Source: Candidatus Poribacteria bacterium (GTDB lineage Bacteria > Poribacteria > WGA-4E > WGA-3G). Taken from it: a stretch of 64,000 bases of DNA. The DNA lies in assembly GCA_963663765.2 (NCBI GenBank), contig CAXXUA010000005.1, forward strand, positions 96,001 to 160,000, written 5' to 3'. Positions within the stretch are counted from its first letter, which is position 1. Each line of letters opens with the position of its first letter. The translations under genes were made by a program, and so were the position numbers. Of this stretch, positions 1 through 64,000 are shown piece after piece. Below the pieces are notes generated by a model that saw only the letters and a program-made list of their open reading frames with translations, was not told where the DNA came from and searched no databases.

Positions 1-444
1 TAATGACTCAAAGGATGGATAGTTTTCAAAACGAGAAATAGCCTCCATACGAAAAGCGTATGGAGATGCCTTTTGAAACACAAGATTAAATTCTACAAAG
101 GTGAACTTCTTATTAGAATCTCTAAATTTGCCGAACTTTTTTTCTTCTTCAATATGTCTCAAAATATCCTTCCGGAGTCCCTCCGGATTATCGCTTTTCG
201 GCGGATTCTCACGCAGCTGCCTTTCATAATCTTTTATTAAAAATTGATTTGAATTCCTGATTTCAGGAAAATGTTCATAGTAGAGAAATTTCATTTCTCC
301 ATCTTGTATCAGAGTTTTCGAATAATTTAACAATTGTATTAGATCTTTCGCATCCACTTGATTCTCCTGTTCTGAAAAAGATTCTTCTATACTTAGACCA
401 CAGAACATAAGCACTATTGAAAAAAGAAAGATATAAATTCTCAT
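1..444 (-). CDS. Secreted hypothetical protein, 3' end outside the window
   Basis: Not in the ORF track. ATG at 444 follows AGAAGGAAG. Frame is open to position 1: MRIYIFLFSIVLMFCGLSIEESFSEQENQVDAKDLIQLLNYSKTLIQDGEMKF... with a signal-peptide-like N-terminus. Confidence 0.75.
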   Translation of the reverse strand, partial: MRIYIFLFSIVLMFCGLSIEESFSEQENQVDAKDLIQLLNYSKTLIQDGEMKFLYYEHFPEIRNSNQFLIKDYERQLRENPPKSDNPEGLRKDILRHIEEEKKFGKFRDSNKKFTFVEFNLVFQKASPYAFRMEAISRFENYPSFESL

Positions 445-737
445 TAAACTTCCTTCTATAAACTAAAACTGGGTTTAAGAATAAAGATGATTGGAGAACT
501 CCTATGGTATAATGAAGTACAACCATTTTCCAAACGGAGTTCTCCATGGATAGTATAAAACTATTAGTATAAAACTATTTTACGGTACTGATAACTTCCT
601 AATCCATTTTGAATTCCGAATGAAAGTCAAAATATTTCCACTTGTGAAGGATAATTTATTCGCATACGCAAACTGCGGACACATTACTGTAAAAAAAGTT
701 TTGCAGAAGTACGACACAGCACTTCTACATAAAGTTT

Positions 738-1013
738 TTACGTAAAATCTTCCTGATGATAACAATCTTTGAAATTCTCTGTAGATCCACCTGTAGATAG
801 CTCACTGCATTTCCCCTTTTTGGGATAACCTCCATCTGGATTAGCGGGAACCCAATAACAGTCTATCGTGCCAATCACCTCGTCCGTGCCAGGAGTCATA
901 AAACACAAATACCCTATACCCTCTTTATCACAATTGCCAGACTTTACAGATTTATATAAGCTTTTGCTGTCACACTCATCCTCGTCATAATTACTACATC
1001 CTCCTATGACCAC
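738..1013 (-). CDS. Small Cys-rich hypothetical protein, probably 5'-truncated
   Basis: 91 aa with 7 Cys and protein-like composition. No SD. The upstream frame closes in a poly-A run next to a MITE at 1050. Confidence 0.45.
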   Translation of the reverse strand: MVIGGCSNYDEDECDSKSLYKSVKSGNCDKEGIGYLCFMTPGTDEVIGTIDCYWVPANPDGGYPKKGKCSELSTGGSTENFKDCYHQEDFT

Positions 1014-1049
1014 ATTTTCCCCATCCTTGTAATTTTTTTTTTAATTTGG

Positions 1050-1171
1050 CAGGACTTACGCACCCAACGGTAGGCGTGCTTTGTAAGCGCGCTGGAAGCA
1101 CAAATAATGTTGAAAATTACATCATTTTCATCACAATTCTTGATTAAATCATGAAAACTGCGTAAGTCCTA
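1050..1171. mobile_element. MITE family A (TIR CAGGACTTACGCA), empty allele
   Basis: CAGGACTTACGCA...TGCGTAAGTCCTA, flanked by a TTTGG duplication. Near-identical shell at 15629-15845. Confidence 0.85.
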
Positions 1172-1444
1172 TTTGGTACACAATTTGTCAGTATGTGGCG
1201 CACTGAATATAGTAAGGGAATTAGTCGTTTTGGGATTAAGAATCTCGCCAGAAATTTATTAAGATGAATTCTATAACAGATCAACAAGGGACTATATCCC
1301 GACAGAAGTTATTCAGAAATATTCAGATCGTATAAAAACTCTAAACGAGTTTATAGAAATGCTAACGTTTACTCTTGAATAGTATAAAACTCATGGCATA
1401 GCATAAGGATTCGCCACATTAAAGCATCAAATCTTATATCAAAA

Positions 1445-2589
1445 TTACTTTCTCTTGAAACTTACACTTTCATTGACAAACTTATCAAAGATGTCAATGC
1501 TCCTATAGTTATACTTATAGCACGCCTCTGCCAGATACCTTACTATTACCCATAAGTGGAATTGGAGGGACAAAGGCTCGACATGCTGCTGTAGGAGGAG
1601 TTTCTAACCCCGATAGAGGACAGAAAACTGGTCATAAGAACTAAAAAACCTTGTGAAATTAGTCTAAAAGGCCTATAAAGGTATCCTACATCTAAAATAT
1701 TGGTCAGTTTTCAGGCGTTTTTGAGCAACAGGCACCTACAAAAGACTTAACGGACTATACCCAAAAACTTATGGGTAATAGTAAGGCCAGATACATGGGC
1801 GTATATCCAGTTGAATAGTGATGGTGACTACCATACCAAGCGCGTTTGACAAATGACCAAAATCCTTCAATCTTGTTCGTATGAAGTTCACCTGCTTCCC
1901 ATTGTTCACTTCGGTTCAGAGTTTCGTGTTCCATCTCTTTCCCAATGATATTATATCCTGTAAATTGATCCGTATAGAGTGTTGCATTTTCCGTATCCAC
2001 ATTTTCGCGTATAAAGTTCGCAATCGTTTCACCAGAGATGTCAGGTATCATTTCAGCAACAACGTGTCCATTGCGTGCTACCGCACACCGATAACAGCGT
2101 CTTTCATTGTGCCACGACCGCGTTTACGGGGTTCATCTGCGTCTCGGTCGTAATCCTTCTTGCGCTTTCCCCGATGTAAGTTTCATCAGCTTCAACGATA
2201 CCTTCTAATAACGATGAATTTTTTGCCATCTCTACACGTATCTTCATCATTATACGCCATGCAGCACGTTGCTGCAAACCTAAATCGCGTGCAAGTTGGC
2301 AACTTGATAAACTTTTCTTTGCATTTGCCATCAGCACAATCGCTAAAAACCACAACTGCAGCGGTATCTTTGTGCCTTGAAAGATTGTACCACTGGTCAC
2401 TTTGAACGATGCTCCACAATCCCCGCAGTGCCAGCGTCCAATGCGTCCTGTGCCGCTCTCATTTTTGCGTTTTAGGTGTTTACCTTCACACTTCGGACAT
2501 CTGGACTTATTTCCCCACCGTATCCCCTCAAGATGTTCAGTACACGCCCCTTGATTAGGGAATCGTTCCATTACTTTGATCAAATCCAT
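1445..2589 (-). pseudogene. IS1595-family (ISXO2-like DDE) transposase pseudogene
   Basis: Zn ribbon CPKC..CGDC, EADETYIG, LYTDQ and NKIEGFWSFVKR motifs. Frameshifts near 2170 and 2085. The C-terminus YLA|EACYKYNYRSIDIFDKFVNESVSFKRK* resumes after the MITE at 1539-1785. Confidence 0.9.
1539..1785. mobile_element. 247-bp MITE inside the IS1595 transposase
   Basis: Perfect 19-bp TIR CTTACTATTACCCATAAGT. 9-bp TSD GCCAGATAC at 1530-1538 and 1786-1794. Carries a GTAG REP at 1591-1614. Confidence 0.9.
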
Positions 2590-2606
2590 CAGATACTCCT
2601 ATTGAT

Positions 2607-3116
2607 GGGTGTCTAAAGTTTTTGCACAGAGGTACAAACTTTTGTTCTCTTTAGTCCCGTAGGGACGCAATGTTTATAGATAGGTGTAATCACCCTCTCT
2701 TGAGTTCCGTAGGAACGACATAGAAGAATAAACATATCGTCCCTACGGGACTAAAGAACTGGGAAGGGTACTTGTTTTCTATAAACATATCGTCCCTACG
2801 GGACTGAAGAGTATGGTTGATATTAACAATATTTCCTTATATTGACACCTATGGGTCTCTGTGCCCGCAATCTCTCATTTAATCAGTTGCGGCGGGGTAC
2901 AGAGACCCCATAGGTGTCAACTTAAGGATTTTACCTCTTGTGGGAGGGGTTTGCAACCCCGAATTTATGCGCTTTTCCGCTCAAATCGGGGTTAAAAACC
3001 CCTCCCACAAGAGAAATGCAAACAATATTTTCTTAAGTTGACACCTATGCGGCGGGGTACAGAGACCCCGCTCTACAATGGAGAATGTGCAGTTTGTGCA
3101 AAAACTTTACACACCC
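2607..3116. mobile_element. Composite nested MITE/REPIN cluster
   Basis: Outer 24-bp TIR GGGTGTCTAAAGTTTTTGCACAGA / TTTGTGCAAAAACTTTACACACCC (2 mismatches). Inner ATAGGTGTCAACTTAAG...CTTAAGTTGACACCTAT element and several REP pairs. Confidence 0.8.
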
Positions 3117-3133
3117 ACACACCCCTATAGATG

Positions 3134-3162
3134 TTGACACCCTACCTAATCTTTGGTATACT
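3134..3162 (+). promoter_or_regulatory. Sigma70-type promoter of the WD40 cluster
   Basis: TTGACA-N17-TATACT with extended TG. Confidence 0.7.
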
Positions 3163-3230
3163 TTTAAAATACGACAAAGCTTAAAGCATTACAAAAAATG
3201 TGCAGAAAGAATTGAAGGAGAGACTGGACT

Positions 3231-5303
3231 ATGAAGACGAAATCATTTTTGCTTTTCATCCTTTCAATTGCGATACTTGCATTCACCCCATATATTCTTG
3301 CGCAAGAGTCCCCCCAATGGCATCTACCGGAAGGTGCAAAAATGCGCATCGGAAAAGGTAAGATAAATGATATAGCATATTCTGCGGACGGTATGCGTTT
3401 GGCAGTAGCGAGTTCCATCGGAATTTGGTTCTACGATGTGCTGACTGGTAAAGAAGTTGACCTACTCATAGGACATACAGATGAAGTCAGAAGTGTATCT
3501 ATCAGTCCAGATGGGGAAAAAATTGCAAGTGGTAGTGCTGACGGTACTATCCGTCTGTGGGATGCAGACACTGGAGACCATATACACACGATAAAAGCAC
3601 ATACGAGTTCTGTATATAAGGTTGAGTTTAGTCCAGATAGTAAGACAATCGGAAGTGGTGGCGTGGGCAGTTATACCTATCTTTGGGATGCAGACACAGG
3701 AAAACTGCTTCACAGGTTCACTCTGCGTACAAATCAACTTAGATACACATTTGCCCATCCTTGGGTCGGAAGTATGGCTTTCAGTTCGGATGGAAAGATT
3801 ATCGCAAGTGGTGGTTCCCACTCAACTGTTCGTCTGTGGAATGTAGAAACAGGACAATCGGTCCACACGCTTACAGGACACTTCTATTGGATAGAAAGTG
3901 TCACATTTAGTCCAGATGGTAAGACACTTGCAAGTTGTGATGGTTTCGGTACCATTCTACTGTGGGATGTTGACACAGGAAAGCACTTTCGTACTCTTGC
4001 TCTTAAAACAAATCAACACGGGTCAGAGGCACGAAAGGTGGTGTTCAGTCCAGATGGAAATACCCTAATAAGTGGTGGTTCAAACGGTATCATCCGACTA
4101 TGGGACATTAAAACGGGAGAATCACTTCGAACGCTTACAGAACATACGTCAGCGGTTATTAGCGTGGTTTTTAGCCCAGATGGAAAAACAATCGCAACTG
4201 GGAGTGTTGACGGGATCATTCGCATGTGGAATGTAGATACTGAACAGTACTTCCGCATACTTACAGGACACACACCATGGGTCTTTAGTGTAGTTTTTAG
4301 CCCAGATGGAAAAACAATCGCAACTGGAAATAGTGTTGGTATTATCCCTTTGTGGAATGTGGGTACAGGAGAACACTTACACACATTCACAGGACATACA
4401 AGAGAAGTCAGAAGTGTAGTGTTCAGCCAGGATGGAAAAACAATCGTAAGCGGAAGCATAGATGAGACCATTCGTCTTTGGGATGTGGATATAGGACAGT
4501 CCTTCCGCATTCTCAAAGTGCCTACGCGGTGGGCTTTTAGCGTTGCGCTCAGTCCAGATTCAAAAGTAATCGCAAGTAGCAGCGGTTTAGGTACTATTCA
4601 TTTTTGGGACGTTGTCAAAGGACACCATATCCGCACACTCACAGGGCACAAGTCAAATGTCAATAGTGTTGTGTTTAGTCCAGATGGAAAAACAATCGCA
4701 AGTGGAGGTGATGATACAACCGTTCGTCTGTGGGATGTGAACACAGGACAATATATCCACATTTTCAATGGACATACGAGTTATGTCACCAGCGTAGCGT
4801 TTAGTCCGGACGGAAAAACAATCGCAAGTGGGAGTTGGGATAAGACTATCCGTCTATCGGACACAGAAACAAGACAACACTTACGGACACTTACAGGAGA
4901 TACGGATTGGGTTGAAAGCGTAGCGTTTAGTCCGGATGGGAAGAATATCGCAAGTGGTAGCAGGGATAAGACCTTCCATCTTTGGGATATGGAAACAGGA
5001 CTACATCTCCGCACATTCAAAGGACATAAGGGGCGGGTTGGAAGCGTAGTATTTAGTCCAGATGGTAATACACTTGCAAGTGGCAGCGGTGACGGTACGG
5101 TGCTACTGTGGGATATTACACCATCACAATTACCCGAAGATGTTAATAAAGACGGTATTGTGAACATTCAGGATTTGGTTATGGTTGCGAATGCTTTTGG
5201 CGAAGCGGCACCTGATCTTAACGGGGATGGTGTTGTTAATATACAGGACTTGGTAATTGTAGCAACGGCATTTGGTAATACAGCTTCCATCACAGATGAA
5301 TAG
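3231..5303 (+). CDS. Secreted WD40-repeat protein with C-terminal dockerin-like domain
   Basis: Signal peptide, about 14 GH...FSPDG..IASGS.D.TIRLWD repeats, duplicated DVNKDGIVNIQDLV motif. Confidence 0.93.
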   Translation: MKTKSFLLFILSIAILAFTPYILAQESPQWHLPEGAKMRIGKGKINDIAYSADGMRLAVASSIGIWFYDVLTGKEVDLLIGHTDEVRSVSISPDGEKIASGSADGTIRLWDADTGDHIHTIKAHTSSVYKVEFSPDSKTIGSGGVGSYTYLWDADTGKLLHRFTLRTNQLRYTFAHPWVGSMAFSSDGKIIASGGSHSTVRLWNVETGQSVHTLTGHFYWIESVTFSPDGKTLASCDGFGTILLWDVDTGKHFRTLALKTNQHGSEARKVVFSPDGNTLISGGSNGIIRLWDIKTGESLRTLTEHTSAVISVVFSPDGKTIATGSVDGIIRMWNVDTEQYFRILTGHTPWVFSVVFSPDGKTIATGNSVGIIPLWNVGTGEHLHTFTGHTREVRSVVFSQDGKTIVSGSIDETIRLWDVDIGQSFRILKVPTRWAFSVALSPDSKVIASSSGLGTIHFWDVVKGHHIRTLTGHKSNVNSVVFSPDGKTIASGGDDTTVRLWDVNTGQYIHIFNGHTSYVTSVAFSPDGKTIASGSWDKTIRLSDTETRQHLRTLTGDTDWVESVAFSPDGKNIASGSRDKTFHLWDMETGLHLRTFKGHKGRVGSVVFSPDGNTLASGSGDGTVLLWDITPSQLPEDVNKDGIVNIQDLVMVANAFGEAAPDLNGDGVVNIQDLVIVATAFGNTASITDE

Positions 5304-5347
5304 CTACCTAATCTATAGCTTATGACTATAAGAGAAAGGAAAAAACA

Positions 5348-7390
5348 ATGAAGATTAAGTCATCTTTGATTATTTCCCTTTTGTTTGCAATACTTGCTTT
5401 CGTTACAACCACTATTGCACAAGATTCGACACAGTGGCAACTACCAATAGGTGCGAAAATGCGCCTCGGTAAAGGTATATTAAAGGATGTAGAATATTCT
5501 CCAGATGGCACACGTTTAGCAGTGACAAGTTCATTAGGTATTTGGTTCTATGACGCTCACACTGGAAGAGAACTATATCTGATTACTGAACATATAGGTG
5601 CGGTCAATAGTGTCGCGTTTAGTCCGATTGATAAAATATTCGCAAGTGGCGGCAGCGATGGTACTATCCGTCTGTGGGGAATAGAAACAGGAAAACATAT
5701 TCGTACTATCAGAGCACATTGGTATGGAATTAGTAACGTTGCGTTTAGTCCAGATGGAAAAACTATCGCAAGTGTTAGTTCGAATGACTCCATCCGTCTG
5801 TGGGATGCAGACACAGGACAACACATACGAGCTTTTACAGGTTCTACGTCTGGCAGCTTCAAAGTTGTTTTTAGTCCAGATGGAAAAACTATCGCAAGTC
5901 GGGAAGCACACGGTGTGATCTGTCTATGGAATGTGGACTTAGGTGAAAAAATACACACTCTCAAAGCACATCCGTATTGGGTCAGTAATGTTGTGTTTAG
6001 TCCAGACGGTAATGCTGTCGTAAGTAGTGGTTCAGATGATGCCATCCGTTTTTGGGATGTTGATACAGGAGAAAATATCCGTACGATAAATGTCTCAAGT
6101 AATGGTGGCGTTATTGTTAAATTAAGTCCGGATGGAAAGACAATCGCATACGGTATGGGTTATAATATTAACCTATTGGATGTGGAAACAGGACAACACA
6201 TCCGTAAACTGATTGGACATACGTATTATGTCAGAAAGATCGTGTTCAGTCCAGATGGAAAAAAAATCGCAAGTAGCAGTTTGGACAACACTGTCCGTCT
6301 GTGGGTTGCAAACACTGGACAAAACCCTTTGACAATAACGGGGTACACCTCAGACATGCTTACCATAGCCTTCAGTCCAGATGGAAGAATCTTGGCAAGT
6401 GGCAGTATTTCTGGGAACATCCATCTGTGGGATGCGGATACAGGAAAAGAAATTCGCTCATTCAGGTCGCATGTGGACCAAGTCAATAGCGTGGCGTTTA
6501 GTCCAGACGGGAAGATTCTTGCAAGTGGCAGTGCGGACAATTCGATCCACCAATGGGATGTGGACTCAGGACAATACCTCCGCACACTATTAGGACACAT
6601 TTCATGGAACAATGGCAGTAGGCGCAAGTATCAGGCAAATAGCATCGTTTTTAGTCCGGATGGAAAAATGATCGCATGCGGTATTGGAGATAACACCGTC
6701 CATCTGTGGGTTGCAGACACTGGTCAACACATCCGCACTTTCACTGGGCATACCGCTGCAGTCAATAGTGTAGCATTCAGTCCTGATAGCATGATAATCG
6801 CAAGCGGGAGTGATGATAAGACCGTCTGTTTGTGGAATGTGCAAACAGGAGAACAAATCCTTAAATTTTCAGAGCACACGTCAGATGTCCTCAGCGTTGT
6901 ATTCAGTCCGAATGGTAAGCTAATCGCAAGCGGGAGTGATGACAAAACCTTCCGCTTGTTGAATGTGGGCTCTGGAAAACCCCATCTACATACGCCCATA
7001 GGACATGCGTACCGAGTCAATAGCGTCGCATTTAGTCCGGATGGGTACAAAATCGCAAGTGGCACTTCAGATGGGAACATTCGTCTCTGGGTTGTGAACA
7101 CAGGTCAATACATCCGAATCCTCACAGGACACACGTCTGATGTCCAAAGTGTAGCATTCAGCACAGATGGCAAGACACTTGCAAGCGGAAGCAAAGATGG
7201 TACAGTGCTACTTTGGGATATTGTACCTTCTCATCTGCCCGAAGATGTCAATCAAGACGGTGTTGTCAATATATTAGATCTAACTCATGTTGCCTCACAC
7301 TTCGGTGAGTATGGTCAAATCCATTTAGATGTCAATGGAGATGGAATAGTCAATATTTTAGATTTGGTACAAGTCGCAGCGGCTTTTTGA
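5348..7390 (+). CDS. Secreted WD40-repeat protein with C-terminal dockerin-like domain (paralog 2)
   Basis: Same architecture; DVNQDGVVNILDL-type motif twice. Confidence 0.93.
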   Translation: MKIKSSLIISLLFAILAFVTTTIAQDSTQWQLPIGAKMRLGKGILKDVEYSPDGTRLAVTSSLGIWFYDAHTGRELYLITEHIGAVNSVAFSPIDKIFASGGSDGTIRLWGIETGKHIRTIRAHWYGISNVAFSPDGKTIASVSSNDSIRLWDADTGQHIRAFTGSTSGSFKVVFSPDGKTIASREAHGVICLWNVDLGEKIHTLKAHPYWVSNVVFSPDGNAVVSSGSDDAIRFWDVDTGENIRTINVSSNGGVIVKLSPDGKTIAYGMGYNINLLDVETGQHIRKLIGHTYYVRKIVFSPDGKKIASSSLDNTVRLWVANTGQNPLTITGYTSDMLTIAFSPDGRILASGSISGNIHLWDADTGKEIRSFRSHVDQVNSVAFSPDGKILASGSADNSIHQWDVDSGQYLRTLLGHISWNNGSRRKYQANSIVFSPDGKMIACGIGDNTVHLWVADTGQHIRTFTGHTAAVNSVAFSPDSMIIASGSDDKTVCLWNVQTGEQILKFSEHTSDVLSVVFSPNGKLIASGSDDKTFRLLNVGSGKPHLHTPIGHAYRVNSVAFSPDGYKIASGTSDGNIRLWVVNTGQYIRILTGHTSDVQSVAFSTDGKTLASGSKDGTVLLWDIVPSHLPEDVNQDGVVNILDLTHVASHFGEYGQIHLDVNGDGIVNILDLVQVAAAF

Positions 7391-7490
7391 AATCATACAT
7401 CCCATAATAATGTTGATATCCGTAACAATGTCGCTTATCTGACATACCCTTACGTATGAAGAAATACTACATGTATGAAGAAATACTACA

Positions 7491-9503
7491 ATGAAAACTA
7501 AATTATTAATGATTATAACCATTTTATTCTCGATGTTTGCATCTTCGTTTAACATCTCTGCCCAAGATTCTCCGCAATGGAATCTACCAGAAGGTGTAAA
7601 AATGCGCATTGGTAAGGGGCAAACGAATGATATAGATTATTCTCCGGATGGTACATTTTTAGCAGTAGCAAGTTCTATCGGAATTTGGTTCTACGATACA
7701 CAGACTGGTGAGGAACTGGACCTGCTCACAAGTCATAGATCTAAAGTTTTGAGTATTATGTTTAGTCCGGATGGAAAAACTATCGTAGGTGGTTACGAAG
7801 ACAGCACTATCCATCTATGGGATGTGAAAACAAGGCAACATTTACGCACAATCACAGGACATAGGTATCGGGTCAAAAGTATCGTATTCCATCCAGATGG
7901 GAAGATACTTGCAAGTGCCAGTGATGATGGCACAATACGCTTCTGGGATGTGGAAACTGGAATACACCTACGCACAATTACAGGACATAGTAGAGTTATT
8001 AGCATAGTTTTTAGTCCCGATGGAAAAACTATCGCAAGTAGCAGTGAAGGAAACACCATCTATCTGTGGGATGTAAAAACAGGAAAACACCTACAGACAA
8101 TTACAGAATATCGAAATTGGATTACTTCCGTTATGTTCAGTCCAAATGGAAAGACTATAGTCAGTTGTGCTGGCAACATTCACTTGTGGGATGTGGAAAC
8201 TGGGGAAAACATTCTAACTATCACAGAACATCCAAGTTTGAGTGTTGCATTTAGTCCGGATGGAAAGACTATCGCAAGTGGTGGCGGTAATACCATCAAA
8301 CTGTGGGATGCGGAAACTGGTCAAAAGACTCAAATAATCACAGGACATACAGAGTCAATCAATAGTGTAGTATTCAGTCCGGATGGAAAGACCATTGCAA
8401 GCGGAAGTCTTAGGGAGGGTACTATCCGTCTGTGGGATGCTATCACAGGAGATAACATCCACACAATCACAGGACACATGATTGTAACATCTACTGTAGT
8501 ATTCAGTCCGGATGGAAAGACTATAGCAAGTATTAATTCACCCGGTGCCATTCGTCTGTGGGATGCGGATACTGGAAGATTCCTCCAGACACTTGCACAA
8601 CATTCAAGTTCTGCCAATAGCGTCCTGTTTAGTTCAGATGGAAAAACTGTCCTTAGTGGAAGTGGTCGGGATGGCACCGTCCGTTTATGGGATGTGGAAA
8701 CAGGAAAACTACTACGCACAACCACTACGAATACTCAACAAGTACAAAATGTGGTACTAAGTCCAGATGGAAAAGTATTTGCAAATGGGAATAGTAGAGA
8801 TGGCATCATTCATCTATTGGATATGGAAACTGGAAAACTACTGCGTACAATCACAACCAACACAATATGGGTCAATAACATAGTGTTTAGTCCGAATGGA
8901 AAAACCATCGCAAGTGAAGGTTCTGGCAGCCCTATACATCTATGGGATGTGGAAACTGGAAATTTAGTAGGTACATTTACAGGAAGTAGTCATTTGTTGG
9001 TCAGATCTATAGTGTTCAGTCCAAATGGAAAAATTATGGCAAGTGGTAATTCCGATAGTACCACCCGTCTGTGGGATGTAGAAACAGGAAAAAATCTCCT
9101 TATCCTCACATGGCATAGGTCAGGTGTAAAAAGTGTTGGGTTCAGTCCGGATGGGAAAATCATAGCAAGCGGCGGTCATTTTGATGGTTCTATCCGTATG
9201 TGGAATGCGGAAACTGGGCACCACCTACGCGTACTTGAAGGACACACGTCAAGTGTTGAAAGTATCGTATTCAGTCCGGATGGAAACACACTGGCAAGCG
9301 GCAGCAGCGATGGAACGATACTCCTATGGGATAATTCAACCACCCACTTATCCGAAGATGTCAATCAGGATGGTGTTGTTAATATATTAGATCTGACTCA
9401 TGTTGCTTCAAACTTCGGTAAGGATGGACAAAACGGCGCGGATGTCAACGGTGATGGGACGGTAGATATATTAGACTTGGTGCAGGTCGCTGCGGCATTT
9501 TGA
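7491..9503 (+). CDS. Secreted WD40-repeat protein with C-terminal dockerin-like domain (paralog 3)
   Basis: Same architecture; dockerin DNA is very similar to paralog 2. Confidence 0.93.
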   Translation: MKTKLLMIITILFSMFASSFNISAQDSPQWNLPEGVKMRIGKGQTNDIDYSPDGTFLAVASSIGIWFYDTQTGEELDLLTSHRSKVLSIMFSPDGKTIVGGYEDSTIHLWDVKTRQHLRTITGHRYRVKSIVFHPDGKILASASDDGTIRFWDVETGIHLRTITGHSRVISIVFSPDGKTIASSSEGNTIYLWDVKTGKHLQTITEYRNWITSVMFSPNGKTIVSCAGNIHLWDVETGENILTITEHPSLSVAFSPDGKTIASGGGNTIKLWDAETGQKTQIITGHTESINSVVFSPDGKTIASGSLREGTIRLWDAITGDNIHTITGHMIVTSTVVFSPDGKTIASINSPGAIRLWDADTGRFLQTLAQHSSSANSVLFSSDGKTVLSGSGRDGTVRLWDVETGKLLRTTTTNTQQVQNVVLSPDGKVFANGNSRDGIIHLLDMETGKLLRTITTNTIWVNNIVFSPNGKTIASEGSGSPIHLWDVETGNLVGTFTGSSHLLVRSIVFSPNGKIMASGNSDSTTRLWDVETGKNLLILTWHRSGVKSVGFSPDGKIIASGGHFDGSIRMWNAETGHHLRVLEGHTSSVESIVFSPDGNTLASGSSDGTILLWDNSTTHLSEDVNQDGVVNILDLTHVASNFGKDGQNGADVNGDGTVDILDLVQVAAAF

Positions 9504-9546
9504 TTCACAAACTCTTGAGTCATAAGGAACCCATACAAAACAGAAA

Positions 9547-9568
9547 GGACAGGTATATACACCTGTCC
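9547..9568 (-). terminator. Intrinsic terminator between convergent glnB and WD40 genes
   Basis: GGACAGGT-atatac-ACCTGTCC hairpin with a U-rich tail on the minus strand. Confidence 0.65.
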
Positions 9569-9603
9569 CAACCATTTATTCAAACGCATGACAAAGATAC
9601 AGA

Positions 9604-10014
<411 letters not shown>

Positions 10015-10202
10015 TTATATTGTTTTATGGACGGATCTGAAATTCGCCCTTATATAAGAACTGAGGCATCAACTAAACCACAATGATCATCAATACTAAG
10101 ATCGTGTGAAGCAGAACCCCGCGCTGGAAATAGTATTTCAAAAACACACGTTTATGCAATGCTTCAGTACGGGGTTCATAAACCAAAATAATTGGGTCCT
10201 AA

Positions 10203-10319
10203 CAGGACTTATGCAATTTACAGCACTTATTAAGTTCTCAGCGCGCTTACAAAGCGCCAAATCAACGGTATGAATACCATTTAGGTATTCCCCGCCTACC
10301 GTTTAGTGCGTAAGTCATG
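10203..10319. mobile_element. MITE family A at the glnA stop codon, carrying a 36-bp micro-element
   Basis: CAGGACTTATGCA...TGCGTAAGTCATG. GTCCTAA duplicated at 10196-10202 and 10320-10326. Confidence 0.8.
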
Positions 10320-10322
10320 GTC

Positions 10323-11738
10323 CTAAATATCGTGATAGAGGAAGAATTCATACGGATGTGGACGCATATTAATTGCATCTATCTCATTTTCACGTTTGTA
10401 ATCAATCCAGACATCAAGGACATCTTCCGTGAACACATCACCTTTGAGAAGATACTCGTGGTCATCCTCAAGCGCGTCAATGGCATCGCCAAGAGATGCA
10501 GGCGTGGATTCAATATCGTCAAGCTCCTCTGGTTCAAGGTCATAAAGGTCTTTATCTAACGGATCCCCTGGATGAATCCTGTTCTGAATGCCGTCAAGAC
10601 CTGCCATGAGTAATGCACTGAATGCAAGATACGGATTACAAGATGGATCGGGTGTTCGGAATTCCACACGTTTTGCTTTTTCGCTCTTAGAATAGACAGG
10701 GATTCGGACACAAGCACTACGGTTACGCTGTGAATACGCAATGTTGACTGGTGCTTCATAGCCTGGTACCAATCTCTTATAAGAGTTTGTTGTCGGAGCA
10801 ATGATCGCACACAACGACCGCGCATGCTTAAGCAGACCACCGATATAATAGAGTGCAGTCTCACTCAGAAGCGAATAGCCTTGCGGATCAAAAAATACGT
10901 TTTTCCCATCTTTCCACAAGCTCGTGTGAACGTGCATACCTGAACCGTTGTCTTGGAAAAGCGGTTTTGGCATAAAGGTCGCAACCAAATTATGTGATCG
11001 CGCAACATTTTTGATAATATACTTATACAACGCAATCTTATCGCCAACAGTCGTTAACGTATCAAAGCGGATGTCAATTTCACCTTGTCCTGCAGTACCT
11101 ACCTCGTGGTGATGAACTTCAACATCAACACCCGACTCTATCAACTTAAGGCAGATTTCAGAACGAATGTCTTGAAGTGTATCTGATGGCGGAACGGGGA
11201 AATAACCCTCTTTATAACGCGGTTTGTAACCGAGATTCGGGTTTTCTTCCCGACCAGAATTCCAACTACCTTCCACCGAATCAACATAATAGAAACCAGA
11301 GTGTTGGTTCTGTCCATAACGTATGTCGTTCAATAGATAGAATTCTGCTTCAGGTCCCCAATAACTGATGTCAGCAATGCCAGTGGATTGCAGGTATGCC
11401 TCAGCCTTCTGTGCAATATGCCGCACATCACGCGTGTAATTCTCCAAAGTAATCGGGTCTTTGATATTACATGTGATGCTCAAAGTCGGCACTTGGCAGA
11501 CAGGATCAACCAACGCAGTAGCGGGATCTGGGAACAGCAGCATATCACTCTCGTTAATGGCTTGGAATCCACGGATACTTGACCCATCAAAACCGATGCC
11601 ACCTTCAAACAGGTCTTCGTTCAACTCACCAGCCATAATGGAGAAGTGTTGCCACATCCCTGGCAAATCCATGAACTTCAGATCAACTATCTTAATATTA
11701 TTCTCTTTTGCAAGAGCAATTACCTCACTTGGTGTCAT
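10323..11738 (-). CDS. glnA: Glutamine synthetase type I
   Basis: FDGSSI, HHEV, ATFMPKP, GSGMHVH, NSYKRLVPGYEAP and the adenylylation loop DKDLYDL. Confidence 0.97.
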   Translation of the reverse strand: MTPSEVIALAKENNIKIVDLKFMDLPGMWQHFSIMAGELNEDLFEGGIGFDGSSIRGFQAINESDMLLFPDPATALVDPVCQVPTLSITCNIKDPITLENYTRDVRHIAQKAEAYLQSTGIADISYWGPEAEFYLLNDIRYGQNQHSGFYYVDSVEGSWNSGREENPNLGYKPRYKEGYFPVPPSDTLQDIRSEICLKLIESGVDVEVHHHEVGTAGQGEIDIRFDTLTTVGDKIALYKYIIKNVARSHNLVATFMPKPLFQDNGSGMHVHTSLWKDGKNVFFDPQGYSLLSETALYYIGGLLKHARSLCAIIAPTTNSYKRLVPGYEAPVNIAYSQRNRSACVRIPVYSKSEKAKRVEFRTPDPSCNPYLAFSALLMAGLDGIQNRIHPGDPLDKDLYDLEPEELDDIESTPASLGDAIDALEDDHEYLLKGDVFTEDVLDVWIDYKRENEIDAINMRPHPYEFFLYHDI

Positions 11739-11834
11739 TCACATTTCCTCCTAAAAATATAGATAAATTTAACTCGTAACAGGTCATCAATTAAAGCATA
11801 ATATAAAATTAAAATAAGATTCCAACATTGATTG

Positions 11835-11850
11835 TGCAAAGTTTATGCCA
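11835..11850 (-). promoter_or_regulatory. Sigma54 (-24/-12) promoter of glnA-glnB
   Basis: Minus strand TGGCATAAACTTTGCA matches TGGCAC-N5-TTGC, about 100 bp upstream of the glnA ATG. Confidence 0.8.
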
Positions 11851-11994
11851 ATTTTGTAACCTTCCTCACGATTCAGATAAATCAACTCAACTCAATAAAG
11901 ACAAGGTTGGGTAAAACGCAGATAGGATAATCAATCTATACCACTGTCAATAGCAAGGAATTTTAAATGATAACTACAGATTTACTCATGATTT

Positions 11995-12034
11995 TGCTAA
12001 ATTATTAGGCATAGAATTGCCCAAAATTTCAGCA
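11995..12034. promoter_or_regulatory. Tandem NtrC-like enhancer boxes
   Basis: TGCtaaattattagGCA (11995-12011) and TGCccaaaatttcaGCA (12018-12034), both 17-bp TGC-N11-GCA, about 150 bp upstream of the sigma54 site. Confidence 0.6.
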
Positions 12035-12037
12035 GAA

Positions 12038-12631
12038 TTATTCCTTATTCTCCTTCTTTAACTCAACGTCTTCATCAAAACGACTTGTTTCTGGTCCATC
12101 TTGTCCAGCATACTTATTGTCTGGTTTCAATCGGTACGGTTTACTTGATGGTGATGAAAGTTTTTCAAAGGTAAAAGCACAAATTCGCATCCCCGGATAG
12201 AGTCCGACAGGCATGCGTCCAAGATTACCTAATTCCAAAGTAGCATTTCCAACCCAACCTGGATCAAACAGTCCTGCGGTACTGTGAACGATAATGCCAA
12301 GTCTACCTAAGCTGCTTCTGCCTTCAAGCCGTGCCATCACGTCATCAGCTAATTCCAATTTTTCTTGTGTTGCGGCAAGAACAAACTCTCCGGGTTGCAT
12401 CATAAATGATTCACCGTCAGCAACTCTAACTTCCCGCATCAGATCATCAGCATCAACCTTTTTCTTCAAATCAATATATGGATATTTGCTATGTTCAAAA
12501 ACACGAAAGGTGTTACCCAATCTGAAATCAATGGAACAACTTCCAAACTGTGTTTCTATATCTGGTTCAGGGGTAATCTTTATCTTTCCTGCGCGTATAT
12601 AGTTTTCTATGTCAACATTTGATAATACCAT
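12038..12631 (-). CDS. dcd: dCTP deaminase
   Basis: SIDFRLG, EGRSSLGRLG, AGLFDPGWVGNATLEL and KYAGQ motifs. Confidence 0.95.
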   Translation of the reverse strand: MVLSNVDIENYIRAGKIKITPEPDIETQFGSCSIDFRLGNTFRVFEHSKYPYIDLKKKVDADDLMREVRVADGESFMMQPGEFVLAATQEKLELADDVMARLEGRSSLGRLGIIVHSTAGLFDPGWVGNATLELGNLGRMPVGLYPGMRICAFTFEKLSSPSSKPYRLKPDNKYAGQDGPETSRFDEDVELKKENKE

Positions 12632-12637
12632 ATTATA

Positions 12638-12666
12638 ATGTTACCATAGTTCTGTTAAAATGTCAC
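12638..12666 (-). promoter_or_regulatory. Sigma70 promoter giving a probable leaderless dcd mRNA
   Basis: GTGACA-N17-TAACAT followed by 6 nt and then ATG. No SD. Confidence 0.55.
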
Positions 12667-12736
12667 GTTTTTTAAAAATCTTATGTGTGGAAGGATATCA
12701 GCAATGCCATAGGTAGTAACTTAGTGGTTTCTTAAC

Positions 12737-12893
12737 TGTCTGAATCACGGATTACACGGATTGCGCGGAATTCTGAATTTGGTTCTCAAAGCAACTATCA
12801 TAAATATGCTTTCAATGTTTGAAACGGGATTTGGAATATGAAGACTCAAAATCCGCAAAATCTGCGTAATCCTTGTAATCCGCGATTCAGACA
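12737..12893. repeat. Inverted-repeat element with 9-bp-period CGGATTACA units
   Basis: TGTCTGAATCACGGATTACACGGATT...GTAATCCGCGATTCAGACA. Related copies at about 17090-17255 and 20856-20912. Confidence 0.75.
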
Positions 12894-12947
12894 GGATAGG
12901 TAATGCTAAATTGGTACCAATAGGATTCGCAAATGTGCAACCCAAAC

Positions 12948-14279
12948 CTACATGACCTCCCAATCATCTGGTGCGACTCCACGATAAGCATAATCTAATA
13001 GGGTCACAGGATGCATCGCTATCATATCTAACCCATGTTTTTGGATGCCGAGTTGAATCTGGAGTAAACACCCAGGGTTCCCTGTTGCGACAATATCAGC
13101 CTCAGTTTCTACGATGTGTGCCATTTTCCGTTCAAGTATCTCCTGTGAAAGTTCAGGTTGTGTGATATTATAGATACCCGCACTGCCACAACACCACTCA
13201 GATTCTGCCAACTCAATGAGTTCAAGTCCGGGTATCGCTTGCAAGACTTTTCGGGGTTGCGTTTTGACTCGCTGCCCGTGTAGGAGATGGCACGGTTCAT
13301 CATAAGTAACGCGCATCGGGATTTCACCTTTAGGTGGGACCATCTCTATTTCCGCTAAGAACTCGCTGATGTCGCGCATTTTATGGCTGAAGTTTTCCGC
13401 TTTTTCAGCGTAACCTCCATCGTTTTCAAGGAGTGCTTCATACTCCTTAAGTGTCGCACCACATCCCGCAGAGTTAATAACGATCGCATCCAAGTTCTCG
13501 TTCTCAAACGCATCAATATTCTGTTTTGCAAGGTCAGCAGCAACATCGCGTGATCCGTTATGCAAGTGTAGCGCGCCGCAACAGGTCTGTTGACGCGGTG
13601 TAACAACTTCACATCCATTCGCCGCTAACACGCGTATCGTCGCCAAATTCGTCTCAGTGAACACCTGATTCATGATGCACCCAGGAATAAAACCGACACG
13701 GTATCGCGTTTCGCTTTCAGCGGGAGTGACATCACGTATCTTATATTTGAGATGTGGAGATGGAATTGTCGGTAGTAATGACTCCATCTGTCCGAGTTGC
13801 CCCATCAATTTCAGGATTCCCGTTTTCTGCACTAACCACCGTAAACCGAGTTTTTGGTAAATCCACATCAATTCAAATATCAGGTCTAACCTATCTTTGT
13901 TTGGCAGAATTTGCTTGAAAACGAGATTGCTCCAAAATCGGTGACTTTTCGATCGGTGTGCGTTTTGCTCATAGATGGCGCGTGCTTGTTCAAGCAATTC
14001 CCCAAAGTGAACACCAGAAGGACATGCTGTCTCACAAGCACGGCAATCTAAACACCGATAGATATATTCTGCCCAGTCTTCGGATAGTGGTGTAGCATCT
14101 TGCTTCTTGAACGCACTCCCCATCAGATATAACCTGCCTCTTGGGGAATCCGTTTCTAAACCTAATTCTCTATAGGTTGGACAGGTAGGCAGGCAGAGAC
14201 CGCAGTGTGTGCAGGCATCCCATTTCTTCCAACTGAAGGTCTCTATACCAATAAGCGGTTGGGTTTGTTGGTTGGACAT
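12948..14279 (-). CDS. glcF: Glycolate oxidase iron-sulfur subunit-like (Fe-S)-binding protein
   Basis: Two CxxCxxCxxxCP motifs, SPRGR, two CCG domains, NPGCLLQI. Confidence 0.85.
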   Translation of the reverse strand: MSNQQTQPLIGIETFSWKKWDACTHCGLCLPTCPTYRELGLETDSPRGRLYLMGSAFKKQDATPLSEDWAEYIYRCLDCRACETACPSGVHFGELLEQARAIYEQNAHRSKSHRFWSNLVFKQILPNKDRLDLIFELMWIYQKLGLRWLVQKTGILKLMGQLGQMESLLPTIPSPHLKYKIRDVTPAESETRYRVGFIPGCIMNQVFTETNLATIRVLAANGCEVVTPRQQTCCGALHLHNGSRDVAADLAKQNIDAFENENLDAIVINSAGCGATLKEYEALLENDGGYAEKAENFSHKMRDISEFLAEIEMVPPKGEIPMRVTYDEPCHLLHGQRVKTQPRKVLQAIPGLELIELAESEWCCGSAGIYNITQPELSQEILERKMAHIVETEADIVATGNPGCLLQIQLGIQKHGLDMIAMHPVTLLDYAYRGVAPDDWEVM

Positions 14280-14290
14280 GTCAAATTATC

Positions 14291-14734
14291 TTAAGGTGCT
14301 AATGTCTTTTTTCTATGCCAAAGATTTATGATGTATTTGCGGAGTTTCATCAGGATAACACCAATTATAAACAGGAAGAGGAGTATAAGAAAGTGTTTTC
14401 GAACATCTGCTACTAATATCCCGACGAAAAATAGAATCGAGAGTGCAATCAATATGATTGTAGCATATATCATGTAGTTGGAGTTCTCATCAATCGCAGA
14501 AGTTTTCTTTAGATTATTCATTCTGTTTTCGTTAATTTTTTCTACAATTAGATGCTTTTCCTGCTGCGTGAATTCTCTTTTTTCAGCAGTAGTCTTGGGT
14601 GAAATAGACAAATGCTTATACCGTCTTTTTCGTTTCGGTAAGACCAGTCCAAGCAGCAATAAACAACCTACAAAAGTCATGATGTGAACAGGATATGTTG
14701 AAATCAGTTCTAATACACCATATAAATCAGCCAT
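14291..14734 (-). CDS. Hypothetical membrane protein
   Basis: About 3 hydrophobic segments. AAGGAA SD before the ATG at 14734. Operon-like spacing between larE and glcF. Confidence 0.7.
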   Translation of the reverse strand: MADLYGVLELISTYPVHIMTFVGCLLLLGLVLPKRKRRYKHLSISPKTTAEKREFTQQEKHLIVEKINENRMNNLKKTSAIDENSNYMIYATIILIALSILFFVGILVADVRKHFLILLFLFIIGVILMKLRKYIINLWHRKKTLAP

Positions 14735-14754
14735 CTCAGTTTCCTTCAACTTTC

Positions 14755-15588
14755 TTATGTGCCGGTGATGATTTTCTTAATCCCTTCATTCAGACTACCA
14801 GACCTATATCCTTGTAAGTCAATTGTAACGTGTGCATAGCCAAGGGTTTTAAAGTGAGTGTTGATTTTGTTTCGTGCATCTTTCTGTTGAAGTCGATAAA
14901 TCTCCTCAGCTTCAAGTTCAATCCGAGCAAGGTCTTCATGGTGACGCACACGAAATTGACGAATGCCTAAATCGTAAAGAAATTGTTCCGCAGCATCAAC
15001 TTGACGTAGTAATTCACGGGTGATACGCATACCGTAAGGGAAACGAGAGGATAGGCAGGCAAAAGCAGGTTTATCCCAAGTTGGTAATTCCCATGCTTTT
15101 GAAATCTCACGTATCTCTGTTTTTGTCAAGTCAACATCAATCAGTGGTGCTTTGATCCCCATCTGTTTCGCCGCGTCCATTCCGGGACGATGGTCACCAA
15201 CATCATCAGGAATTGCTCCATAGACAATTGTTCCAACGTTATACTTTTCTGCGATTGGATTTAATTTATCAAACAACTCTGTCTTACAAAAGAAACACCG
15301 ATTAGTTGGATTGCTTGCGTAACCCTCCAATTCCAACTCCTCTGTGTGAACCGTTTCAAAGCGGATACCGATCTGTTTGGCAATATCCTGTGCAGCCTTC
15401 ATCTCACGGATTGGATAGGAATCAGAAATCGCTGTAACCGCAAGGGCATTTTCCCCTAATGCGTTCTGGGCTGCCTCTGCAAGGAATGTGCTATCAACAC
15501 CACCAGAAAACGCTACAATAACCTTTTCGTAACCACGCAGACATTCATAAAGTCTATTTACTTTTGTTTGTAATAATTGAGGGAACAT
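14755..15588 (-). CDS. larE: ATP-dependent sacrificial sulfur transferase LarE (PP-loop)
   Basis: AFSGGVDS, RCFFCK, DHRPG, KPAFACLSSRFPYG and GYRSGSLN motifs. Confidence 0.9.
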   Translation of the reverse strand: MFPQLLQTKVNRLYECLRGYEKVIVAFSGGVDSTFLAEAAQNALGENALAVTAISDSYPIREMKAAQDIAKQIGIRFETVHTEELELEGYASNPTNRCFFCKTELFDKLNPIAEKYNVGTIVYGAIPDDVGDHRPGMDAAKQMGIKAPLIDVDLTKTEIREISKAWELPTWDKPAFACLSSRFPYGMRITRELLRQVDAAEQFLYDLGIRQFRVRHHEDLARIELEAEEIYRLQQKDARNKINTHFKTLGYAHVTIDLQGYRSGSLNEGIKKIITGT

Positions 15589-15628
15589 CAGTTCACATCC
15601 TATCTTTCTGTCCGATACCTTGCACATT

Positions 15629-15845
15629 CAGGACTTATGCACCCAACGGTTGGCGGGGAATGCCTAAAGAAGCATGCGCGTATGGCATGCTCCATGATTC
15701 ATACCCGGGGAATACCATAAGGTATTCATACCGTTGATTACTTGATTTGGTGCTTTGTAAGCGCGCTGGAAGCACAAATAATGTTGAAAATTACATCCTT
15801 TTCAGCACAATTCTTAATTAAATCATGAAAACTGCGTAAGTCCTG
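15629..15845. mobile_element. MITE family A, filled allele with a 95-bp nested insertion
   Basis: Same shell as 1050-1171 plus an insert at 15656-15750. Confidence 0.85.
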
Positions 15846-15865
15846 ACAATACAATATGATAGTAA

Positions 15866-16465
15866 TTAGTATGGACGATCTGCTTTCTGGATTTGCTCCA
15901 GTTCACTCCTTAGGAGTTGTCTTTTTATTCCACTAATCCTGTCAATAAAAAGCGTTCCGTTGAGATGGTCAATTTCGTGTTGTAACACGCGTGAAAGTAA
16001 TCCTGAGGCTTCAAACTCAATATACTCTCCGTTCAATATCATTGCTTTCACAGCAATCTTCTCCGGACGTTTCACATCTGCATGAAGGTCAGGTATACTC
16101 AAACATCCTTCCTGGGCAACTGATTCTCCTTCAGAAGTTAGTATTTCAGGATTAAACAACATCAACGGATCAAATTCTTCGTCTTCATCATCACCTAAAT
16201 CAACAATCAAAAACCGCTTTAGAATCCCAACCTGTGTTGCTGCGAGTCCGATACCATTACCAGTCCCATAGAGTGTCATAAGCATATCTTCAGCAAGTTT
16301 TATTTCTGCTTCGGTTATTTCCTCAACAGGTTCAGCTCTTTTGCGTAATACTGGATCGCCATAATATCGGAGTTGTAAAGGGGATGTTTTTGATAGGTGT
16401 GGTCCTTCATCTACACCTTGGTCAGCACTTTGTATGTTTTTGCGTTTTCTTTTTACTTTAGACAT
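15866..16465 (-). CDS. def: Peptide deformylase
   Basis: GIGLAATQ, EGCLS and QHEIDH motifs. Promoter TTGACA-N17-TATGAT at 16539-16511. Confidence 0.95.
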   Translation of the reverse strand: MSKVKRKRKNIQSADQGVDEGPHLSKTSPLQLRYYGDPVLRKRAEPVEEITEAEIKLAEDMLMTLYGTGNGIGLAATQVGILKRFLIVDLGDDEDEEFDPLMLFNPEILTSEGESVAQEGCLSIPDLHADVKRPEKIAVKAMILNGEYIEFEASGLLSRVLQHEIDHLNGTLFIDRISGIKRQLLRSELEQIQKADRPY

Positions 16466-16813
16466 AACGTTGGGTATTTCTCCAGATTCTTTTCTCAACA
16501 AGGTCTTATTATCATAACACCATTAACATAAAATGTCAAGAATAATAAATGTCTGAACCAATTGATTTCAATTATCAAAATGTACTCTTGTTGTAAGAAT
16601 TTTTATCTCTGATTTTCCCTTTTTCTGTATGCAGGAAATGCTTCTGTTTATCACACCTGTACCAAACGTAAAATTTTTTAGTTGTTTTTTTCGTGATTTT
16701 CGTGTTTTTTTCAAAAGCCTTCTCAATCCTGTTGTGATATAGGTTTATGAAGGTTTTACGATTTTACGAAATTTTGAAAAAAACAACTAAATGGATTATT
16801 TATCGTTTTTTTG

Positions 16814-16918
16814 TTACAACCTATCTCATAAATGGTAGGAGGGGTTTCTAACCCCGATTTACTCAACACGTGAGCCAGTGAATTTGAAAATAAATCGTAT
16901 TTATGAGATACGCTGTAG
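16814..16918. mobile_element. MITE-like shell carrying a GTAG REP
   Basis: TACAACCTATCTCATAAAT...ATTTATGAGATACGCTGTA around GTAGGAGGGGTTTCTAACCCCGAT. Second copy at about 29123-29225. Confidence 0.65.
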
Positions 16919-17298
16919 TGTTTTTTGAGTATGTTTTATGTTGTCTTTTAGCATTGTATAGTGTTTTTGACTTCTATATATTATATGGGATTTTTGATGG
17001 GGTTGTAAGTTTTTTGATTTGATTTCTTATTGGGATTTCCAATAGATATGGGGTGTAGTTGAGGATATTGTTAAGTTTTCAGTTTTTAGTTGTCGGATTA
17101 CGTGCCGTGTGACGGAATCGCGGATTTCACAGATTTCACGGATAAGACCCCTGCATTTGGTTGTTATCGCTATGTTGATGTTTTCTTGTGGTTACTTGTA
17201 GAAAGATCACGCTTATCTTGTAAATCTAATCATCCTGCAAATACAGGTTCAGACAAATTGCCGAAAACTTTAGTTATGCATTATTTTACACCAAATTT

Positions 17299-18633
17299 CT
17301 AAATCTCCTTACAATAGACAATCGCAAGTCTCATCTGTTTTAATGCATCATATATCTGCGGTAGTTCCTCAAACCCGTAAGAGACTCGAAACTGTCGTTT
17401 CCCAATATCAACCATTTCACCATGCGGATGTACACAGTATTCTCCGGGAATATAAATCACCTTCGGTAACCGATTGTGCATAGGTCCGTCAATATCTTCC
17501 TGTCCGGTAGTTCGCGTCAAGTACTTAAAAAAATCAGAACTTGAATGTGTATCAATGTTTGAGAATGTCAAATAGTAATAAAATCCCGCACTACCACCAC
17601 TACACGTTTGAACGTTTGCAGCAAGTAAATCGTCTATCCATGTTCTGACCTGTTTCGCCTTTTCACTATATCCAATATTGACCTTTTCAACCTGTTTCTC
17701 AATACCGTTATCAAGCAAATAACTGGCAATTTCCTGATTGATAAGCGGTGCGCTAAAACCGATGTCACTTGTTCGTTGGATGATGGAATCAACAAATGCC
17801 CCCTTAGGTCCCATCAGGTAACCGATACGCAATCCAGGGGCAAGTATCTTTGATAATGTACCTATCTCATACACAATCCCAAGTTCATCGTAGCATAATG
17901 CAGACTCCATCGGTTCAACTGTTTTGTCATGCACGAGTTCACGGTAGGCGTTATCAAAAATAAGCGGAATCTTTCTACCAATGTCATAAGAATGTTCTGT
18001 TACAATCTCAACAAGTTCCCTATTTCTGTGATTAGAAAGGATAGCACAACTCGGATTGTTCACCGACACGACATAGAAAAACTGGATATTCTCTTTACCA
18101 CGTCCTATACGGTCTAATTTTGCTCTCAATAGATCAGTTTGTATACCATCATTGTCCTCAGGAATCGCAATGACTGAAAAACCTTTCCTTTCAAGATCGT
18201 TGCAGTAGATATAATACATCGGATCAGCAGTAACGACAATTCCAGTAGGTAGCACGTGCGTGATACTCTCTAACAAGCTTGTCGCACCATTTGCACCAAT
18301 GACGATTTCATTTGTCTCAAAGGTTTTTTCTGTGATACCACCAATACGATTGTCTACATGGTATCTTCTGATAGACTCAATAAGGTTAGGGGAACCTTGT
18401 GCTCCGCCATAGTTGAGGGAGGCGCGGTACTTCTGTGGGTTAGAAAGCACCGCAGCACAAGCAGCTTGAATCTGTTCCCGTGGGATTGTATCCTCATTGA
18501 CATACCCAACACCAAGATTAATATCTACACCATCACGAAATTCGACAGCAAAATCTGTCATCATTCGGTTCACTGGAGATGGAATACTTGATGCTTTTCC
18601 GTATTCAGAAAGCATTATGTCACGAATCTTCAT
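17299..18633 (-). CDS. PLP-dependent aminotransferase class I/II
   Basis: NNPS, DNAY and TLSKILAPGLRIG (PLP lysine) motifs. Confidence 0.9.
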   Translation of the reverse strand: MKIRDIMLSEYGKASSIPSPVNRMMTDFAVEFRDGVDINLGVGYVNEDTIPREQIQAACAAVLSNPQKYRASLNYGGAQGSPNLIESIRRYHVDNRIGGITEKTFETNEIVIGANGATSLLESITHVLPTGIVVTADPMYYIYCNDLERKGFSVIAIPEDNDGIQTDLLRAKLDRIGRGKENIQFFYVVSVNNPSCAILSNHRNRELVEIVTEHSYDIGRKIPLIFDNAYRELVHDKTVEPMESALCYDELGIVYEIGTLSKILAPGLRIGYLMGPKGAFVDSIIQRTSDIGFSAPLINQEIASYLLDNGIEKQVEKVNIGYSEKAKQVRTWIDDLLAANVQTCSGGSAGFYYYLTFSNIDTHSSSDFFKYLTRTTGQEDIDGPMHNRLPKVIYIPGEYCVHPHGEMVDIGKRQFRVSYGFEELPQIYDALKQMRLAIVYCKEI

Positions 18634-18656
18634 AACTTGTAGTAGGATTTACCAAT

Positions 18657-19562
18657 TTACAATAGATCCCTAAGGGCAGCTTCAAGCGTGGAAAACTGAA
18701 ACTCATACCCGTTTGCCTCTGTCCTTTCTGGTAATACATTTTGGCTCAACACCACAAAGTTGGCAAACTCACCCATCATTATTTTCAATCCGAACAGAGG
18801 TACAGGAAAAATCGTAGGTTTTCGCAAAACGGAACCAAGGGTCTTTGTAAACTCAATGTTCCTGACAGGTGTAGGTGCGGTAGCATTCAACGCTCCATGA
18901 ATCTCATCATTTTCCAACGCATGCATCACAATACCGACTACATCGTCAATGTGAATCCACGACATCCACTGCTTACCACTGCCAAGTCTACCACCAAAAC
19001 CCATCTTGAATGGAGGAAGCACCTGATCTAACAGACCACCACCTAAACCGAGAACAAGTCCAATTCTAACAGATACTACTCGTATGCCAAGCTCACTTGC
19101 TTTCTGTGCTTCCGATTCCCATTCCTCACAAACCTTCGCAAGATAATCAGTACCTGCAGGAAATTCCTCCGTAAAACTGTCATCCCCACTGTCCCCATAC
19201 AGACCAATCGCTGAAGCACAAATCAGCACATCAGGTTTTGTATCAGTATCAAAAGATGCAACAAGGTTACGTGTAGAGAGGATACGACTATCCCGTATTC
19301 TCCGTTTTTTCTCTGCATTCCAACGTCCAGCAATCGTTTCACCAGCAAGATGAATCACCGCATGCAAGTCCGATGTCGCTTCGGATGGAAGATGTTCTGT
19401 TTCAGGATTCCAAGCATATATTTCTTTAGCAGCCTGTAACTTCGTTTTAGCACGTGCGGGGTCACGCGACACCACATGCACTGCATACTCTTTATCGTGG
19501 AGGGAATCACAGACACGACTACCGATAAATCCAGTGCCACCTGTGACCAATACTTTCTTCAT
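18657..19562 (-). CDS. TIGR01777-family NAD-dependent epimerase/oxidoreductase
   Basis: TGGTGFIG, HLAGE..RW, ASAIGLYG and GSGKQWMSWIHIDD motifs. Confidence 0.92.
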   Translation of the reverse strand: MKKVLVTGGTGFIGSRVCDSLHDKEYAVHVVSRDPARAKTKLQAAKEIYAWNPETEHLPSEATSDLHAVIHLAGETIAGRWNAEKKRRIRDSRILSTRNLVASFDTDTKPDVLICASAIGLYGDSGDDSFTEEFPAGTDYLAKVCEEWESEAQKASELGIRVVSVRIGLVLGLGGGLLDQVLPPFKMGFGGRLGSGKQWMSWIHIDDVVGIVMHALENDEIHGALNATAPTPVRNIEFTKTLGSVLRKPTIFPVPLFGLKIMMGEFANFVVLSQNVLPERTEANGYEFQFSTLEAALRDLL

Positions 19563-19590
19563 CCTTTACCTCCATTCTTGTAACATTCTG

Positions 19591-20319
19591 TTATTTTGAT
19601 AATTCCAAGATTGTGTCTTCTAACTGCCGATAGTCATCAATCACAGCATCACTGAGTGTGTCATCTGTTTCTGCTTTATTAAATCCAGCATAACGAATTG
19701 CTTTCATACCAGCATTCTTCGCACCAACAATATCCGTTCTAACAATATCACCAATATGTAATGATTCCTTCGGATCAGCGTCTAATTCTTTCAACGTAGA
19801 ATAGAATTGCACAACTTCAGGTTTTGTTCGTTCCGTCTCATCAGAAAATGTGAATGCAGAAAAGTATTGCAAAATACCGTCCCGTTCCATCAGCTGCATT
19901 GCATATCTACCGGGAGTAAGCGCAGAATCTGAGATAATCCCAAGTGAATACTTATCACTTAACCTCGCCAATTCAGGTTTCACATGTGAAATAAGAACCG
20001 GAGGAGTCGCCAAAAACGCCTTACCAAGACATTCAATCAGAGAAACAATTTCATCCTCCTCCAACGTAATCTCAAGCGTTTCAGCAAACCATTCCAAACA
20101 CTTTTCCACAGATACACCCTTGTGTTGATACCAACTATTCATAGATAGCTCATACGCAGCATCCAAACCATCTGACACAGCCGAAGGTTCACACGCATAC
20201 CCATTTTCAATCAAATACTTATGACAATTTTCTATACGAACCACTTGTCGTCGTTTCCAGTTTTCAAGCGTATCCGCATATAACGTCTGCCAATAATCAA
20301 ATGTAATTGCTTTAAACAT
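19591..20319 (-). CDS. HAD-superfamily hydrolase
   Basis: FDYWQTL, KP and HIGD..TDIVGA motifs. Promoter TTGACA-N17-TAAAAT at 20396-20368. Confidence 0.88.
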   Translation of the reverse strand: MFKAITFDYWQTLYADTLENWKRRQVVRIENCHKYLIENGYACEPSAVSDGLDAAYELSMNSWYQHKGVSVEKCLEWFAETLEITLEEDEIVSLIECLGKAFLATPPVLISHVKPELARLSDKYSLGIISDSALTPGRYAMQLMERDGILQYFSAFTFSDETERTKPEVVQFYSTLKELDADPKESLHIGDIVRTDIVGAKNAGMKAIRYAGFNKAETDDTLSDAVIDDYRQLEDTILELSK

Positions 20320-21050
20320 CAATTCTCCCATATTACCCTAATTTTTTATTTTTCAAAACTCTGACTTATTTTAACCATTGCGGTGTAAGATGTCAAGAGA
20401 CAATTGTTTAATGCACTTTTTAGGTATTACCATCATAACTGTTGAACTAAACGAAATAATTCATAAATAAGTTGACTAGTTGACTATTAAATGAATAAAA
20501 AATGAAAAACAGTACATTTTTACTTGACAAACGTTAATTTTAAATGTTATTATATACTTAACACTATTATTAATTGTCAGCACTTATTCCAATAGACATA
20601 CATGAACTCACAAAAATGCATCCAAAATAAAAGTTTTTCAATAATACATTTCTTCAAAAATAGACAAATTATCAGAGAAAGCAAAAAGTTACACATGATG
20701 AAAATTAATTTTATTAAAAATCTACAAAATTAGCTATAATCCCTTACAGTAACTGGGTTTATATCCAATTTCAAAAGTTACTAAAAAAACGAAAAAAGTG
20801 TCCATTTGAAAACTTTTTGGAATGTGCAATGTTCCCGCCTAATTTAAGTTAGCTTGACAGAATCGCGGATTACGCAGTGGTGGGGAGACGGAATCCGTGT
20901 AATCCGCGATTACATACCCAACTCCACCAAATCCGCTATTTTATACACACCACACCATCAAATAAAACAAACTTGAAAAAATGTCCTTTTTAAGGTATAA
21001 TATTAAGATACCGATATGTTGTAGAGCAATAATTTTGCTCAGGGAGTTTT

Positions 21051-22535
21051 GTGTTGAGGTGGAAACGGAGTATTACTTCTATATATCCAACTGGTCGGTT
21101 GATGCTCAGTTATTTCGCTGTAGGCGTAGGTATATTAATTCTTATATTTACCTATTATACACGTCAAATCACGAATCTGAATGCAGACATTGAAGCACAA
21201 ATTGAGATCTTTGTGAATCTTGCCGCAGAAATACCAAGTATTGAAGACCGCACCCTGCAACAACGCCTCCTAACAGTCATGAGGAAAGAACTATATGCTG
21301 AAAATAGATCAAGGCGGTTTTCATTTATTATCACCGATGCAGTTGGAAAAGTGGAAATTTCGCAAGGAATTGAGAAGAAATTAGACGCTAAAGTCAACGA
21401 AAGCAATACAGTAACGTTTACAAAAAATGAGAAAGAACTCCTAACAGCAACATTAGAACGGATGAAAAACAAGAATCAGCAACGAAAAATACCGTTCCTA
21501 AAAGAAGATAGACAAATTACTGGATACTTTTACTACGGAGACGCTGCACCCAGTGAAATGGCACAACTCCCATTTGCAATCACTGATACTGAAAAGACAC
21601 CACAAAAATGGCAAATGTGGAACGATGTCATCACTAACGAAAACGCTACACCTGAACAGAGAGAACGCGCAAACACCTTTGTCCAAAATTCGCCAGCATT
21701 CGCAGCTCTACAAACAACGCCAGATTGGCAAGATGGATATTTCTATTACGAAATAAAATCATTTTATGGACTGCTAATAACACCCGTTGTATTATCTATT
21801 GTATTGTCTATTTTCGCTTTCGCGTCTATACTCATCTACCGACAGATAAAATCTTATGAACATGCAGCGATTTGGGGTGGACTGGCAAAAGAAACCGCAC
21901 ACCAACTCGGAACACCCATCTCAGCATTATTAGCATGGACCGAGCTCTTAAACGAACGAAGTAAAGAAACTGAAGACGATGTACTCGCTGAACTCGCTGA
22001 AAACATGCACAGCGACTTACAACGTCTACAAAATACCACAACACGATTCGGATTGATCGGCACAGAACCCACAAAAAGTGAGACCAACCTAAAGGAAGTA
22101 CTTGATGAAGTTCTCACTTATTTTGAACGCAGACTACCACAAATCAGCCGAAACATTGAAATCAAAGTTATGCCAAATGAGATTCCCACAATTAATGCAA
22201 ATGCACATTTACTTCAGTGGGTTTTTGAGAACTTAATCCGAAATTCTTTGGATGCATTCAAAAAAGAACAAGGATATATCAGAATTGAACCGAATTATGA
22301 TAAAAGACAAAAACAGGTCATTATCAGATATTCGGACAACGGTTGCGGGATACCCACTGAAAAACAACGCGTTATCTTTAATCCCGGCATGACTACAAAA
22401 ACACACGGATGGGGACTCGGTTTGACAATCGTACGTCGAATCGTTAACGACTATCATCACGGAAATATCAGGTTAATCAATAGCACCCCTGATGGAACAA
22501 CATTTGAAATTCGCTTACCGTCCAAAGCCTCTTAG
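21051..22535 (+). CDS. Membrane sensor histidine kinase
   Basis: Two TM segments, H-box ETAHQLGTP, ENLIRNS, DNGCG and GWGLGL. Promoter TTGAAA-N17-TATAAT at 20973-21001. Confidence 0.92.
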   Translation: MLRWKRSITSIYPTGRLMLSYFAVGVGILILIFTYYTRQITNLNADIEAQIEIFVNLAAEIPSIEDRTLQQRLLTVMRKELYAENRSRRFSFIITDAVGKVEISQGIEKKLDAKVNESNTVTFTKNEKELLTATLERMKNKNQQRKIPFLKEDRQITGYFYYGDAAPSEMAQLPFAITDTEKTPQKWQMWNDVITNENATPEQRERANTFVQNSPAFAALQTTPDWQDGYFYYEIKSFYGLLITPVVLSIVLSIFAFASILIYRQIKSYEHAAIWGGLAKETAHQLGTPISALLAWTELLNERSKETEDDVLAELAENMHSDLQRLQNTTTRFGLIGTEPTKSETNLKEVLDEVLTYFERRLPQISRNIEIKVMPNEIPTINANAHLLQWVFENLIRNSLDAFKKEQGYIRIEPNYDKRQKQVIIRYSDNGCGIPTEKQRVIFNPGMTTKTHGWGLGLTIVRRIVNDYHHGNIRLINSTPDGTTFEIRLPSKAS

Positions 22536-22553
22536 CCTATAATAGGAACAGTT

Positions 22554-24128
22554 ATGCACAACAAAACTCACAATGTCCTCTGGATAGATGATGAAATTGA
22601 AGCATTACTGCCACACAGACGTTTTCTTGAAAACAAAGGATATGATGTCACTCCCGCTACAAATGGTGAAGACGGTATTGAATTGCTTAAACAGAAAAAC
22701 AACTCTTATGATGCCATCCTCCTTGACCAAGTAATGCCCGGTAAAGATGGCATGGCTACACTAGACATCATTCGGACTATAAATACACAAGTTCCTGTTA
22801 TACTTGTGACACAGTCAAGTGATGACAAATTTATTGATGTCGCCCTCGGTAAACAGGTCACTGATTTTTTGGTCAAACCAATTGGAGTCGCACAGATCGC
22901 TTCCACACTCAAACGTGTACTTGAACAAAAACATATTGTAGAAAACCAAATACCAGGACGATACACTAACGACTTTAATACAATTACTAATCTCAAAGCA
23001 TCTCAACCAAGTTGGCAAGATTGGATTGATATATACGTCAAATTACTTCAATGGGAACTACTTTCTGATAAATTAACTGAACAGGGTTTAGAAGAAACGC
23101 ACTTAGAGCAAAAAAAAGAATGCAATTCCGAATTCTCTGATTTCGTAGATACAAATTACCCTGAATGGGTCAACGGCACGAAAGATAGACCCCCATTGTC
23201 TGTTGATGTATTAGACCAACACGTGATGCCTCTACTTCAAGCAAATGTTCCAACCTATTTTATTGTCGTCGACTGCTTCAGACTAGATCATTGGATGGCA
23301 ATAGAACCCTTGCTCTACCCCTATTTCTCAATCGATCTAAACTATAGTTTTTCGATTCTACCAAGCGCTACGATGTATTCACGAAACGCACTATTTAGCG
23401 GGTTGTTCCCCGCTGAAATCGCAAAAGACTATCCACAATATTGGCAGGAGAAATCAGACGGAGGCACAAGCACAAACCAATTTGAACGACAACTGCTTGA
23501 AGAATACTTGAAAAGAAACGGAATCAGGATAAAACCTGGAGTACAATATTTCAAAATATTTGATATACGCGGAGGAATTGAATACAAAAAGCGGCTCGCT
23601 TCAGCAACACGCATCGGTTTATCAACTTTAGTTGTAAACTTCATTGACATTCTTACACATCAACGATCACAATCAGAAGTCTTACAACAACTCGCACCAG
23701 ATGAACCCGCATTTCGCGCATTAGCACGATCATGGTTCGCACACTCAGCACTGTATGATATACTACGTCAAATTGCTGACCAAGGTGCTCACGTAGTACT
23801 CACCGCAGACCACGGCTCAGAATTCTGCAATAGAGCTACACGTGCATACGGTAATCGAGACACAAGCACAAGCCTTCGCTTCAAAATTGGGAATAACCTA
23901 GCATGCGACCAAAATCAAGCTGTATACATTCCTAATCCAAAGGAATATAAACTACCAGCTGAAAACGCAAGCAAAGATTATATTCTCGCAAAAGACGATT
24001 ATTACTTCGTCTATCCAAACGACTTCTATAAATACAAGCGGCAGTTTCAAGGGGGATTCCAACACGGCGGAATATCATTAGGAGAAATGATAACACCCGT
24101 CGCAACACTAACACCAAGGAAAAATTAA
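22554..24128 (+). CDS. PorX-like response regulator (REC plus PglZ/alkaline-phosphatase domain)
   Basis: LWIDDE, LLDQVMPG and KP in REC. VVDCFRLDHW, ILPSATMYSRNA, TADHG and FQHGGIS in PglZ. Confidence 0.88.
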   Translation: MHNKTHNVLWIDDEIEALLPHRRFLENKGYDVTPATNGEDGIELLKQKNNSYDAILLDQVMPGKDGMATLDIIRTINTQVPVILVTQSSDDKFIDVALGKQVTDFLVKPIGVAQIASTLKRVLEQKHIVENQIPGRYTNDFNTITNLKASQPSWQDWIDIYVKLLQWELLSDKLTEQGLEETHLEQKKECNSEFSDFVDTNYPEWVNGTKDRPPLSVDVLDQHVMPLLQANVPTYFIVVDCFRLDHWMAIEPLLYPYFSIDLNYSFSILPSATMYSRNALFSGLFPAEIAKDYPQYWQEKSDGGTSTNQFERQLLEEYLKRNGIRIKPGVQYFKIFDIRGGIEYKKRLASATRIGLSTLVVNFIDILTHQRSQSEVLQQLAPDEPAFRALARSWFAHSALYDILRQIADQGAHVVLTADHGSEFCNRATRAYGNRDTSTSLRFKIGNNLACDQNQAVYIPNPKEYKLPAENASKDYILAKDDYYFVYPNDFYKYKRQFQGGFQHGGISLGEMITPVATLTPRKN

Positions 24129-24372
24129 TCTGCTATCACCAATCCATATATGGATTGAATTGGCAATCTTAAGCATAGAAAAATTATGGTAGATAACCTT
24201 ATGTATATGTATTCCCTCAATATCAAGGAGTCAATAGGTTTAGATTTCAACTCTCAACTGAAATTGAACTCTCAAATACCTATCCTACTAAAACTTCCGC
24301 TTTTTCAATTGACAGACTTTTTTTACCGAGATGCTTTTCAAAGTAAAAGCATGATAGGAGGATATACTAATA

Positions 24373-25920
24373 ATGGAAAAGGAGATACTTATTTCTGACG
24401 ATGAGTATGAAACAAGATGTGCTGTTCTTGAAAAAGGAATACTCAATGAAATTCACATTGAACGAAAAGCGACAAAAACAGTATTAGGAAATCTATATAA
24501 AGGACGCGTTGAAAACGTCCTACCCGGCATGCAAGTCGCTTTCGTTGATATTGGTTTAGAACGACACGCTTTTCTACATATTTCTGACCTAAAATATAAT
24601 AATTCCGAAAATGGGAATTCGGACGACGGTTTGCCAACTTTAGATATGCAGGCAACACCAACAAAAAAATCAAGGGGAGGAAGAGGATTCCCATTCCTCA
24701 TTACCGATCTCATCTCAAAAAATCAGGAACTATTGGTACAAGTTGGAAAAGAACCTATCGGAAGCAAAGGAGCACGGGTTACAAGCAATATAACCTTACC
24801 CGGACGCTATGTTGTTTACCTGCCGAACTCAACTACTATCGGTGTGTCACGCCGAATTGAGTCTGAAACCGAACGTGACAGATTGCGCGACTTAGCACAA
24901 AAATTAAAAGCTGACGTTGAAGGCGGGTTTATTATACGAACCGCAGCTGAAGGCTTGAGCGAAGATGAATTCGCAACAGAAATCCAATCTCTGTTCAATC
25001 AATGGAAACAAGTCAGAGAACGCGCAAAACGAAAAGGCGCTCCTATACTAATTAACAGAGATGTGAGTTTCGCAAATCGAATCGTACGCGACATGCTAAC
25101 AAAGGATGTTAAGCAACTCCTCATAGATTCAAAATCCAGCTATAATGAAACAGTTGAATATGTCACATCAGTAATGCCAAACATGCTGGAGCGAATAAGT
25201 CTTTACACCGAAGACACCGCCCTTTTTAAAACCTATGGTGTAGACCAAGAATTACAACAAGCACTCGGTGAAAAAATTTGGCTCAAGTGCGGCGGCCACA
25301 TCATCATTCAGCAAACTGAGGCAATGGTCTCAATTGATGTCAACACAGGGAAATTCGTCGGAAAATCTGACCCTGACAACACAATCCTAAGCGCAAACCT
25401 TGAGGCAGTTGATGAAGTCGTCCGGCAAATTCAACTTCGCGATTTAGGCGGCATTATCGTTGTTGACTTTATTGACATGGATGAACCCGCACATCGCAAA
25501 CAGGTTTTCAAATTGCTGCAGGAAGCATTACGCAAAGACAAAGCACGCACCAATATCCTTCGATTTTCAGATTTAGGACTCGTGGAAATGACCCGACAAC
25601 GTACACGCCAAAGCTTATCCACATTGCTTACAGAACAGTGTCCATACTGTGAAGGACATGGCACTGTTTTATCAATAGAAACTGTAGTTATCGGATTGTT
25701 GCGAACTATAAAAAGGGCATACCAACATACTCGCCAATCCAAATTGCGAATTATAGCGAATGATCAAATCGTGTCACATCTAAACGCACAAATGTCCGAA
25801 AAATTACGAGAACTGAAAAGATCATTAAAACTGCAATTAACACTTGAACCCGACGCGGACCTACATCTTGAAGACTACAGAATCTTCGCCGCAAACGGTG
25901 AAGAACTGTACTTGGATTAA
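24373..25920 (+). CDS. rng: Rne/Rng-family ribonuclease
   Basis: S1 domain PGMQVAFVDIG, IDVNTG, GGIIVVDFIDM and the CPYC Zn link. Confidence 0.93.
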   Translation: MEKEILISDDEYETRCAVLEKGILNEIHIERKATKTVLGNLYKGRVENVLPGMQVAFVDIGLERHAFLHISDLKYNNSENGNSDDGLPTLDMQATPTKKSRGGRGFPFLITDLISKNQELLVQVGKEPIGSKGARVTSNITLPGRYVVYLPNSTTIGVSRRIESETERDRLRDLAQKLKADVEGGFIIRTAAEGLSEDEFATEIQSLFNQWKQVRERAKRKGAPILINRDVSFANRIVRDMLTKDVKQLLIDSKSSYNETVEYVTSVMPNMLERISLYTEDTALFKTYGVDQELQQALGEKIWLKCGGHIIIQQTEAMVSIDVNTGKFVGKSDPDNTILSANLEAVDEVVRQIQLRDLGGIIVVDFIDMDEPAHRKQVFKLLQEALRKDKARTNILRFSDLGLVEMTRQRTRQSLSTLLTEQCPYCEGHGTVLSIETVVIGLLRTIKRAYQHTRQSKLRIIANDQIVSHLNAQMSEKLRELKRSLKLQLTLEPDADLHLEDYRIFAANGEELYLD

Positions 25921-25945
25921 CATCAACAACTCTGTCAAAAAGACT

Positions 25946-26103
25946 GGGCTATTTAGTTTTCCTAATTTTTGGATTTATGAAAAAGAAACCCCGCGGCAGG
26001 AACGACTCGGGGAATGCCAAAAGGCATTCATACCGTTGATTTCTTGATTTACCAGTCACGATTTTCTCAGAAAACGGGTAAAATGGGTAAAACTGAATAA
26101 CCC
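25946..26103. mobile_element. MITE (TIR GGGYTATTYAGTTT) with 13-bp TSD
   Basis: TGTCAAAAAGACT at 25933-25945 and 26104-26116. Micro-element inside at 26010. Related shell at about 59627-59913. Confidence 0.8.
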
Positions 26104-26115
26104 TGTCAAAAAGAC

Positions 26116-26144
26116 TTGACTTTTAACACAAAATGTGGCATTAT
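26116..26144 (+). promoter_or_regulatory. Sigma70 promoter of rplU-rpmA
   Basis: TTGACT-N17-CATTAT with extended TG. Confidence 0.55.
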
Positions 26145-26296
26145 ATAATTATCCGAATAGCAAAAAATGGTCGAATAGGTGCGTCCAATGCTCTTTTGAC
26201 ATCTCTCTATTGCACAACACCATAGGGTATAAAATTAAAAATAGATAATCCCGCTAAATTCATAGGATTTCTACACCTAAAAGGAGTGAAAACAAA

Positions 26297-26659
26297 ATGT
26301 ATGCAGTATTTGCAAGCGGTGGGAAACAGCATCGCGTTGAGGTCGGCAGCCTCATAGATTTAGAAAAATTAGACAGTACTGTCGGTGAAACAGTCACATT
26401 TCCCTCCGTTTTAGCGATTGCCGGTGATGACGGTCAACTCCAAACAGGTACTCCCTATCTGGAAAACATGTCCGTCACAGGGGAAGTCGTTCAGCAAGGA
26501 CGTGCGAAAAAGATCATCGTCTTCAAGTCTAAACGCAGAAAAGGATATAAACGCAAATTAGGACACCGTCAATCATTTACACGAATTAAAATTACCGCAA
26601 TCGATGGTCAGAATAATACCACGGTTGAGGCAGAGGAGGTTGAAGCCAATGGCACATAA
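26297..26659 (+). CDS. rplU: 50S ribosomal protein L21
   Basis: [11 protein letters not shown] and GHRQSFT motifs; AAGGAG SD. Confidence 0.97.
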
Positions 26660-26915
26660 GAAAGGTGGCGGAAGTACACGTAACGGTCGTGACAGTATCG
26701 GTAAACGGTTGGGTGTCAAAAGGTTTTCTGGAAACTACGTTTCAGCAGGAAGCATTCTTGTCAGGCAACGCGGATCACATTTACACGCAGGTAACAACGT
26801 AGGCACCGGCAGAGACTATACGCTCTTCTCAAAAATTGATGGGTATGTCTGGTTTGAACGAAAAGACAAATACCGTCGCAAGGTGAGTGTCTACACTGAA
26901 CGTCCCGCGTTCTAA
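26649..26915 (+). CDS. rpmA: 50S ribosomal protein L27
   Basis: [16 protein letters not shown]. True start at 26649 overlaps the rplU end. Confidence 0.97.
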
Positions 26916-26928
26916 TAGACCCCTTTGG

Positions 26929-26956
26929 AAAGCCTCACCTTGTGTGGGGCTTTTTT
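26929..26956 (+). terminator. Rho-independent terminator
   Basis: AAAGCCTCAC-cttgt-GTGGGGCTTTTTT. Confidence 0.85.
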
Positions 26957-27036
26957 GCTTATGACACAAAACTAAATTACCTCGTGCTTTACGATTTTTT
27001 CAGGACAGCGCATACTTTAACAATAAGGAAAATAAC

Positions 27037-27441
27037 GTGAAATGGATAATCCCACTTCTAATATCAATTGTTCTATTGGGATGTAGCAATAAACGAGTCC
27101 AACAGTTGGCAATTGAAACGATGGAAAACGCTCAAGTTAGCATTAAATCTGCCGAAAACGTCGGTGCACACGACGTCGCTACCAATGAGTTAAACGCTGC
27201 TCTGGAAATGCTTACCAGAGCGGACTCTGCATTGCGATCCGGAGACGCAGAACGCACTTACAGATTAGCATTACGAGCATATCTTCATGCACGAATTGCT
27301 ACTGAAAAATCATTAGCTGTCCGACAAGAATCACAAGTTCAAGAAGCACAAGCGGCATTAGAACTACAACAACAAGCAACGACAGAAATTCAAAACAACT
27401 TACAAACTCTCAAAGCAGAACGCGACGCACAAATGAAATGA
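27037..27441 (+). CDS. DUF4398-like lipoprotein
   Basis: Lipobox LLGC. Ala-rich helix pattern typical of genes paired with OmpA-domain proteins. Confidence 0.75.
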   Translation: MKWIIPLLISIVLLGCSNKRVQQLAIETMENAQVSIKSAENVGAHDVATNELNAALEMLTRADSALRSGDAERTYRLALRAYLHARIATEKSLAVRQESQVQEAQAALELQQQATTEIQNNLQTLKAERDAQMK

Positions 27442-27453
27442 GGGATAGTATAT

Positions 27454-29121
27454 ATGCGATTTCTTGCATGGTTTCTTCTCTTATCGTGTCTCATCAGTTA
27501 CGGATGCTCACCTCTTGAAATTGATATCGTCATCTTAGAGACACAACTCCAACATGGACAAAAGGCAATTGACAACGCAACAGCTTTAGGTGCAGCACAA
27601 TTAGCAATTCAAGAATACAGTGATGCTAACAAACTCCTAAAATTTGCAAAACAAGCTAAAGAACGCGGAGACATGGCACAAAGCATGGAATTTGCAAATC
27701 AAGCTGAACTCTCCGCACAAATCGCTTTATACAAGACAAAACAACATCAAGCGCGAACTCAATTAAACAATATCCGTGAACAGATGTACCAAGAGCAGAT
27801 AACACAAAAAGACTATGAAATAGAAATGGTGAAAATCCGCAATGAGATGAAATCTTATGAAAATACCCAAGTTTCAAAAGAAATTGAATCTGAAAAACAG
27901 CGCGTAAACTCACTCACTGCGGATCTCACAGAAACAAATAACGCTTTACGACACGCTGAAATTAGTCTGCCAATCTTTGGGGCAAATATATACCTAACTA
28001 TTGCTAAAAATACCTATCCTGAAATTGAAGGGACTGCATACTATGAACGGATTCAATCAATAATCGACAAAGCAACAACACAACTTAACCAAAAAGAATT
28101 CAAAGAAGCGGAAAAAACATCAAAAGATGCCGAAACACAAGCAAAAAACCTTTACGAATTAGCAATTCAACTTCAGAAAACTCGTAACAATGCCGAAATA
28201 GCTGCGCTTATAACAATTGAACGTGCACAGCTTAAAGTCAAACGCGCAGAATCTCTCAATGCTGCCACACACGACCCAGAACAATACCAACAAGCACAAA
28301 ACCAATTGGAAAGCGCTAAAAAGGAATTGCAAGAAAACCTTTTTGAAAAAGCAAAGCAATCTGCAACAGCTGTTGAACAGATAGCAGATAAGGTCATTAC
28401 TACATCAGAAATAGCAGAATTTCGTAAACGCGCACAACAGGAACTTGCAGTAAAAATCAAAAGAGCAAATGAATCTGTCGCATCAGTCAAAGCAGCCATT
28501 ACAGAACAAACTGAAACCAAAGTTCCTCAGTTTGCACCGCAACTTTTTGAACTCGCAACTTCAGCACTCAAAACTGCCGAAGCAGCACTCGCAAAAAAGG
28601 ACTATACAGACGCAATTAATGCCGCACAACAAAGCAATGATTACCTAAAACGCGCTATCAAAAAGACTGAATTACATACTTCTGAACAAACCTCTCTGAT
28701 TGAAGTTACAAACCAAATCCCAAAGGCTGTCGTCATTGATCGTGAAGAAGGGGTACTCATTAGAATCAGCGGTAACTTATTCGCTACAACAAGCACCCGA
28801 CTAAAAGATGAGTATTTTCCAACCTTTACCAAACTCGCTGAAATTCTACTACAAGACGAGTATAAAGGCTACATCGTTAGAATTGAAGGACACAGCGATA
28901 CACTCGGTGAGGCAAGTGCAAATAAAGCACTGAGCGAAAGACGTGCAAATTCAGTCAAAACATACCTAATTGATAAAGGAAATGTCGCAGCAGAAAGACT
29001 AAACGCTGTCGGTTTAGGAGAATCACAAACTATTGACAACAATGCACAAGAAAAAAATCGTAGGATTGACATTCTTTTGGAAAAAGCTCCAAAACCTTCC
29101 AGCGAACAGACAACAGAATAA
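27454..29121 (+). CDS. Lipoprotein with repeated DUF4398-like helices and C-terminal OmpA domain
   Basis: SYGC lipobox; IEGHSD..N..LSERRANSV..YL and NRRIDI motifs. Confidence 0.88.
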   Translation: MRFLAWFLLLSCLISYGCSPLEIDIVILETQLQHGQKAIDNATALGAAQLAIQEYSDANKLLKFAKQAKERGDMAQSMEFANQAELSAQIALYKTKQHQARTQLNNIREQMYQEQITQKDYEIEMVKIRNEMKSYENTQVSKEIESEKQRVNSLTADLTETNNALRHAEISLPIFGANIYLTIAKNTYPEIEGTAYYERIQSIIDKATTQLNQKEFKEAEKTSKDAETQAKNLYELAIQLQKTRNNAEIAALITIERAQLKVKRAESLNAATHDPEQYQQAQNQLESAKKELQENLFEKAKQSATAVEQIADKVITTSEIAEFRKRAQQELAVKIKRANESVASVKAAITEQTETKVPQFAPQLFELATSALKTAEAALAKKDYTDAINAAQQSNDYLKRAIKKTELHTSEQTSLIEVTNQIPKAVVIDREEGVLIRISGNLFATTSTRLKDEYFPTFTKLAEILLQDEYKGYIVRIEGHSDTLGEASANKALSERRANSVKTYLIDKGNVAAERLNAVGLGESQTIDNNAQEKNRRIDILLEKAPKPSSEQTTE

Positions 29122-29255
29122 ACTACGACCTATCCCATAAACGGTAGGAGGGGTTTCTAACCCGGTATTACTAGACACGCAATCAGATGAATGTACACAT
29201 AATTACATTTATGTGATACGCATAATAAATACGAAAATTCGCACGAGTTACGCAA

Positions 29256-29540
29256 TTGAAAATAGACCCTTATATCGTCAACCAAATTGCACATAGCCTG
29301 TTTGGTGACCGATACATCATTATCTATGATGATACGATTCAATTCCATAATCACTGTTATCACGTCCGTACTATAGACGCAAAAGAACATGCTTACAAGG
29401 GATACTACTATCTACAGGACGCAAACAGTAATTTAGCAATGTGGGACGATGAAGTATGTGCACCGCCAGGTTACTACGGCACAATCTTTGATCCAAAAAC
29501 AGGGAACATTGTCAGACGCGAACCAATAAACGGAGAATAA
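29256..29540 (+). CDS. Hypothetical protein
   Basis: 94 aa with a TTG start, ending 2 nt before guaA. Aromatic/His-rich, protein-like composition. Confidence 0.65.
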
Positions 29541-29542
29541 CT

Positions 29543-31084
29543 ATGAAGCGAGACGGGATTGTCGTATTAGACTTTGGCTCGCAATACACGCAGCTAATTG
29601 CACGACGTATTCGGGAACAACGAGTTTACTGTGAAATCCAACCCTATACTCTATCGCTTGCAGATATAGATAAAATCCCACCCAAAGGAATTATCCTCTC
29701 AGGTGGTCCCGCAAGCGTCTATGAAGAAGATGCACCAAAGGTGGATTCTAATCTTTTCAAACTCGGCATACCCATTTTAGGCATCTGCTACGGTATGCAA
29801 CTTATCACACACCTCTTAGAAGGCGGGAAAGTCCATCCGGCAACTGAACGAGAATACGGGAATGCGCAGCTCAAAGTGAATACCTCATCTGAACCACTGT
29901 TCAAAGGACTATCATCTGAAGTCGCCGCATGGATGAGTCACGGGGACAAGATTGATAAACTACCTTATGGGTTCCACACAATCGCACATACGTCAAACTC
30001 ACCCATCGCGGCAATGGTCAACGCAGATGGCACACTTTATGGACTGCAATTTCATCCCGAAGTTGAACATACACGGGATGCAGATAAAATCCTATACAAC
30101 TTCACACGACATATTTGTGGTTGTGAACCAACTTGGACAATGGACACGTTTATTGCTCAAGCAAATGCACAAATCCGAGAAACTGTGAAGAACGAAAAAG
30201 TGTTGTGTGCAGTCAGTGGTGGTATAGATTCTATGGTATTAGCTACACTGCTTCATGAAGCAATAGGTGACGCATTATTACCCGTTTTTGTTGATAATGG
30301 TCTACTGCGCAAGAATGAAGTAGAACAAGTCTTACATACCTGCAAAACCCTCAATATAAATATAGAATTCGTAGATGCGACAGATACCTTTCTCAAAGCT
30401 TTAACAGGAGTCGTCAACCCAGAACAAAAGAGAAAAGTTATCGGCGCACAGTTCATTGAGACTTTCAGAACGAAAGTGAAGCAACTCGGTCCTTGTCGTT
30501 TTCTTGCACAAGGCACGCTCTATCCCGATGTCATTGAAAGTGTATCTACTAAGGGACCCTCTGCGACAATTAAGACCCATCATAATGTCGGCGGACTCCC
30601 ACCTGATATGCCATTTGAACTGATTGAACCATTCCGAGAACTTTTCAAAGACGAGGTACGCGCAGTCGGTGCAGAACTAAACGTCCCACACCACGTACTC
30701 GGAAGGCATCCGTTCCCTGGACCAGGACTGGCTGTCCGAATTATTGGGGAGGTAACACCAGAACGGTTAGCAGTACTGCGCTTAGCAGATGCCATTTTCA
30801 TTGACGAGATAAAGTCAGCAGGTTTATACGATGAGATATGGCAAGCATTAGCAGTACTTCTACCTGTAAAAAGTGTCGGTGTGATGGGAGATGAACGCAC
30901 CTATGAAAATGTAGTAGCACTGCGCGCCGTAACAAGCAGCGACGCAATGACAGCAGATTGGGCAAGAATCCCCGACGACGTTTTGGCAAGAATTTCCACC
31001 CGAATTATCAACGAAGTACAAGGAATCAATCGCGTAGTCTATGATATTAGCTCAAAACCACCAAGTACAATTGAATGGGAGTAA
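29543..31084 (+). CDS. guaA: GMP synthase (glutamine-hydrolysing)
   Basis: LDFGSQY, GICYGMQ, QFHPEV, SGGIDS, PFPGPGL and KPPSTIEWE motifs. Confidence 0.98.
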
Positions 31085-31947
31085 TTCGGGTGAGAGTCCG
31101 AAACTACACGGAAGTCGTAGATCGCATCCTTAATGCTGTTGAAAAATCTGATCAGCTGACAGTCTGGTACCAATCCTTCACTGCTCCATTCTCTAAAGAA
31201 CAAGGGGAATCATCTTACCCAGTATACTGCCTACGATACACTTCAACAGAACCAGATGCTCCGTTAATCTATATTTCTGCAGGTATCCATGGCGATGAAC
31301 TCGCAGGTGTTGAATGTGCAATTAGACTTATAGAACTTCTCTCTGATGGAACACATTGCAAATACTCTGTCTTCCCATTTGATAGATATAATTGGCTTAT
31401 CTCTCCTTGTGATAACCCTCATGGTTATGAACACAACATCCGTGAAAATCCTGATGGACAAGATCTCAATCGGATGTTTGGCGCACCGAATAGATATCCA
31501 GTAACAGCATTCATAGCAGAAACTCTCCTGCAAACACAATCTCAACACAGTAATAATAATGTGGGTAATAAGGCAACGATTGAACTTTCACTGGATTTGC
31601 ACGAAGACATAGATAGTTATGGATTCTATTTGTGGGAACGCCGAACATCTACATGTGTGCCAATTGGTGATATAGTCGTCCAAACCGTGGCGGGAATATG
31701 TCCTATCAACAAAGTAAAGATGGTTGAAGAACATCGTAACGAAAATGGTGTGATAACGCTTCTTGATAATGTTACGACCAAAGGATGGACACGTGGCAGG
31801 TATTTATCTGAGAAACTAAACGCGCGATGTCTTATTCTTGAAACACCAACACACTTGGATCTGCAAACCCGTATCAGCGTCCACATGATGGCGATCCAAA
31901 CAGCTGTAAAACACACATTCATTTCAGGAGATCACAAGAACTGTTAG
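31075..31947 (+). CDS. M14-family Zn carboxypeptidase / desuccinylase-like protein
   Basis: AGIHGDE, DLNR, DLHED and LETP motifs. Start may be the GTG near 31090. Confidence 0.85.
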
Positions 31948-32112
31948 GCACGTTTTCATAACCTAACCGGATTTTCCATTGTACCCAGTGCGGTTAGGTT
32001 GGGAACCACTCCTACCCATGTGTCCCTTCAGTGTAGACTCTTATACATATATACCTATGTTGGGAGGTGATACGTAATCAACCATCTTCCACATTCTGAG
32101 ACTAAATTGCTT

Positions 32113-33288
32113 TTAACTATCTTGATATACAGCTGCAGCAGCACTCACCGCAGTACCAGCATCAACACGGTATCCGAATTCAATGAGGAGTTTTTCAATA
32201 GCATATAGAACCAGCAGCACGTTCTGTTCGTTCGCAGCATCACCCATGAGGCCAATACGCCATGCATTACCAGCAAATATACCTAATCCACCACCGATTT
32301 CAATCCCATAATCTTGTATGAGACGTTTTCGGATAGTAACATCGTCAATACCATCAGGTATACGGAGTGTCGTTAACATCGGGGCGCGATGGTTTGCTGT
32401 GGCAGCAGGTTGTAGACCGATTGCTTCTGCACCAACTATCAGCGCGTTGGCATTCCGTTCATGACGTGCATATCGTTCTGATAGTCCCTCTTCCACAACA
32501 ACGCGTAGTGCTTCACGCAGTGCATAAATCATGGACATAGAGACGGTGTGGTGATACTTACGCGTGTCACCCATCCAGTATTCTTCAAGCAGTGTCACAT
32601 CCATGTAGAAACTCTGAATCTTCGTTGAGCGACTATGAATCACTTCAACTGCACGATCACTAAAACTGATTGGAGAAAGACCTGGAGGACCAGCTAAACA
32701 TTTCTGTGTGCAGCTGTAGGCGATGTCAATCCCGCGTGCATCCATATCAACAGCTTGTCCACCAAGGGACGTAACACAATCTGCTAGCAACAACGCCCCA
32801 TTTTCATGAGCAATTTCTATTATCTGTTCTAAAGGCTGCAAAATACCAGTAGATGTTTCGCCATGCACTATCCCAATCAATTTTGGAATAACTTCGTCGC
32901 ATGCTTCAGCAATCCGTTCCGGTTTTATAATATCTCCCCATTCAGCCTCAACAGAAATTACGTTTGCGCCACATCTTTCTGCAATATCTGCAATTCTACC
33001 TCCGAAGTAGCCATTTATACCAACAACTACCGCATCACCAGGTTCAATTACGTTTGTAAGTGCTGTTTCCATCCCCGCAGTACCTGTGCCAGAAACAGGA
33101 TAAGTAACCCTATTTTGCGTGCCATAAACTTGCCGTATCAATGAAACGGTATCATCCATCACAACAACAAAATCGGAATCTAAATACCCAAGCATAGGCG
33201 TTGTCATCGCTTTTAGCACACGCGGGTTTGCTATACTGGGACCAGGACCAAGTAGGATACGTGAAGGTACTCTTAATTCGTCATGCAC
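32113..33288 (-). CDS. Alanine-glyoxylate / serine-pyruvate aminotransferase (class V)
   Basis: LLGPGPS, HGETSTG, SCTQKCL and YHHT motifs. SD AAGGAG before the GTG at 33288. Confidence 0.92.
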   Translation of the reverse strand: MHDELRVPSRILLGPGPSIANPRVLKAMTTPMLGYLDSDFVVVMDDTVSLIRQVYGTQNRVTYPVSGTGTAGMETALTNVIEPGDAVVVGINGYFGGRIADIAERCGANVISVEAEWGDIIKPERIAEACDEVIPKLIGIVHGETSTGILQPLEQIIEIAHENGALLLADCVTSLGGQAVDMDARGIDIAYSCTQKCLAGPPGLSPISFSDRAVEVIHSRSTKIQSFYMDVTLLEEYWMGDTRKYHHTVSMSMIYALREALRVVVEEGLSERYARHERNANALIVGAEAIGLQPAATANHRAPMLTTLRIPDGIDDVTIRKRLIQDYGIEIGGGLGIFAGNAWRIGLMGDAANEQNVLLVLYAIEKLLIEFGYRVDAGTAVSAAAAVYQDS

Positions 33289-33415
33289 TATTCTATAACT
33301 CCTTCCTTTTTTAAACACACTTACGAGTGCTACCAAAAGATTGACAGTAATTCCGGTGTGTAAAATTGATTAAAGTAAATTTTGCAAGGTAAAACGACTA
33401 TTGTAATAAAACAGA

Positions 33416-33444
33416 ATAGGGACAGGTAAAATACCTGCCCCTAT
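33416..33444 (-). terminator. Terminator after the TPR gene
   Basis: ATAGGGACAGGTA-aaa-TACCTGCCCCTAT hairpin with a U-rich tail on the minus strand. Confidence 0.65.
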
Positions 33445-33471
33445 GAAATACAGGCAACGTCTACCAGATGA

Positions 33472-36400
33472 TTAATTATCCTCCTCAGCATCATGTCGCA
33501 CATCCGGTATATTTTCAGCTGTCATGTAGTCTCTAATCTGGTTCCGCTTGCGGAGACAGTATTCAATCGCATCCTTGACCTGAGTGTCAGTTGGGTCTCT
33601 CAAAGCATATTTGTTTGGTAAGTACTTGAAGTAATACAATGCGTCAGGATAATAAACTGCTTCTTTATTTGCGAGCATTGTATACGCATCCCCTAACCTG
33701 CCGTAAGAGAGGTCACCATACTTAGTGTCAGGATAATCCTTAGCGACCGCTTTGAAGAGTTTAATTACTGCTTCAAGGTCGGACTTTTTGCCGGATCGCT
33801 GTGCCACCCCGAGTGTTTTACGTGCATGCTCATATTCATTGTGCGCAAGGTAACTCAAGGTGTCATTACGGAACGTTTGTGCTTTGGCTTTGGATTCAGC
33901 ACTCAGTCCGGGTGAAGCTATTGCCCGTTCATAATTCTCAATCGCTAATCGGAATAGACGAATTTGATCTGTCTGTTCAAGATTAGGATCTAGAGCGGAG
34001 TTATAGTGGTTATTCCCGATGTTGATGAACGCATCACCCGCGAATTTGCTGTCTTTAAACTCCTTTACAAGAATCTCATTTGTCTCAAAAAGTTTGTCAA
34101 GAAACGCTTTTTCAGCTTCTGCATCACCATCTTCTTTTGCAGTTTCAGACAGATACTGATAACATGTCGCAATAGCATACAAGGATTCGGGAGACTTTTC
34201 ATGAGCTTTGTTAACTCGCCTAACCTTGTCATATTCTATGATTGCCTTGTCATATTGTTCGGTTGTATAGAATGCTTCTCCTGACTGATATTGCCAGAGT
34301 GCTGCATCCTTAGCATTTGGGAAGCGTTTGACAAGATCATTGAACACTTTTGATGAATTTGCAAAGTACGCGATAGCTTGGGGAGACATCTCTTCGTCTA
34401 AACCGACTTGCATCCGTCCTAAGTCATAGTTCGCATTGGCTAAGTAAGTCAAAGCAGTTTCAACATTACTCGTCAAGTCATCAGAAGCGGGGAATACCTT
34501 AGTATCCGCATATTGCACATAAGTGGTTAATGGGTCAACGCATTGTAACAATTCTGCACGACGTTTGAGTCCAATACCGACGGAATAATAGATCTGTCCC
34601 GCTTGGAAAAGCGAACTTTGCGCATACGGTAATACAGTCTCTTTATCCGCTTTTTCTATAGGTGCAGCAAGTTTAGTGACCTCTATGAAGGAAGCACCTG
34701 CCAACCCACTCATATCAACATAAGGCTGCAGTTCAGTTCCCGGTTCGCCAGAAAAGAGCGAACGCGCTTTATTGGAATAAAGTGATCCAAGCTTGTACTG
34801 TGCAGAAACTTTTCCTGAGACTGTCGCATACGGATTATCCTTCAATTTTTTCAAAGAGACTTCCGCCTCTGCAATTGCCTCATCTATACGTCCCAATTTG
34901 ATAAATAGATCTGACTGACGCAGACTCGCATCGCCTACCATTGAAGCAACACCGGCATTCTCCTCAGAACTATAGTCTGTAATTAAGTTCTGGAATACTT
35001 CCAACGCCTTGTCAGGTTGATTAACTTTTTCCTGATAAATCAGTCCCATTCTATACAAGGATTGTGCTTTGACCAAGTTATCTGCCAATTGCGTAGCGTT
35101 CTGGTAATTTTTCAGAGCTTCCTCATACAACTTAAGGTGCTCATCTTGAGCATAAGCCATCGCGAAGTAGGAACGACCTTTCAGGTCTTCTTCTTCGGTA
35201 TTTGCAATAATATATTGATACTCTTTTACTGCAGCTTGATAATTACCTTCACCCGTGTGTAATTCAGCGAGTCTGGAGTGTGATTGAGAAATTAGATTGA
35301 TACGTATATTGTCTTGCGTCTGACCTTCAAGTGCAGTAACTCGCGTGAACGCATCAATTGCACCTTTATTGTCTTTCAACCCCAACTTTGACAAACCGAG
35401 TGTATAACCTGCACTGATGCGATTGTCAACGTTTTCTGTCATTTCCCAGACCTTATCTGCTGCACTTGCGGCATTCATATAGGCGTTCTTCGCACCATCA
35501 ACATCGGTATCTTCACTTTTTCTTGCAATTTGGTAATAGCAAACCGCTGCTTGATATTGAGCATTCGGTGCAATGTCACTGTCAGGGTAACTTTCAACAA
35601 ACTTCAGATATGCCGAAAGTGCCTCCTGATAACGTTCCTTACCATAGTACTCATGCCCAATTTTCAATTGTGATCGCATACGGGTATCATCGGTAGCACC
35701 AGGGTTATCAATGATTCGCTGTAGATTCGCGATCTTACTGTCAATATCATCAGGGTTCGTGTTTTCCAGGGCAGTAACTTTTACAAGATCAATACGTCCG
35801 AGTGTTCTTAGAATAGCACTCTCATCGCTACTGGCAAATTTCTCGTTTGCTTGATCTGCTACCTGCAGTATGAGTGGCCATTTGGACGTATCTCCATGTT
35901 TTTGGGCAGCATCCTGATAGACTAATACCAAACCGAAAAATGCTTCAATTGCGTTTGGACTGTCACCATAATCTGATATCACTTTATTGAAGGCAGCTGA
36001 AGCTTGTTCAACAAGTTCAGGCTTATCAGACGATGCGTAGTAATAGCAAAGTCCTACGAAGTAAAGCGCGTCATCAGCATATTCACCTACTGGATTACTG
36101 TCAACAACTGCTTGATACTGCTTAGCTGCTTCTTCATACCGTTCATCGCTACGAAGTAAGTCGGCAAGTTTTATCTCAGCTAATGAGAGATTATTTTTAT
36201 CAGTAAGTTTCGGTAGTATTGAATCGTAATAGGTGATAGCTTGGGATTTATCTCCCTGTTTCACATAACTATTAGCAATCAATAGGAGTGCACGTTGAAA
36301 ATAATCGCTGGTTTCGGTAATCATTGCATACCGTTCCCGTGCTGTATCCCAGTCACCAAGCATTTCATGTGAAAGTGCTTCATTCATGATACATGCCTCA

Positions 36401-38184
36401 ACTTGGTTTATACGCTCAGGGAGAAAGTCTTGATAACGTCCTTCATTGACACCAGGCAGAAACGCATCATCAGAGAACATCTGTATCGCATCTTGATATG
36501 CTGTAATAGATTTCTGTAGATATTCTGTATTGAAACTATCCGAAGGATCTCCATCTTGATAGCCTTCAGGTTTGGCAGCTTCAAAAAATGAGCGACCTTC
36601 GTAGAATTTACCCATCAATTTTACAAGATGGAACTTCGGTAGGGGTCGGTAATCCCATAACTTAGCATATTCTTCTGCGGCTTCAATATATTGGTGAAAC
36701 TCTGTGCGTTTCATATCGGCGAAACGTAGTTGTACCTCTGCTGCAAGAATGTCATATTCGTTATGGTTTTTGTTCTTTTCAATAAACTCATGGGCAACTC
36801 TCTCAAGTTCTTCCTTACGATCCAAATCATTCAAAGTCCAAATTGCCCCATACAACGCATGGGGTGCAACTGGATTTTCGGGGAACTCATCAACAGTTTT
36901 CTGATACCATTGTAAGGCAAGTTCAAGTGTAGCAGTCCCCTCTTCAGTCTGACCTGAAACATTCTGATTGCTACCTAACTTATAATATGCCTCTCCAATT
37001 TGATACGCGCTATAAGGGGTAAAATCAAGTGATGCGCCTTCAGAACTTAGAAGTTGGCTCTCTTCGTGATCAATTACCGCTTTATATGCAACAATCGCTT
37101 CATCCCAGTTTTCCAATCGAAAATTACTATCAGCTATACCCAGCTTTGCATCACCTTTGAACGTACTTTCGGGATATTCATCAATCAGTTTTGTATAGGC
37201 GATAATAGCATTCTCATAATCGGCTTGATCGTAGTAAGTCTGACCAATAGCAGATTGAATCTCTGATTTGAGAGCTAAGTCTGCTGTATTCTGTAAAGAC
37301 AACTCATAATTTACACGTGCGTTATCATAGTCTTTTTGCTTTGCATAAATACTACCTTGGTCAAAATAGGCTGCGGTCACAAGATTGTGTGAAGGAAATT
37401 GCGTAATAAAGTTTGTATAACGGCTTATCGCTTCATCGTGTCTATCAAGTTGGTTCAGACTGTAAGCTGCTTTATACATGGCCTCCCCATGCAGTTCAGC
37501 ATAATTCTTAAATTCCTCAGTAGCAAACTTGTCAAATTCCGGATATGCCTGTTCAAAGTTTTCTTCATCAAGGAACGACTGAGCAATAAGCATCTGCGCG
37601 TCGTCTTTAAAGTCTGAATTCGGGTAATTAGCGAGAACATTATTGAAGGCTGTCCGACATTCCTGAAAGTTTTCCAACTTATAATTTAGTTGTCCGATAG
37701 AATAATATGCTTTCTCTACTTGTATACTGGTTGGAAAGTTTGCAATTAGTTCTTCAAACTTTGCTTCTGCTTCTGCATATTTCTCTTGTAGATTAAGCAC
37801 ATGTCCCCACAGAAATGTTAAACCTTCTTGATGTGCGGATATTGTTGCATCTGGCGCGACCTTTTCAATATATTCAATCGCTGTATTATAGTGGTTGGCA
37901 TCACCCGATTTTTCTGCTAAATAACTATAGGATACCGCAATCTTAAAGTTAGCCAATGTCGTGAAATCTTTATCAATCACTTCAGTTTTAACACCGCGTT
38001 TCTTTGATTCTTCAAGTGCCTCAGTATATTTAGCGATCGCACCTTCATAATCTTTCTGATTATACATGGCTTCGGCAGATTTAAAGAGTTCCTCAACTTT
38101 TTTAGAACTCCCCATCAAAAAAGGTGAAAGCAGAGCTACGACCAAGGCGAGACCACCAATTACACCCAAAATTCTTGGATTCAT
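33472..38184 (-). CDS. Giant tetratricopeptide-repeat protein (about 1570 aa) with N-terminal anchor
   Basis: Many A...F..LI..YP.S...DA-type TPR units. Hydrophobic N-terminus. AAAGGAG SD before the ATG at 38184. Confidence 0.9.
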   Translation of the reverse strand: MNPRILGVIGGLALVVALLSPFLMGSSKKVEELFKSAEAMYNQKDYEGAIAKYTEALEESKKRGVKTEVIDKDFTTLANFKIAVSYSYLAEKSGDANHYNTAIEYIEKVAPDATISAHQEGLTFLWGHVLNLQEKYAEAEAKFEELIANFPTSIQVEKAYYSIGQLNYKLENFQECRTAFNNVLANYPNSDFKDDAQMLIAQSFLDEENFEQAYPEFDKFATEEFKNYAELHGEAMYKAAYSLNQLDRHDEAISRYTNFITQFPSHNLVTAAYFDQGSIYAKQKDYDNARVNYELSLQNTADLALKSEIQSAIGQTYYDQADYENAIIAYTKLIDEYPESTFKGDAKLGIADSNFRLENWDEAIVAYKAVIDHEESQLLSSEGASLDFTPYSAYQIGEAYYKLGSNQNVSGQTEEGTATLELALQWYQKTVDEFPENPVAPHALYGAIWTLNDLDRKEELERVAHEFIEKNKNHNEYDILAAEVQLRFADMKRTEFHQYIEAAEEYAKLWDYRPLPKFHLVKLMGKFYEGRSFFEAAKPEGYQDGDPSDSFNTEYLQKSITAYQDAIQMFSDDAFLPGVNEGRYQDFLPERINQVEACIMNEALSHEMLGDWDTARERYAMITETSDYFQRALLLIANSYVKQGDKSQAITYYDSILPKLTDKNNLSLAEIKLADLLRSDERYEEAAKQYQAVVDSNPVGEYADDALYFVGLCYYYASSDKPELVEQASAAFNKVISDYGDSPNAIEAFFGLVLVYQDAAQKHGDTSKWPLILQVADQANEKFASSDESAILRTLGRIDLVKVTALENTNPDDIDSKIANLQRIIDNPGATDDTRMRSQLKIGHEYYGKERYQEALSAYLKFVESYPDSDIAPNAQYQAAVCYYQIARKSEDTDVDGAKNAYMNAASAADKVWEMTENVDNRISAGYTLGLSKLGLKDNKGAIDAFTRVTALEGQTQDNIRINLISQSHSRLAELHTGEGNYQAAVKEYQYIIANTEEEDLKGRSYFAMAYAQDEHLKLYEEALKNYQNATQLADNLVKAQSLYRMGLIYQEKVNQPDKALEVFQNLITDYSSEENAGVASMVGDASLRQSDLFIKLGRIDEAIAEAEVSLKKLKDNPYATVSGKVSAQYKLGSLYSNKARSLFSGEPGTELQPYVDMSGLAGASFIEVTKLAAPIEKADKETVLPYAQSSLFQAGQIYYSVGIGLKRRAELLQCVDPLTTYVQYADTKVFPASDDLTSNVETALTYLANANYDLGRMQVGLDEEMSPQAIAYFANSSKVFNDLVKRFPNAKDAALWQYQSGEAFYTTEQYDKAIIEYDKVRRVNKAHEKSPESLYAIATCYQYLSETAKEDGDAEAEKAFLDKLFETNEILVKEFKDSKFAGDAFINIGNNHYNSALDPNLEQTDQIRLFRLAIENYERAIASPGLSAESKAKAQTFRNDTLSYLAHNEYEHARKTLGVAQRSGKKSDLEAVIKLFKAVAKDYPDTKYGDLSYGRLGDAYTMLANKEAVYYPDALYYFKYLPNKYALRDPTDTQVKDAIEYCLRKRNQIRDYMTAENIPDVRHDAEEDN

Positions 38185-38480
38185 CACATTCTCCTTTAAG
38201 TCTAATATTATATGGTAGATTTTAGAATTAATTATACTATCAGAAATGGTGCAGTTAAAAATCCCCACCTACCGTGTTAAGAAAGTATATAAATTATTTT
38301 AAAATTAACCATAATAAGAAAACTACACGGGTGAACTTGAAATTCAGTTTCACCCTATCAATTTTGTCAAATACGGGTTGGATCACACTATCCACCCAGT
38401 CATACTTTAGAAATACCTTGATAATTAATAATTCAAGGTAGAATATAAGACATTATAATGTCCTTCGATTCACAAATTAT

Positions 38481-39383
38481 TCACAATTTACTTATATCAT
38501 AAGGTTCAGGAATAGTTAGTAATTCCGATGGTACATGCATTAAATGCCCAACAAATCCAGACAATTTACGGTACTTGAGTTGGTATTTCTCATATATTGG
38601 AGCATCATGCAAATCCAACGGGAGTGTCGCATAATCATTATCTTGCAAAAGCGGTTGGCTACCCTGGATATCAGGTTGAGAAACAACAATCAAATCTGTA
38701 TCCGTAGCATCTCCAGGAATAGCATCATCTTTGCTTACATGCATTACGATGATGTAATCTTCAGTATTGTTTGCCTTCGGTTCAGAGAGTTTCCAATAGT
38801 CTACTTTCTCAACATTTGCTGCTGATGTAGGCGAATTCACAGCACTTGAAGACTTCCGCTTAGTTCTACGTTCGCTGTAACTTCCCTGTTCTAACTCCGA
38901 ACTCGTATCAAGTTTTCCAGAGTCTATCTCATCAAGAAACACGATTGGTGGAGAAGTTGGGGTTTGGTTTAACAAGTGTGTCACGACAAATCCTGTTACT
39001 ATTAACAAGATGAGGGCACATAACGGTAAACCGTTCTTTCTAAGTAGACTTTCACTACTAAAACTCTGGCGAACCTGTGTGGTAAACATCCAGATGATTT
39101 GCGCAACCATTGTTCTTATGCGTTGATCAAAATGTGTTGGTCCCCTATTTTCAATACAACGATGCAATTCCACCTCAAATTGATGAAAATAATTTTCTGA
39201 TGCTACAGGTTCAACATAGAAATCAACGACAAGATCACGTGTCTTTTTAAATGCAACGACCTCGTGTCGACAAATAGAGCACAATCGTAGGTGCTTTTCT
39301 ATGTTTGCAGCATCACGAGATGATAATGCACCATCTATATAGTCAGATATAAAACGTTGTATGTTATTACATATAAGTTTCAT
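38481..39383 (-). CDS. Zinc-finger (zf-HC2) transmembrane anti-sigma factor
   Basis: HLRLCSIC (HxxxCxxC) and one TM segment; directly downstream of an ECF sigma. Confidence 0.88.
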   Translation of the reverse strand: MKLICNNIQRFISDYIDGALSSRDAANIEKHLRLCSICRHEVVAFKKTRDLVVDFYVEPVASENYFHQFEVELHRCIENRGPTHFDQRIRTMVAQIIWMFTTQVRQSFSSESLLRKNGLPLCALILLIVTGFVVTHLLNQTPTSPPIVFLDEIDSGKLDTSSELEQGSYSERRTKRKSSSAVNSPTSAANVEKVDYWKLSEPKANNTEDYIIVMHVSKDDAIPGDATDTDLIVVSQPDIQGSQPLLQDNDYATLPLDLHDAPIYEKYQLKYRKLSGFVGHLMHVPSELLTIPEPYDISKL

Positions 39384-39478
39384 AATAATTGTCGGTTTTC
39401 AGCTAATTCGCTGTCTGTTGAAACCGCTCTTAAAGAAAAACTAACACTTCAATCTTGATTCAACAAAAAATAATTTTT

Positions 39479-40066
39479 TTACAAATTTTTAGTAGCATCA
39501 ACATAGGGTTTTAATAAATTTCTGAGTTGTTTCCGGGCATAGTGCAATCTTGAACGAACTGTACCTTCTGAACAGTTTAGGATTGATGCTATCTCGGCAT
39601 GTGTTAACCCTTCTAATTCATGTAGGATGACCACAATACGATGTTTGAGTGACAGGCTACTTACTGCTTTCGTCACCCAGTGTCGTAATTCAGCTTTCTC
39701 AGCTTGTATTTGCGGGTCGTTCTTTATGTCAAACTTATGCCGTACATCTGGATGAAATTCAGACTCTTCTGTCGTTGCAAGGGGTATTTCACGACGACGT
39801 TCCCTACGTTTAACAAAGTTGAGTGCTTCATTAACTGCTATACGATATATCCATGTTTCAAAAGCCGCCTCCTGCCGAAAACTATGAATTGACTGATGCA
39901 CCTTAATAAAGGTTTCTTGCATAACATCATTAGCATCCTCGTGGTTCTTCGTAATCTGCATCGCCAGACGATGCACCATACGTTTATACTTCGCAACCAA
40001 CGGTGCTAATGCCGTTTCATCTCCTTCACGGAGATGGTCTATGAGTAATGCTTCAGTCCTTTCCAC
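39479..40066 (-). CDS. ECF RNA polymerase sigma factor
   Basis: DVMQETF, FETWIYRIAVN and EIASILNCSEGTVRSRLHYAR motifs. Confidence 0.95.
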   Translation of the reverse strand: MERTEALLIDHLREGDETALAPLVAKYKRMVHRLAMQITKNHEDANDVMQETFIKVHQSIHSFRQEAAFETWIYRIAVNEALNFVKRRERRREIPLATTEESEFHPDVRHKFDIKNDPQIQAEKAELRHWVTKAVSSLSLKHRIVVILHELEGLTHAEIASILNCSEGTVRSRLHYARKQLRNLLKPYVDATKNL

Positions 40067-40093
40067 GAAAATTTCTCCTCTCGGCTTCTATTA

Positions 40094-40121
40094 TTAGACA
40101 ACACATTTTTTGAAACTGTTC
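40094..40121 (-). promoter_or_regulatory. Putative autoregulatory ECF promoter
   Basis: Minus strand GAACAG-N16-GTCTAA upstream of the sigma gene, similar to sigmaE-type GAAC/GTCTAA. Confidence 0.55.
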
Positions 40122-40131
40122 AATGTTTCTG

Positions 40132-40324
40132 ATGAAGATTAATTTATTAATTCAGTAATAAATATTTCTCACACGGTAGGCGTGCTTTGTAAGCGCGCTG
40201 CTCGAATTTTCATGTGTCAGCGCGCTTACAAAGCACCAAATCAACGGTATGAATGCCATTTAGGCATTCCCCGCCTACCACGGTGGGTTAGATAGAATTT
40301 CCTACTTTATTTATAAATTTTCAT
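40132..40324. mobile_element. MITE family B (TIR ATGAAGATTAAT) with a REP pair, one REP interrupted by the micro-element
   Basis: Homologous to 51107-51375 and 51661-51816. Confidence 0.8.
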
Positions 40325-40699
40325 AAAAACATTATAGCATAAATTCATATTTAAGTGACTTATTTATGGTGAAAATTGAAAATAAGTATACATTTCTACA
40401 ATTTACCATATTGGCTGTAAGTGATTTTGGTGCGCCTTGTTTGTATTAGAAAAAAGTTTGGAATTCATTTGTGTGTATGGGTAATATTATACCTTATGGT
40501 GGTGTGGGTTTGTTGTGTTTTTTGTATTGAGAACAGTATAAATCATGTAAAATCTATTGGGATTCTATTGTTGAAATGTCCTCCAACAAAGATGTTTCGT
40601 GTCATATTGAATGCCTATATTATCATTACCGTATAGGTATTACACTAAAAATAGGTTTTTTTATAGAAAATGCGATTCTAAACCGAATTGGGTTTCAAT

Positions 40700-40732
40700 A
40701 AAAAAGGACAGCATATCCAAGATACGCTGTCC
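40700..40732 (-). terminator. Rho-independent terminator
   Basis: GGACAGC..GCTGTCC stem followed by T6 on the minus strand. Confidence 0.8.
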
Positions 40733-40754
40733 AGTCAGCTAAATAAACAATAAT

Positions 40755-41417
40755 TTACTCTTTAGCTTTAGTGGTAAACGAGAAACTGACATCCCCTGAG
40801 TTTCCAGCAGCATCTGTGGCAGTACCTTCAACTGTATATTCAGTCTCGTTGCTAAGGTTTTGATTAGCACTTCCAGTGAGGGTTACTGTATCGTTATCAA
40901 TGGAAACTGTCCAACCAACATCGTCGCCATCATCTAATAACATGATTTCAGCACTTGCGATAGCTTCGTTGAACGTGATTGTTATAGTGTCTTCAAAGAC
41001 AACTGCTGGGTCAAGGTCTTCAGCACCATTTTCTGGATTACTCGCTGTGACTTCTGGTGCAGTTTCATCTGCTTCAACGACGGTGTATTCTATAGAAGCG
41101 CTGCCTTCGCCATCATCAGGACCGTTTTCCCATGTAATATTAATGGTAAGGGCACCAAGGTCAAAGGGGCCTTTTATTGTTCGACCTTCAACGGTACCAG
41201 CATCCGCAGTAATTGTTCCTGGGCTTCCAGTGAATTTCAATGTGATATCTTGGTTTGCTGCGAGTTCACCTCCGCTATCTGGTGTAGCACCATTAAACAT
41301 AGCTTCGGCTGCATCACCATCGCCATCATCATCATCATCGTCTCCACCACAACCAACCGCGTAAACAGCGAGCAGTGCCGCCATGACTATAGCCAAGGTT
41401 CTAAAAAAAAGTTTCAT
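40755..41417 (-). CDS. Acidic lipoprotein with two Ig-like domains (Big_5-like)
   Basis: Lipobox AVGC, poly-Asp linker, DETAPEV...ITFNE...ATDAAGN...FTT. Single copy of the module repeated in 51949-54897. Confidence 0.85.
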   Translation of the reverse strand: MKLFFRTLAIVMAALLAVYAVGCGGDDDDDDGDGDAAEAMFNGATPDSGGELAANQDITLKFTGSPGTITADAGTVEGRTIKGPFDLGALTINITWENGPDDGEGSASIEYTVVEADETAPEVTASNPENGAEDLDPAVVFEDTITITFNEAIASAEIMLLDDGDDVGWTVSIDNDTVTLTGSANQNLSNETEYTVEGTATDAAGNSGDVSFSFTTKAKE

Positions 41418-41921
41418 GAGTAGGTAACTCCTTAATTAAGGTTTATCAGAATGTAACGTACCTTTGTATCAGGTACTTTCAATTAAATAATGTATTTAAA
41501 AATGGGGTTCCCGATTTGTAGTTTGTTTGTATCGACAATTGCCGTGGAAACCGACCATTATATCAATGTTTAGTCAAAAATTTCAGACTATTTCGTTTGC
41601 CTCCTTCTGCGAAATGCAGAAGTTAGACGGTGCTTTGAGGATAAAACTTTCTAATGAACTGTAACCTCTTAAATACCATTGAATAAGTAATTTCAGTTCC
41701 GAAAGTCAACGCCCAAACTCTGTACCTTTATAGTTTAGCAAATTTTGCAAAACCTGTAAAGATAAAAAAAGAAATTTTCACATAATATTATACAATATTT
41801 GATTGATTTTGTAAAGTGAAAATTAATTTTTTCATTTAGTTGCTTAAATATATCATAATTTCATAATTTTTACAAGAAAAATTCGTTAACATCTATCAGA
41901 TTATTTTAAATCTGCCGACAA

Positions 41922-42920
41922 TTATGTTTCTTCATTTGCAAACAGATCCATTTGTTTTGCAGTATTTCCCCCATTTTGTGCTTGAAGTCGTTCAGGATCC
42001 GCTAACATTTCAACAACATCACCAAGTAGATTAGGGGAGAATGGAATCGCTCCTTTCCGAATGAGTTGACGTGTGCCATCACTCTTGTGATTACCAGCAG
42101 ACCAATGACATGCGAAAACGGGTCGGTCTTGAAGCTGCGCGTATCGGGCTGCATGCATTGCACCCCCATCTATGGAAGTTTCAACCACTATGGTTGCAAA
42201 AGAGAGACCACTAATAATACGATTTCGCATCACAAGATTGGCTGGTGTTGGTGGTGTTGGGAAAGGATGTTCTGAAAAAAGACACCCTGTTTCATATATT
42301 TTTAGCGCAAGATCTCGGTTTTCACGCGGATAAATTGTTGATAAATCTGTTGATAAAACACCTATTGTTGTACCATTTAACCCTAATGCACCGAAGTGAG
42401 CTGTGGTATCTATACCCACAGCAAGACCACTCACAATTGTCCAACCTTTTTCAACTAAACGCATAGAAAGTTCAAGTGTTACATTAATACTGGCAGCAGC
42501 TGGAAGTTTGCTTCCCACAATCGCCACGCACTTGTCGCTTACTTTAGATAACTCTCCTGTTTTGCAAAGTACCATCGGGGCATCTTGCGAAGATTTTAGA
42601 AGCGTTGGATATTCCACATCATGAGGAAAAAGAACTTTTATTCCCTGTTCGGATAGTTCGTCTAACCTTTGTCGCAATTCCGGGAATCTGTTCCGCACAA
42701 CCAAAATACGTGACGCTAACATTGGGTTGAATTGCGGTAGCTGCGCTATCTCAACTAAATCTGCATCAAAAACGTGTTCTGCACTACCGAAACGTTCTAA
42801 CAAACGTCTAATCCGAACCGCACCTATACCTTCGACTGAAGCAAGCGCAAAAAGATAATCCCGGCTTTTCTTATCGACAGTTTCTCCAAAATGTGACATA
42901 AATTCTACAAATACTTTCAA
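41922..42920 (-). CDS. dprA: DNA-processing protein DprA
   Basis: VAIVGS, IVSGLAVGIDTTAH and RNRIISGLS motifs; N-terminal GIG HhH. Start may be the ATG at 42899. Confidence 0.92.
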   Translation of the reverse strand: MKVFVEFMSHFGETVDKKSRDYLFALASVEGIGAVRIRRLLERFGSAEHVFDADLVEIAQLPQFNPMLASRILVVRNRFPELRQRLDELSEQGIKVLFPHDVEYPTLLKSSQDAPMVLCKTGELSKVSDKCVAIVGSKLPAAASINVTLELSMRLVEKGWTIVSGLAVGIDTTAHFGALGLNGTTIGVLSTDLSTIYPRENRDLALKIYETGCLFSEHPFPTPPTPANLVMRNRIISGLSFATIVVETSIDGGAMHAARYAQLQDRPVFACHWSAGNHKSDGTRQLIRKGAIPFSPNLLGDVVEMLADPERLQAQNGGNTAKQMDLFANEET

Positions 42921-43244
42921 CTAATGAAAACTCTAAAAACACAATCCATAAACAACTTTCATTGCATTATTACACAGACTAATGTACATTTCAACAATTA
43001 TATCAATTGTTGACAGTTTTTTCAACCGAAAGTTTTATTAAGAGTCAAAACATGACTTTCTTTAAATTTGGAATTATGATACAATAAATTCTGCTGATAC
43101 ACTAATAAACTACCCATAAGTTTATTGGAAATAAATGTATTGTATTTTAATAGTTCATTGGTTTGTTAAATTTCCTTAGATTCATCTGAATGTTACCTAT
43201 AAATATTACCAACCTTATTCATGGTTAAGAAGAGATAATTTATA

Positions 43245-44660
43245 ATGAAAACTACATTTCTGATTTGTATCTTTACAGTTGCCATCATACTACCCATCAC
43301 GCAAACTTATGGTGCAGTAACATCTGTCGGTGAAATCAACGTTGTTGATGAATCAAAGGGCATTGTTCCTGCAAGTTCAACCATACCCTTAATTATTACA
43401 CTTATAATCGATAGGTCAAGGGCAGTACCTGGTGAGGAAATTAAAACAATTGAAATTCTTATGCCCCCAGGTTATGAACCGCTTATATCGGATTTTGAAT
43501 ATGTTTTACATGATGGAGAACAAGAATCCGCAACAGCAGTTGTTTCCAGTGGCAATGTTTTACGCATACAACTTTCCGAACTGATCCTTGACAAGAATGA
43601 GAATTTTTCTTATGAAATCATTTTTGACTGTAAAACTCCTAATAATTTTGGTGAAACCAAATTCCAAGTGAGACTCCGAAACCTCCAGGACGATCCAATT
43701 GGTGAATTCATAAAACCAGGGGAAGCGGATGGAAAACAGAATAACAACGATTTTACTTTGCAGGTGATCCCAAATGTACCCCCTACCGCCGTTTCAGGTT
43801 TCACTGCCGAAGCAGACAAGAATGGTGAAAACGATGTCACCCTACGTTGGCAAAAATCCTCTGACCCAGATGTCAGTGGATACCTTATCTATCGGGATAC
43901 GGAATTTCAAATTGATGTGATTGAACGTGAGGCAACCACATACCGTGATATAAATATTCTACCTGGAAACCACACTTATGAGATTGCCGCTTACAAGATC
44001 AAAACATTACAATCTGAAAGATCTCCAATACAGAACGTGACTGTTACAGAAGATACCGCTGCTCCGAAACCACCAACAGCCATCCGTATCAGTACCTCTG
44101 GTGATGGTGTGGAAGTGTTATGGAAACCAAGCATTAGTCGGGATGTCGTAAAATACCATATCCTGTTTGGATCAGTGGATACTGTAATACTCAAAACCTT
44201 ACCCGAACGCGAAAATTTAACGCCACACCCTGACGATGTTGCAGAAGGTTTTACACATAGATATATTCATAGTCAGGTTTTGTCAACGGGGAGTTTCACC
44301 TATGCAGTCATCGCAATAGATGAAGCTGGAAACGAATCCGAGCAGATACAGAAAAGATACCGTATCTTTGATAAACCATATCCCAATCCGTTTACACCTC
44401 TCTCACCAGACCCAGATTTTAACACAGTTGTTTTCTCAAAACGTAACATTGATGACGTAGAAGAGGAAGGTGAATTCAATCTGATGCTCTACAATTTGAA
44501 TGGTGTCCTCGTCAAAACCATAACTGCCGAAATTAGTGAAATTGAACTTAAATGGGATGGTAAAAACGAAAACGGAGAAATCGTTGAAAGCGGTATTTAT
44601 ATATATCAATTGCAGGTTGGTGACAACTACAAGACAGGCACAATTATTGTAGCAAAATAG
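43245..44660 (+). CDS. Secreted FN3-domain protein with C-terminal FlgD-Ig/T9SS-CTD-like domain
   Basis: Signal peptide, two FN3-like repeats, PYPNPFTP...WDGKNENGEIVESGIYIYQL. Confidence 0.8.
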   Translation: MKTTFLICIFTVAIILPITQTYGAVTSVGEINVVDESKGIVPASSTIPLIITLIIDRSRAVPGEEIKTIEILMPPGYEPLISDFEYVLHDGEQESATAVVSSGNVLRIQLSELILDKNENFSYEIIFDCKTPNNFGETKFQVRLRNLQDDPIGEFIKPGEADGKQNNNDFTLQVIPNVPPTAVSGFTAEADKNGENDVTLRWQKSSDPDVSGYLIYRDTEFQIDVIEREATTYRDINILPGNHTYEIAAYKIKTLQSERSPIQNVTVTEDTAAPKPPTAIRISTSGDGVEVLWKPSISRDVVKYHILFGSVDTVILKTLPERENLTPHPDDVAEGFTHRYIHSQVLSTGSFTYAVIAIDEAGNESEQIQKRYRIFDKPYPNPFTPLSPDPDFNTVVFSKRNIDDVEEEGEFNLMLYNLNGVLVKTITAEISEIELKWDGKNENGEIVESGIYIYQLQVGDNYKTGTIIVAK

Positions 44661-44876
44661 AATGGTATTAAACTTGTTCAGTATCATACCATCTATTTTT
44701 TGTCTTTTAATGTTGCATCCAGCTTAAGCCTGTTTTTACACAAGACTAAACATATTAGAAGATTTCAAATTAGGTTAATTTGGAATTAGAAATATTTGAC
44801 ATATTGTCAGATACACAGTTATACTATCATAAACAAGACTCTACTCAGAGATATTTAAGTTGTAAAGGAGTTTTTA

Positions 44877-45899
44877 ATGTACAAAAATAAGTCGTCACTT
44901 TATATGTATAGAATCATTAGACACGCACTCATTTTAGTTTTCATAATTGCTTTTCCTGCAATGGCAGGATGGGTGGTCATGCAAAATAAGGATCCTGAAT
45001 TTAGGGATTATATGGCAATCGCATTTACGAATAATAAAAACGGATGGGTTGCAGGATCGGCATTAGCTGAAGATTTTGAAAATCCAGGATTTATTGGTTA
45101 TACCAAGAACGGCGGAACAACATGGCAGAAATCTGATATAAAACTCGCAGCGGACCTGACCGGAATTTACTTCTTAGATGAGAAAAATGGATGGGTCATT
45201 GGGGCAAAAGGACTAATCGCTAATACCTCCAACGGAAAAGACTGGGAAATACAAATTAGTAAGATTGATGCTACACTAAAGAGTGTCTATTTCGTTGATA
45301 AGGATGTTGGGTATGCTGCAGGAGAAAATGATACGATTCTATCTACAACAAATGGTGGACGACGATGGGTAATCCTTGGAGGTGGACAAGTCGGAGCTAT
45401 CGGTGATAACGATGCAAGTATGTTCAATGCCGTTCAGTTTATTAGCAAAGAAACCGGATGGATCGCGGGTGTTCGAGTTTTTCCATCAACAAAAACACAG
45501 AAAAGTATTATCCAGAAAACAATGGATAGTGGACGGACTTGGGTAGTACAAGAAACAGGCACTGAGGATATTTTAGAGGATATCTTCTTCATTGATGACA
45601 CAACAGGATGGGCTGTCGGTGAAAACGGTTTGATACTACAAACCCAAAATGGTGGTGACCTATGGACACCGCAAACAAGTGGAACCGAAGAAAAACTCAG
45701 TAGTGTCAGGTTCGCAGACAAAAACATGGGATGGGCAGTCGGAGGTGATTACGGAGTCGGAGTCGTACTCAGCACAACTGATGGCGGAGAAACATGGGAA
45801 GTAGAAGAATCCAAGGAAAAAATGGTAAAAGTGTTTGTACTTGACAAGAAAAACGTTTGGTTAGCAGGTACAAGTGGCATCATCTTAAAGACAGAATAA
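44877..45899 (+). CDS. YCF48/BNR-repeat beta-propeller protein
   Basis: Repeated F.D...GWAVG..G.I..T.NGG.TW units and a signal peptide. Confidence 0.9.
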   Translation: MYKNKSSLYMYRIIRHALILVFIIAFPAMAGWVVMQNKDPEFRDYMAIAFTNNKNGWVAGSALAEDFENPGFIGYTKNGGTTWQKSDIKLAADLTGIYFLDEKNGWVIGAKGLIANTSNGKDWEIQISKIDATLKSVYFVDKDVGYAAGENDTILSTTNGGRRWVILGGGQVGAIGDNDASMFNAVQFISKETGWIAGVRVFPSTKTQKSIIQKTMDSGRTWVVQETGTEDILEDIFFIDDTTGWAVGENGLILQTQNGGDLWTPQTSGTEEKLSSVRFADKNMGWAVGGDYGVGVVLSTTDGGETWEVEESKEKMVKVFVLDKKNVWLAGTSGIILKTE

Positions 45900-46013
45900 C
45901 GAACAAAAATCAATAGAATATTCTGGATCAGGAATAGATGTATACAACCTGAAGCACCATTCATTAGGGCAACTCGCGAAAAAAACTTGCGACTGATAGA
46001 CAGGAGGAACATT

Positions 46014-47186
46014 TTGACTAGTCCTACATTCGCCAAGCGCATGAGCCGCTTGGGAACCGAATCCGCTTTTGAGGTATTAGCAAAAGCAAAAAGCTTAGAA
46101 GCACAAGGCAAAAATATTATTCACTTAGAGATAGGTCAGCCAGACTTTTCGACTCCCATGAATGTGTGTGAAGCCGCATTCAAGGCAATGAAAGACGGTC
46201 ATACTGGATACTGCCCATCAGCAGGATTACCTGAATTTAGAGAAGTTGTCGCACAGCATATCACTGATACGCGCGGTGTTGAAATTCATCCCGATGAAGT
46301 CACAGTCACACCCGGGGCAAAACCTATTATCTTTTTCACTATTCTTGCATTAGTTGATGAAGGTGATGAGGTGATTTATCCCGAACCCGGATTCCCCGTC
46401 TATGAATCTGTAATAGATTTTATAGGGGGAAAAGCTGTACCACTTCCGCTTCTTGAAGAAGTAGATTTTCGTTTTCGCATAGATGACCTAATTGCATCTA
46501 TCACGGAAAAGACGAAACTACTGATCCTTAATTCTCCACAGAACCCAACAGGTGGCACCCTCACAACAGCAGACCTACATGCCATAGCAGACCAAGCACA
46601 AAAGCATAACTTCTATATCCTTGCAGACGAAATCTATTCGCGCCTGCTCTATGAAGGCACACATCAAAGTATTCTTAATCTCCCTGGCATGAAAGAAAAA
46701 ACTATACTGATTGACGGTCATTCAAAAACCTATGCTATGACAGGCTGGAGGCTTGGATACGGTATCGCACCACGCGAAATCGCTGACAAAATTACCCGGT
46801 TAACAATAAACTCCAATTCATGCACTGCTACCTTCACACAAATTGCTGGGATTGAAGCACTGACTGGACCGCAAACCTTTGTCACACAGATGGTGAACGA
46901 ATTCAAGAAACGTCGTGATGTCATTGTAGATGGATTAAATGCAATTGGTGGTATAACTTGTATCAAGCCGTTGGGATCGTTCTACGTTTTCCCGAATGTC
47001 ACACAACTGCCGCTTCCTTGTGAAGAATTGGCTGATTATCTGATGGACGAAGTGGGCGTTGCACTACTGCCAGGTACTGCTTTCGGTAAATACGGAGACG
47101 GGTATCTTCGACTTTCTTACGCCAATTCCTTGGATAACATCAATGATGCACTCAGTCGCATACAATCTGCTATTTCAAAGTTGTAG
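46014..47186 (+). CDS. Aspartate aminotransferase family (class I) enzyme
   Basis: GQPDF, NSPQNPTG, DEIY and SKTYAMTGWRLG motifs. AGGAGG SD before the TTG at 46014. Confidence 0.93.
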   Translation: MTSPTFAKRMSRLGTESAFEVLAKAKSLEAQGKNIIHLEIGQPDFSTPMNVCEAAFKAMKDGHTGYCPSAGLPEFREVVAQHITDTRGVEIHPDEVTVTPGAKPIIFFTILALVDEGDEVIYPEPGFPVYESVIDFIGGKAVPLPLLEEVDFRFRIDDLIASITEKTKLLILNSPQNPTGGTLTTADLHAIADQAQKHNFYILADEIYSRLLYEGTHQSILNLPGMKEKTILIDGHSKTYAMTGWRLGYGIAPREIADKITRLTINSNSCTATFTQIAGIEALTGPQTFVTQMVNEFKKRRDVIVDGLNAIGGITCIKPLGSFYVFPNVTQLPLPCEELADYLMDEVGVALLPGTAFGKYGDGYLRLSYANSLDNINDALSRIQSAISKL

Positions 47187-47206
47187 ACCTTGGTAAGGAC
47201 AAAAGT

Positions 47207-48124
47207 ATGACTGGCAAGGCAACTGCACGTATTCCAGCAAGTACCACAAACCTGGGACCAGGATTTGATGTACTGGGACTTGCTTTGCAACTATACAGTA
47301 CAATAACCTTAGACATCACAGGCAACAGTTCTGAAGTTGTTGTAAGTGGTATAGATGAGGACAAAATACCGAGCAGTACTGATCACATCGCATTTCAAGC
47401 AGTAGAATTGATCTATCAAAGAAGCGGAATCCCTATACCCAATGGTTTAAAACTAACCATAGCAAACGGTATACCTGCTATTCGGGGTTTAGGTGGCAGC
47501 GGCACTGCAATCCTTGGAGGATTACTAACGGCAAATGTGATTTGTGGAAATAAGTTTACGCCTTCAGAAATCCTCAACTTTGCATCAGTTATAGAAGGAC
47601 ATCCAGATAATGTTGCAGCCTCTTTATATGGGGGGTTAGTAATTTCGGTACAAGAAAAAGAACACATCCATACAATCCAATTAAAATGTGATCCTAATCT
47701 TAATGTTGTCCTTGCAATTCCCGATTTTACATTGTCAACAAAAAAAGCTCGGAACGTTTTGCCAAAAACCGTTGATTTTGCTGATGCCATCTACAACATC
47801 AGTCGAAGTTCTCTACTTGTCGCAAGCATAGCAACAGGAAAATTGGATATGCTCTCAGTGGCAATGAATGATAAAATACATCAACCTTATCGTAGTTCCC
47901 TAATTCCCGGTTTTGATGATGTCGTTGAAGCTGCAACATCAGCAGGTGCATTAAGTATCGCATTAAGTGGGGCAGGTCCCACCATCGCAGCATACTGTAC
48001 GCAGAACATGGACAAAGTTGGAAGCAAGATGCGGACAGTATTGCAAAAGCATAATATCTCTTGTGAAATTAAAGTACTCGCAGCCGACCTTGAAGGCGCA
48101 AAAGTACAAGTTCATAATGGTTAA
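47207..48124 (+). CDS. thrB: Homoserine kinase
   Basis: PASTTNLGPGFDVLG, EGHPDNV, HQPYR and SGAGP motifs. Confidence 0.96.
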   Translation: MTGKATARIPASTTNLGPGFDVLGLALQLYSTITLDITGNSSEVVVSGIDEDKIPSSTDHIAFQAVELIYQRSGIPIPNGLKLTIANGIPAIRGLGGSGTAILGGLLTANVICGNKFTPSEILNFASVIEGHPDNVAASLYGGLVISVQEKEHIHTIQLKCDPNLNVVLAIPDFTLSTKKARNVLPKTVDFADAIYNISRSSLLVASIATGKLDMLSVAMNDKIHQPYRSSLIPGFDDVVEAATSAGALSIALSGAGPTIAAYCTQNMDKVGSKMRTVLQKHNISCEIKVLAADLEGAKVQVHNG

Positions 48125-48190
48125 CATCTATTGTTTTGATTAAATCCTATAGCAACTATTGTCAGAAATATGTGACGTTAGGAAAAATAA

Positions 48191-50920
48191 ATGGCAAATT
48201 ATTACGCAGAAAGCATCTCATTTCTGCTGAACCAATTTAATACAGACTTGGAAGCCGGTTTAAGCCATGCAGAAGTAGAGAAGTTGAGGGAACGTTTTGG
48301 TGAAAACAAACCGAATTTCAAAATGGATAATGTACATATAGTACCATTTCTTCAGCAAATGCTAAACTGGAGATTATTCCTATTATTAATCACCACAGTG
48401 GTCAGTGTAATCTTCTTTGATAACAGGTTGCTCACCTTGCTAATTGGCACAATTTTGATTCTAACCTTTTGTTGGGGAATTATAGTCACAATCAATTTCA
48501 AACGTAAACGTAGACACTACAAAACGCTATTCAACCACACTGTTTCCGTAATACGCCAAGGTAAACAAGAAAAGTGCCTACCTTCCGACATCGTACCTGG
48601 AGACTTGCTGCTACTTAGACAAGGTAACTACATCCCCGCAGATGCACGTATCGTTCAAGCAGATGGACTAACTGTCAATGAATCTGCCCTATTCGGAAGT
48701 AGCGGTTCAGCAACAAAAACCGTAAAACAGATTAGTGAAAACGGACTATCACCTGAAAAACAGACAAACATGGTCTTTGGTGGTACTTATGTTGATGCTG
48801 GAATAGGACATGCTGTTGTGGTCAGAATAGGAAACGAACTGGAGATGTACCAGAACCCTAACAACACACGACAGATGCCTAATGAGATGACAATCGCAGA
48901 AAATCAGATAAACTTCTTCAGAGATATTCTGAAAGTTACTGGTATTGTTTTAGGGGGAATCGCCGTTTCTATTTATTGGTGGCAAAACTCACAGCAGAAC
49001 GTTTCACCGAATTGGGAAGAATTCATCCAAGTCGGTTTAATCTTTGCAATCGCTGCTACGCCTTATAACCTTTCCTTGCTTCTACACATCATCCTTGAAA
49101 ATAGAACCATAAATCTAATAAAAAAAGGTATTGTACTTCGGAATAGGCATTTCTTTGAAAAACTGAACCGACTCACTGCTTTCTGCACAGATGAAAAAGG
49201 TATCGCAAGTACAACTTCGCTTACTATTTCCAACATCTTCGTTGATGAACAGATTATCAATCGATCCGTATGGGAAAAATGGGTGAAATCTCTGGAATCT
49301 CAATCACAAGAAGAAATAAGTAAGCGAGTCAACAATATCCCACCAGGATTCCACATTCCACAGGGGGCGCCCGGATTAGTCTTGACAGCAGGATTAGGAA
49401 CTTCAGGTGAACGCTATTATGATAGAACTGATATTGATCACGCACATCAGCATGTAATACAAAATACTATGGAACAACTTGGATACAAACTAACCGACTT
49501 GACTCTAAATATGAAACTCATAGCTGAATACCCATGGACACCAAACTTTGGCTATGAACTTCATGTATTTGAATCGGGCGAAAACGAATATCTAAACATT
49601 CTATTCGGTGATGCGCACAACGTGCTTGAAGCTTGTGATTCTATACTCATAAATGGTGAAGTAACAGAACTTCGCTATGATCAGTATGAACTCTGTCATG
49701 AAACTCTCAACTATATGCAAAATGCAAGGGATACGGTTTACGGTGTAGCATCCATAGATTCTAACATGCCTTTTACACCTCACGACGTGTATGGTCCCTC
49801 TACTTTTCTGGGGTTCATCAGTTTTTCTGTCACTGATATCAAAGAGACAAAAGAGGTCGTAAAATCATTTCTTGATACTGGTATAAAGGTAATTCTATTA
49901 AGTGAAAGTGATGAGTTAACGACGACAGACTTAGCAAAAGAACTCGGTCTCATCCACACACGAAACGCTGTCGGTACAAGACAAGAACTCATGCAACTTA
50001 ATACCCAAGAATTCGACCAAGAAGTACCAAATTGGAATGCGTACTCACAACCCACCCAGGAACAGCGCAGAAATATCGTACTCAGTCTAAAACGACACAA
50101 CCACTCGATCGGTTATTTAGGGCAAAGTTCCATCGACCAACGCGCAATGACTACTGCTGACTTGGTTTTTGCTGATACAAGATATGCAACCCATTTTGCA
50201 CAAGACCATGCGGATTGTTTGATTATTGACAAAGGTTTTAAAGCAGTTAAAGATTGCTTACTCTATGCACGCGAAGCATATCTAAATCTTGCTGGCTCAA
50301 TACGATGGTGCCTCTCTTGCACACTAGCACAGTTATTGACTGTCCTCTTTGGACTAATCTTGCAAGTAGGGTTCAACTTTGAAATGCCACTTACACTCAC
50401 TCAAGTAATCTGGGTACAGTTTCTGACAACGATGATCCCAGCAATAGGTTTAGGTTACGAACAGATTTTTCTTAATGAGACACAACACCACCCGAGCAGA
50501 AGAACAAACCTGTTACCAAAAACGGCTGTGATGGACATTATCTGTAGAAGCCTTGGTATAAGTCTAATGACAATAATTCACTTTCTTGTATTAACATCTA
50601 CTGCTACTGAATCCAACCTTGAACAAGCACGTACCGCAGCCTGCACTACATTGATCTGTACACAGGTGCTTTCATATTTCCAATGTGCACGCTATCCGTG
50701 GGAGTCGTTATTTAAAAGGATGTTCGCAAACTTCCGTCTACTCTTAGCTCTTATATTCGCTATCGGTCTACACGTAGCAGCAATGTACTTTGAACCAATT
50801 CAGACTATTTTAGATATAGTTCCACTTCAGAACGATTGGATCATTACAGCCTTATGTAGTGTAATTTTGTTGTTGTTACCATTGAATTTGGCAATAAACC
50901 CACGAAAAGAAAGTAATTGA
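48191..50920 (+). CDS. Degenerate P-type (P2-like) ATPase homolog
   Basis: Full P2 topology (VPGD, IPADAR, about 10 TM), but DKTGT is DEKGI, TGES is FGSS and GDGVND is GQSSID. Confidence 0.85.
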   Translation: MANYYAESISFLLNQFNTDLEAGLSHAEVEKLRERFGENKPNFKMDNVHIVPFLQQMLNWRLFLLLITTVVSVIFFDNRLLTLLIGTILILTFCWGIIVTINFKRKRRHYKTLFNHTVSVIRQGKQEKCLPSDIVPGDLLLLRQGNYIPADARIVQADGLTVNESALFGSSGSATKTVKQISENGLSPEKQTNMVFGGTYVDAGIGHAVVVRIGNELEMYQNPNNTRQMPNEMTIAENQINFFRDILKVTGIVLGGIAVSIYWWQNSQQNVSPNWEEFIQVGLIFAIAATPYNLSLLLHIILENRTINLIKKGIVLRNRHFFEKLNRLTAFCTDEKGIASTTSLTISNIFVDEQIINRSVWEKWVKSLESQSQEEISKRVNNIPPGFHIPQGAPGLVLTAGLGTSGERYYDRTDIDHAHQHVIQNTMEQLGYKLTDLTLNMKLIAEYPWTPNFGYELHVFESGENEYLNILFGDAHNVLEACDSILINGEVTELRYDQYELCHETLNYMQNARDTVYGVASIDSNMPFTPHDVYGPSTFLGFISFSVTDIKETKEVVKSFLDTGIKVILLSESDELTTTDLAKELGLIHTRNAVGTRQELMQLNTQEFDQEVPNWNAYSQPTQEQRRNIVLSLKRHNHSIGYLGQSSIDQRAMTTADLVFADTRYATHFAQDHADCLIIDKGFKAVKDCLLYAREAYLNLAGSIRWCLSCTLAQLLTVLFGLILQVGFNFEMPLTLTQVIWVQFLTTMIPAIGLGYEQIFLNETQHHPSRRTNLLPKTAVMDIICRSLGISLMTIIHFLVLTSTATESNLEQARTAACTTLICTQVLSYFQCARYPWESLFKRMFANFRLLLALIFAIGLHVAAMYFEPIQTILDIVPLQNDWIITALCSVILLLLPLNLAINPRKESN

Positions 50921-51106
50921 ACCCCGTAAACACAACTGAAATTCAGACCAATAATTCCAATAATTTTCAAATACACTACTGTGAAGTCCCTGTAATAATT
51001 CCAATTCTAATATGGTGAATCTTATAGCAGATTTTAAAATACTTGGACATTGCTACCGGTCCGGTTGGAAGACAGTTCCTACCGCATTTCCTGTAGCACA
51101 AACTTT

Positions 51107-51375
51107 ATTAAGATTAATTTATTAAACGGGTAATCATTTATTTTTCACTCGGTAGGCGGGGAATGCCTAAAGAAGCATGCGCGTATGGCATGCTCCATGA
51201 TTCATACCCGGGGAATGCCTAAATGGCATTCATACCGTTGATTTCTTGATTTCTTGATTACTTGATTTGGTGCTTTGTAAGCGCGCTGATATGTCAAAAC
51301 CCAACAGCGCGCTTACAAAGCACGCCTACCGTGGCTGGATTAGGAGAATTACCTAATTTATTTATTAATCTTCAT
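51107..51375. mobile_element. MITE family B inserted in a REP loop, with multiply nested micro-elements
   Basis: Flanks rejoin as GTAGCACAAACTTT|TTAGTTTATG. Nested insert at 51159-51270. Confidence 0.8.
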
Positions 51376-51660
51376 TTAGTTTATGTCGTATTTGCGCAAA
51401 CTGAAAGTTTACGCTACAGAGGTGTAAGGATAATTACAAATATTATTAAATAAATGGCATTTCTACCCACGGTAGATGCGGTTTCCATACCAATGCATAA
51501 TCTCAAACCGTTGATTTTTAGGAATACCTATTTAATTTTAACGAGTACACTTGTCATAACTTTTAATAAATTCTAATCTAAATAATCAATGGCACTTCAC
51601 TTCGTGTCTTAGTTCTTACTCGCTATGAGTTAATAAGCAATTTCCTGTAACGTAAACTTT

Positions 51661-51816
51661 ATGAAGATTAATTTATTAATTGGGTAATAAATATTTCTCA
51701 TACGGTAGGCGTGCTTTGTAAGCGCGCTCTTGGGACTTGATGTACCAGCGCGCTTACAAAGCACGCCTACCAGGGTAGGTTAGATAAAATATCCTAATTA
51801 ATTTTATAATCTTCAT
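51661..51816. mobile_element. MITE family B, empty REP pair, inserted in a REP loop
   Basis: Flanks rejoin as GTAACGTAAACTTT|TCAGTTTGCG. Confidence 0.8.
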
Positions 51817-51948
51817 TCAGTTTGCGGTCCTCGGATGCACAAAAAAATATAATGTGATACAAAGTGCGGTTATGTGAACAGAATTCAAAACATTAAGGAT
51901 TTCATATCACTTACACCGAGTTAACGTTAACGTACAAAGGAGTATATA

Positions 51949-54897
51949 ATGAAAACAATTTTGTTTATTGTATCCATCGCAGTACTAATCGGTTTAGCTG
52001 CTGGATGCGATGAAATGCAAGATCAAGTTATGAAACCTATAACGATGCCTGACGACGAAGTTATTACAGAAGATGACATGGTAACATCCATGGGTACAAT
52101 GAAGGATCCCTCTACAGAAACTGATGATACAGAAGAGGATACCCCTGTCGAAACGCAAACACCCGATGCATTATTCGTAAGTGCGACACCCGCAAGCGGA
52201 GAAATTTCGGTAAACGGGAGTATCACCATTGAATTTGACAACGACCCGGGGGACGTATCAGCGAGTGAAGGGACAGTCACAGGCTCCGGTAATACACGGA
52301 CTATTAGTGGTCCTTTTACTGTTGGTTCGCTTGCCCTCACGATTACATGGCCAAACGGGGATGGCAGCCACACACTGAACTATAACGTCGTTGCCGATGA
52401 TACAACCCCGCCAATGGTTACAACAAGTAGCACTACTAACGGTGCTGTAGACATTGACCCTGCTACAGTCTTTCAAAATGGAATCACTGTCACTTTCAAC
52501 GAAACAATTATCAGCGGAACACTCAGATTGTTGAAAAACGGAGAAAATGTCGGGTGGACATTAAGTATTCAAAATAATACAATCACACTCACACCAAACA
52601 CTGGTCAAGAACTCAGCCACGATACAATGTATCAGATCGTCGGCACTGTAAAAGACGCAGCCAATAACGAAACTGATGTGAGTATCTCCTTCACAACCAA
52701 ATCAGAACCTGCACCACCTCCTCCGCAAACGCTTGTCGCAGCGTTTGTAAGTGCGTCACCCGCAAGCGGAGATACTTCGGAATACGGGGGTATCACCATT
52801 GAATTTGACAACGACCCGGGCGATGTAACAACGAGTGAAGGGACAGTCACAGGCTCCGGAAATTCACGGACTATTAGTGGTCCTTTTACTGTTGGTTCGC
52901 TTACCATCACGATTACATGGCCAAATGGGAATGGCAGCCACACACTGAACTATAACGTCGTTGCCGATGATACAACCTCGCCAATGCTTACAACCAGTAG
53001 CACTACTAACGGTGCTGTAGACATTGACCCTGCTACAGTGTTTGAAAATGGATTCACTGTCACTTTCAACGAAACGATTATCAGCGGAACACTCAGATTG
53101 TTGAAAAACGGAGAAAATGTCGGGTGGACTTCAAGTATTCAAAATAATACAATCACACTCACACCAAACGCTGATCAAAAACTCAGCCACGATACAATGT
53201 ATCAGATCGTTGGCACTGTAAAAGACGCAGCCGATAATGAAACCGATGTGAGCATCTCCTTCACAACCAAATCAGCACCTGCACCACCCCCTCCGCAAAC
53301 ACCTGTCGCTGCGTTTGTAAGTGCGACACCCGCAAGTGGGAATATTTCGGAAAACGGGAGTATCACCATCAATTTTGACAACGACCCAGGTGCCGTAACA
53401 GCGGGTAGTGGGACAGTCACAGGCTCCGGAAATTCACGGACTATTAGTGGTCCTTTTACTGTTGGATCGCTTGCCCTCACGATTACATGGCCAAATGGGA
53501 ATGGCAGCCACACACTGAACTATAACGTCGTTGCCGATGATACAACCTCGCCAATGCTTACAACCAGTAGCACTACTAACGGTGCTGTAGACATTGACCC
53601 TGCTACAGTGTTTGAAAATGGATTCACTGTCACTTTCAACGAAACGATTATCAGCGGAACACTCAGATTGTTGAAAAACGGAGAAAATGTCGGGTGGACT
53701 TCAAGTATTCAAAATAATACAATCACACTCACACCAAACGCTGGTCAAGAACTCAACCACGATACAATGTATCAGATCGTGGGCACTGTAAAAGACGCAG
53801 CCGATAATGAAACCGATGTGAGCATCTCCTTCACAACTAAATCAGCACCTGCACCACCCCCTCCGCAAACACCTGTCGCTGCGTTTGTAAGTGCAACACC
53901 CGCAAGTGGGAATATTTCGGAAAACGGGAGTATCACCATCAATTTTGACAACGACCCAGGTGCCGTAACAGCGAGTAGTGGGACAGTCACAGGCTCCGGA
54001 AATTCACGGACTATTAGTGGTCCTTTTACTGTTGGTTCGCTTGCCCTCACCATTACATGGCCAAATGGGAATGGCAGCCACACGTTGAACTATAACGTCG
54101 TTGCCGATGATACAACCTCGCCAATGGTTACAACAAGTAGCACTACTAACGGTGCTGTAGACATTGACCCTGCTACACTGTTTGAAAATGGATTTACTGT
54201 CACTTTCAACGAAACGATTATCAGCGGAACACTGAGATTGTTGAAAAACGGAGAAAATGTCGGGTGGACTTCAAGTATTCAAAATAATACAATCACACTC
54301 ACACCAAACGCTGGTCAAGAACTCAGCCACGATACAATGTATCAGATCGTCGGCACTGTAAAAGACGCAGCCGATAACGAAACTGATGTGAGCATCTCCT
54401 TCACAACCAAATCAGAACCTGCACCAGTTGTGACACTGGATCCAGGTGAGGGCTTAAGTAACGGTGCCGAAGCACCCGATTTTGAATTGTTGGATGGTGA
54501 TGGAAATACGTACAGTCTTTCGGAGTATAGTGGGATAGTCGTGATTGTATTCTATCGGGGTGGTTGGTGACCGTATTGTCGTGAGCAACTCAGTGAGTTG
54601 CAAGAATACGCCAGTCAAATTTCAGAGGCAGGTGCATCGCTCATTGCAATCAGTTCCGATAGCCAAAGTGCTACCAAAGAGACAGTTCAAAATCTCAGCC
54701 TCTCGTTCACGGTACTATCTGATAGCAGCATAACGGCAATTTCTGCATACAACGTCGTTGATCAAGGCAACACTAGAATTGCCAGACCCGCAACCTATAT
54801 TATCAAATCAGACGGTACGGTCGGATGGAAATCTCTTGGTTCTACTTCGACAAGGGTTTCAACCGCTGACACTCTAACTGCATTGGGTGAACTCTAA
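51949..54897 (+). CDS. Putative selenoprotein: lipoprotein with 4 Ig-like repeats and a C-terminal AhpC/TSA-type redoxin domain (UPYC), 982 aa
   Basis: Lipobox AAGC. In-frame TGA at 54568-54570 in FYRGGW*PYCREQL. Frame continues to TAA at 54897 through AISSD, LSD and RPATYII. Confidence 0.88.
52156..54426 (+). repeat. Four tandem 570-bp (190-aa) intragenic repeats
   Basis: Units start at 52156, 52726, 53296 and 53866 and are near-identical in DNA. Confidence 0.97.
54572..54610 (+). promoter_or_regulatory. Candidate bacterial SECIS element
   Basis: CGTATT(54572)...GCAACTC-AGT-GAGTTGC...AATACG(54610). G-containing apical loop about 22 nt after the UGA. Confidence 0.75.
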
Positions 54898-54949
54898 AGA
54901 GTGCGTGATGATACGTCTGGTATTCATCAATATGATATCTTGGGTACGA

Positions 54950-55071
54950 TCTCTTGTGGGCGGGTTTTCAATCCCGATTTAACAATTTGAATCCTGCGAA
55001 ATCGGTGTTTGTAACACCGATTTCGCAGGATTTATGCTGTTTTTTCGGGGTTACAAGACCTCTCCCACAAG
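54950..55071. repeat. REP pair enclosing a perfect 20-bp-arm hairpin
   Basis: CTTGTGGG...CCCACAAG flanks. AATCCTGCGAAATCGGTGTT-tgt-AACACCGATTTCGCAGGATT at 54990-55032. Confidence 0.8.
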
Positions 55072-55344
55072 ATGATATATCCTAAAGTTACCAACTATAG
55101 GATTGAGATTTCGTCAGCTCATAGAGGGCATCCTTGCAAAAAATGTTATGCAGTAAGGAAACCTATCCAAATTTTCAAGAAGGAAGAGATCCATCTCAAT
55201 AATTCTGACGATATAATGAAGGTAAAACTCACAATAGACATTCTTTTTTTTAGGTGTATAACCAAATACGACCTTATACCAATTCAAATAAATCTTGTCT
55301 CATTAAGGAATTCTACTGTTTACTAGCAGGGGGTTACTCTCTTC

Positions 55345-55388
55345 GGTAGGAGCGACCTCCCGGTCGCGACCGGGAGGTCGCTCCTACC
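55345..55388. repeat. Perfect 44-bp palindrome made of two fused GTAG REPs
   Basis: GGTAGGAGCGACCTCCCGGTCG|CGACCGGGAGGTCGCTCCTACC. A spaced relative lies at about 62141-62203. Confidence 0.9.
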
Positions 55389-55677
55389 AGATTTCCGCTG
55401 CTAATGAGACATTATCACATGAAAATGGTATTACTTGTCATTAGACTATCTGACACCTATTGAATTCTAACAAGAACATCTGTCTTAACTTTTAATAAAT
55501 TCTGGTCTAAATAATCAATAGTAATTCAGACCTTTTTCTTAACAGAAATTCATGGTATAATAGAAATATAGCATTGTTGTTTTACACCTAATATAAATAC
55601 TTTCATTCAGTACCCCTGAATGTTGATACCACACTTTCGCATATTGATCATTTGTAACATCTTATAGAGAGAATCTC

Positions 55678-56481
55678 ATGAACCTATTCAAATCCCTAAA
55701 GCACCAAGTTGAAAAAAAGTTCTACAAGGTGTATCAAAAACAACTGGAAGCAGAAGCAGATACATGGAATATCCCGCGTCATATAGGGGTAATCCTTGAT
55801 GGAAACCGGCGATATGCAAAAGCAAGTGGGTTAGACAATATAATAAAAGGCCACTATGAAGGTGCAGATAAACTTGAGGAAGTGCTTCATTGGTGTGATG
55901 AACTGGGTGTTGAAATTTTCTCTATTTGGATTTTTTCTCTTGACAACTTCAACCGCGCTGACGATGAAGTGGAAGGAATTTTGGGATTAATTGAACGAAA
56001 AATGCGTGATTTAGTAACGACTGAAGGATTACATACAAATCAAATTAAAGTCAGAGCCATGGGACAGATTGAACAACTACCCAAAAGCCTTCAAGAAGCT
56101 ATCCGACAAGCAGAAGAAGCGACCAAAAACTATGACAAATTTATCCTGAACGTTGCTGTTGCCTATGGAGGCCGCGAAGAGATAATTGAAGCGTTCCGTG
56201 GACATCTAAATGCAGAAATTCACAAAGGGAAAAATGCTGAACAAATTGCAGACGATTTGAGTGTTGACAAAATCGCACCATACTTATACACTTCAAACCT
56301 GCCTGACCCAGAACTAATTATCCGAACCAGTGGAGAAGTTAGATTGTCTGGATTCTTGTTATGGCAAAGCGTCTACTCAGAATTCTATTTTTGTGATACA
56401 TACTGGCCATCATTTAGAAAGATTGATTTTCTCCGTGCCATACGCGACTATAGCCACAGAAAACGAAGATTTGGCAAATAA
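55678..56481 (+). CDS. uppS: cis-isoprenyl diphosphate synthase
   Basis: HIGVILDGNRR, FSLDNFNR, YGGREEI and RTSGEVRLSGFLLWQ motifs. Confidence 0.93.
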   Translation: MNLFKSLKHQVEKKFYKVYQKQLEAEADTWNIPRHIGVILDGNRRYAKASGLDNIIKGHYEGADKLEEVLHWCDELGVEIFSIWIFSLDNFNRADDEVEGILGLIERKMRDLVTTEGLHTNQIKVRAMGQIEQLPKSLQEAIRQAEEATKNYDKFILNVAVAYGGREEIIEAFRGHLNAEIHKGKNAEQIADDLSVDKIAPYLYTSNLPDPELIIRTSGEVRLSGFLLWQSVYSEFYFCDTYWPSFRKIDFLRAIRDYSHRKRRFGK

Positions 56482-56487
56482 CAACGG

Positions 56488-57654
56488 ATGCAGCTTATGA
56501 CAAATATTATATTATCTAAAGTACAGTTGAAAATACCTATTTTACTCTTATCACTACTTCTATTATTAGGAACAAACTACACGTATGCCCAGTCCCGCAC
56601 ACTCATTGCAGAAAAGACCAAAGCATCCACCGTCCTAATAGAAATTGAAGATGCAAAAGGGAAATCTTCACAAGGCAGTGGTTTTTTTATAGACAACGGA
56701 CTCGTAGCAACTAATTATCATGTTGTCAACGGGGCAAATGTTGGAACTGCAAAATTAGTCCTATCTAAAACCAACAAACAACTGAAAAAATATTCAATTG
56801 AAGGTGTTGTTGCAACTGATAAAGAAAAAGACCTTGCAATTGTAAAAGTCACTGGACTTTATGCACTTCCTCTTCCTTTGGGAAACAGTGATACTGTAAA
56901 AGACGGGCAAATTGTTTATGCTGTCGGTAATCCGCGTGGGTTCGAAGGCACATTCTCTTCTGGTGAAATTAGTAATATCCTTCCTAACGGAACGCGGAGA
57001 ATCAAAGGTAAAGTACTCCAAATTACTGCAGCCATTTCTCAAGGCAGTAGTGGTGGTGCAGTGGTAAATCAATGGGGACAAGTCATCGGTATAGTATCTG
57101 AAACACGTGAAGATGGACAAAACCTAAATTTCGCTATTCCTGTAAATGCTTTGAAGTCACTTATTAGAGAAATTGGTCCTGTTAGACCCTTTCCATCCAA
57201 ACCTACTTCACACAGAAATAAGAAACAACTTCCGTACCCCCTTCTTCTAATCGTAATGAGTGCAGCAGTCTTTGGTATAATATGGTTTTTACCCACTGTA
57301 ATAATAGAGAAGTGGTCAACTGCAGCATGGATCGCTTTACTCATCGGTAATATCAAAACTTGGCTTACGGCTATCCTAAGATCTGATTCATTACCAGACG
57401 GTATCAAATCTTTTCTCACGTCGGCACCTCCTCAGAACATTTACCATGCTTTAGACTGTTCAGATTGCATTGTTGGACTAATATTTTATGTAATTAAATT
57501 GCCGACATATCTTGTTTTTCTTGCTTTTCTTCTTGGAATTACCAATAAAGTCATACCAAAATTTGAACTGAATGGCTTTTTCAATACTTTCTTTGTCGCA
57601 CTATTGATTGTTATAACTGAAATAGTGCTACAGATGCTCTTGATAGGAGTATAA
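56488..57654 (+). CDS. Trypsin-like (S1C) serine protease fused to a multi-TM C-terminal domain
   Basis: TNYHVV, DLAIVKV and ISQGSSGG catalytic triad; about 4 TM segments at the C-terminus. Confidence 0.85.
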   Translation: MQLMTNIILSKVQLKIPILLLSLLLLLGTNYTYAQSRTLIAEKTKASTVLIEIEDAKGKSSQGSGFFIDNGLVATNYHVVNGANVGTAKLVLSKTNKQLKKYSIEGVVATDKEKDLAIVKVTGLYALPLPLGNSDTVKDGQIVYAVGNPRGFEGTFSSGEISNILPNGTRRIKGKVLQITAAISQGSSGGAVVNQWGQVIGIVSETREDGQNLNFAIPVNALKSLIREIGPVRPFPSKPTSHRNKKQLPYPLLLIVMSAAVFGIIWFLPTVIIEKWSTAAWIALLIGNIKTWLTAILRSDSLPDGIKSFLTSAPPQNIYHALDCSDCIVGLIFYVIKLPTYLVFLAFLLGITNKVIPKFELNGFFNTFFVALLIVITEIVLQMLLIGV

Positions 57655-57674
57655 CTGATATAACGGAGAAAAAT

Positions 57675-58442
57675 ATGCGTTTTGGAATATGTACCGGTTT
57701 AGACAATGTTGACTTACTTTCAGAATCAGGATATGACTATATTGAATTAGGTGTACGCGCCGCACTTATGCCAGAGTCTGCGGAAACTGAGTTTCAGAAA
57801 ATTAAAGAGCGAATAGAACATGCCTCTATAAAACCTGAAGCTTTTGCAGGTTTTATCCCAAGAGACCTACGTGTAGTTGGTGAAACAGTGGATTTTCCGC
57901 GTCTGTCTCGTTATGTAGAAACTGCATGCCGCAGAGCCAGTGAGATCGGGGGTGAAATCATTGTTTACGGTAGCAGCGGTTCCCGGAACATTGAAGATGG
58001 TTATCCCGAAGAATTGGCACTATCGCAAATTGCAGATTTTCTTGATATGGCTGCAGACCACGCAGAAACACACGGTATCACAATCGTTGTTGAACCGATA
58101 TGTAAGCGCGAGGGAAACATCATACGTACCGTTGCTGATGGACTCGCAATGGCAAAACGTGTCAACCGAAAAGGTATAAAAGCATTAGCTGACCTATATC
58201 ACGTCTGGCAAGAAGACGAACCGATGCAAAACATCGTTGATGCCGCAGATTTGTTAACACATGTCCATATTGCTGAACCTGTAAAACGTGCCTATCCCGG
58301 TAATGATGACTTTGATTTTACTGATTTCTTTGCTGCACTCCAAAGAGCAAACTATGATGGACGAATCTCTTGTGAGTGCAAATTTGACAACTTTAAAAAA
58401 GATATAAAAACAGCATTGAAAACGCTGAAAAACTATGTTTAG
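57675..58442 (+). CDS. Sugar-phosphate isomerase/epimerase (TIM barrel)
   Basis: GYDYIEL, VVEP, DLYH, HVHIAE and ISCEC motifs. Confidence 0.88.
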   Translation: MRFGICTGLDNVDLLSESGYDYIELGVRAALMPESAETEFQKIKERIEHASIKPEAFAGFIPRDLRVVGETVDFPRLSRYVETACRRASEIGGEIIVYGSSGSRNIEDGYPEELALSQIADFLDMAADHAETHGITIVVEPICKREGNIIRTVADGLAMAKRVNRKGIKALADLYHVWQEDEPMQNIVDAADLLTHVHIAEPVKRAYPGNDDFDFTDFFAALQRANYDGRISCECKFDNFKKDIKTALKTLKNYV

Positions 58443-58531
58443 AACAGCACATTTTTGAACACAATTCCTACTATTTTACATCTGAAAGGAAGTAGATATG
58501 CAAACAGAAAACCAAAGACAAAAATTGGGAG

Positions 58532-59488
58532 GTGGCGTTTATTCTTACTCATGAACAAGGTAGAATCATCCGAGCACGAACCGGATTCTATGACGTGCAA
58601 CATGGTGAACTCGTCTTGCGATGTACATTACGTGGCACCCTAAAACGAAAACAACGTTCCGAAGCTGGACGTAGACTTTATGCTGACCCTGTCGCAGTTG
58701 GTGATCAAGTGATCTTTTCACAACTTGATCAAGAAGAAGGTGTAATAGAGGAAATACTCTCCAGGCAAACAAAGTTTTCACGCCAATACGCGGGGAAACA
58801 TGAAAATATTGAGCAAATTATAGTTGCAAACGCACATCAAGTTGTTATCGTTGTTTCAACCCAAATGCCTCCACTAAACTATCGGGCTTTGGATCGTTTT
58901 CTCATTTTAGCTGAAGCGGGAGAAATGGCAGCAGTTGTCTGCATCAACAAGATAGACTTGGTGGATTCAGAACAATTTGAACAACTTACCACTACCTTCA
59001 AAGTCTATGAGGAACTCGGTTATCAAGTTATATTTACTAGCATCCAAATTCCTCAGAGTCTGGAGTCCCTTAAGAACGCTCTCAAAGATAAATTCAGTGT
59101 AATTGTTGGTGCATCAGGTGTTGGGAAATCAAGCCTTCTGAATGCAATTCAACCGAACTTGAAATTGCGAACTGCAGAAGTTGGTCACAAAACCCAAAAA
59201 GGCAGGCACACAACAACCCTCGTGGAATTGTTCAACTTGAAAATTGGTGGTGAAGTTGCAGATACTCCGGGCATTCGAGAAGTTGGATTGTGGGGAGTGG
59301 ATACTGAAACTCTGGAGTTCTATTTTCCAGAGATGGAACCATTTCTCGGAACATGTAAATACAACGACTGCGCTCACGTCAAAGAAACTGACTGCGCGAT
59401 CCAGTCTGCTGTTGAATCTGGACACATACACCCAGAACGGTATCACAGTTATGTTGTTCTAAAAACCGGAGATACTACAGAAACCTAA
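58532..59488 (+). CDS. rsgA: Ribosome small subunit-dependent GTPase A
   Basis: NKID, GASGVGKSS, GRHTTT, DTPG and the CKYNDCAH..ETDC Zn finger. Confidence 0.96.
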   Translation: MAFILTHEQGRIIRARTGFYDVQHGELVLRCTLRGTLKRKQRSEAGRRLYADPVAVGDQVIFSQLDQEEGVIEEILSRQTKFSRQYAGKHENIEQIIVANAHQVVIVVSTQMPPLNYRALDRFLILAEAGEMAAVVCINKIDLVDSEQFEQLTTTFKVYEELGYQVIFTSIQIPQSLESLKNALKDKFSVIVGASGVGKSSLLNAIQPNLKLRTAEVGHKTQKGRHTTTLVELFNLKIGGEVADTPGIREVGLWGVDTETLEFYFPEMEPFLGTCKYNDCAHVKETDCAIQSAVESGHIHPERYHSYVVLKTGDTTET

Positions 59489-60016
59489 ACTTCACGAATC
59501 CAAAAATCAATAAATATACAACAACCCATCTGCAGTGTTATCCCAAATTAACGTGATTTGTATATTTTTTAGTGCCGAGGACAGGGGCGGGCACAGAGCC
59601 CCGCGCTTACGAGTTAGGTTAATTTGGTATTATTTAGTTTTAAGAGTTTTCTGTTATTTAGATTTACTGAAAGTTAATACACGGGTTCGGTTTCCTAACC
59701 GAACTTTATACATCAATTTTAGATTATTGAAACATGAACATCGCTCTTCAGTCCCGCCAAATGCCATACGGGGAATGCCTTAATGGCATTCATACCGTTG
59801 ATTTGGCGCATTTGGCGTTGATTTGGTAGGGACTATAGAACTAGACAAGATGGTATCACATAAAATTAACGACATAACAAAATATTATCAAAATTATTGA
59901 AAACTAAATAACCCTGACCCATCTGTGCAATTCTTGACAAATTAGACACAACAACTAAAAAATAGATGGAGCAATAAATCCCTCATAATCAAAACGGTAA
60001 GCAATCATATACATTG

Positions 60017-61858
60017 CTATTTCAATATGATCATCCGTTTGGTCTGTTGGAAAGTTGGAGTTGTCAGTTGATAGAAATAGACACCACTTGAAACCGCCTC
60101 TCCAAACGCATTCTGTCCATCCCAAAAAACAGCGTTCCCACGACTCTGATAGAAACCTGCCGATTGATGACCAAGCGAAAATTCTCTGACAGTTTTCCCT
60201 GTGGCGTCATAAATAGATAGAGACACAACGCCAGCTTCTGCAAGATGAAATGGAAGCCATGTTTCAGGATTAAACGGGTTTGGGTAATTCTGCAGAAGTT
60301 GACTCTGCTTCGGGGTACCGATATTACCAAGTTTCACATTCATAACAGCGTTTTCAAGATGCGTTGCATTCACAGTGAAACTGTACTTTTCAGACACGAT
60401 ATTTCCGTTCGTATCAACAACGGTTATTTCAAGCTTGTCACCGACTTCTACAACACTGCGATAACTGAGGTCTGCTGTGGCTGCAGCAAAGTAATTACTG
60501 CGCACAAGAGAGGTCATGACAGTGTCTGTCCGCAGGTTTCGGACCTTAACGGTGAAACCGTTGGCAATCTGTATTCCATCTAAGTTTCCGCTGACAACAA
60601 ATGCCCACACACTTGGTGATACAACTTTAGCTATAGTAGGCGCTGCTGCGATCTCACTTCCGTCTATCCACCGAGATCCAACAAAGGCAAAATTCCGAGG
60701 TTGTGGAACATTGACGATATAACCTTGTCCACCTTCAATTTGAAAACCATCATCTGGAGCACTTGGAGTCCAACCGATAAAACGCTGGTTTTTTGCATCA
60801 AGTCTGATAATCGTTGTTGCGCCTGTTAAAGCTACAAGACTCTTGGCACTCATCTGCGTTGGCGGTGCTAATGGCACAGAAAACATATTTAAACCTTTAG
60901 AAAAGGTTACATTAAATGCATGTCCAAAAAGATCACTCTCAGCCTTCGTTACGGGATTAGCGACAAACCCATGTCTACGTCCATCGGACGAGTCATAATA
61001 TCCAATGATACTCCCATCCTGATTGATATTTCGTACCACAGTGCTAACACTCCCTGGTAATCGCAATTCTTGGGGGGTGCCACCTGGCAAAAGAATATAG
61101 GAACGCGGGATGTCATTTACTGCTTTTGCTCTGAAGATGACAACACCTACATCATTGATGGCATTGACGAATAGGAATTCCAGATTCGGTAATTCTGGCA
61201 CATCCACAGTGATAAAACTACCGTCTGGATTACGCATGAAACCGTGAGCTATGCCATCGGTACCTACGTAGCTGCCGACGATTACACCTTCAGCGTTGAC
61301 AAAATCAGCATAAGTTGTTACTGCTCCAGGAAACATGACGGGTAGATCGCCTGAGAAGCCTCGGATGTTACCTTCCGCATCAAAGATGTTACCGCTCAGT
61401 GCTCCTGTTTCATCGCTAATACCGTAGATGTTGGTTTGTACTGCGCCGGGAAAATCGTATTGGGTGAGTACTTCATCTTCCATGATTAAGCCGTGATACA
61501 GTCCATCTTGTCCTATGTAATGCCCCACAGCTATTCCGTTATTGGCAAGTCCATAGAAATAGGTATTTACGGATCCTGGGAAGTCATAAGTTTTAAATAC
61601 GCCGTCTATCAATGTAAAGCCGATGGTTTTCGTGCCATCAGAACTCCGGGTGTTGCCTGCATAACCTCCGAAGTCGTTACTTGCTGTTAACTCCAAAAAA
61701 TCAACACTGGGAACATCAATCGACTCATAGATATAGTAGGGTGAGGATATTTCAGAAACAGAGACAGGAACTGGTACAGGTTGTGCGTTGATTTGCCAAA
61801 CAGGACAACTGATTAGACACAAAAACAAGAGAAGTTTTGTTATTATATGGTGATTCAT
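60017..61858 (-). CDS. Secreted protein with HAF-like repeats and a C-terminal FlgD-Ig/T9SS-CTD-like domain
   Basis: Signal peptide, DFPG..T..YG....G...G.Y...DG..HG repeats, LLQNYPNPFNPETW...SGVYFYQL...MIILK. Confidence 0.85.
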   Translation of the reverse strand: MNHHIITKLLLFLCLISCPVWQINAQPVPVPVSVSEISSPYYIYESIDVPSVDFLELTASNDFGGYAGNTRSSDGTKTIGFTLIDGVFKTYDFPGSVNTYFYGLANNGIAVGHYIGQDGLYHGLIMEDEVLTQYDFPGAVQTNIYGISDETGALSGNIFDAEGNIRGFSGDLPVMFPGAVTTYADFVNAEGVIVGSYVGTDGIAHGFMRNPDGSFITVDVPELPNLEFLFVNAINDVGVVIFRAKAVNDIPRSYILLPGGTPQELRLPGSVSTVVRNINQDGSIIGYYDSSDGRRHGFVANPVTKAESDLFGHAFNVTFSKGLNMFSVPLAPPTQMSAKSLVALTGATTIIRLDAKNQRFIGWTPSAPDDGFQIEGGQGYIVNVPQPRNFAFVGSRWIDGSEIAAAPTIAKVVSPSVWAFVVSGNLDGIQIANGFTVKVRNLRTDTVMTSLVRSNYFAAATADLSYRSVVEVGDKLEITVVDTNGNIVSEKYSFTVNATHLENAVMNVKLGNIGTPKQSQLLQNYPNPFNPETWLPFHLAEAGVVSLSIYDATGKTVREFSLGHQSAGFYQSRGNAVFWDGQNAFGEAVSSGVYFYQLTTPTFQQTKRMIILK

Positions 61859-61889
61859 AACTATCCTTATTATGCGATTATTATTGCAC

Positions 61890-62047
61890 CAGGACTTACG
61901 CAGTTTTCATGATTTAATCCTGAATCATGACAGAAATGATGTAATTTTCATCATTTATTAGGTTTCCAGCGCGCTTACAAAGCACCAAATCAACGGTATG
62001 AATGCCATTAAGGCATTCCCCGCCTACCGTTTTGGGCGTAAGTCCAG
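61890..62047. mobile_element. MITE family A, inverted, with a single 36-bp micro-element
   Basis: CAGGACTTACGCA...GGCGTAAGTCCAG with TTGCAC/TTACAC flanks. Insert at 61985-62020. Confidence 0.8.
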
Positions 62048-62399
62048 TTACACGTTTTAATTAAGGTTTGATTTTGAAATGAATTATACATTTCTTCAGT
62101 TTGCGAGGTAGGAACTATGTTGTTTCGCCTTTTACATTCGGTAGGAGCAACCTCCCGGTCGAGATTTATTCTAAACGGTCGTGACAAGGAGGTCGTTCCT
62201 ACCTGTTAAATGTGTTATTAATTCCAATATCTACCTTAGATTGAACTGAGTGTCACAGTTAAACCGTACGCATATCTGTGACACCTATTATACCAAATAA
62301 ACGGAATTTATCTTTTTCCAACGGTAGGTGCGGTTTCCTAACCGCACACTTAGCAAGACGAATCACGCTAATTGGGTATTAGTTGTGTTCAGATTGACA

Positions 62400-64000
62400 C
62401 TACTTCAAGATGACAAGTCGTCGGGTTTGCTGGAAAGATGGTGTCTCTAACTTGTAAAAATAGACTCCACTTGCGACACTTTCACCTAAAGCATTTTTGC
62501 CATCCCAATAAGCAGCACGTTCCCGACTATTATAAAAGCCTGCGGATTGATTACCAAGTGACAGTTTACGTATCACCTTACCTGTTGAATCATAAATGGA
62601 AACCGATATAGAACTGTCTTGTGCAAGTTGATATGGAATCCACGTCTCTGGATTAAACGGATTCGGATAGTTTTGTAATAGTTTGTTCTGTAGCGGTTTA
62701 CCGATGCTATCAAACTTGACAGATAATAGTGCGTTAGTCAAGTTCTCAGGCGTCACCTTAATTTTGAGAGTTTGTGATTCAACATTCCCATCCGGTCCGA
62801 TGACGCGTGCTTCAATTACATCTCCGACTTTGACAACACTTCGTCGGGCTAAGTCAGCAGTTGCAGCAGCGAAGTAATTACCATGCACCGATGTAGTTAT
62901 GATAGTATTTGTTCTCAGGTTACGGACGATGACTTTGTACCCGTCAAACGTTGGATTACCATTCAAGTGACCACTTACCACGAATGCCCATGTTTCCTGT
63001 TTCTGGGATATGGCAGGTGCAGCAGCAGCTTCCTCCGTTTGATTTGTCCAACGTGATCCTACGAATGCAAAATTCCGGGGTTGTGGGACATTGACGATAT
63101 AGCCTTTTCCACCTTCAACTGAGAATCCATCATTAGGTGCACTTGGTGTCCAACCAATAAACTGTTGATTCTTAGCATCAAGTGCTATGACAACTGTCGC
63201 ACCAGAAATCCCTGCAAGTGATTTTGCAGTCATCGGTTTTGGTGATGCTAAAGGCAAAGAAAGCATGTTCAACCCCTTCGTTAACGTAACGTTGAAGATG
63301 TTGCTAAAAAGATCGCTCTCTTCCTTCGTGCCGAGTCTGGCGATAAACCCGTGTCTGCGTCCATCCGTTGAGTCATAATGTCCAACGACAGAACCGTCCT
63401 GATTGATATTCCAACCCTCTGTGCTAACAGCACCCGGAAACTGCAATTCTTTTAGGTTGAGGGGGCTGCCGATGTATGTGCGCGGGACATCTCCCACCGC
63501 TTTCGCTCTGCCAACGACACTTCTTGACTCGTTGAGACCATGAAGAAAAAAGTACTCAAGATTTAGTGCGTTTGGAAGGTCAATAGCTAGAAATCTACCT
63601 ATAGAACTACGCATGTATGCATGATATATGCCTTCAGCATCCACGTAACTACCAACGATATGACCTGTCCAACTCACAAAATCGGCATAAGTTTCCGGTG
63701 CTCCAGGCACCTCAACTATTATGTCCCCTGAGAAGCCGCGGCGAATACCAGAAGCATCTATAAAAGTACCCGTCAGTGCCCCCGTTGCATCACTATACCC
63801 GTATATCTCCGTTTCGACAGCACCGGGAAAATCGTATTGACGCAACTCATCATTTTCTAAGACGACACCATGGAATAAGCCGTCGCTATCTTCGTAGTGG
63901 CCTGCAGCTTCTCCATTATTTCCGAACGCATAAAAATAAGTGTTCTTTGAACCCGGGAATTCGTAGGTCGTAAAAACACCTTTTATGAGCGTAAAGCCGA
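62400..64000 (-). CDS. Tandem paralog of 60017-61858, 5' end outside the window
   Basis: Frame is open to the window edge (GFTLIKGVFTTYEFPGSKNTYFY...) and shows the same domains. Confidence 0.88.
   Translation of the reverse strand, partial: GFTLIKGVFTTYEFPGSKNTYFYAFGNNGEAAGHYEDSDGLFHGVVLENDELRQYDFPGAVETEIYGYSDATGALTGTFIDASGIRRGFSGDIIVEVPGAPETYADFVSWTGHIVGSYVDAEGIYHAYMRSSIGRFLAIDLPNALNLEYFFLHGLNESRSVVGRAKAVGDVPRTYIGSPLNLKELQFPGAVSTEGWNINQDGSVVGHYDSTDGRRHGFIARLGTKEESDLFSNIFNVTLTKGLNMLSLPLASPKPMTAKSLAGISGATVVIALDAKNQQFIGWTPSAPNDGFSVEGGKGYIVNVPQPRNFAFVGSRWTNQTEEAAAAPAISQKQETWAFVVSGHLNGNPTFDGYKVIVRNLRTNTIITTSVHGNYFAAATADLARRSVVKVGDVIEARVIGPDGNVESQTLKIKVTPENLTNALLSVKFDSIGKPLQNKLLQNYPNPFNPETWIPYQLAQDSSISVSIYDSTGKVIRKLSLGNQSAGFYNSRERAAYWDGKNALGESVASGVYFYKLETPSFQQTRRLVILK

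Follow-up and report, generated by a model that had tools for sequence, protein, structure and literature searches.

A 35-36-base hairpin repeat of Candidatus Poribacteria, probably a mobile micro-element, found within REPs, MITEs and copies of itself

To our knowledge, the dispersed repeats of Nostoc known as SDRs are the only described parallel to the element reported here, and we know of no mechanism put forward for them since 2008; they reportedly also nest within themselves. In the available text of three reports (PMC5861425, PMC4390886, PMC13756078), SDRs appear as dispersed repeats of very small size, apparently mobile and with no mobiliser named, traits common to the unit described below, and SDR5 inserts between the third and fourth base of HIP1, after GCG; SDR5 has 21 bases, however, against 35-36 for the unit. 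REP/REPIN-RAYT systems and BIMEs, so far as the accessible portions of PMC3116915, PMC2817692 and PMC3733652 describe them, also resemble the unit, being short intergenic high-copy hairpins with a conserved stretch by the stem, lineage-specific and given to mosaics. RAYT and IS200-type HUH enzymes cut and join REPs in vitro, and RAYTs cleave both sides of a single REP hairpin at a site chosen via the tetranucleotide beside the stem, according to the available part of PMC8266576. IS200/IS605 elements share with the unit the lack of terminal inverted repeats, a subterminal hairpin and a single-strand logic, and IS110 elements that target REPs (e.g. ISPpu9) share with it, in the part of their description available, insertion into REPs with no or minimal duplication.

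The locus compared with these systems lies in a 64,000-nt stretch of DNA, analysed at its whole length and called the window here, from a Candidatus Poribacteria genome of 6.35 Mb (15 contigs, ~41% G+C). Since the host is a Poribacteria symbiont, the likeness to Nostoc SDRs would be analogy and not kinship. The original prediction had proposed an ultra-short, hairpin-dependent, non-autonomous repeat that enters REPs, MITEs and itself, and the present analysis supports that description: the unit is probably a mobile micro-element, and would appear to rank among the smallest known pieces of mobile DNA.

Build of the unit and its copies in the window

The unit reads GGGGAATGCC-loop-GGCATTCATACC-GTTGATTT plus 0-1 base and is 35-36 bases long; GGGG, the first strand of the 7-bp stem, a loop of 4-7 bases, the complementary stem strand, ATACC and GTTGATTT make up 35 bases, and one G mostly comes next. 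Its ends, GGGGAAT.. on one side and ..TTGATTT on the other, do not form an inverted repeat. Genome-wide, the perfect 20-base core occurs 338 times and near 20-mers (<=3 mismatches) 587 times, the reversed control pattern giving 0-1, and 377 simple units match GGGG-GAATGCC-loop-GGCATTC-ATACC-(GTTGATTT)(CTTGATTT)n. Among these 377, the stem GAATACC/GGTATTC is paired in 16 units and half-changed in 7, and the stem GAATGCT/AGCATTC is paired in 19 and half-changed in 4; the covariation first noticed in the window thus extends to the genome (35 doubly compensated stems against 11 half-changed), and the compensated changes show that the hairpin is under constraint. The 3' 20 bases are extremely conserved, the loops are free and fall into discrete types (TAAAT, AAAAG, TTAAT, CATACGC and others), and a common long form, which contains an additional inner hairpin, accounts for 45 copies.

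The tail GTTGATT[TA] is common to sister elements with other, covarying hairpins, the tails numbering 493 for the standard hairpin type, 128 for U2, and 15 and 12 for two more types. U2 is a related 34-base micro-element with the hairpin CAAATGC/GCATTTG and the tail GTTGATTTGG, as in the standard unit, and is itself an insert after the CG of a small palindrome, of which 598 empty copies exist genome-wide; empty copies also stand in an array. The bottom strand of the unit (..CAACGGTAT followed by the hairpin) is close to the REP-a head (..CAACGGTAG followed by the hairpin), and the unit's own strand is without GTAG.

A search for the 17-mer core (<=1 mismatch) gave seven copies in the window, at 10260-, 15723+, 26025+, 40239-, 51227+, 59787+ and 61988-, against a mean of 0.31 in shuffled windows, none of 100 shuffles reaching seven. 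The 26-base empty REP-a site occurs five times (1068+, 40174+, 51306-, 51703+ and 51747-, the last with one mismatch) and not at all in the shuffles; the original prediction had listed three of these, and reading of the sequence confirmed each position that it gave (Table 1). The inserts at 10257-10292, 40236-40271 and 61985-62020 are, as claimed, of 36 bases with the flank not duplicated, the boundary being ambiguous by one G. Likewise, the MITEs at 1050-1170/1 and 15629-15844/5, members of a family with 248 copies in the genome, do differ in length by exactly the 95 bases 15656-15750, and copies are indeed stacked, with stacked TTGATT tails, at 15656-15750 and 51159-51270. The composite 15656..15750 folds at -19 kcal/mol (z -2.45), the hairpin of the unit at 40236..40271 at -7.5 (top strand) and -7.3 kcal/mol (bottom strand), and the U2 locus 59757..59826 has a fold z of -4.03. 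The 44-base palindrome host, empty in the window, has ~620 copies genome-wide.

Table 1. Positions of filled and empty sites, composites and hosts in the 64,000-nt window.
Feature	Positions	Strand	Remarks
Empty copy of host MITE	1050..1171	+	includes empty REP-a site 1068-1093
Single 36-base unit, GAATACC/GGTATTC stem	10257..10292	-	REP-a site A, MITE-like host ~10203-10318
Host MITE, site A filled	15629..15845	+	ends AGGACTTA.GCA ... TGCGTAAGTCCT
95-base composite stack	15656..15750	+	insert filling site A of host MITE
Composite 15656..15750, outer long-form head	15655-15705	+	E35 definition
Composite 15656..15750, junction C	15706	+	E35 definition
Composite 15656..15750, inner unit	15707-15740	+	stem GAATACC/GGTATTC, tail GTTGATTA; E35 definition
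Composite 15656..15750, C and outer tail TTGATTT	15741 (C), 15742-15748 (tail)	+	then GG
Unit with two tails	26009..26050	+	diverged copy of GTAGGAGCGACC-type palindrome host
Single 36-base unit	40236..40271	-	one arm of REP-a inverted doublet (REPIN-like); other arm 40174-40199 empty
112-base composite: long-form head, standard unit, four tails	51159..51270	+	one REP-a doublet arm; partner 51306-51331 empty
REP-a inverted doublet, both arms empty	51703..51772	.	51703-51728 +, 51747-51772 -
Empty 44-base perfect palindrome host, GGTAGGAGCGACCTCCCGGTCGC / GACCGGGAGGTCGCTCCTACC	55343..55388	.	same host carries unit elsewhere
U2 in palindrome AGTCCCG^TAGGGAC, after CG	59757..59826	+	standard unit 59770/1-59805/6 in loop, after CATAC
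Single 36-base unit	61985..62020	-	REP-a site A of MITE copy

Target site, hosts and nesting

Insertion after CG, as originally predicted, held for the copies at 26010 and 59771, and the rule could be refined, the constant flank being A-S-S-C before GGGG. Genome-wide the unit stands in 160 distinct contexts of 9+9 bases, grouped into 113 flank clusters, 69 of which are foreign hosts; in the latter, position -1 is C in 61/69 clusters and position -4 is A in 59/69, the flanks being AGGC, ACCC, ATAC or AAGC, with AGGC standing behind the GTAG head of REPs. The predicted pairing of filled with empty sites was found among paralogues, 45 of the 160 contexts having an exact paralogous empty site without duplication; across species it amounted to the presence or absence of whole hosts. 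At the REP-a site all 218 inserts are forward and none is inverted, though C^G itself is symmetric, and of the several CG sites in the host MITE only the two behind GTARGC are used.

The difference between filled and empty sites is usually 36 bases between C and G, and in some hosts 35 between C and C; the 5' junction is invariant and the 3' junction varies by 0-2 bases. In several hosts, junction bases also differ between filled sites and the commonest empty allele (GTAAGC->GTAGGC, GTAGGAG->GTAGGCG and ACC-G->ACC-C..C), and at site B of the MITE 29 filled copies have GTAGGC against 178 empty copies with GTAAGC. A model of clean one-base duplication was dropped, REP-a, nested and ACCC hosts fitting no single model.

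The hosts are GTAG-type REPs, MITEs, palindromes and the unit itself, and chimeric left/right hosts were found. Nearly all copies lie inside other repeats, and some sit in apparently unique palindromes. In-frame 36-bp insertions into coding sequences had been suggested, but no real case was found in this genome: of eight candidates, some were chance hits with two mismatches in a repeat protein and the others were frames that run across repeat arrays. With gene positions taken from a crude ORF heuristic, the density of the unit was 0.30 regions per kb in tandem spacers, 0.29 in divergent ones and 0.28 in convergent ones, and 158 copies against 171 were oriented one way or the other relative to the neighbouring gene, so there is no sign of a transcription-linked role. 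Forward and reverse counts by replication strand were 116/148 and 185/116, figures to be read with the weak GC skew, the disagreement between contigs and the reversal of contig C15.

These data bear on the reading in which the copies would be retained for a host function, as a structural signal or binding site used by a host protein or an RNA process, with mobility as a secondary trait. The extreme conservation of the 3' end beside free loops and covarying stems would suit such a role, as would the high share of perfect copies, which extends to genomes that lack candidate mobilisers. Against it stand the even spread over spacer classes and gene orientations, an Rfam search of the unit that gave no match, copy counts (32-base pattern) that run from 0 to 252 within one genus, this genome having the most, and the selfish look of copies that accumulate within one another and in arrays; we regard it as very unlikely.

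Nesting of the unit within the unit follows the same target rule. An A-S-S-C position lies between a copy's own hairpin and its tail, and stacks therefore read head-C-head-G-tail-C-tail; the first tail of a stack begins with G and every later one with C, in the order head-C-[head-G-tail]-C-tail, the junction G of the outer unit being replaced by C...C. Genome-wide, 45 of 59 two-head blocks carry two tails, and a single tail goes with 240 of the 335 blocks that have one head; this match of head and tail counts marks the nesting as true nesting. Tandem copies are also present (14-30 cases), and in the genome of a relative the unit forms arrays, some with a period of 35 and some with one of 36. 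A reading of the unit as integron attC-like (inverted ..CAAC / GTTG..) was dropped by eye, the nested junction misfitting a G^TT crossover.

Junction changes and chimeras of the kind described fit conversion, microhomology template switching (GTAGG, ACC) or homing at cleaved empty sites. They would be expected if the unit were a BIME-like mosaic module without a transposase of its own, spread by ectopic gene conversion or break repair via repeat homology, with rare microhomology template switching at GTAGG and ACC carrying it to new hosts and hitch-hiking accounting for the rest. The junction bases do look co-converted (the last change above taking the general form ACC-N->ACC-C), the 3' junction is variable, flanks are chimeric, and the copies keep to other repeats and out of real coding sequence. 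Such a module is harder to reconcile with strict orientation and the A-S-S-C rule over 69 unrelated host clusters, with self-nesting that is precise, frequent and matched in heads and tails, and with the copies in apparently unique palindromes; taken with the findings of the next section, we consider it rather unlikely.

Probable own movement, carriage and distribution

On a tree of 217 host-MITE backbones (89 columns, the site columns being removed before building), the filled state of site A required 60 changes, against 58.6 ± 3.1 when shuffled, and that of site B 31 against 34.3 (41/500 shuffles), whereas a control SNP next to the site required 26 against 49.8 (0/500 shuffles); filled sites are thus scattered at random on the tree, and the control SNP clusters. 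It had been recognised from the outset that all copies might descend from one filled REP spread by MITEs. The 113 flank clusters, with their 69 foreign hosts, provide independent sites which, together with the random scatter, answer that objection, at least for this MITE. Copies at one MITE site have come and gone repeatedly, irrespective of the lineage of the MITE, and gene conversion among paralogues could mimic part of the scatter. Both alleles of the adjacent SNP occur next to filled sites (65 T and 11 C, against 95 T and 52 C next to empty ones), which favours independent movement. The filled state is nevertheless tied to the allele (at site A, odds ratio 3.2 and p 0.0009; at site B, p 1e-5), an association that speaks for the mosaic module.

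Loop subfamilies and hosts stand in a many-to-many relation, the same subfamily occurring in several hosts and several subfamilies in one host. Nearly all filled site-B MITEs have one loop type and the flank GTAGGC, and a single loop type is likewise seen in a context of 12 copies and in each of two REP arrays. The unit is carried and probably also moves by itself: much of its copy number is due to amplification of REPs, REPINs, MITEs and tandem arrays and from slippage of the 8-base tail, and the unit tallies given here count copies, not events.

Comparison of orthologous places showed whole hosts coming and going, which again would suit a mosaic module. The nearest species (G016) lacks the entire host at the place of 10203-10318, and none of the relatives examined has the MITE 15629-15845 in the orthologous spacer, where the nearest species carries an unrelated hairpin element. 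Of 20 loci taken from G016, 4 had both flanks syntenic in this genome; the three that were aligned are all gains or losses of a whole host, and in the fourth the whole composite is absent, by coordinates alone. No filled/empty pair of the unit alone, allelic or orthologous, was found at the three G016 loci and two window loci. Contigs of four sequencing runs over 42101-62100 end at each of the repeats (51179, 59659/59847 and 61987).

Among 176 genomes of the phylum searched with a 32-base pattern (<=1 mismatch; reversed control 0), the unit was present in 38/39 genomes of its own genus and 32/65 of one sister genus, in 0/7 genomes of the family's other genera, and, as a single copy, in 1/65 genomes outside the family. 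The exact 20-base core occurs in at least 91 stretches of named genome records, those listed being all Candidatus Poribacteria or uncultured bacterium MAGs, and in these records the unit is found in the same hosts and in further hosts. Viral contigs gave 0 matches and a plasmid collection only chance matches (E about 5). Among the genomes surveyed, the family is therefore lineage-specific and confined to two sister genera. The literature search, which did not extend to supplements and is no proof that the repeats are unpublished, found nothing relevant joining Poribacteria with such repeats. The 20-base core is identical between the two genera, although orthologous genes are only ~70-80% identical, which calls for a sequence-reading factor or selection and counts against a mosaic module.

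Candidate enzymes and relation to known systems

The original prediction looked for the mover among HUH-type (IS200/IS605 or RAYT) or IS110-like enzymes, possibly encoded by a transposase or recombinase gene bounded by the unit's ends. No such gene was found between unit ends or split halves in this genome; split units are interrupted by other elements, and clusters of copies adjoin ordinary genes on both sides. The genome has three IS605 copies (TnpA plus TnpB), the ends of which are unrelated to the unit. A search for IS110 (PF01548) matched 0/5 genomes, this one included, and 6/14 control genomes, which leaves the IS110-like mover without a gene in any of the five.

A RAYT was matched in 32/40 genomes of the genus; of the eight without one, seven hold 19-96 copies of the unit, and G003 and G108, which have RAYTs, hold 0 and 2 copies. 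In relatives, neither the unit nor its tail lies within 1.5 kb of any of 30 RAYT loci (0/30). In this genome two host REP families are arrayed beside RAYT genes (NF047646, 122 bits), and one RAYT-adjacent REP array contains the unit; the RAYT beside the REP-a array carries a frameshift and is truncated where the contig ends, with one unit at the array edge. Three genomes rich in the unit, G001, G103 and G010 (81, 89 and 94 perfect 20-mers), gave no match to PF01797 (Y1 HUH) at E up to 0.001 and have no RAYT. The ratio of perfect to near 20-mers is 0.49, 0.42 and 0.59 in these three, 0.58 here and 0.35 in the RAYT-bearing G017; with orthologues ~70-80% identical, such high perfect shares imply recent copying or constraint. 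That abundance is unlinked to any tested transposase is a further point in favour of the mosaic module. Together with the unrelated IS605 ends and the 30 RAYT loci, these Y1-free genomes tell against the HUH-type mover as predicted, and movement of the unit by a Y1 HUH enzyme appears doubtful.

The unit could instead be moved by a nuclease or recombinase that both genera share and that belongs to a family so far unconnected with such elements, or by a nuclease of homing type, which would cut A-S-S-C/G sites that are empty and thereby let filled copies be copied in. G001, G103 and G010 are rich in perfect copies and have neither Y1 HUH nor IS110; a serine recombinase is present in this genome and in G001, and absent from G103, G010 and the RAYT-bearing G017. 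The sharp restriction to two genera points the same way, and flank changes resembling co-conversion would fit homing. On the other hand, no candidate gene was found and copy clusters lie between ordinary genes; MAGs may miss genes flanked by repeats, so that gaps can hide single-copy genes beside arrays, though the assembly of G103 is a single contig and that of G001 has four. Movement by an enzyme of this kind is, in our judgement, distinctly improbable. Slightly less so, but still unlikely, is the broader view of the unit as an autonomous-looking replicator which, for an insertion specific in site and orientation and directed also at its own spacer, needs no Y1 HUH, IS110 or serine enzyme (the families known for insertion without duplication) and relies on an unrecognised enzyme or on repair-driven homing common to the two Poribacteria genera.

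The reading that we tentatively prefer, at somewhat less than even confidence, is a family of micro-elements, lineage-specific and built on one hairpin, that would move as folded single strands of DNA by way of a nuclease-ligase acting in trans. A structure-specific enzyme would cut 5' and 3' of the one hairpin, and the excised unit would be rejoined behind a matching tetranucleotide. The fixed 5' tetranucleotide, the lack of duplication, the single orientation, the covarying hairpin and the REP-like bottom strand favour such an HUH-like single-strand mechanism; the element-rich genomes without Y1, the inexact 3' junction, the altered junction bases and the chimeric hosts count against it. On balance the data suggest a REP-like or SDR-like micro-element that may move as folded single-stranded DNA, the evidence pointing only weakly to an enzyme.

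Measured against the described classes, the unit resembles REP/REPIN-RAYT repeats in being a short, high-copy, intergenic imperfect palindrome (7-bp stem, 338 perfect cores), but GTAG/CGTC is not at the foot of its hairpin (top strand GGG, bottom strand GTAT, the hosts carrying GTAG), no cognate single-copy RAYT is flanked by it, and it occurs mostly as singlets, symmetric doublets being rare, so that the inverted doublet is not its replicating unit. It inserts into REPs rather than being itself a cognate REP, and is abundant in genomes without any Y1 gene. Like an IS200/IS605 derivative it inserts in one orientation 3' of a fixed motif without duplication; in contrast to one, it has no ends in common with a full-length TnpA-coding element, thrives where no Y1 transposase is found (G001, G103 and G010; 81-94 perfect cores), has one hairpin and not two, and has an inexact 3' junction. 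The terminal inverted repeats and target-site duplication of a classical MITE are absent. As for IS110 and bridge-RNA systems, the five genomes searched have no DEDD transposase domain, and 36 bases are far too few for the non-coding parts of that family. With Nostoc SDRs the unit shares precise insertion without duplication at a fixed point of other repeats; the other phylum, the hairpin with a conserved, stacking single-stranded tail, the A-S-S-C target and the GTAG-type REP hosts set it apart from SDRs as they are described. By this comparison the unit would fall outside REPIN-RAYT, IS200/IS605 derivatives, MITEs and IS110, with Nostoc SDRs (SDR4-6) and REP/BIME mosaics probably closest; judged by description only, it appears to work most like an SDR.

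Elements this small test the minimum that DNA needs to act as a mobile unit. This family offers several handles on that question, namely a 5' junction that does not vary, a target rule of four bases, strict orientation, covariation in the stem and nesting in stacks. With some 100 genomes of relatives that hold from 0 to ~250 copies, complete chromosomes without the usual enzymes among them, these handles make the question of the mover directly testable. If the reading that dispenses with the known transposase families were true, it would add a previously undescribed way for DNA to move, at the lower end of the size range. In practice, the repeats break short-read assemblies of sponge symbionts and shape the intergenic regions of an uncultured phylum.

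Elements within the micro-element loop and around its REP hosts

The inverted REP-a pairs (doublets) of the GTAG-type family hosting the micro-element, a 35-36-base hairpin-plus-tail repeat, were found to be framed by a MITE with the terminal inverted repeats ATGAAGATTAAT...ATTAATCTTCAT. The same MITE occupied the AT-rich loop of the micro-element itself at no fewer than six places in the genome (at least 6), leaving the two halves of the interrupted unit 170-900 bases apart, which makes the loop a target for another element in its own right. A TTAAT loop of the micro-element was also the insertion point of a ~1.7-kb element whose inverted ends are CCTACACTCCGCAG...CTGCGGAGTGTAGG; CTTAAT lies on either side of this element, in what appears to be a duplication.

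Other repeats in the window included a degenerate relative (..GGTAGATGCGGTTTCCATACC..AACCGTTGATTT) with a REP-a doublet on each side, and an AT-rich dispersed repeat of ~180 bases, dozens of copies of which are present in the nearest species at 79–86% identity. The perfect 44-base palindrome GGTAGGAGCGACCTCCCGGTCGC/GACCGGGAGGTCGCTCCTACC, with ~620 copies in the genome, is the cause of a depth spike in all four sequencing runs.

Coordinates of repeats and genes (C, contigs of the window's genome unless a relative, G, is named)
Feature	Location	Detail
MITE framing REP-a doublets	window 40130-40330, 51100-51400, 51640-51820	
MITE, genome sites	C2:89.8k, C4:1092.7k, C5, C11	
~1.7-kb element	C15, reverse-strand offset 259889	
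AT-rich repeat	window 16637-16815	
Degenerate relative	window 51461-51520	
44-base palindrome	window 55343-55388	
Micro-element in relative	G061:C13:7959-7990	one perfect copy
Serine recombinase	C5:772k, C4:419k, C15:122k, C13:490k, C2:138.6k	202 aa
RAYT locus L108	C4:620.1-623.5k	intact gene; NF047646, 122 bits
RAYT locus L109	C10:24.5-25.3k	second RAYT of genome; frameshifted, truncated at contig end
RAYT locus L142	C5:1704.5-1706k	N-terminal fragment

Micro-element and serine recombinase in relatives

In one relative (G010), micro-elements formed head-to-tail arrays of period 35 on contigs C91 (4 copies) and C94 (3 copies), with pairs of period 36 at other places. The genome holding a single perfect copy (G061) belongs to a different family; either a transfer or an error of binning could account for that copy. 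A serine-recombinase gene (PF00239, ~70 bits) was present in five copies in the window's genome and as one gene in G001; none was found in G103, G010 or G017.

RAYT genes and their repeat arrays

Upstream of the L108 RAYT gene, a ~120-base unit is repeated in 5 tandem copies; downstream of the gene there are over 30 REP units, which belong to two GTAG types. At L142, the RAYT fragment adjoins a tandem row of five empty copies of a repeat, AGTCCCGTAGGGACGA, that has 598 copies across the genome. Ahead of the L109 gene lies an array of CTGCAGGCGTGCTTTGTAAGCGCGC units. The REP-a family, which hosts most copies of the micro-element, probably has its cognate gene in this RAYT.

Follow-up and report, generated by a model that had tools for sequence, protein, structure and literature searches.

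The 873-aa open reading frame in the window (the 64,000-nt stretch of Poribacteria DNA analyzed here) and the redoxin fragment annotated downstream of it are, on sequence grounds, almost certainly a single exported, lipid-anchored redox enzyme carried on a stalk, in which the apparent stop codon encodes selenocysteine (Sec). The frame (51949..54570) ends in VVIVFYRGGW-TGA and continues unchanged for 108 residues. Translation through the TGA gave 982 residues, with U874 and C877, before a TAA stop (54895-54897). Two Pfam domains spanned the TGA, AhpC-TSA (PF00578; residues 839-959, E = 8.9e-32, 110.1 bits vs. a cut-off of 26) and Redoxin (residues 839-975, E = 2.1e-21), therefore the downstream part completes the redoxin domain. 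Reading frame, translation and Pfam thus agreed with the sequence-only reading, which had proposed such a continuation. Its expectation that automated annotation would split the gene was borne out by 99-100-aa C-terminal fragments in public protein collections; among the database matches listed, 14/120 were C-terminal fragments of 98-100 aa. The TGA itself was supported by an assembled contig from run X1 (812 nt, depth 114) that spanned it, with 0 differences over 54489-55050, where X1 may be the source sample. Features of the locus are given in the table.

Table. Features of the Sec-redoxin locus (positions in the window).
Feature	Position	Strand	Basis
Complete selenoprotein gene, 982 codons via TGA readthrough	51949..54897	+	Frame, domain
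Signal peptide with putative lipobox L-A-A-G-C (Cys20), Asp at +2	51949..52008	+	Sequence, 10 orthologs
Acidic Thr/Pro/Glu/Asp-rich linker, about residues 21-68	52009..52153	+	Sequence; no Pfam domain
Four tandem 570-nt (190-aa) units, ABABABAB	52154..54433	+	Direct-repeat search, Pfam, model
AhpC/TSA (Prx-like, thioredoxin-fold) redoxin domain, residues 839-959	54463..54825	+	Pfam, AF2, Foldseek
UGA read as selenocysteine U874, position 1 of the U-P-Y-C motif	54568..54570	+	Homolog alignment
TGT, Cys877, predicted resolving partner in UxxC; shares its alignment column with the A. pernix BCP peroxidatic Cys	54577..54579	+	
Bacterial SECIS-type stem-loop, encodes Q-L-S-E-L	54585..54601	+	Covariation, codon skew
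Perfect hairpin of 20 bp or more, then T-run (probable terminator)	54988..55034	+	Fold z = -9.99

Homologs were collected as 58 candidate frames from the same genome and its relatives, and 56 genes remained once 2 unrelated frames were removed. TGA-x-x-TGY was found in 56/56 of these Poribacteria genes, with the protein conserved on both sides of the TGA, and the U and C of UxxC were invariant in alignment A3 (C235, C238). Across the phylum, a match at E ≤ 1e-20 was present in 139 of 151 genomes, and all 150 rows among the phylum-scan matches listed carried exactly one TGA (163 further rows exist); the homologs are kin, and such counts overstate independence. The TGA is therefore not unique to this assembly, a possibility that had been named as fatal to the proposal. 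Cys-form homologs (33-39% identity, named 'peroxiredoxin-like family protein' at source) read VIVFYRGGWCPYCN over the TGA column and carried Cys there in 8 of the 9 full-length rows. Their motif, FYRGGWCPYC, agrees with the FYRGxWCPxC that the family was said to read normally; the column has Cys in these database rows and TGA in the Poribacteria genes. The ninth row, P0004 (paralog type), showed W, and we infer that its source translated TGA as Trp. Within the family searched, 2-5 Sec-redoxin paralogs were found per Poribacteria genome, and the paralogs included CarboxypepD_reg spacers.

Bacterial SECIS elements are described as stem-loops that lie a short way 3' of the UGA and have a small, G-containing apical loop (PMC1088965, in the text available). 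Downstream of the TGA, a 7-bp stem (54585-54591/54595-54601) closed an apical loop AGU (54592-54594); its conserved 6-bp core (54586-54591/54595-54600) began 15 nt past the TGA (14 nt for the 7-bp form). All 6 core pairs were standard in 55/55 distinct sequences, and every homolog had a G among the first two positions of the 3-nt loop. Both sides had changed at 3 core pairs (A-U to G-C, x4; C-G to U-A, x2; C-G to G-C, x4), with G-U intermediates present, and the covariation score was reached by 0/500 shuffles. Pairing was 94.5% for the hairpin vs. 15.6-47% at slid control positions. Codon choice in the stem was skewed against background for Leu CTC (50/54 vs. 16.9%), Leu TTG (52/56 vs. 15.9%) and Glu GAG (51/52 vs. 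25.8%). Distant Cys homologs (n = 3) kept just 2-4 of the 6 pairs at equal spacing. The stem also codes for the conserved peptide Q-L-x-E-L, so its conservation is partly at the protein level. The minimum free energy of the whole 81-nt region (54560-54640) was no better than that of shuffles (z = -0.02), therefore thermodynamics alone fails to single out the element, and an Rfam scan of 50000-56000 at E ≤ 10 returned no SECIS and no credible family (sub-threshold miRNA-like matches fell on palindromes). The hairpin had been proposed with two stems. Its upper stem-loop was conserved and covarying among TGA-bearing homologs, with compensatory changes at the 3 pairs; the lower stem, starting 1 nt past the UGA, appeared in the window's own fold and was not in register in the folds of homologs, and was rejected.

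The genome held the Sec machinery that the sequence-only reading had asked to be looked for. Profile searches identified selA (545 bits), selB (361.6 bits, above cut-off) and selD (367.6 bits), the last with a Sec codon of its own in VKCAG-TGA-ASKL, and a tRNA-Sec (anticodon tca) lay 54 nt downstream of selB. TGA terminated 273 of 1513 long open frames in the genome, therefore the code is not reassigned.

A genuine stop or nonsense mutation here, which that use of TGA as a stop elsewhere would fit, would leave either two genes or a pseudogene, with a truncated Ig-repeat lipoprotein and a separate redoxin fragment of 99 aa; gene-caller output and the 98-100-aa database fragments match such a split. 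This reading is extremely improbable, as every homolog counted above has the TGA in its catalytic Cys column, the protein is conserved on both of its sides with one Pfam domain running across it, the hairpin is conserved and the Sec machinery is complete; half a redoxin domain lacking the active-site helix would not fold. Readthrough that inserts a standard amino acid (Cys, Trp or another), whether through near-cognate suppression or a locally altered code, might be read from the W of P0004, which presumably came from an alternative-code caller. It too is very improbable, given a dedicated tRNA-Sec, SelA, SelB and Sec-type SelD, a hairpin whose position and G-containing loop are as expected for a SelB-binding element (from the portions of the literature available), and a TGA found solely at the redox-active Cys column while TGA ends many other long frames.

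At the other end of the selenoprotein, the N-terminus, MKTILFIVSIAVLIGLAAG-C, matched the lipobox pattern [LVI..][ASTG..][GAS]-C, taken here as a PROSITE-style expression (a pattern match rather than the output of a trained predictor). The N-termini of 10/10 orthologs read MK..GCDE[MV]Q. Pattern and orthologs together supported the proposal of an exported lipoprotein. The linker that follows is presumably disordered. The stalk was assembled from four units starting at about 52154, 52724, 53294 and 53864, each made of a CopC-like beta-sandwich (A) and a Big_5 Ig-like domain (B), so that the four repeats and eight Ig-like domains described earlier were recovered as 570-nt direct repeats with two beta-sandwich domains per repeat (8 domains in total). 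The count of four comes from the assembly alone, as the short-read contigs of X1 fragment inside the repeats. Nucleotide identity was 97.5% between units 3 and 4, 94% between units 2 and 3, and about 85% between unit 1 and the others. Tandem Repeats Finder reported no array, as a period of 570 nt is longer than the program accepts. Big_5 (PF13205) scored 131.4 bits vs. a cut-off of 23.6 over four stretches, and in the AF2 model it was all-beta (residues 85-182, pLDDT about 90). CopC (PF04234) scored 70.4 bits for the whole protein, with no single stretch of the window protein passing and one passing in the L066 ortholog; the match was treated as fold resemblance only. Orthologs of the same genus carried 1, 2, 3, 6, 7 or 8 beta-sandwich modules under the same Sec-redoxin head, by two modes of duplication (two genomes multiplied the complete AB unit, four the A domain alone).

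The AF2 model of unit 4 with the head (pLDDT 91.8) showed two all-beta domains followed by a thioredoxin fold, in which U and C open helix 236-254 (helix 1 of the head). Judged by PF00578 and the UxxC motif, the head would belong to the known 'Prx-like thiol:disulfide oxidoreductase' selenoproteins. No NCBIfam model reached its cut-off for the protein: scores were 40.8 vs. 140 for BCP (NF006960), 37.1 vs. 260 for PrxQ (NF053650), 22 vs. 272 for AhpC (TIGR03137), 52.9 vs. 170 for ResA (NF002854), 27.1 vs. 230 for TlpA (NF047696), 19.4 vs. 123 for dsbE (TIGR00385) and 39.1 vs. 120 bits for the SelL-related redox protein (NF040769).

It is possible, and put forward tentatively, that the head, still as a selenoprotein, acts mainly as a peroxidase of the peroxiredoxin or glutathione peroxidase kind against H2O2 or against organic or halogen-derived oxidants near the cell surface, and not as a thiol:disulfide reductase for particular envelope proteins. 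Its top Foldseek matches were peroxiredoxins (Bcp4 3hjp, E = 3.7e-12; AhpE and BcpB, TM 0.85-0.91), and the top PDB sequence match was A. pernix BCP (E = 3e-14), with Cys877 aligned to the peroxidatic Cys. An Arg common in the family (R307, IARP motif) lies where Prx enzymes carry their catalytic Arg; this residue is not conserved among the Cys-form homologs. Against a peroxidase, Sec stands in the Ser column of the 2cx3 'SPVC', so that the Prx signature P-x-x-x-T/S-x-x-C is lost, and the motif is a thioredoxin-like UxxC in which U874 takes the column of the nucleophilic, N-terminal Cys in the CPHC of ResA (3c71, E = 4e-11). The PrxQ, BCP and AhpC models scored far below their cut-offs, and published lists, in the portions available, file UxxC/PF00578 proteins as 'thiol:disulfide oxidoreductase'. 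The published Sec-containing Prx uses TxxU, not UxxC (PMC1088965, in the text available).

Neighboring genes at the locus were unrelated (P-type ATPase, UppS, trypsin-like protease, RsgA), and no operon partner or reductase gene was adjacent; a DsbD_TM gene was found elsewhere in the genome. The hairpin downstream of the TAA is a probable transcription terminator of the selenoprotein gene and is nested in a larger palindrome (about 54955-55070). The palindrome was considered as a repeat element, and this was dropped for the terminator because its arms are single-copy in the genome. RNA runs X10 and X11 had nothing placed on 54250-55050, and are therefore uninformative on expression; X8 had no coverage of the TGA.

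That UxxC redoxins are known bacterial selenoproteins, as had been assumed, is confirmed by 'Prx-like protein' and 'Prx-like 1' UxxC/UxxU pfam00578 entries in the available parts of PMC1088965, PMC2398784, PMC9312934 and PMC13188914, and Table 2 of PMC2398784, as seen in part, counts 225 GOS sequences of Prx-like selenoproteins. The protein shares with these oxidoreductases the PF00578 domain, Sec first in UxxC with CxxC in Cys-form homologs, and a SECIS hairpin that follows closely on the UGA and carries G in its small apical loop. It differs in placing the domain at the C-terminus of a 982-aa lipoprotein, as the head above eight beta-sandwich domains, and in that the branch is Poribacteria-specific; the likeness rests on domain and motif, not on alignment to the exemplar WP_010940744.1. 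Unlike the Cys-form 'peroxiredoxin-like family proteins', the Poribacteria branch is without an insertion of ~23 residues. TlpA, ResA and CcmG (DsbE) are likewise exported, membrane-tethered Trx-fold domains; DsbD/CcdA supplies them with reductant, and the nucleophilic Cys of ResA occupies the column of U874. They have a single TM helix and Cys, whereas here there are a predicted lipid anchor, a long Ig stalk and Sec, and the gene lies outside any cytochrome-maturation or DsbD operon. Among solved structures, BCP/PrxQ and AhpE (PDB 2cx3, 3hjp, 1xvw) come nearest in fold (TM up to 0.91), but Sec replaces their signature Thr/Ser and equivalog scores are far below cut-off.

The architecture had been called unfamiliar. 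Its head is of the UxxC Prx-like family, which was already listed and whose chemistry is not new; the anchored stalk of variable length is the new part, not previously described. Literature on lipoprotein, Ig-like and periplasmic or secreted selenoproteins gave no such architecture among the matches listed, and the available portions of the literature on Poribacteria selenoproteins and selenocysteine held no mention of the protein; the search covered neither the GOS tables and Figure S1 (fusion selenoproteins) nor the supplement of Slaby et al. (including Supplementary Table 4), which might list related fusions.

Taken as one protein, the gene very probably encodes a 982-residue exported, lipid-anchored Sec-redoxin on an eight-domain stalk, its UGA recoded via the downstream stem-loop. 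The stem-loop, lying within the coding sequence, would recruit SelB and tRNA-Sec to insert Sec at the UGA, and the product would be cleaved and lipid-modified at Cys20. Beyond the anchor would come the acidic linker, the eight beta-sandwich domains, probably from four recent tandem duplications, and the C-terminal head. There the selenolate of U-P-Y-C, at the start of helix 1, would be the attacking nucleophile and form a selenenylsulfide with Cys877, and re-reduction may come from an envelope reductant, for example the genome's DsbD/CcdA-type protein. Such an enzyme would work outside the cytoplasm, tethered to the membrane, as a thiol:disulfide or a peroxide reductase reaching up to roughly 30 nm off its anchor.

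A further idea, which we consider unlikely as it stands, is that the stalk is an evolvable ruler, that selection repeatedly retunes the distance of the selenol center from the membrane, and that this family is a main reason sponge-symbiont Poribacteria keep the Sec machinery. Were it true, the head might reach across an unusually wide periplasm or into the sponge matrix, for example, and there catch oxidants coming from the host or reduce disulfides outside the cell. The series of stalks of 1-8 domains under the same head is a natural one in which to ask if it matters how far an envelope redox enzyme can reach, and the compact in-frame SECIS, with its natural compensatory variants, is usable for recoding studies. 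The finding also corrects an annotation error, as the family is held publicly as truncated N-terminal proteins and 99-aa fragments. An uncultured phylum of sponge symbionts would appear to devote Sec to several redoxins per genome that are exported and lipid-anchored, and such proteins may be a specific purpose served by the SelA/SelB enrichment reported in sponge symbionts, for which the available text of PMC5649159 offers no explanation.

The ORF listing of the window gave an 873-aa ORF (51949..54570) that ends in ...GIVVIVFYRGGW and is closed by the TGA at 54568-54570, and a 99-aa ORF (54598-54897) that shares its frame. Translation of 51949-54897 with TGA read as U gave 982 residues, with U874 as the sole non-standard step (motif FYRGGW-U-PY-C). 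Pfam matches to AhpC-TSA (residues 839-959, E 8.9e-32) and Redoxin (839-975) both cross the TGA, and four Big_5 Ig-like domains were found in the same product (E 2.5e-38). The sequence-only reading was accurate on the ORF, its TGA, the continuing frame and the redoxin domain completed by read-through, and its overall description of a selenoprotein gene was correct. It had also expected automated annotation to split such genes; among 120 database matches listed, 14 were fragments of 98-100 aa beginning right after the TGA, one of them 93% identical to the window protein, which confirms that pipelines do split Sec-redoxin genes.

Homologs were collected by six-frame searches with the 153-aa head as query. 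The window's own genome holds four family members with one TGA each, as well as more distant TGA-bearing redoxins. Across 40 relatives, every match listed down to E = 3.4e-12 contained exactly one TGA. In a draw of 151 genomes from the phylum, the head was matched at E <= 1e-20 in 139, including 99/99 genomes of family f1, and one TGA each was present in all 150 matches listed (163 further rows followed these). The fetched loci yielded 58 frames in which TGA-x-x-Cys lay between long open stretches, and two unrelated ones were dropped; TGA stands at this codon in all 56 that remained, which read ...F[YFDHNS]R..[WGFLH]-U-x-x-C-..-Q-[LF]-x-[EQ]-L..., with the protein sequence conserved on either side. 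Cys-form homologs from other phyla (e.g., Jeotgalibacillus, Variovorax, Zetaproteobacteria; 33-39% identical; 'peroxiredoxin-like family protein' in their source) read VIVFYRGGWCPYCN; of nine full-length rows, eight have Cys where the others have Sec. The remaining one, P0004 (a 216-aa database entry of the paralog type), has W there (FYRMGT-W-GFC), presumably since its source translated TGA as Trp.

The genome (6.35 Mb, 15 contigs, 41% GC) was searched for the Sec machinery, and selA (545 bits), selB (361.6 bits, above its cut-off), tRNA-Sec (anticodon tca) and selD (367.6 bits) were all found. The tRNA lies directly 3' of selB, starting 54 nt past its end, and selD (selenophosphate synthetase) carries an in-frame TGA of its own (VKCAG-U-ASKLAP). 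General reassignment of TGA is contradicted by its use as the stop in 273/1513 long open frames. Sponge metagenomes were among the sequencing runs containing parts of the gene.

A stem-loop just 3' of the TGA was compared across 56 sequences (55 of them distinct) aligned without gaps and numbered from the T of TGA as column 1. Columns 19-24 (CAACTC) pair with 28-33 (GAGTTG) across a 3-nt loop; all six core pairs are standard in 55/55 distinct sequences, and 32/55 have a seventh G-C pair. Three core pairs changed on both sides, from A-U to G-C (4 sequences), C-G to U-A (2) and C-G to G-C (4), with G-U intermediates, and the observed covariation score was reached by 0/500 shuffles. When the partner was slid by 1-3 columns, pairing fell from 94.5% to 15.6-47%. 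The loop (AGU, GGU, GUU, GGA, GGC, GUG, GUA, GUC) always has G at position 1 or 2. The two-stem hairpin that had been proposed stood in part: the upper stem-loop is conserved with covariation, but the lower stem, present in the window's own fold, is not conserved. As a whole, the 81-nt region around the hairpin was thermodynamically not unusual.

Since the stem encodes Q-L-x-E-L, selection on the protein accounts for some of the conservation. Even so, its synonymous codons depart far from background, with Leu1 as CTC in 50/54 (16.9% elsewhere in these genes), Leu2 as TTG in 52/56 (15.9% background) and Glu as GAG in 51/52 (25.8% background). Substitutions that change the protein and preserve pairing, as constraint on the RNA predicts, were found (L to F with synonymous GAG to GAA; E to Q with CTC to CTG), and three distant Cys-form genes, used as a negative control, paired at 2-4 of 6 positions at the same spacing. 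Recoding by SelB at this hairpin is well supported, and on the evidence of the sequences 51949-54897 is a genuine selenoprotein gene.

A probable terminator lies just past the gene stop: a large nested palindrome (54955-55070; MFE -79.4 kcal/mol, z -9.99) that has a T-run after its perfect central hairpin (54988-55034). Each arm occurs once in the genome, the palindrome gave sub-threshold miRNA-like Rfam matches, and read contigs have assembly break points there. A second palindromic hairpin (51268-51325), in the 1 kb of intergenic DNA 5' of the gene, gave sub-threshold Rfam matches on both strands.

Poribacteria heads sit on several kinds of beta-sandwich spacer. CarboxypepD_reg occurs in 1-3 copies, often in tandem gene pairs; elsewhere the head is N-terminal and precedes Big_9 and a C-terminal domain of unknown type; and the ortholog group of the window gene has a stalk of CopC-like (A) and Big_5 (B) modules, whose orders indicate that stalk length changes quickly, through two different duplication modes. 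Loci L056-L058 and L063-L065, from other families of the order, encode an N-terminal Sec-redoxin, Big_9 and a conserved C-terminal region of ~200 aa unmatched in Pfam; L063 contains two adjoining Sec-redoxin frames. Two of the three further family genes in the window's genome form a tandem pair, one of them on a CarboxypepD_reg stalk, and such pairs recur in many relatives. The distant TGA-bearing redoxins suggest additional selenoprotein families in this genome.

Locations of the Sec elements and module orders of the orthologs (A, CopC-like; B, Big_5; G000, the window's genome, C its contigs; other G numbers, relatives' genomes)
Feature	Location	Strand	Organization	Length
SECIS stem-loop, gene under study	arms 54586-54591 / 54595-54600; loop 54592-54594	+	loop AGU	
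selA + selB + tRNA-Sec (L001, L002)	G000:C4:273361-286385		<=13 kb apart	
selD (L010)	G000:C2:220603-221529		itself a selenoprotein with in-frame TGA; outside window	
Further Sec-redoxin family genes (L013/L014)	G000:C5:472223-473437		CAACTC/GAGTTG hairpin, common to all three	
Further Sec-redoxin family gene (L015)	G000:C15:303679-304125		same hairpin	
Distant redoxin homolog (L017)	G000:C8:52531-52935		one in-frame TGA; 23-28% identity	
Distant redoxin homolog	G000:C6:87872-88237		one in-frame TGA; 23-28% identity	
Window ortholog			ABABABAB	982 aa
G049 ortholog			ABABAB	834 aa
G047 ortholog			AAAAAAB	842 aa
G100 ortholog			AAAAAB	800 aa
G005 ortholog			AAAAAB	772 aa
G052 ortholog			AAB	520 aa
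G002 and G012 orthologs			AB	450 aa
G021 ortholog			AB	424 aa
G001 ortholog			A + B remnant	372 aa

At its N-terminus the protein reads MKTILFIVSIAVLIGLAAG-C-DEMQ, consistent with a lipoprotein signal, and ..GCDE[MV]Q is kept by all ten same-genus orthologs; in the wider family 35/56 N-termini fit a PROSITE-style lipobox pattern, and in many of the others a hydrophobic stretch likewise runs up to a Cys. Next come an acidic linker (~50 residues) and four 570-nt units, the number of units being taken from this assembly, as short-read contigs break inside the repeats. Nucleotide identity was 97.5% between units 3/4, 94% between units 2/3 and about 85% for unit 1 against the rest. An AlphaFold2 model of unit 4 plus head (343 residues, 45-row alignment; mean pLDDT 91.8, pTM 0.59) gave all-beta domains at residues 1-80 and 85-182 and then a thioredoxin fold, with the U and C of UxxC at the N-terminus of its first helix. 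With two such domains modelled per unit, the eight Ig-like domains previously proposed for the stalk are fairly read as eight beta-sandwich domains. On the (-) strand, a 613-aa ORF (60017-61858) combines a FlgD Ig-like domain with Por_Secre_tail, the C-terminal sorting domain of type IX secretion, a hint that this genome may encode T9SS-type surface display.

The Sargasso Sea (PMC1088965) and GOS (PMC2398784) analyses already listed a 'Prx-like protein' with thioredoxin-like UxxC as a selenoprotein family, lipoprotein selenoproteins are on record as SaoX variants (bioRxiv 10.1101/2022.07.06.499078), and Slaby et al. (PMC5649159) noted that the SelA and SelB COGs occur together in most sponge-symbiont bins but not in their reference relatives. 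In the main-text portions consulted of the literature on Poribacteria selenoproteins and selenocysteine, no mention of this protein was found. The redox head represents a new branch within an already known selenoprotein family, and no earlier description was found, so far as checked, of its lipid-anchored, variable-length Ig-like stalk.

The best solved Foldseek matches of the head were the peroxiredoxins Bcp4, AhpE and BcpB (E down to 3.7e-12, TM up to 0.91). At the sequence level, BCP of A. pernix (E 3e-14) places its peroxidatic Cys at Cys877 and its Ser at U874, and ResA (E 4e-11) aligns its CPHC with UPYC. No NCBIfam model reached its cut-off (ResA 52.9 vs 170, SelL-related 39.1 vs 120, PrxQ 37.1 vs 260). 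A thiol:disulfide reductase is the somewhat favored assignment, with a peroxidase as a serious but less probable one. A DsbD_TM gene occurs elsewhere in the genome, and none was found in the neighborhood of 51949-54897.

Under either activity, the protein is inferred to be a lipid-tethered UxxC redox enzyme that works outside the cytoplasm. Its selenolate (U874) would act as the nucleophile toward a disulfide, sulfenate or peroxide, the resulting intermediate would be resolved by Cys877 as a selenenylsulfide, and an envelope reductant would regenerate the enzyme. Asp at +2 of a lipoprotein is an inner-membrane retention signal in E. coli, and the Asp at this position may likewise retain the protein at the inner membrane. 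As one beta-sandwich domain measures ~4 nm, a stalk of eight could carry the Sec-redoxin head about 30 nm.
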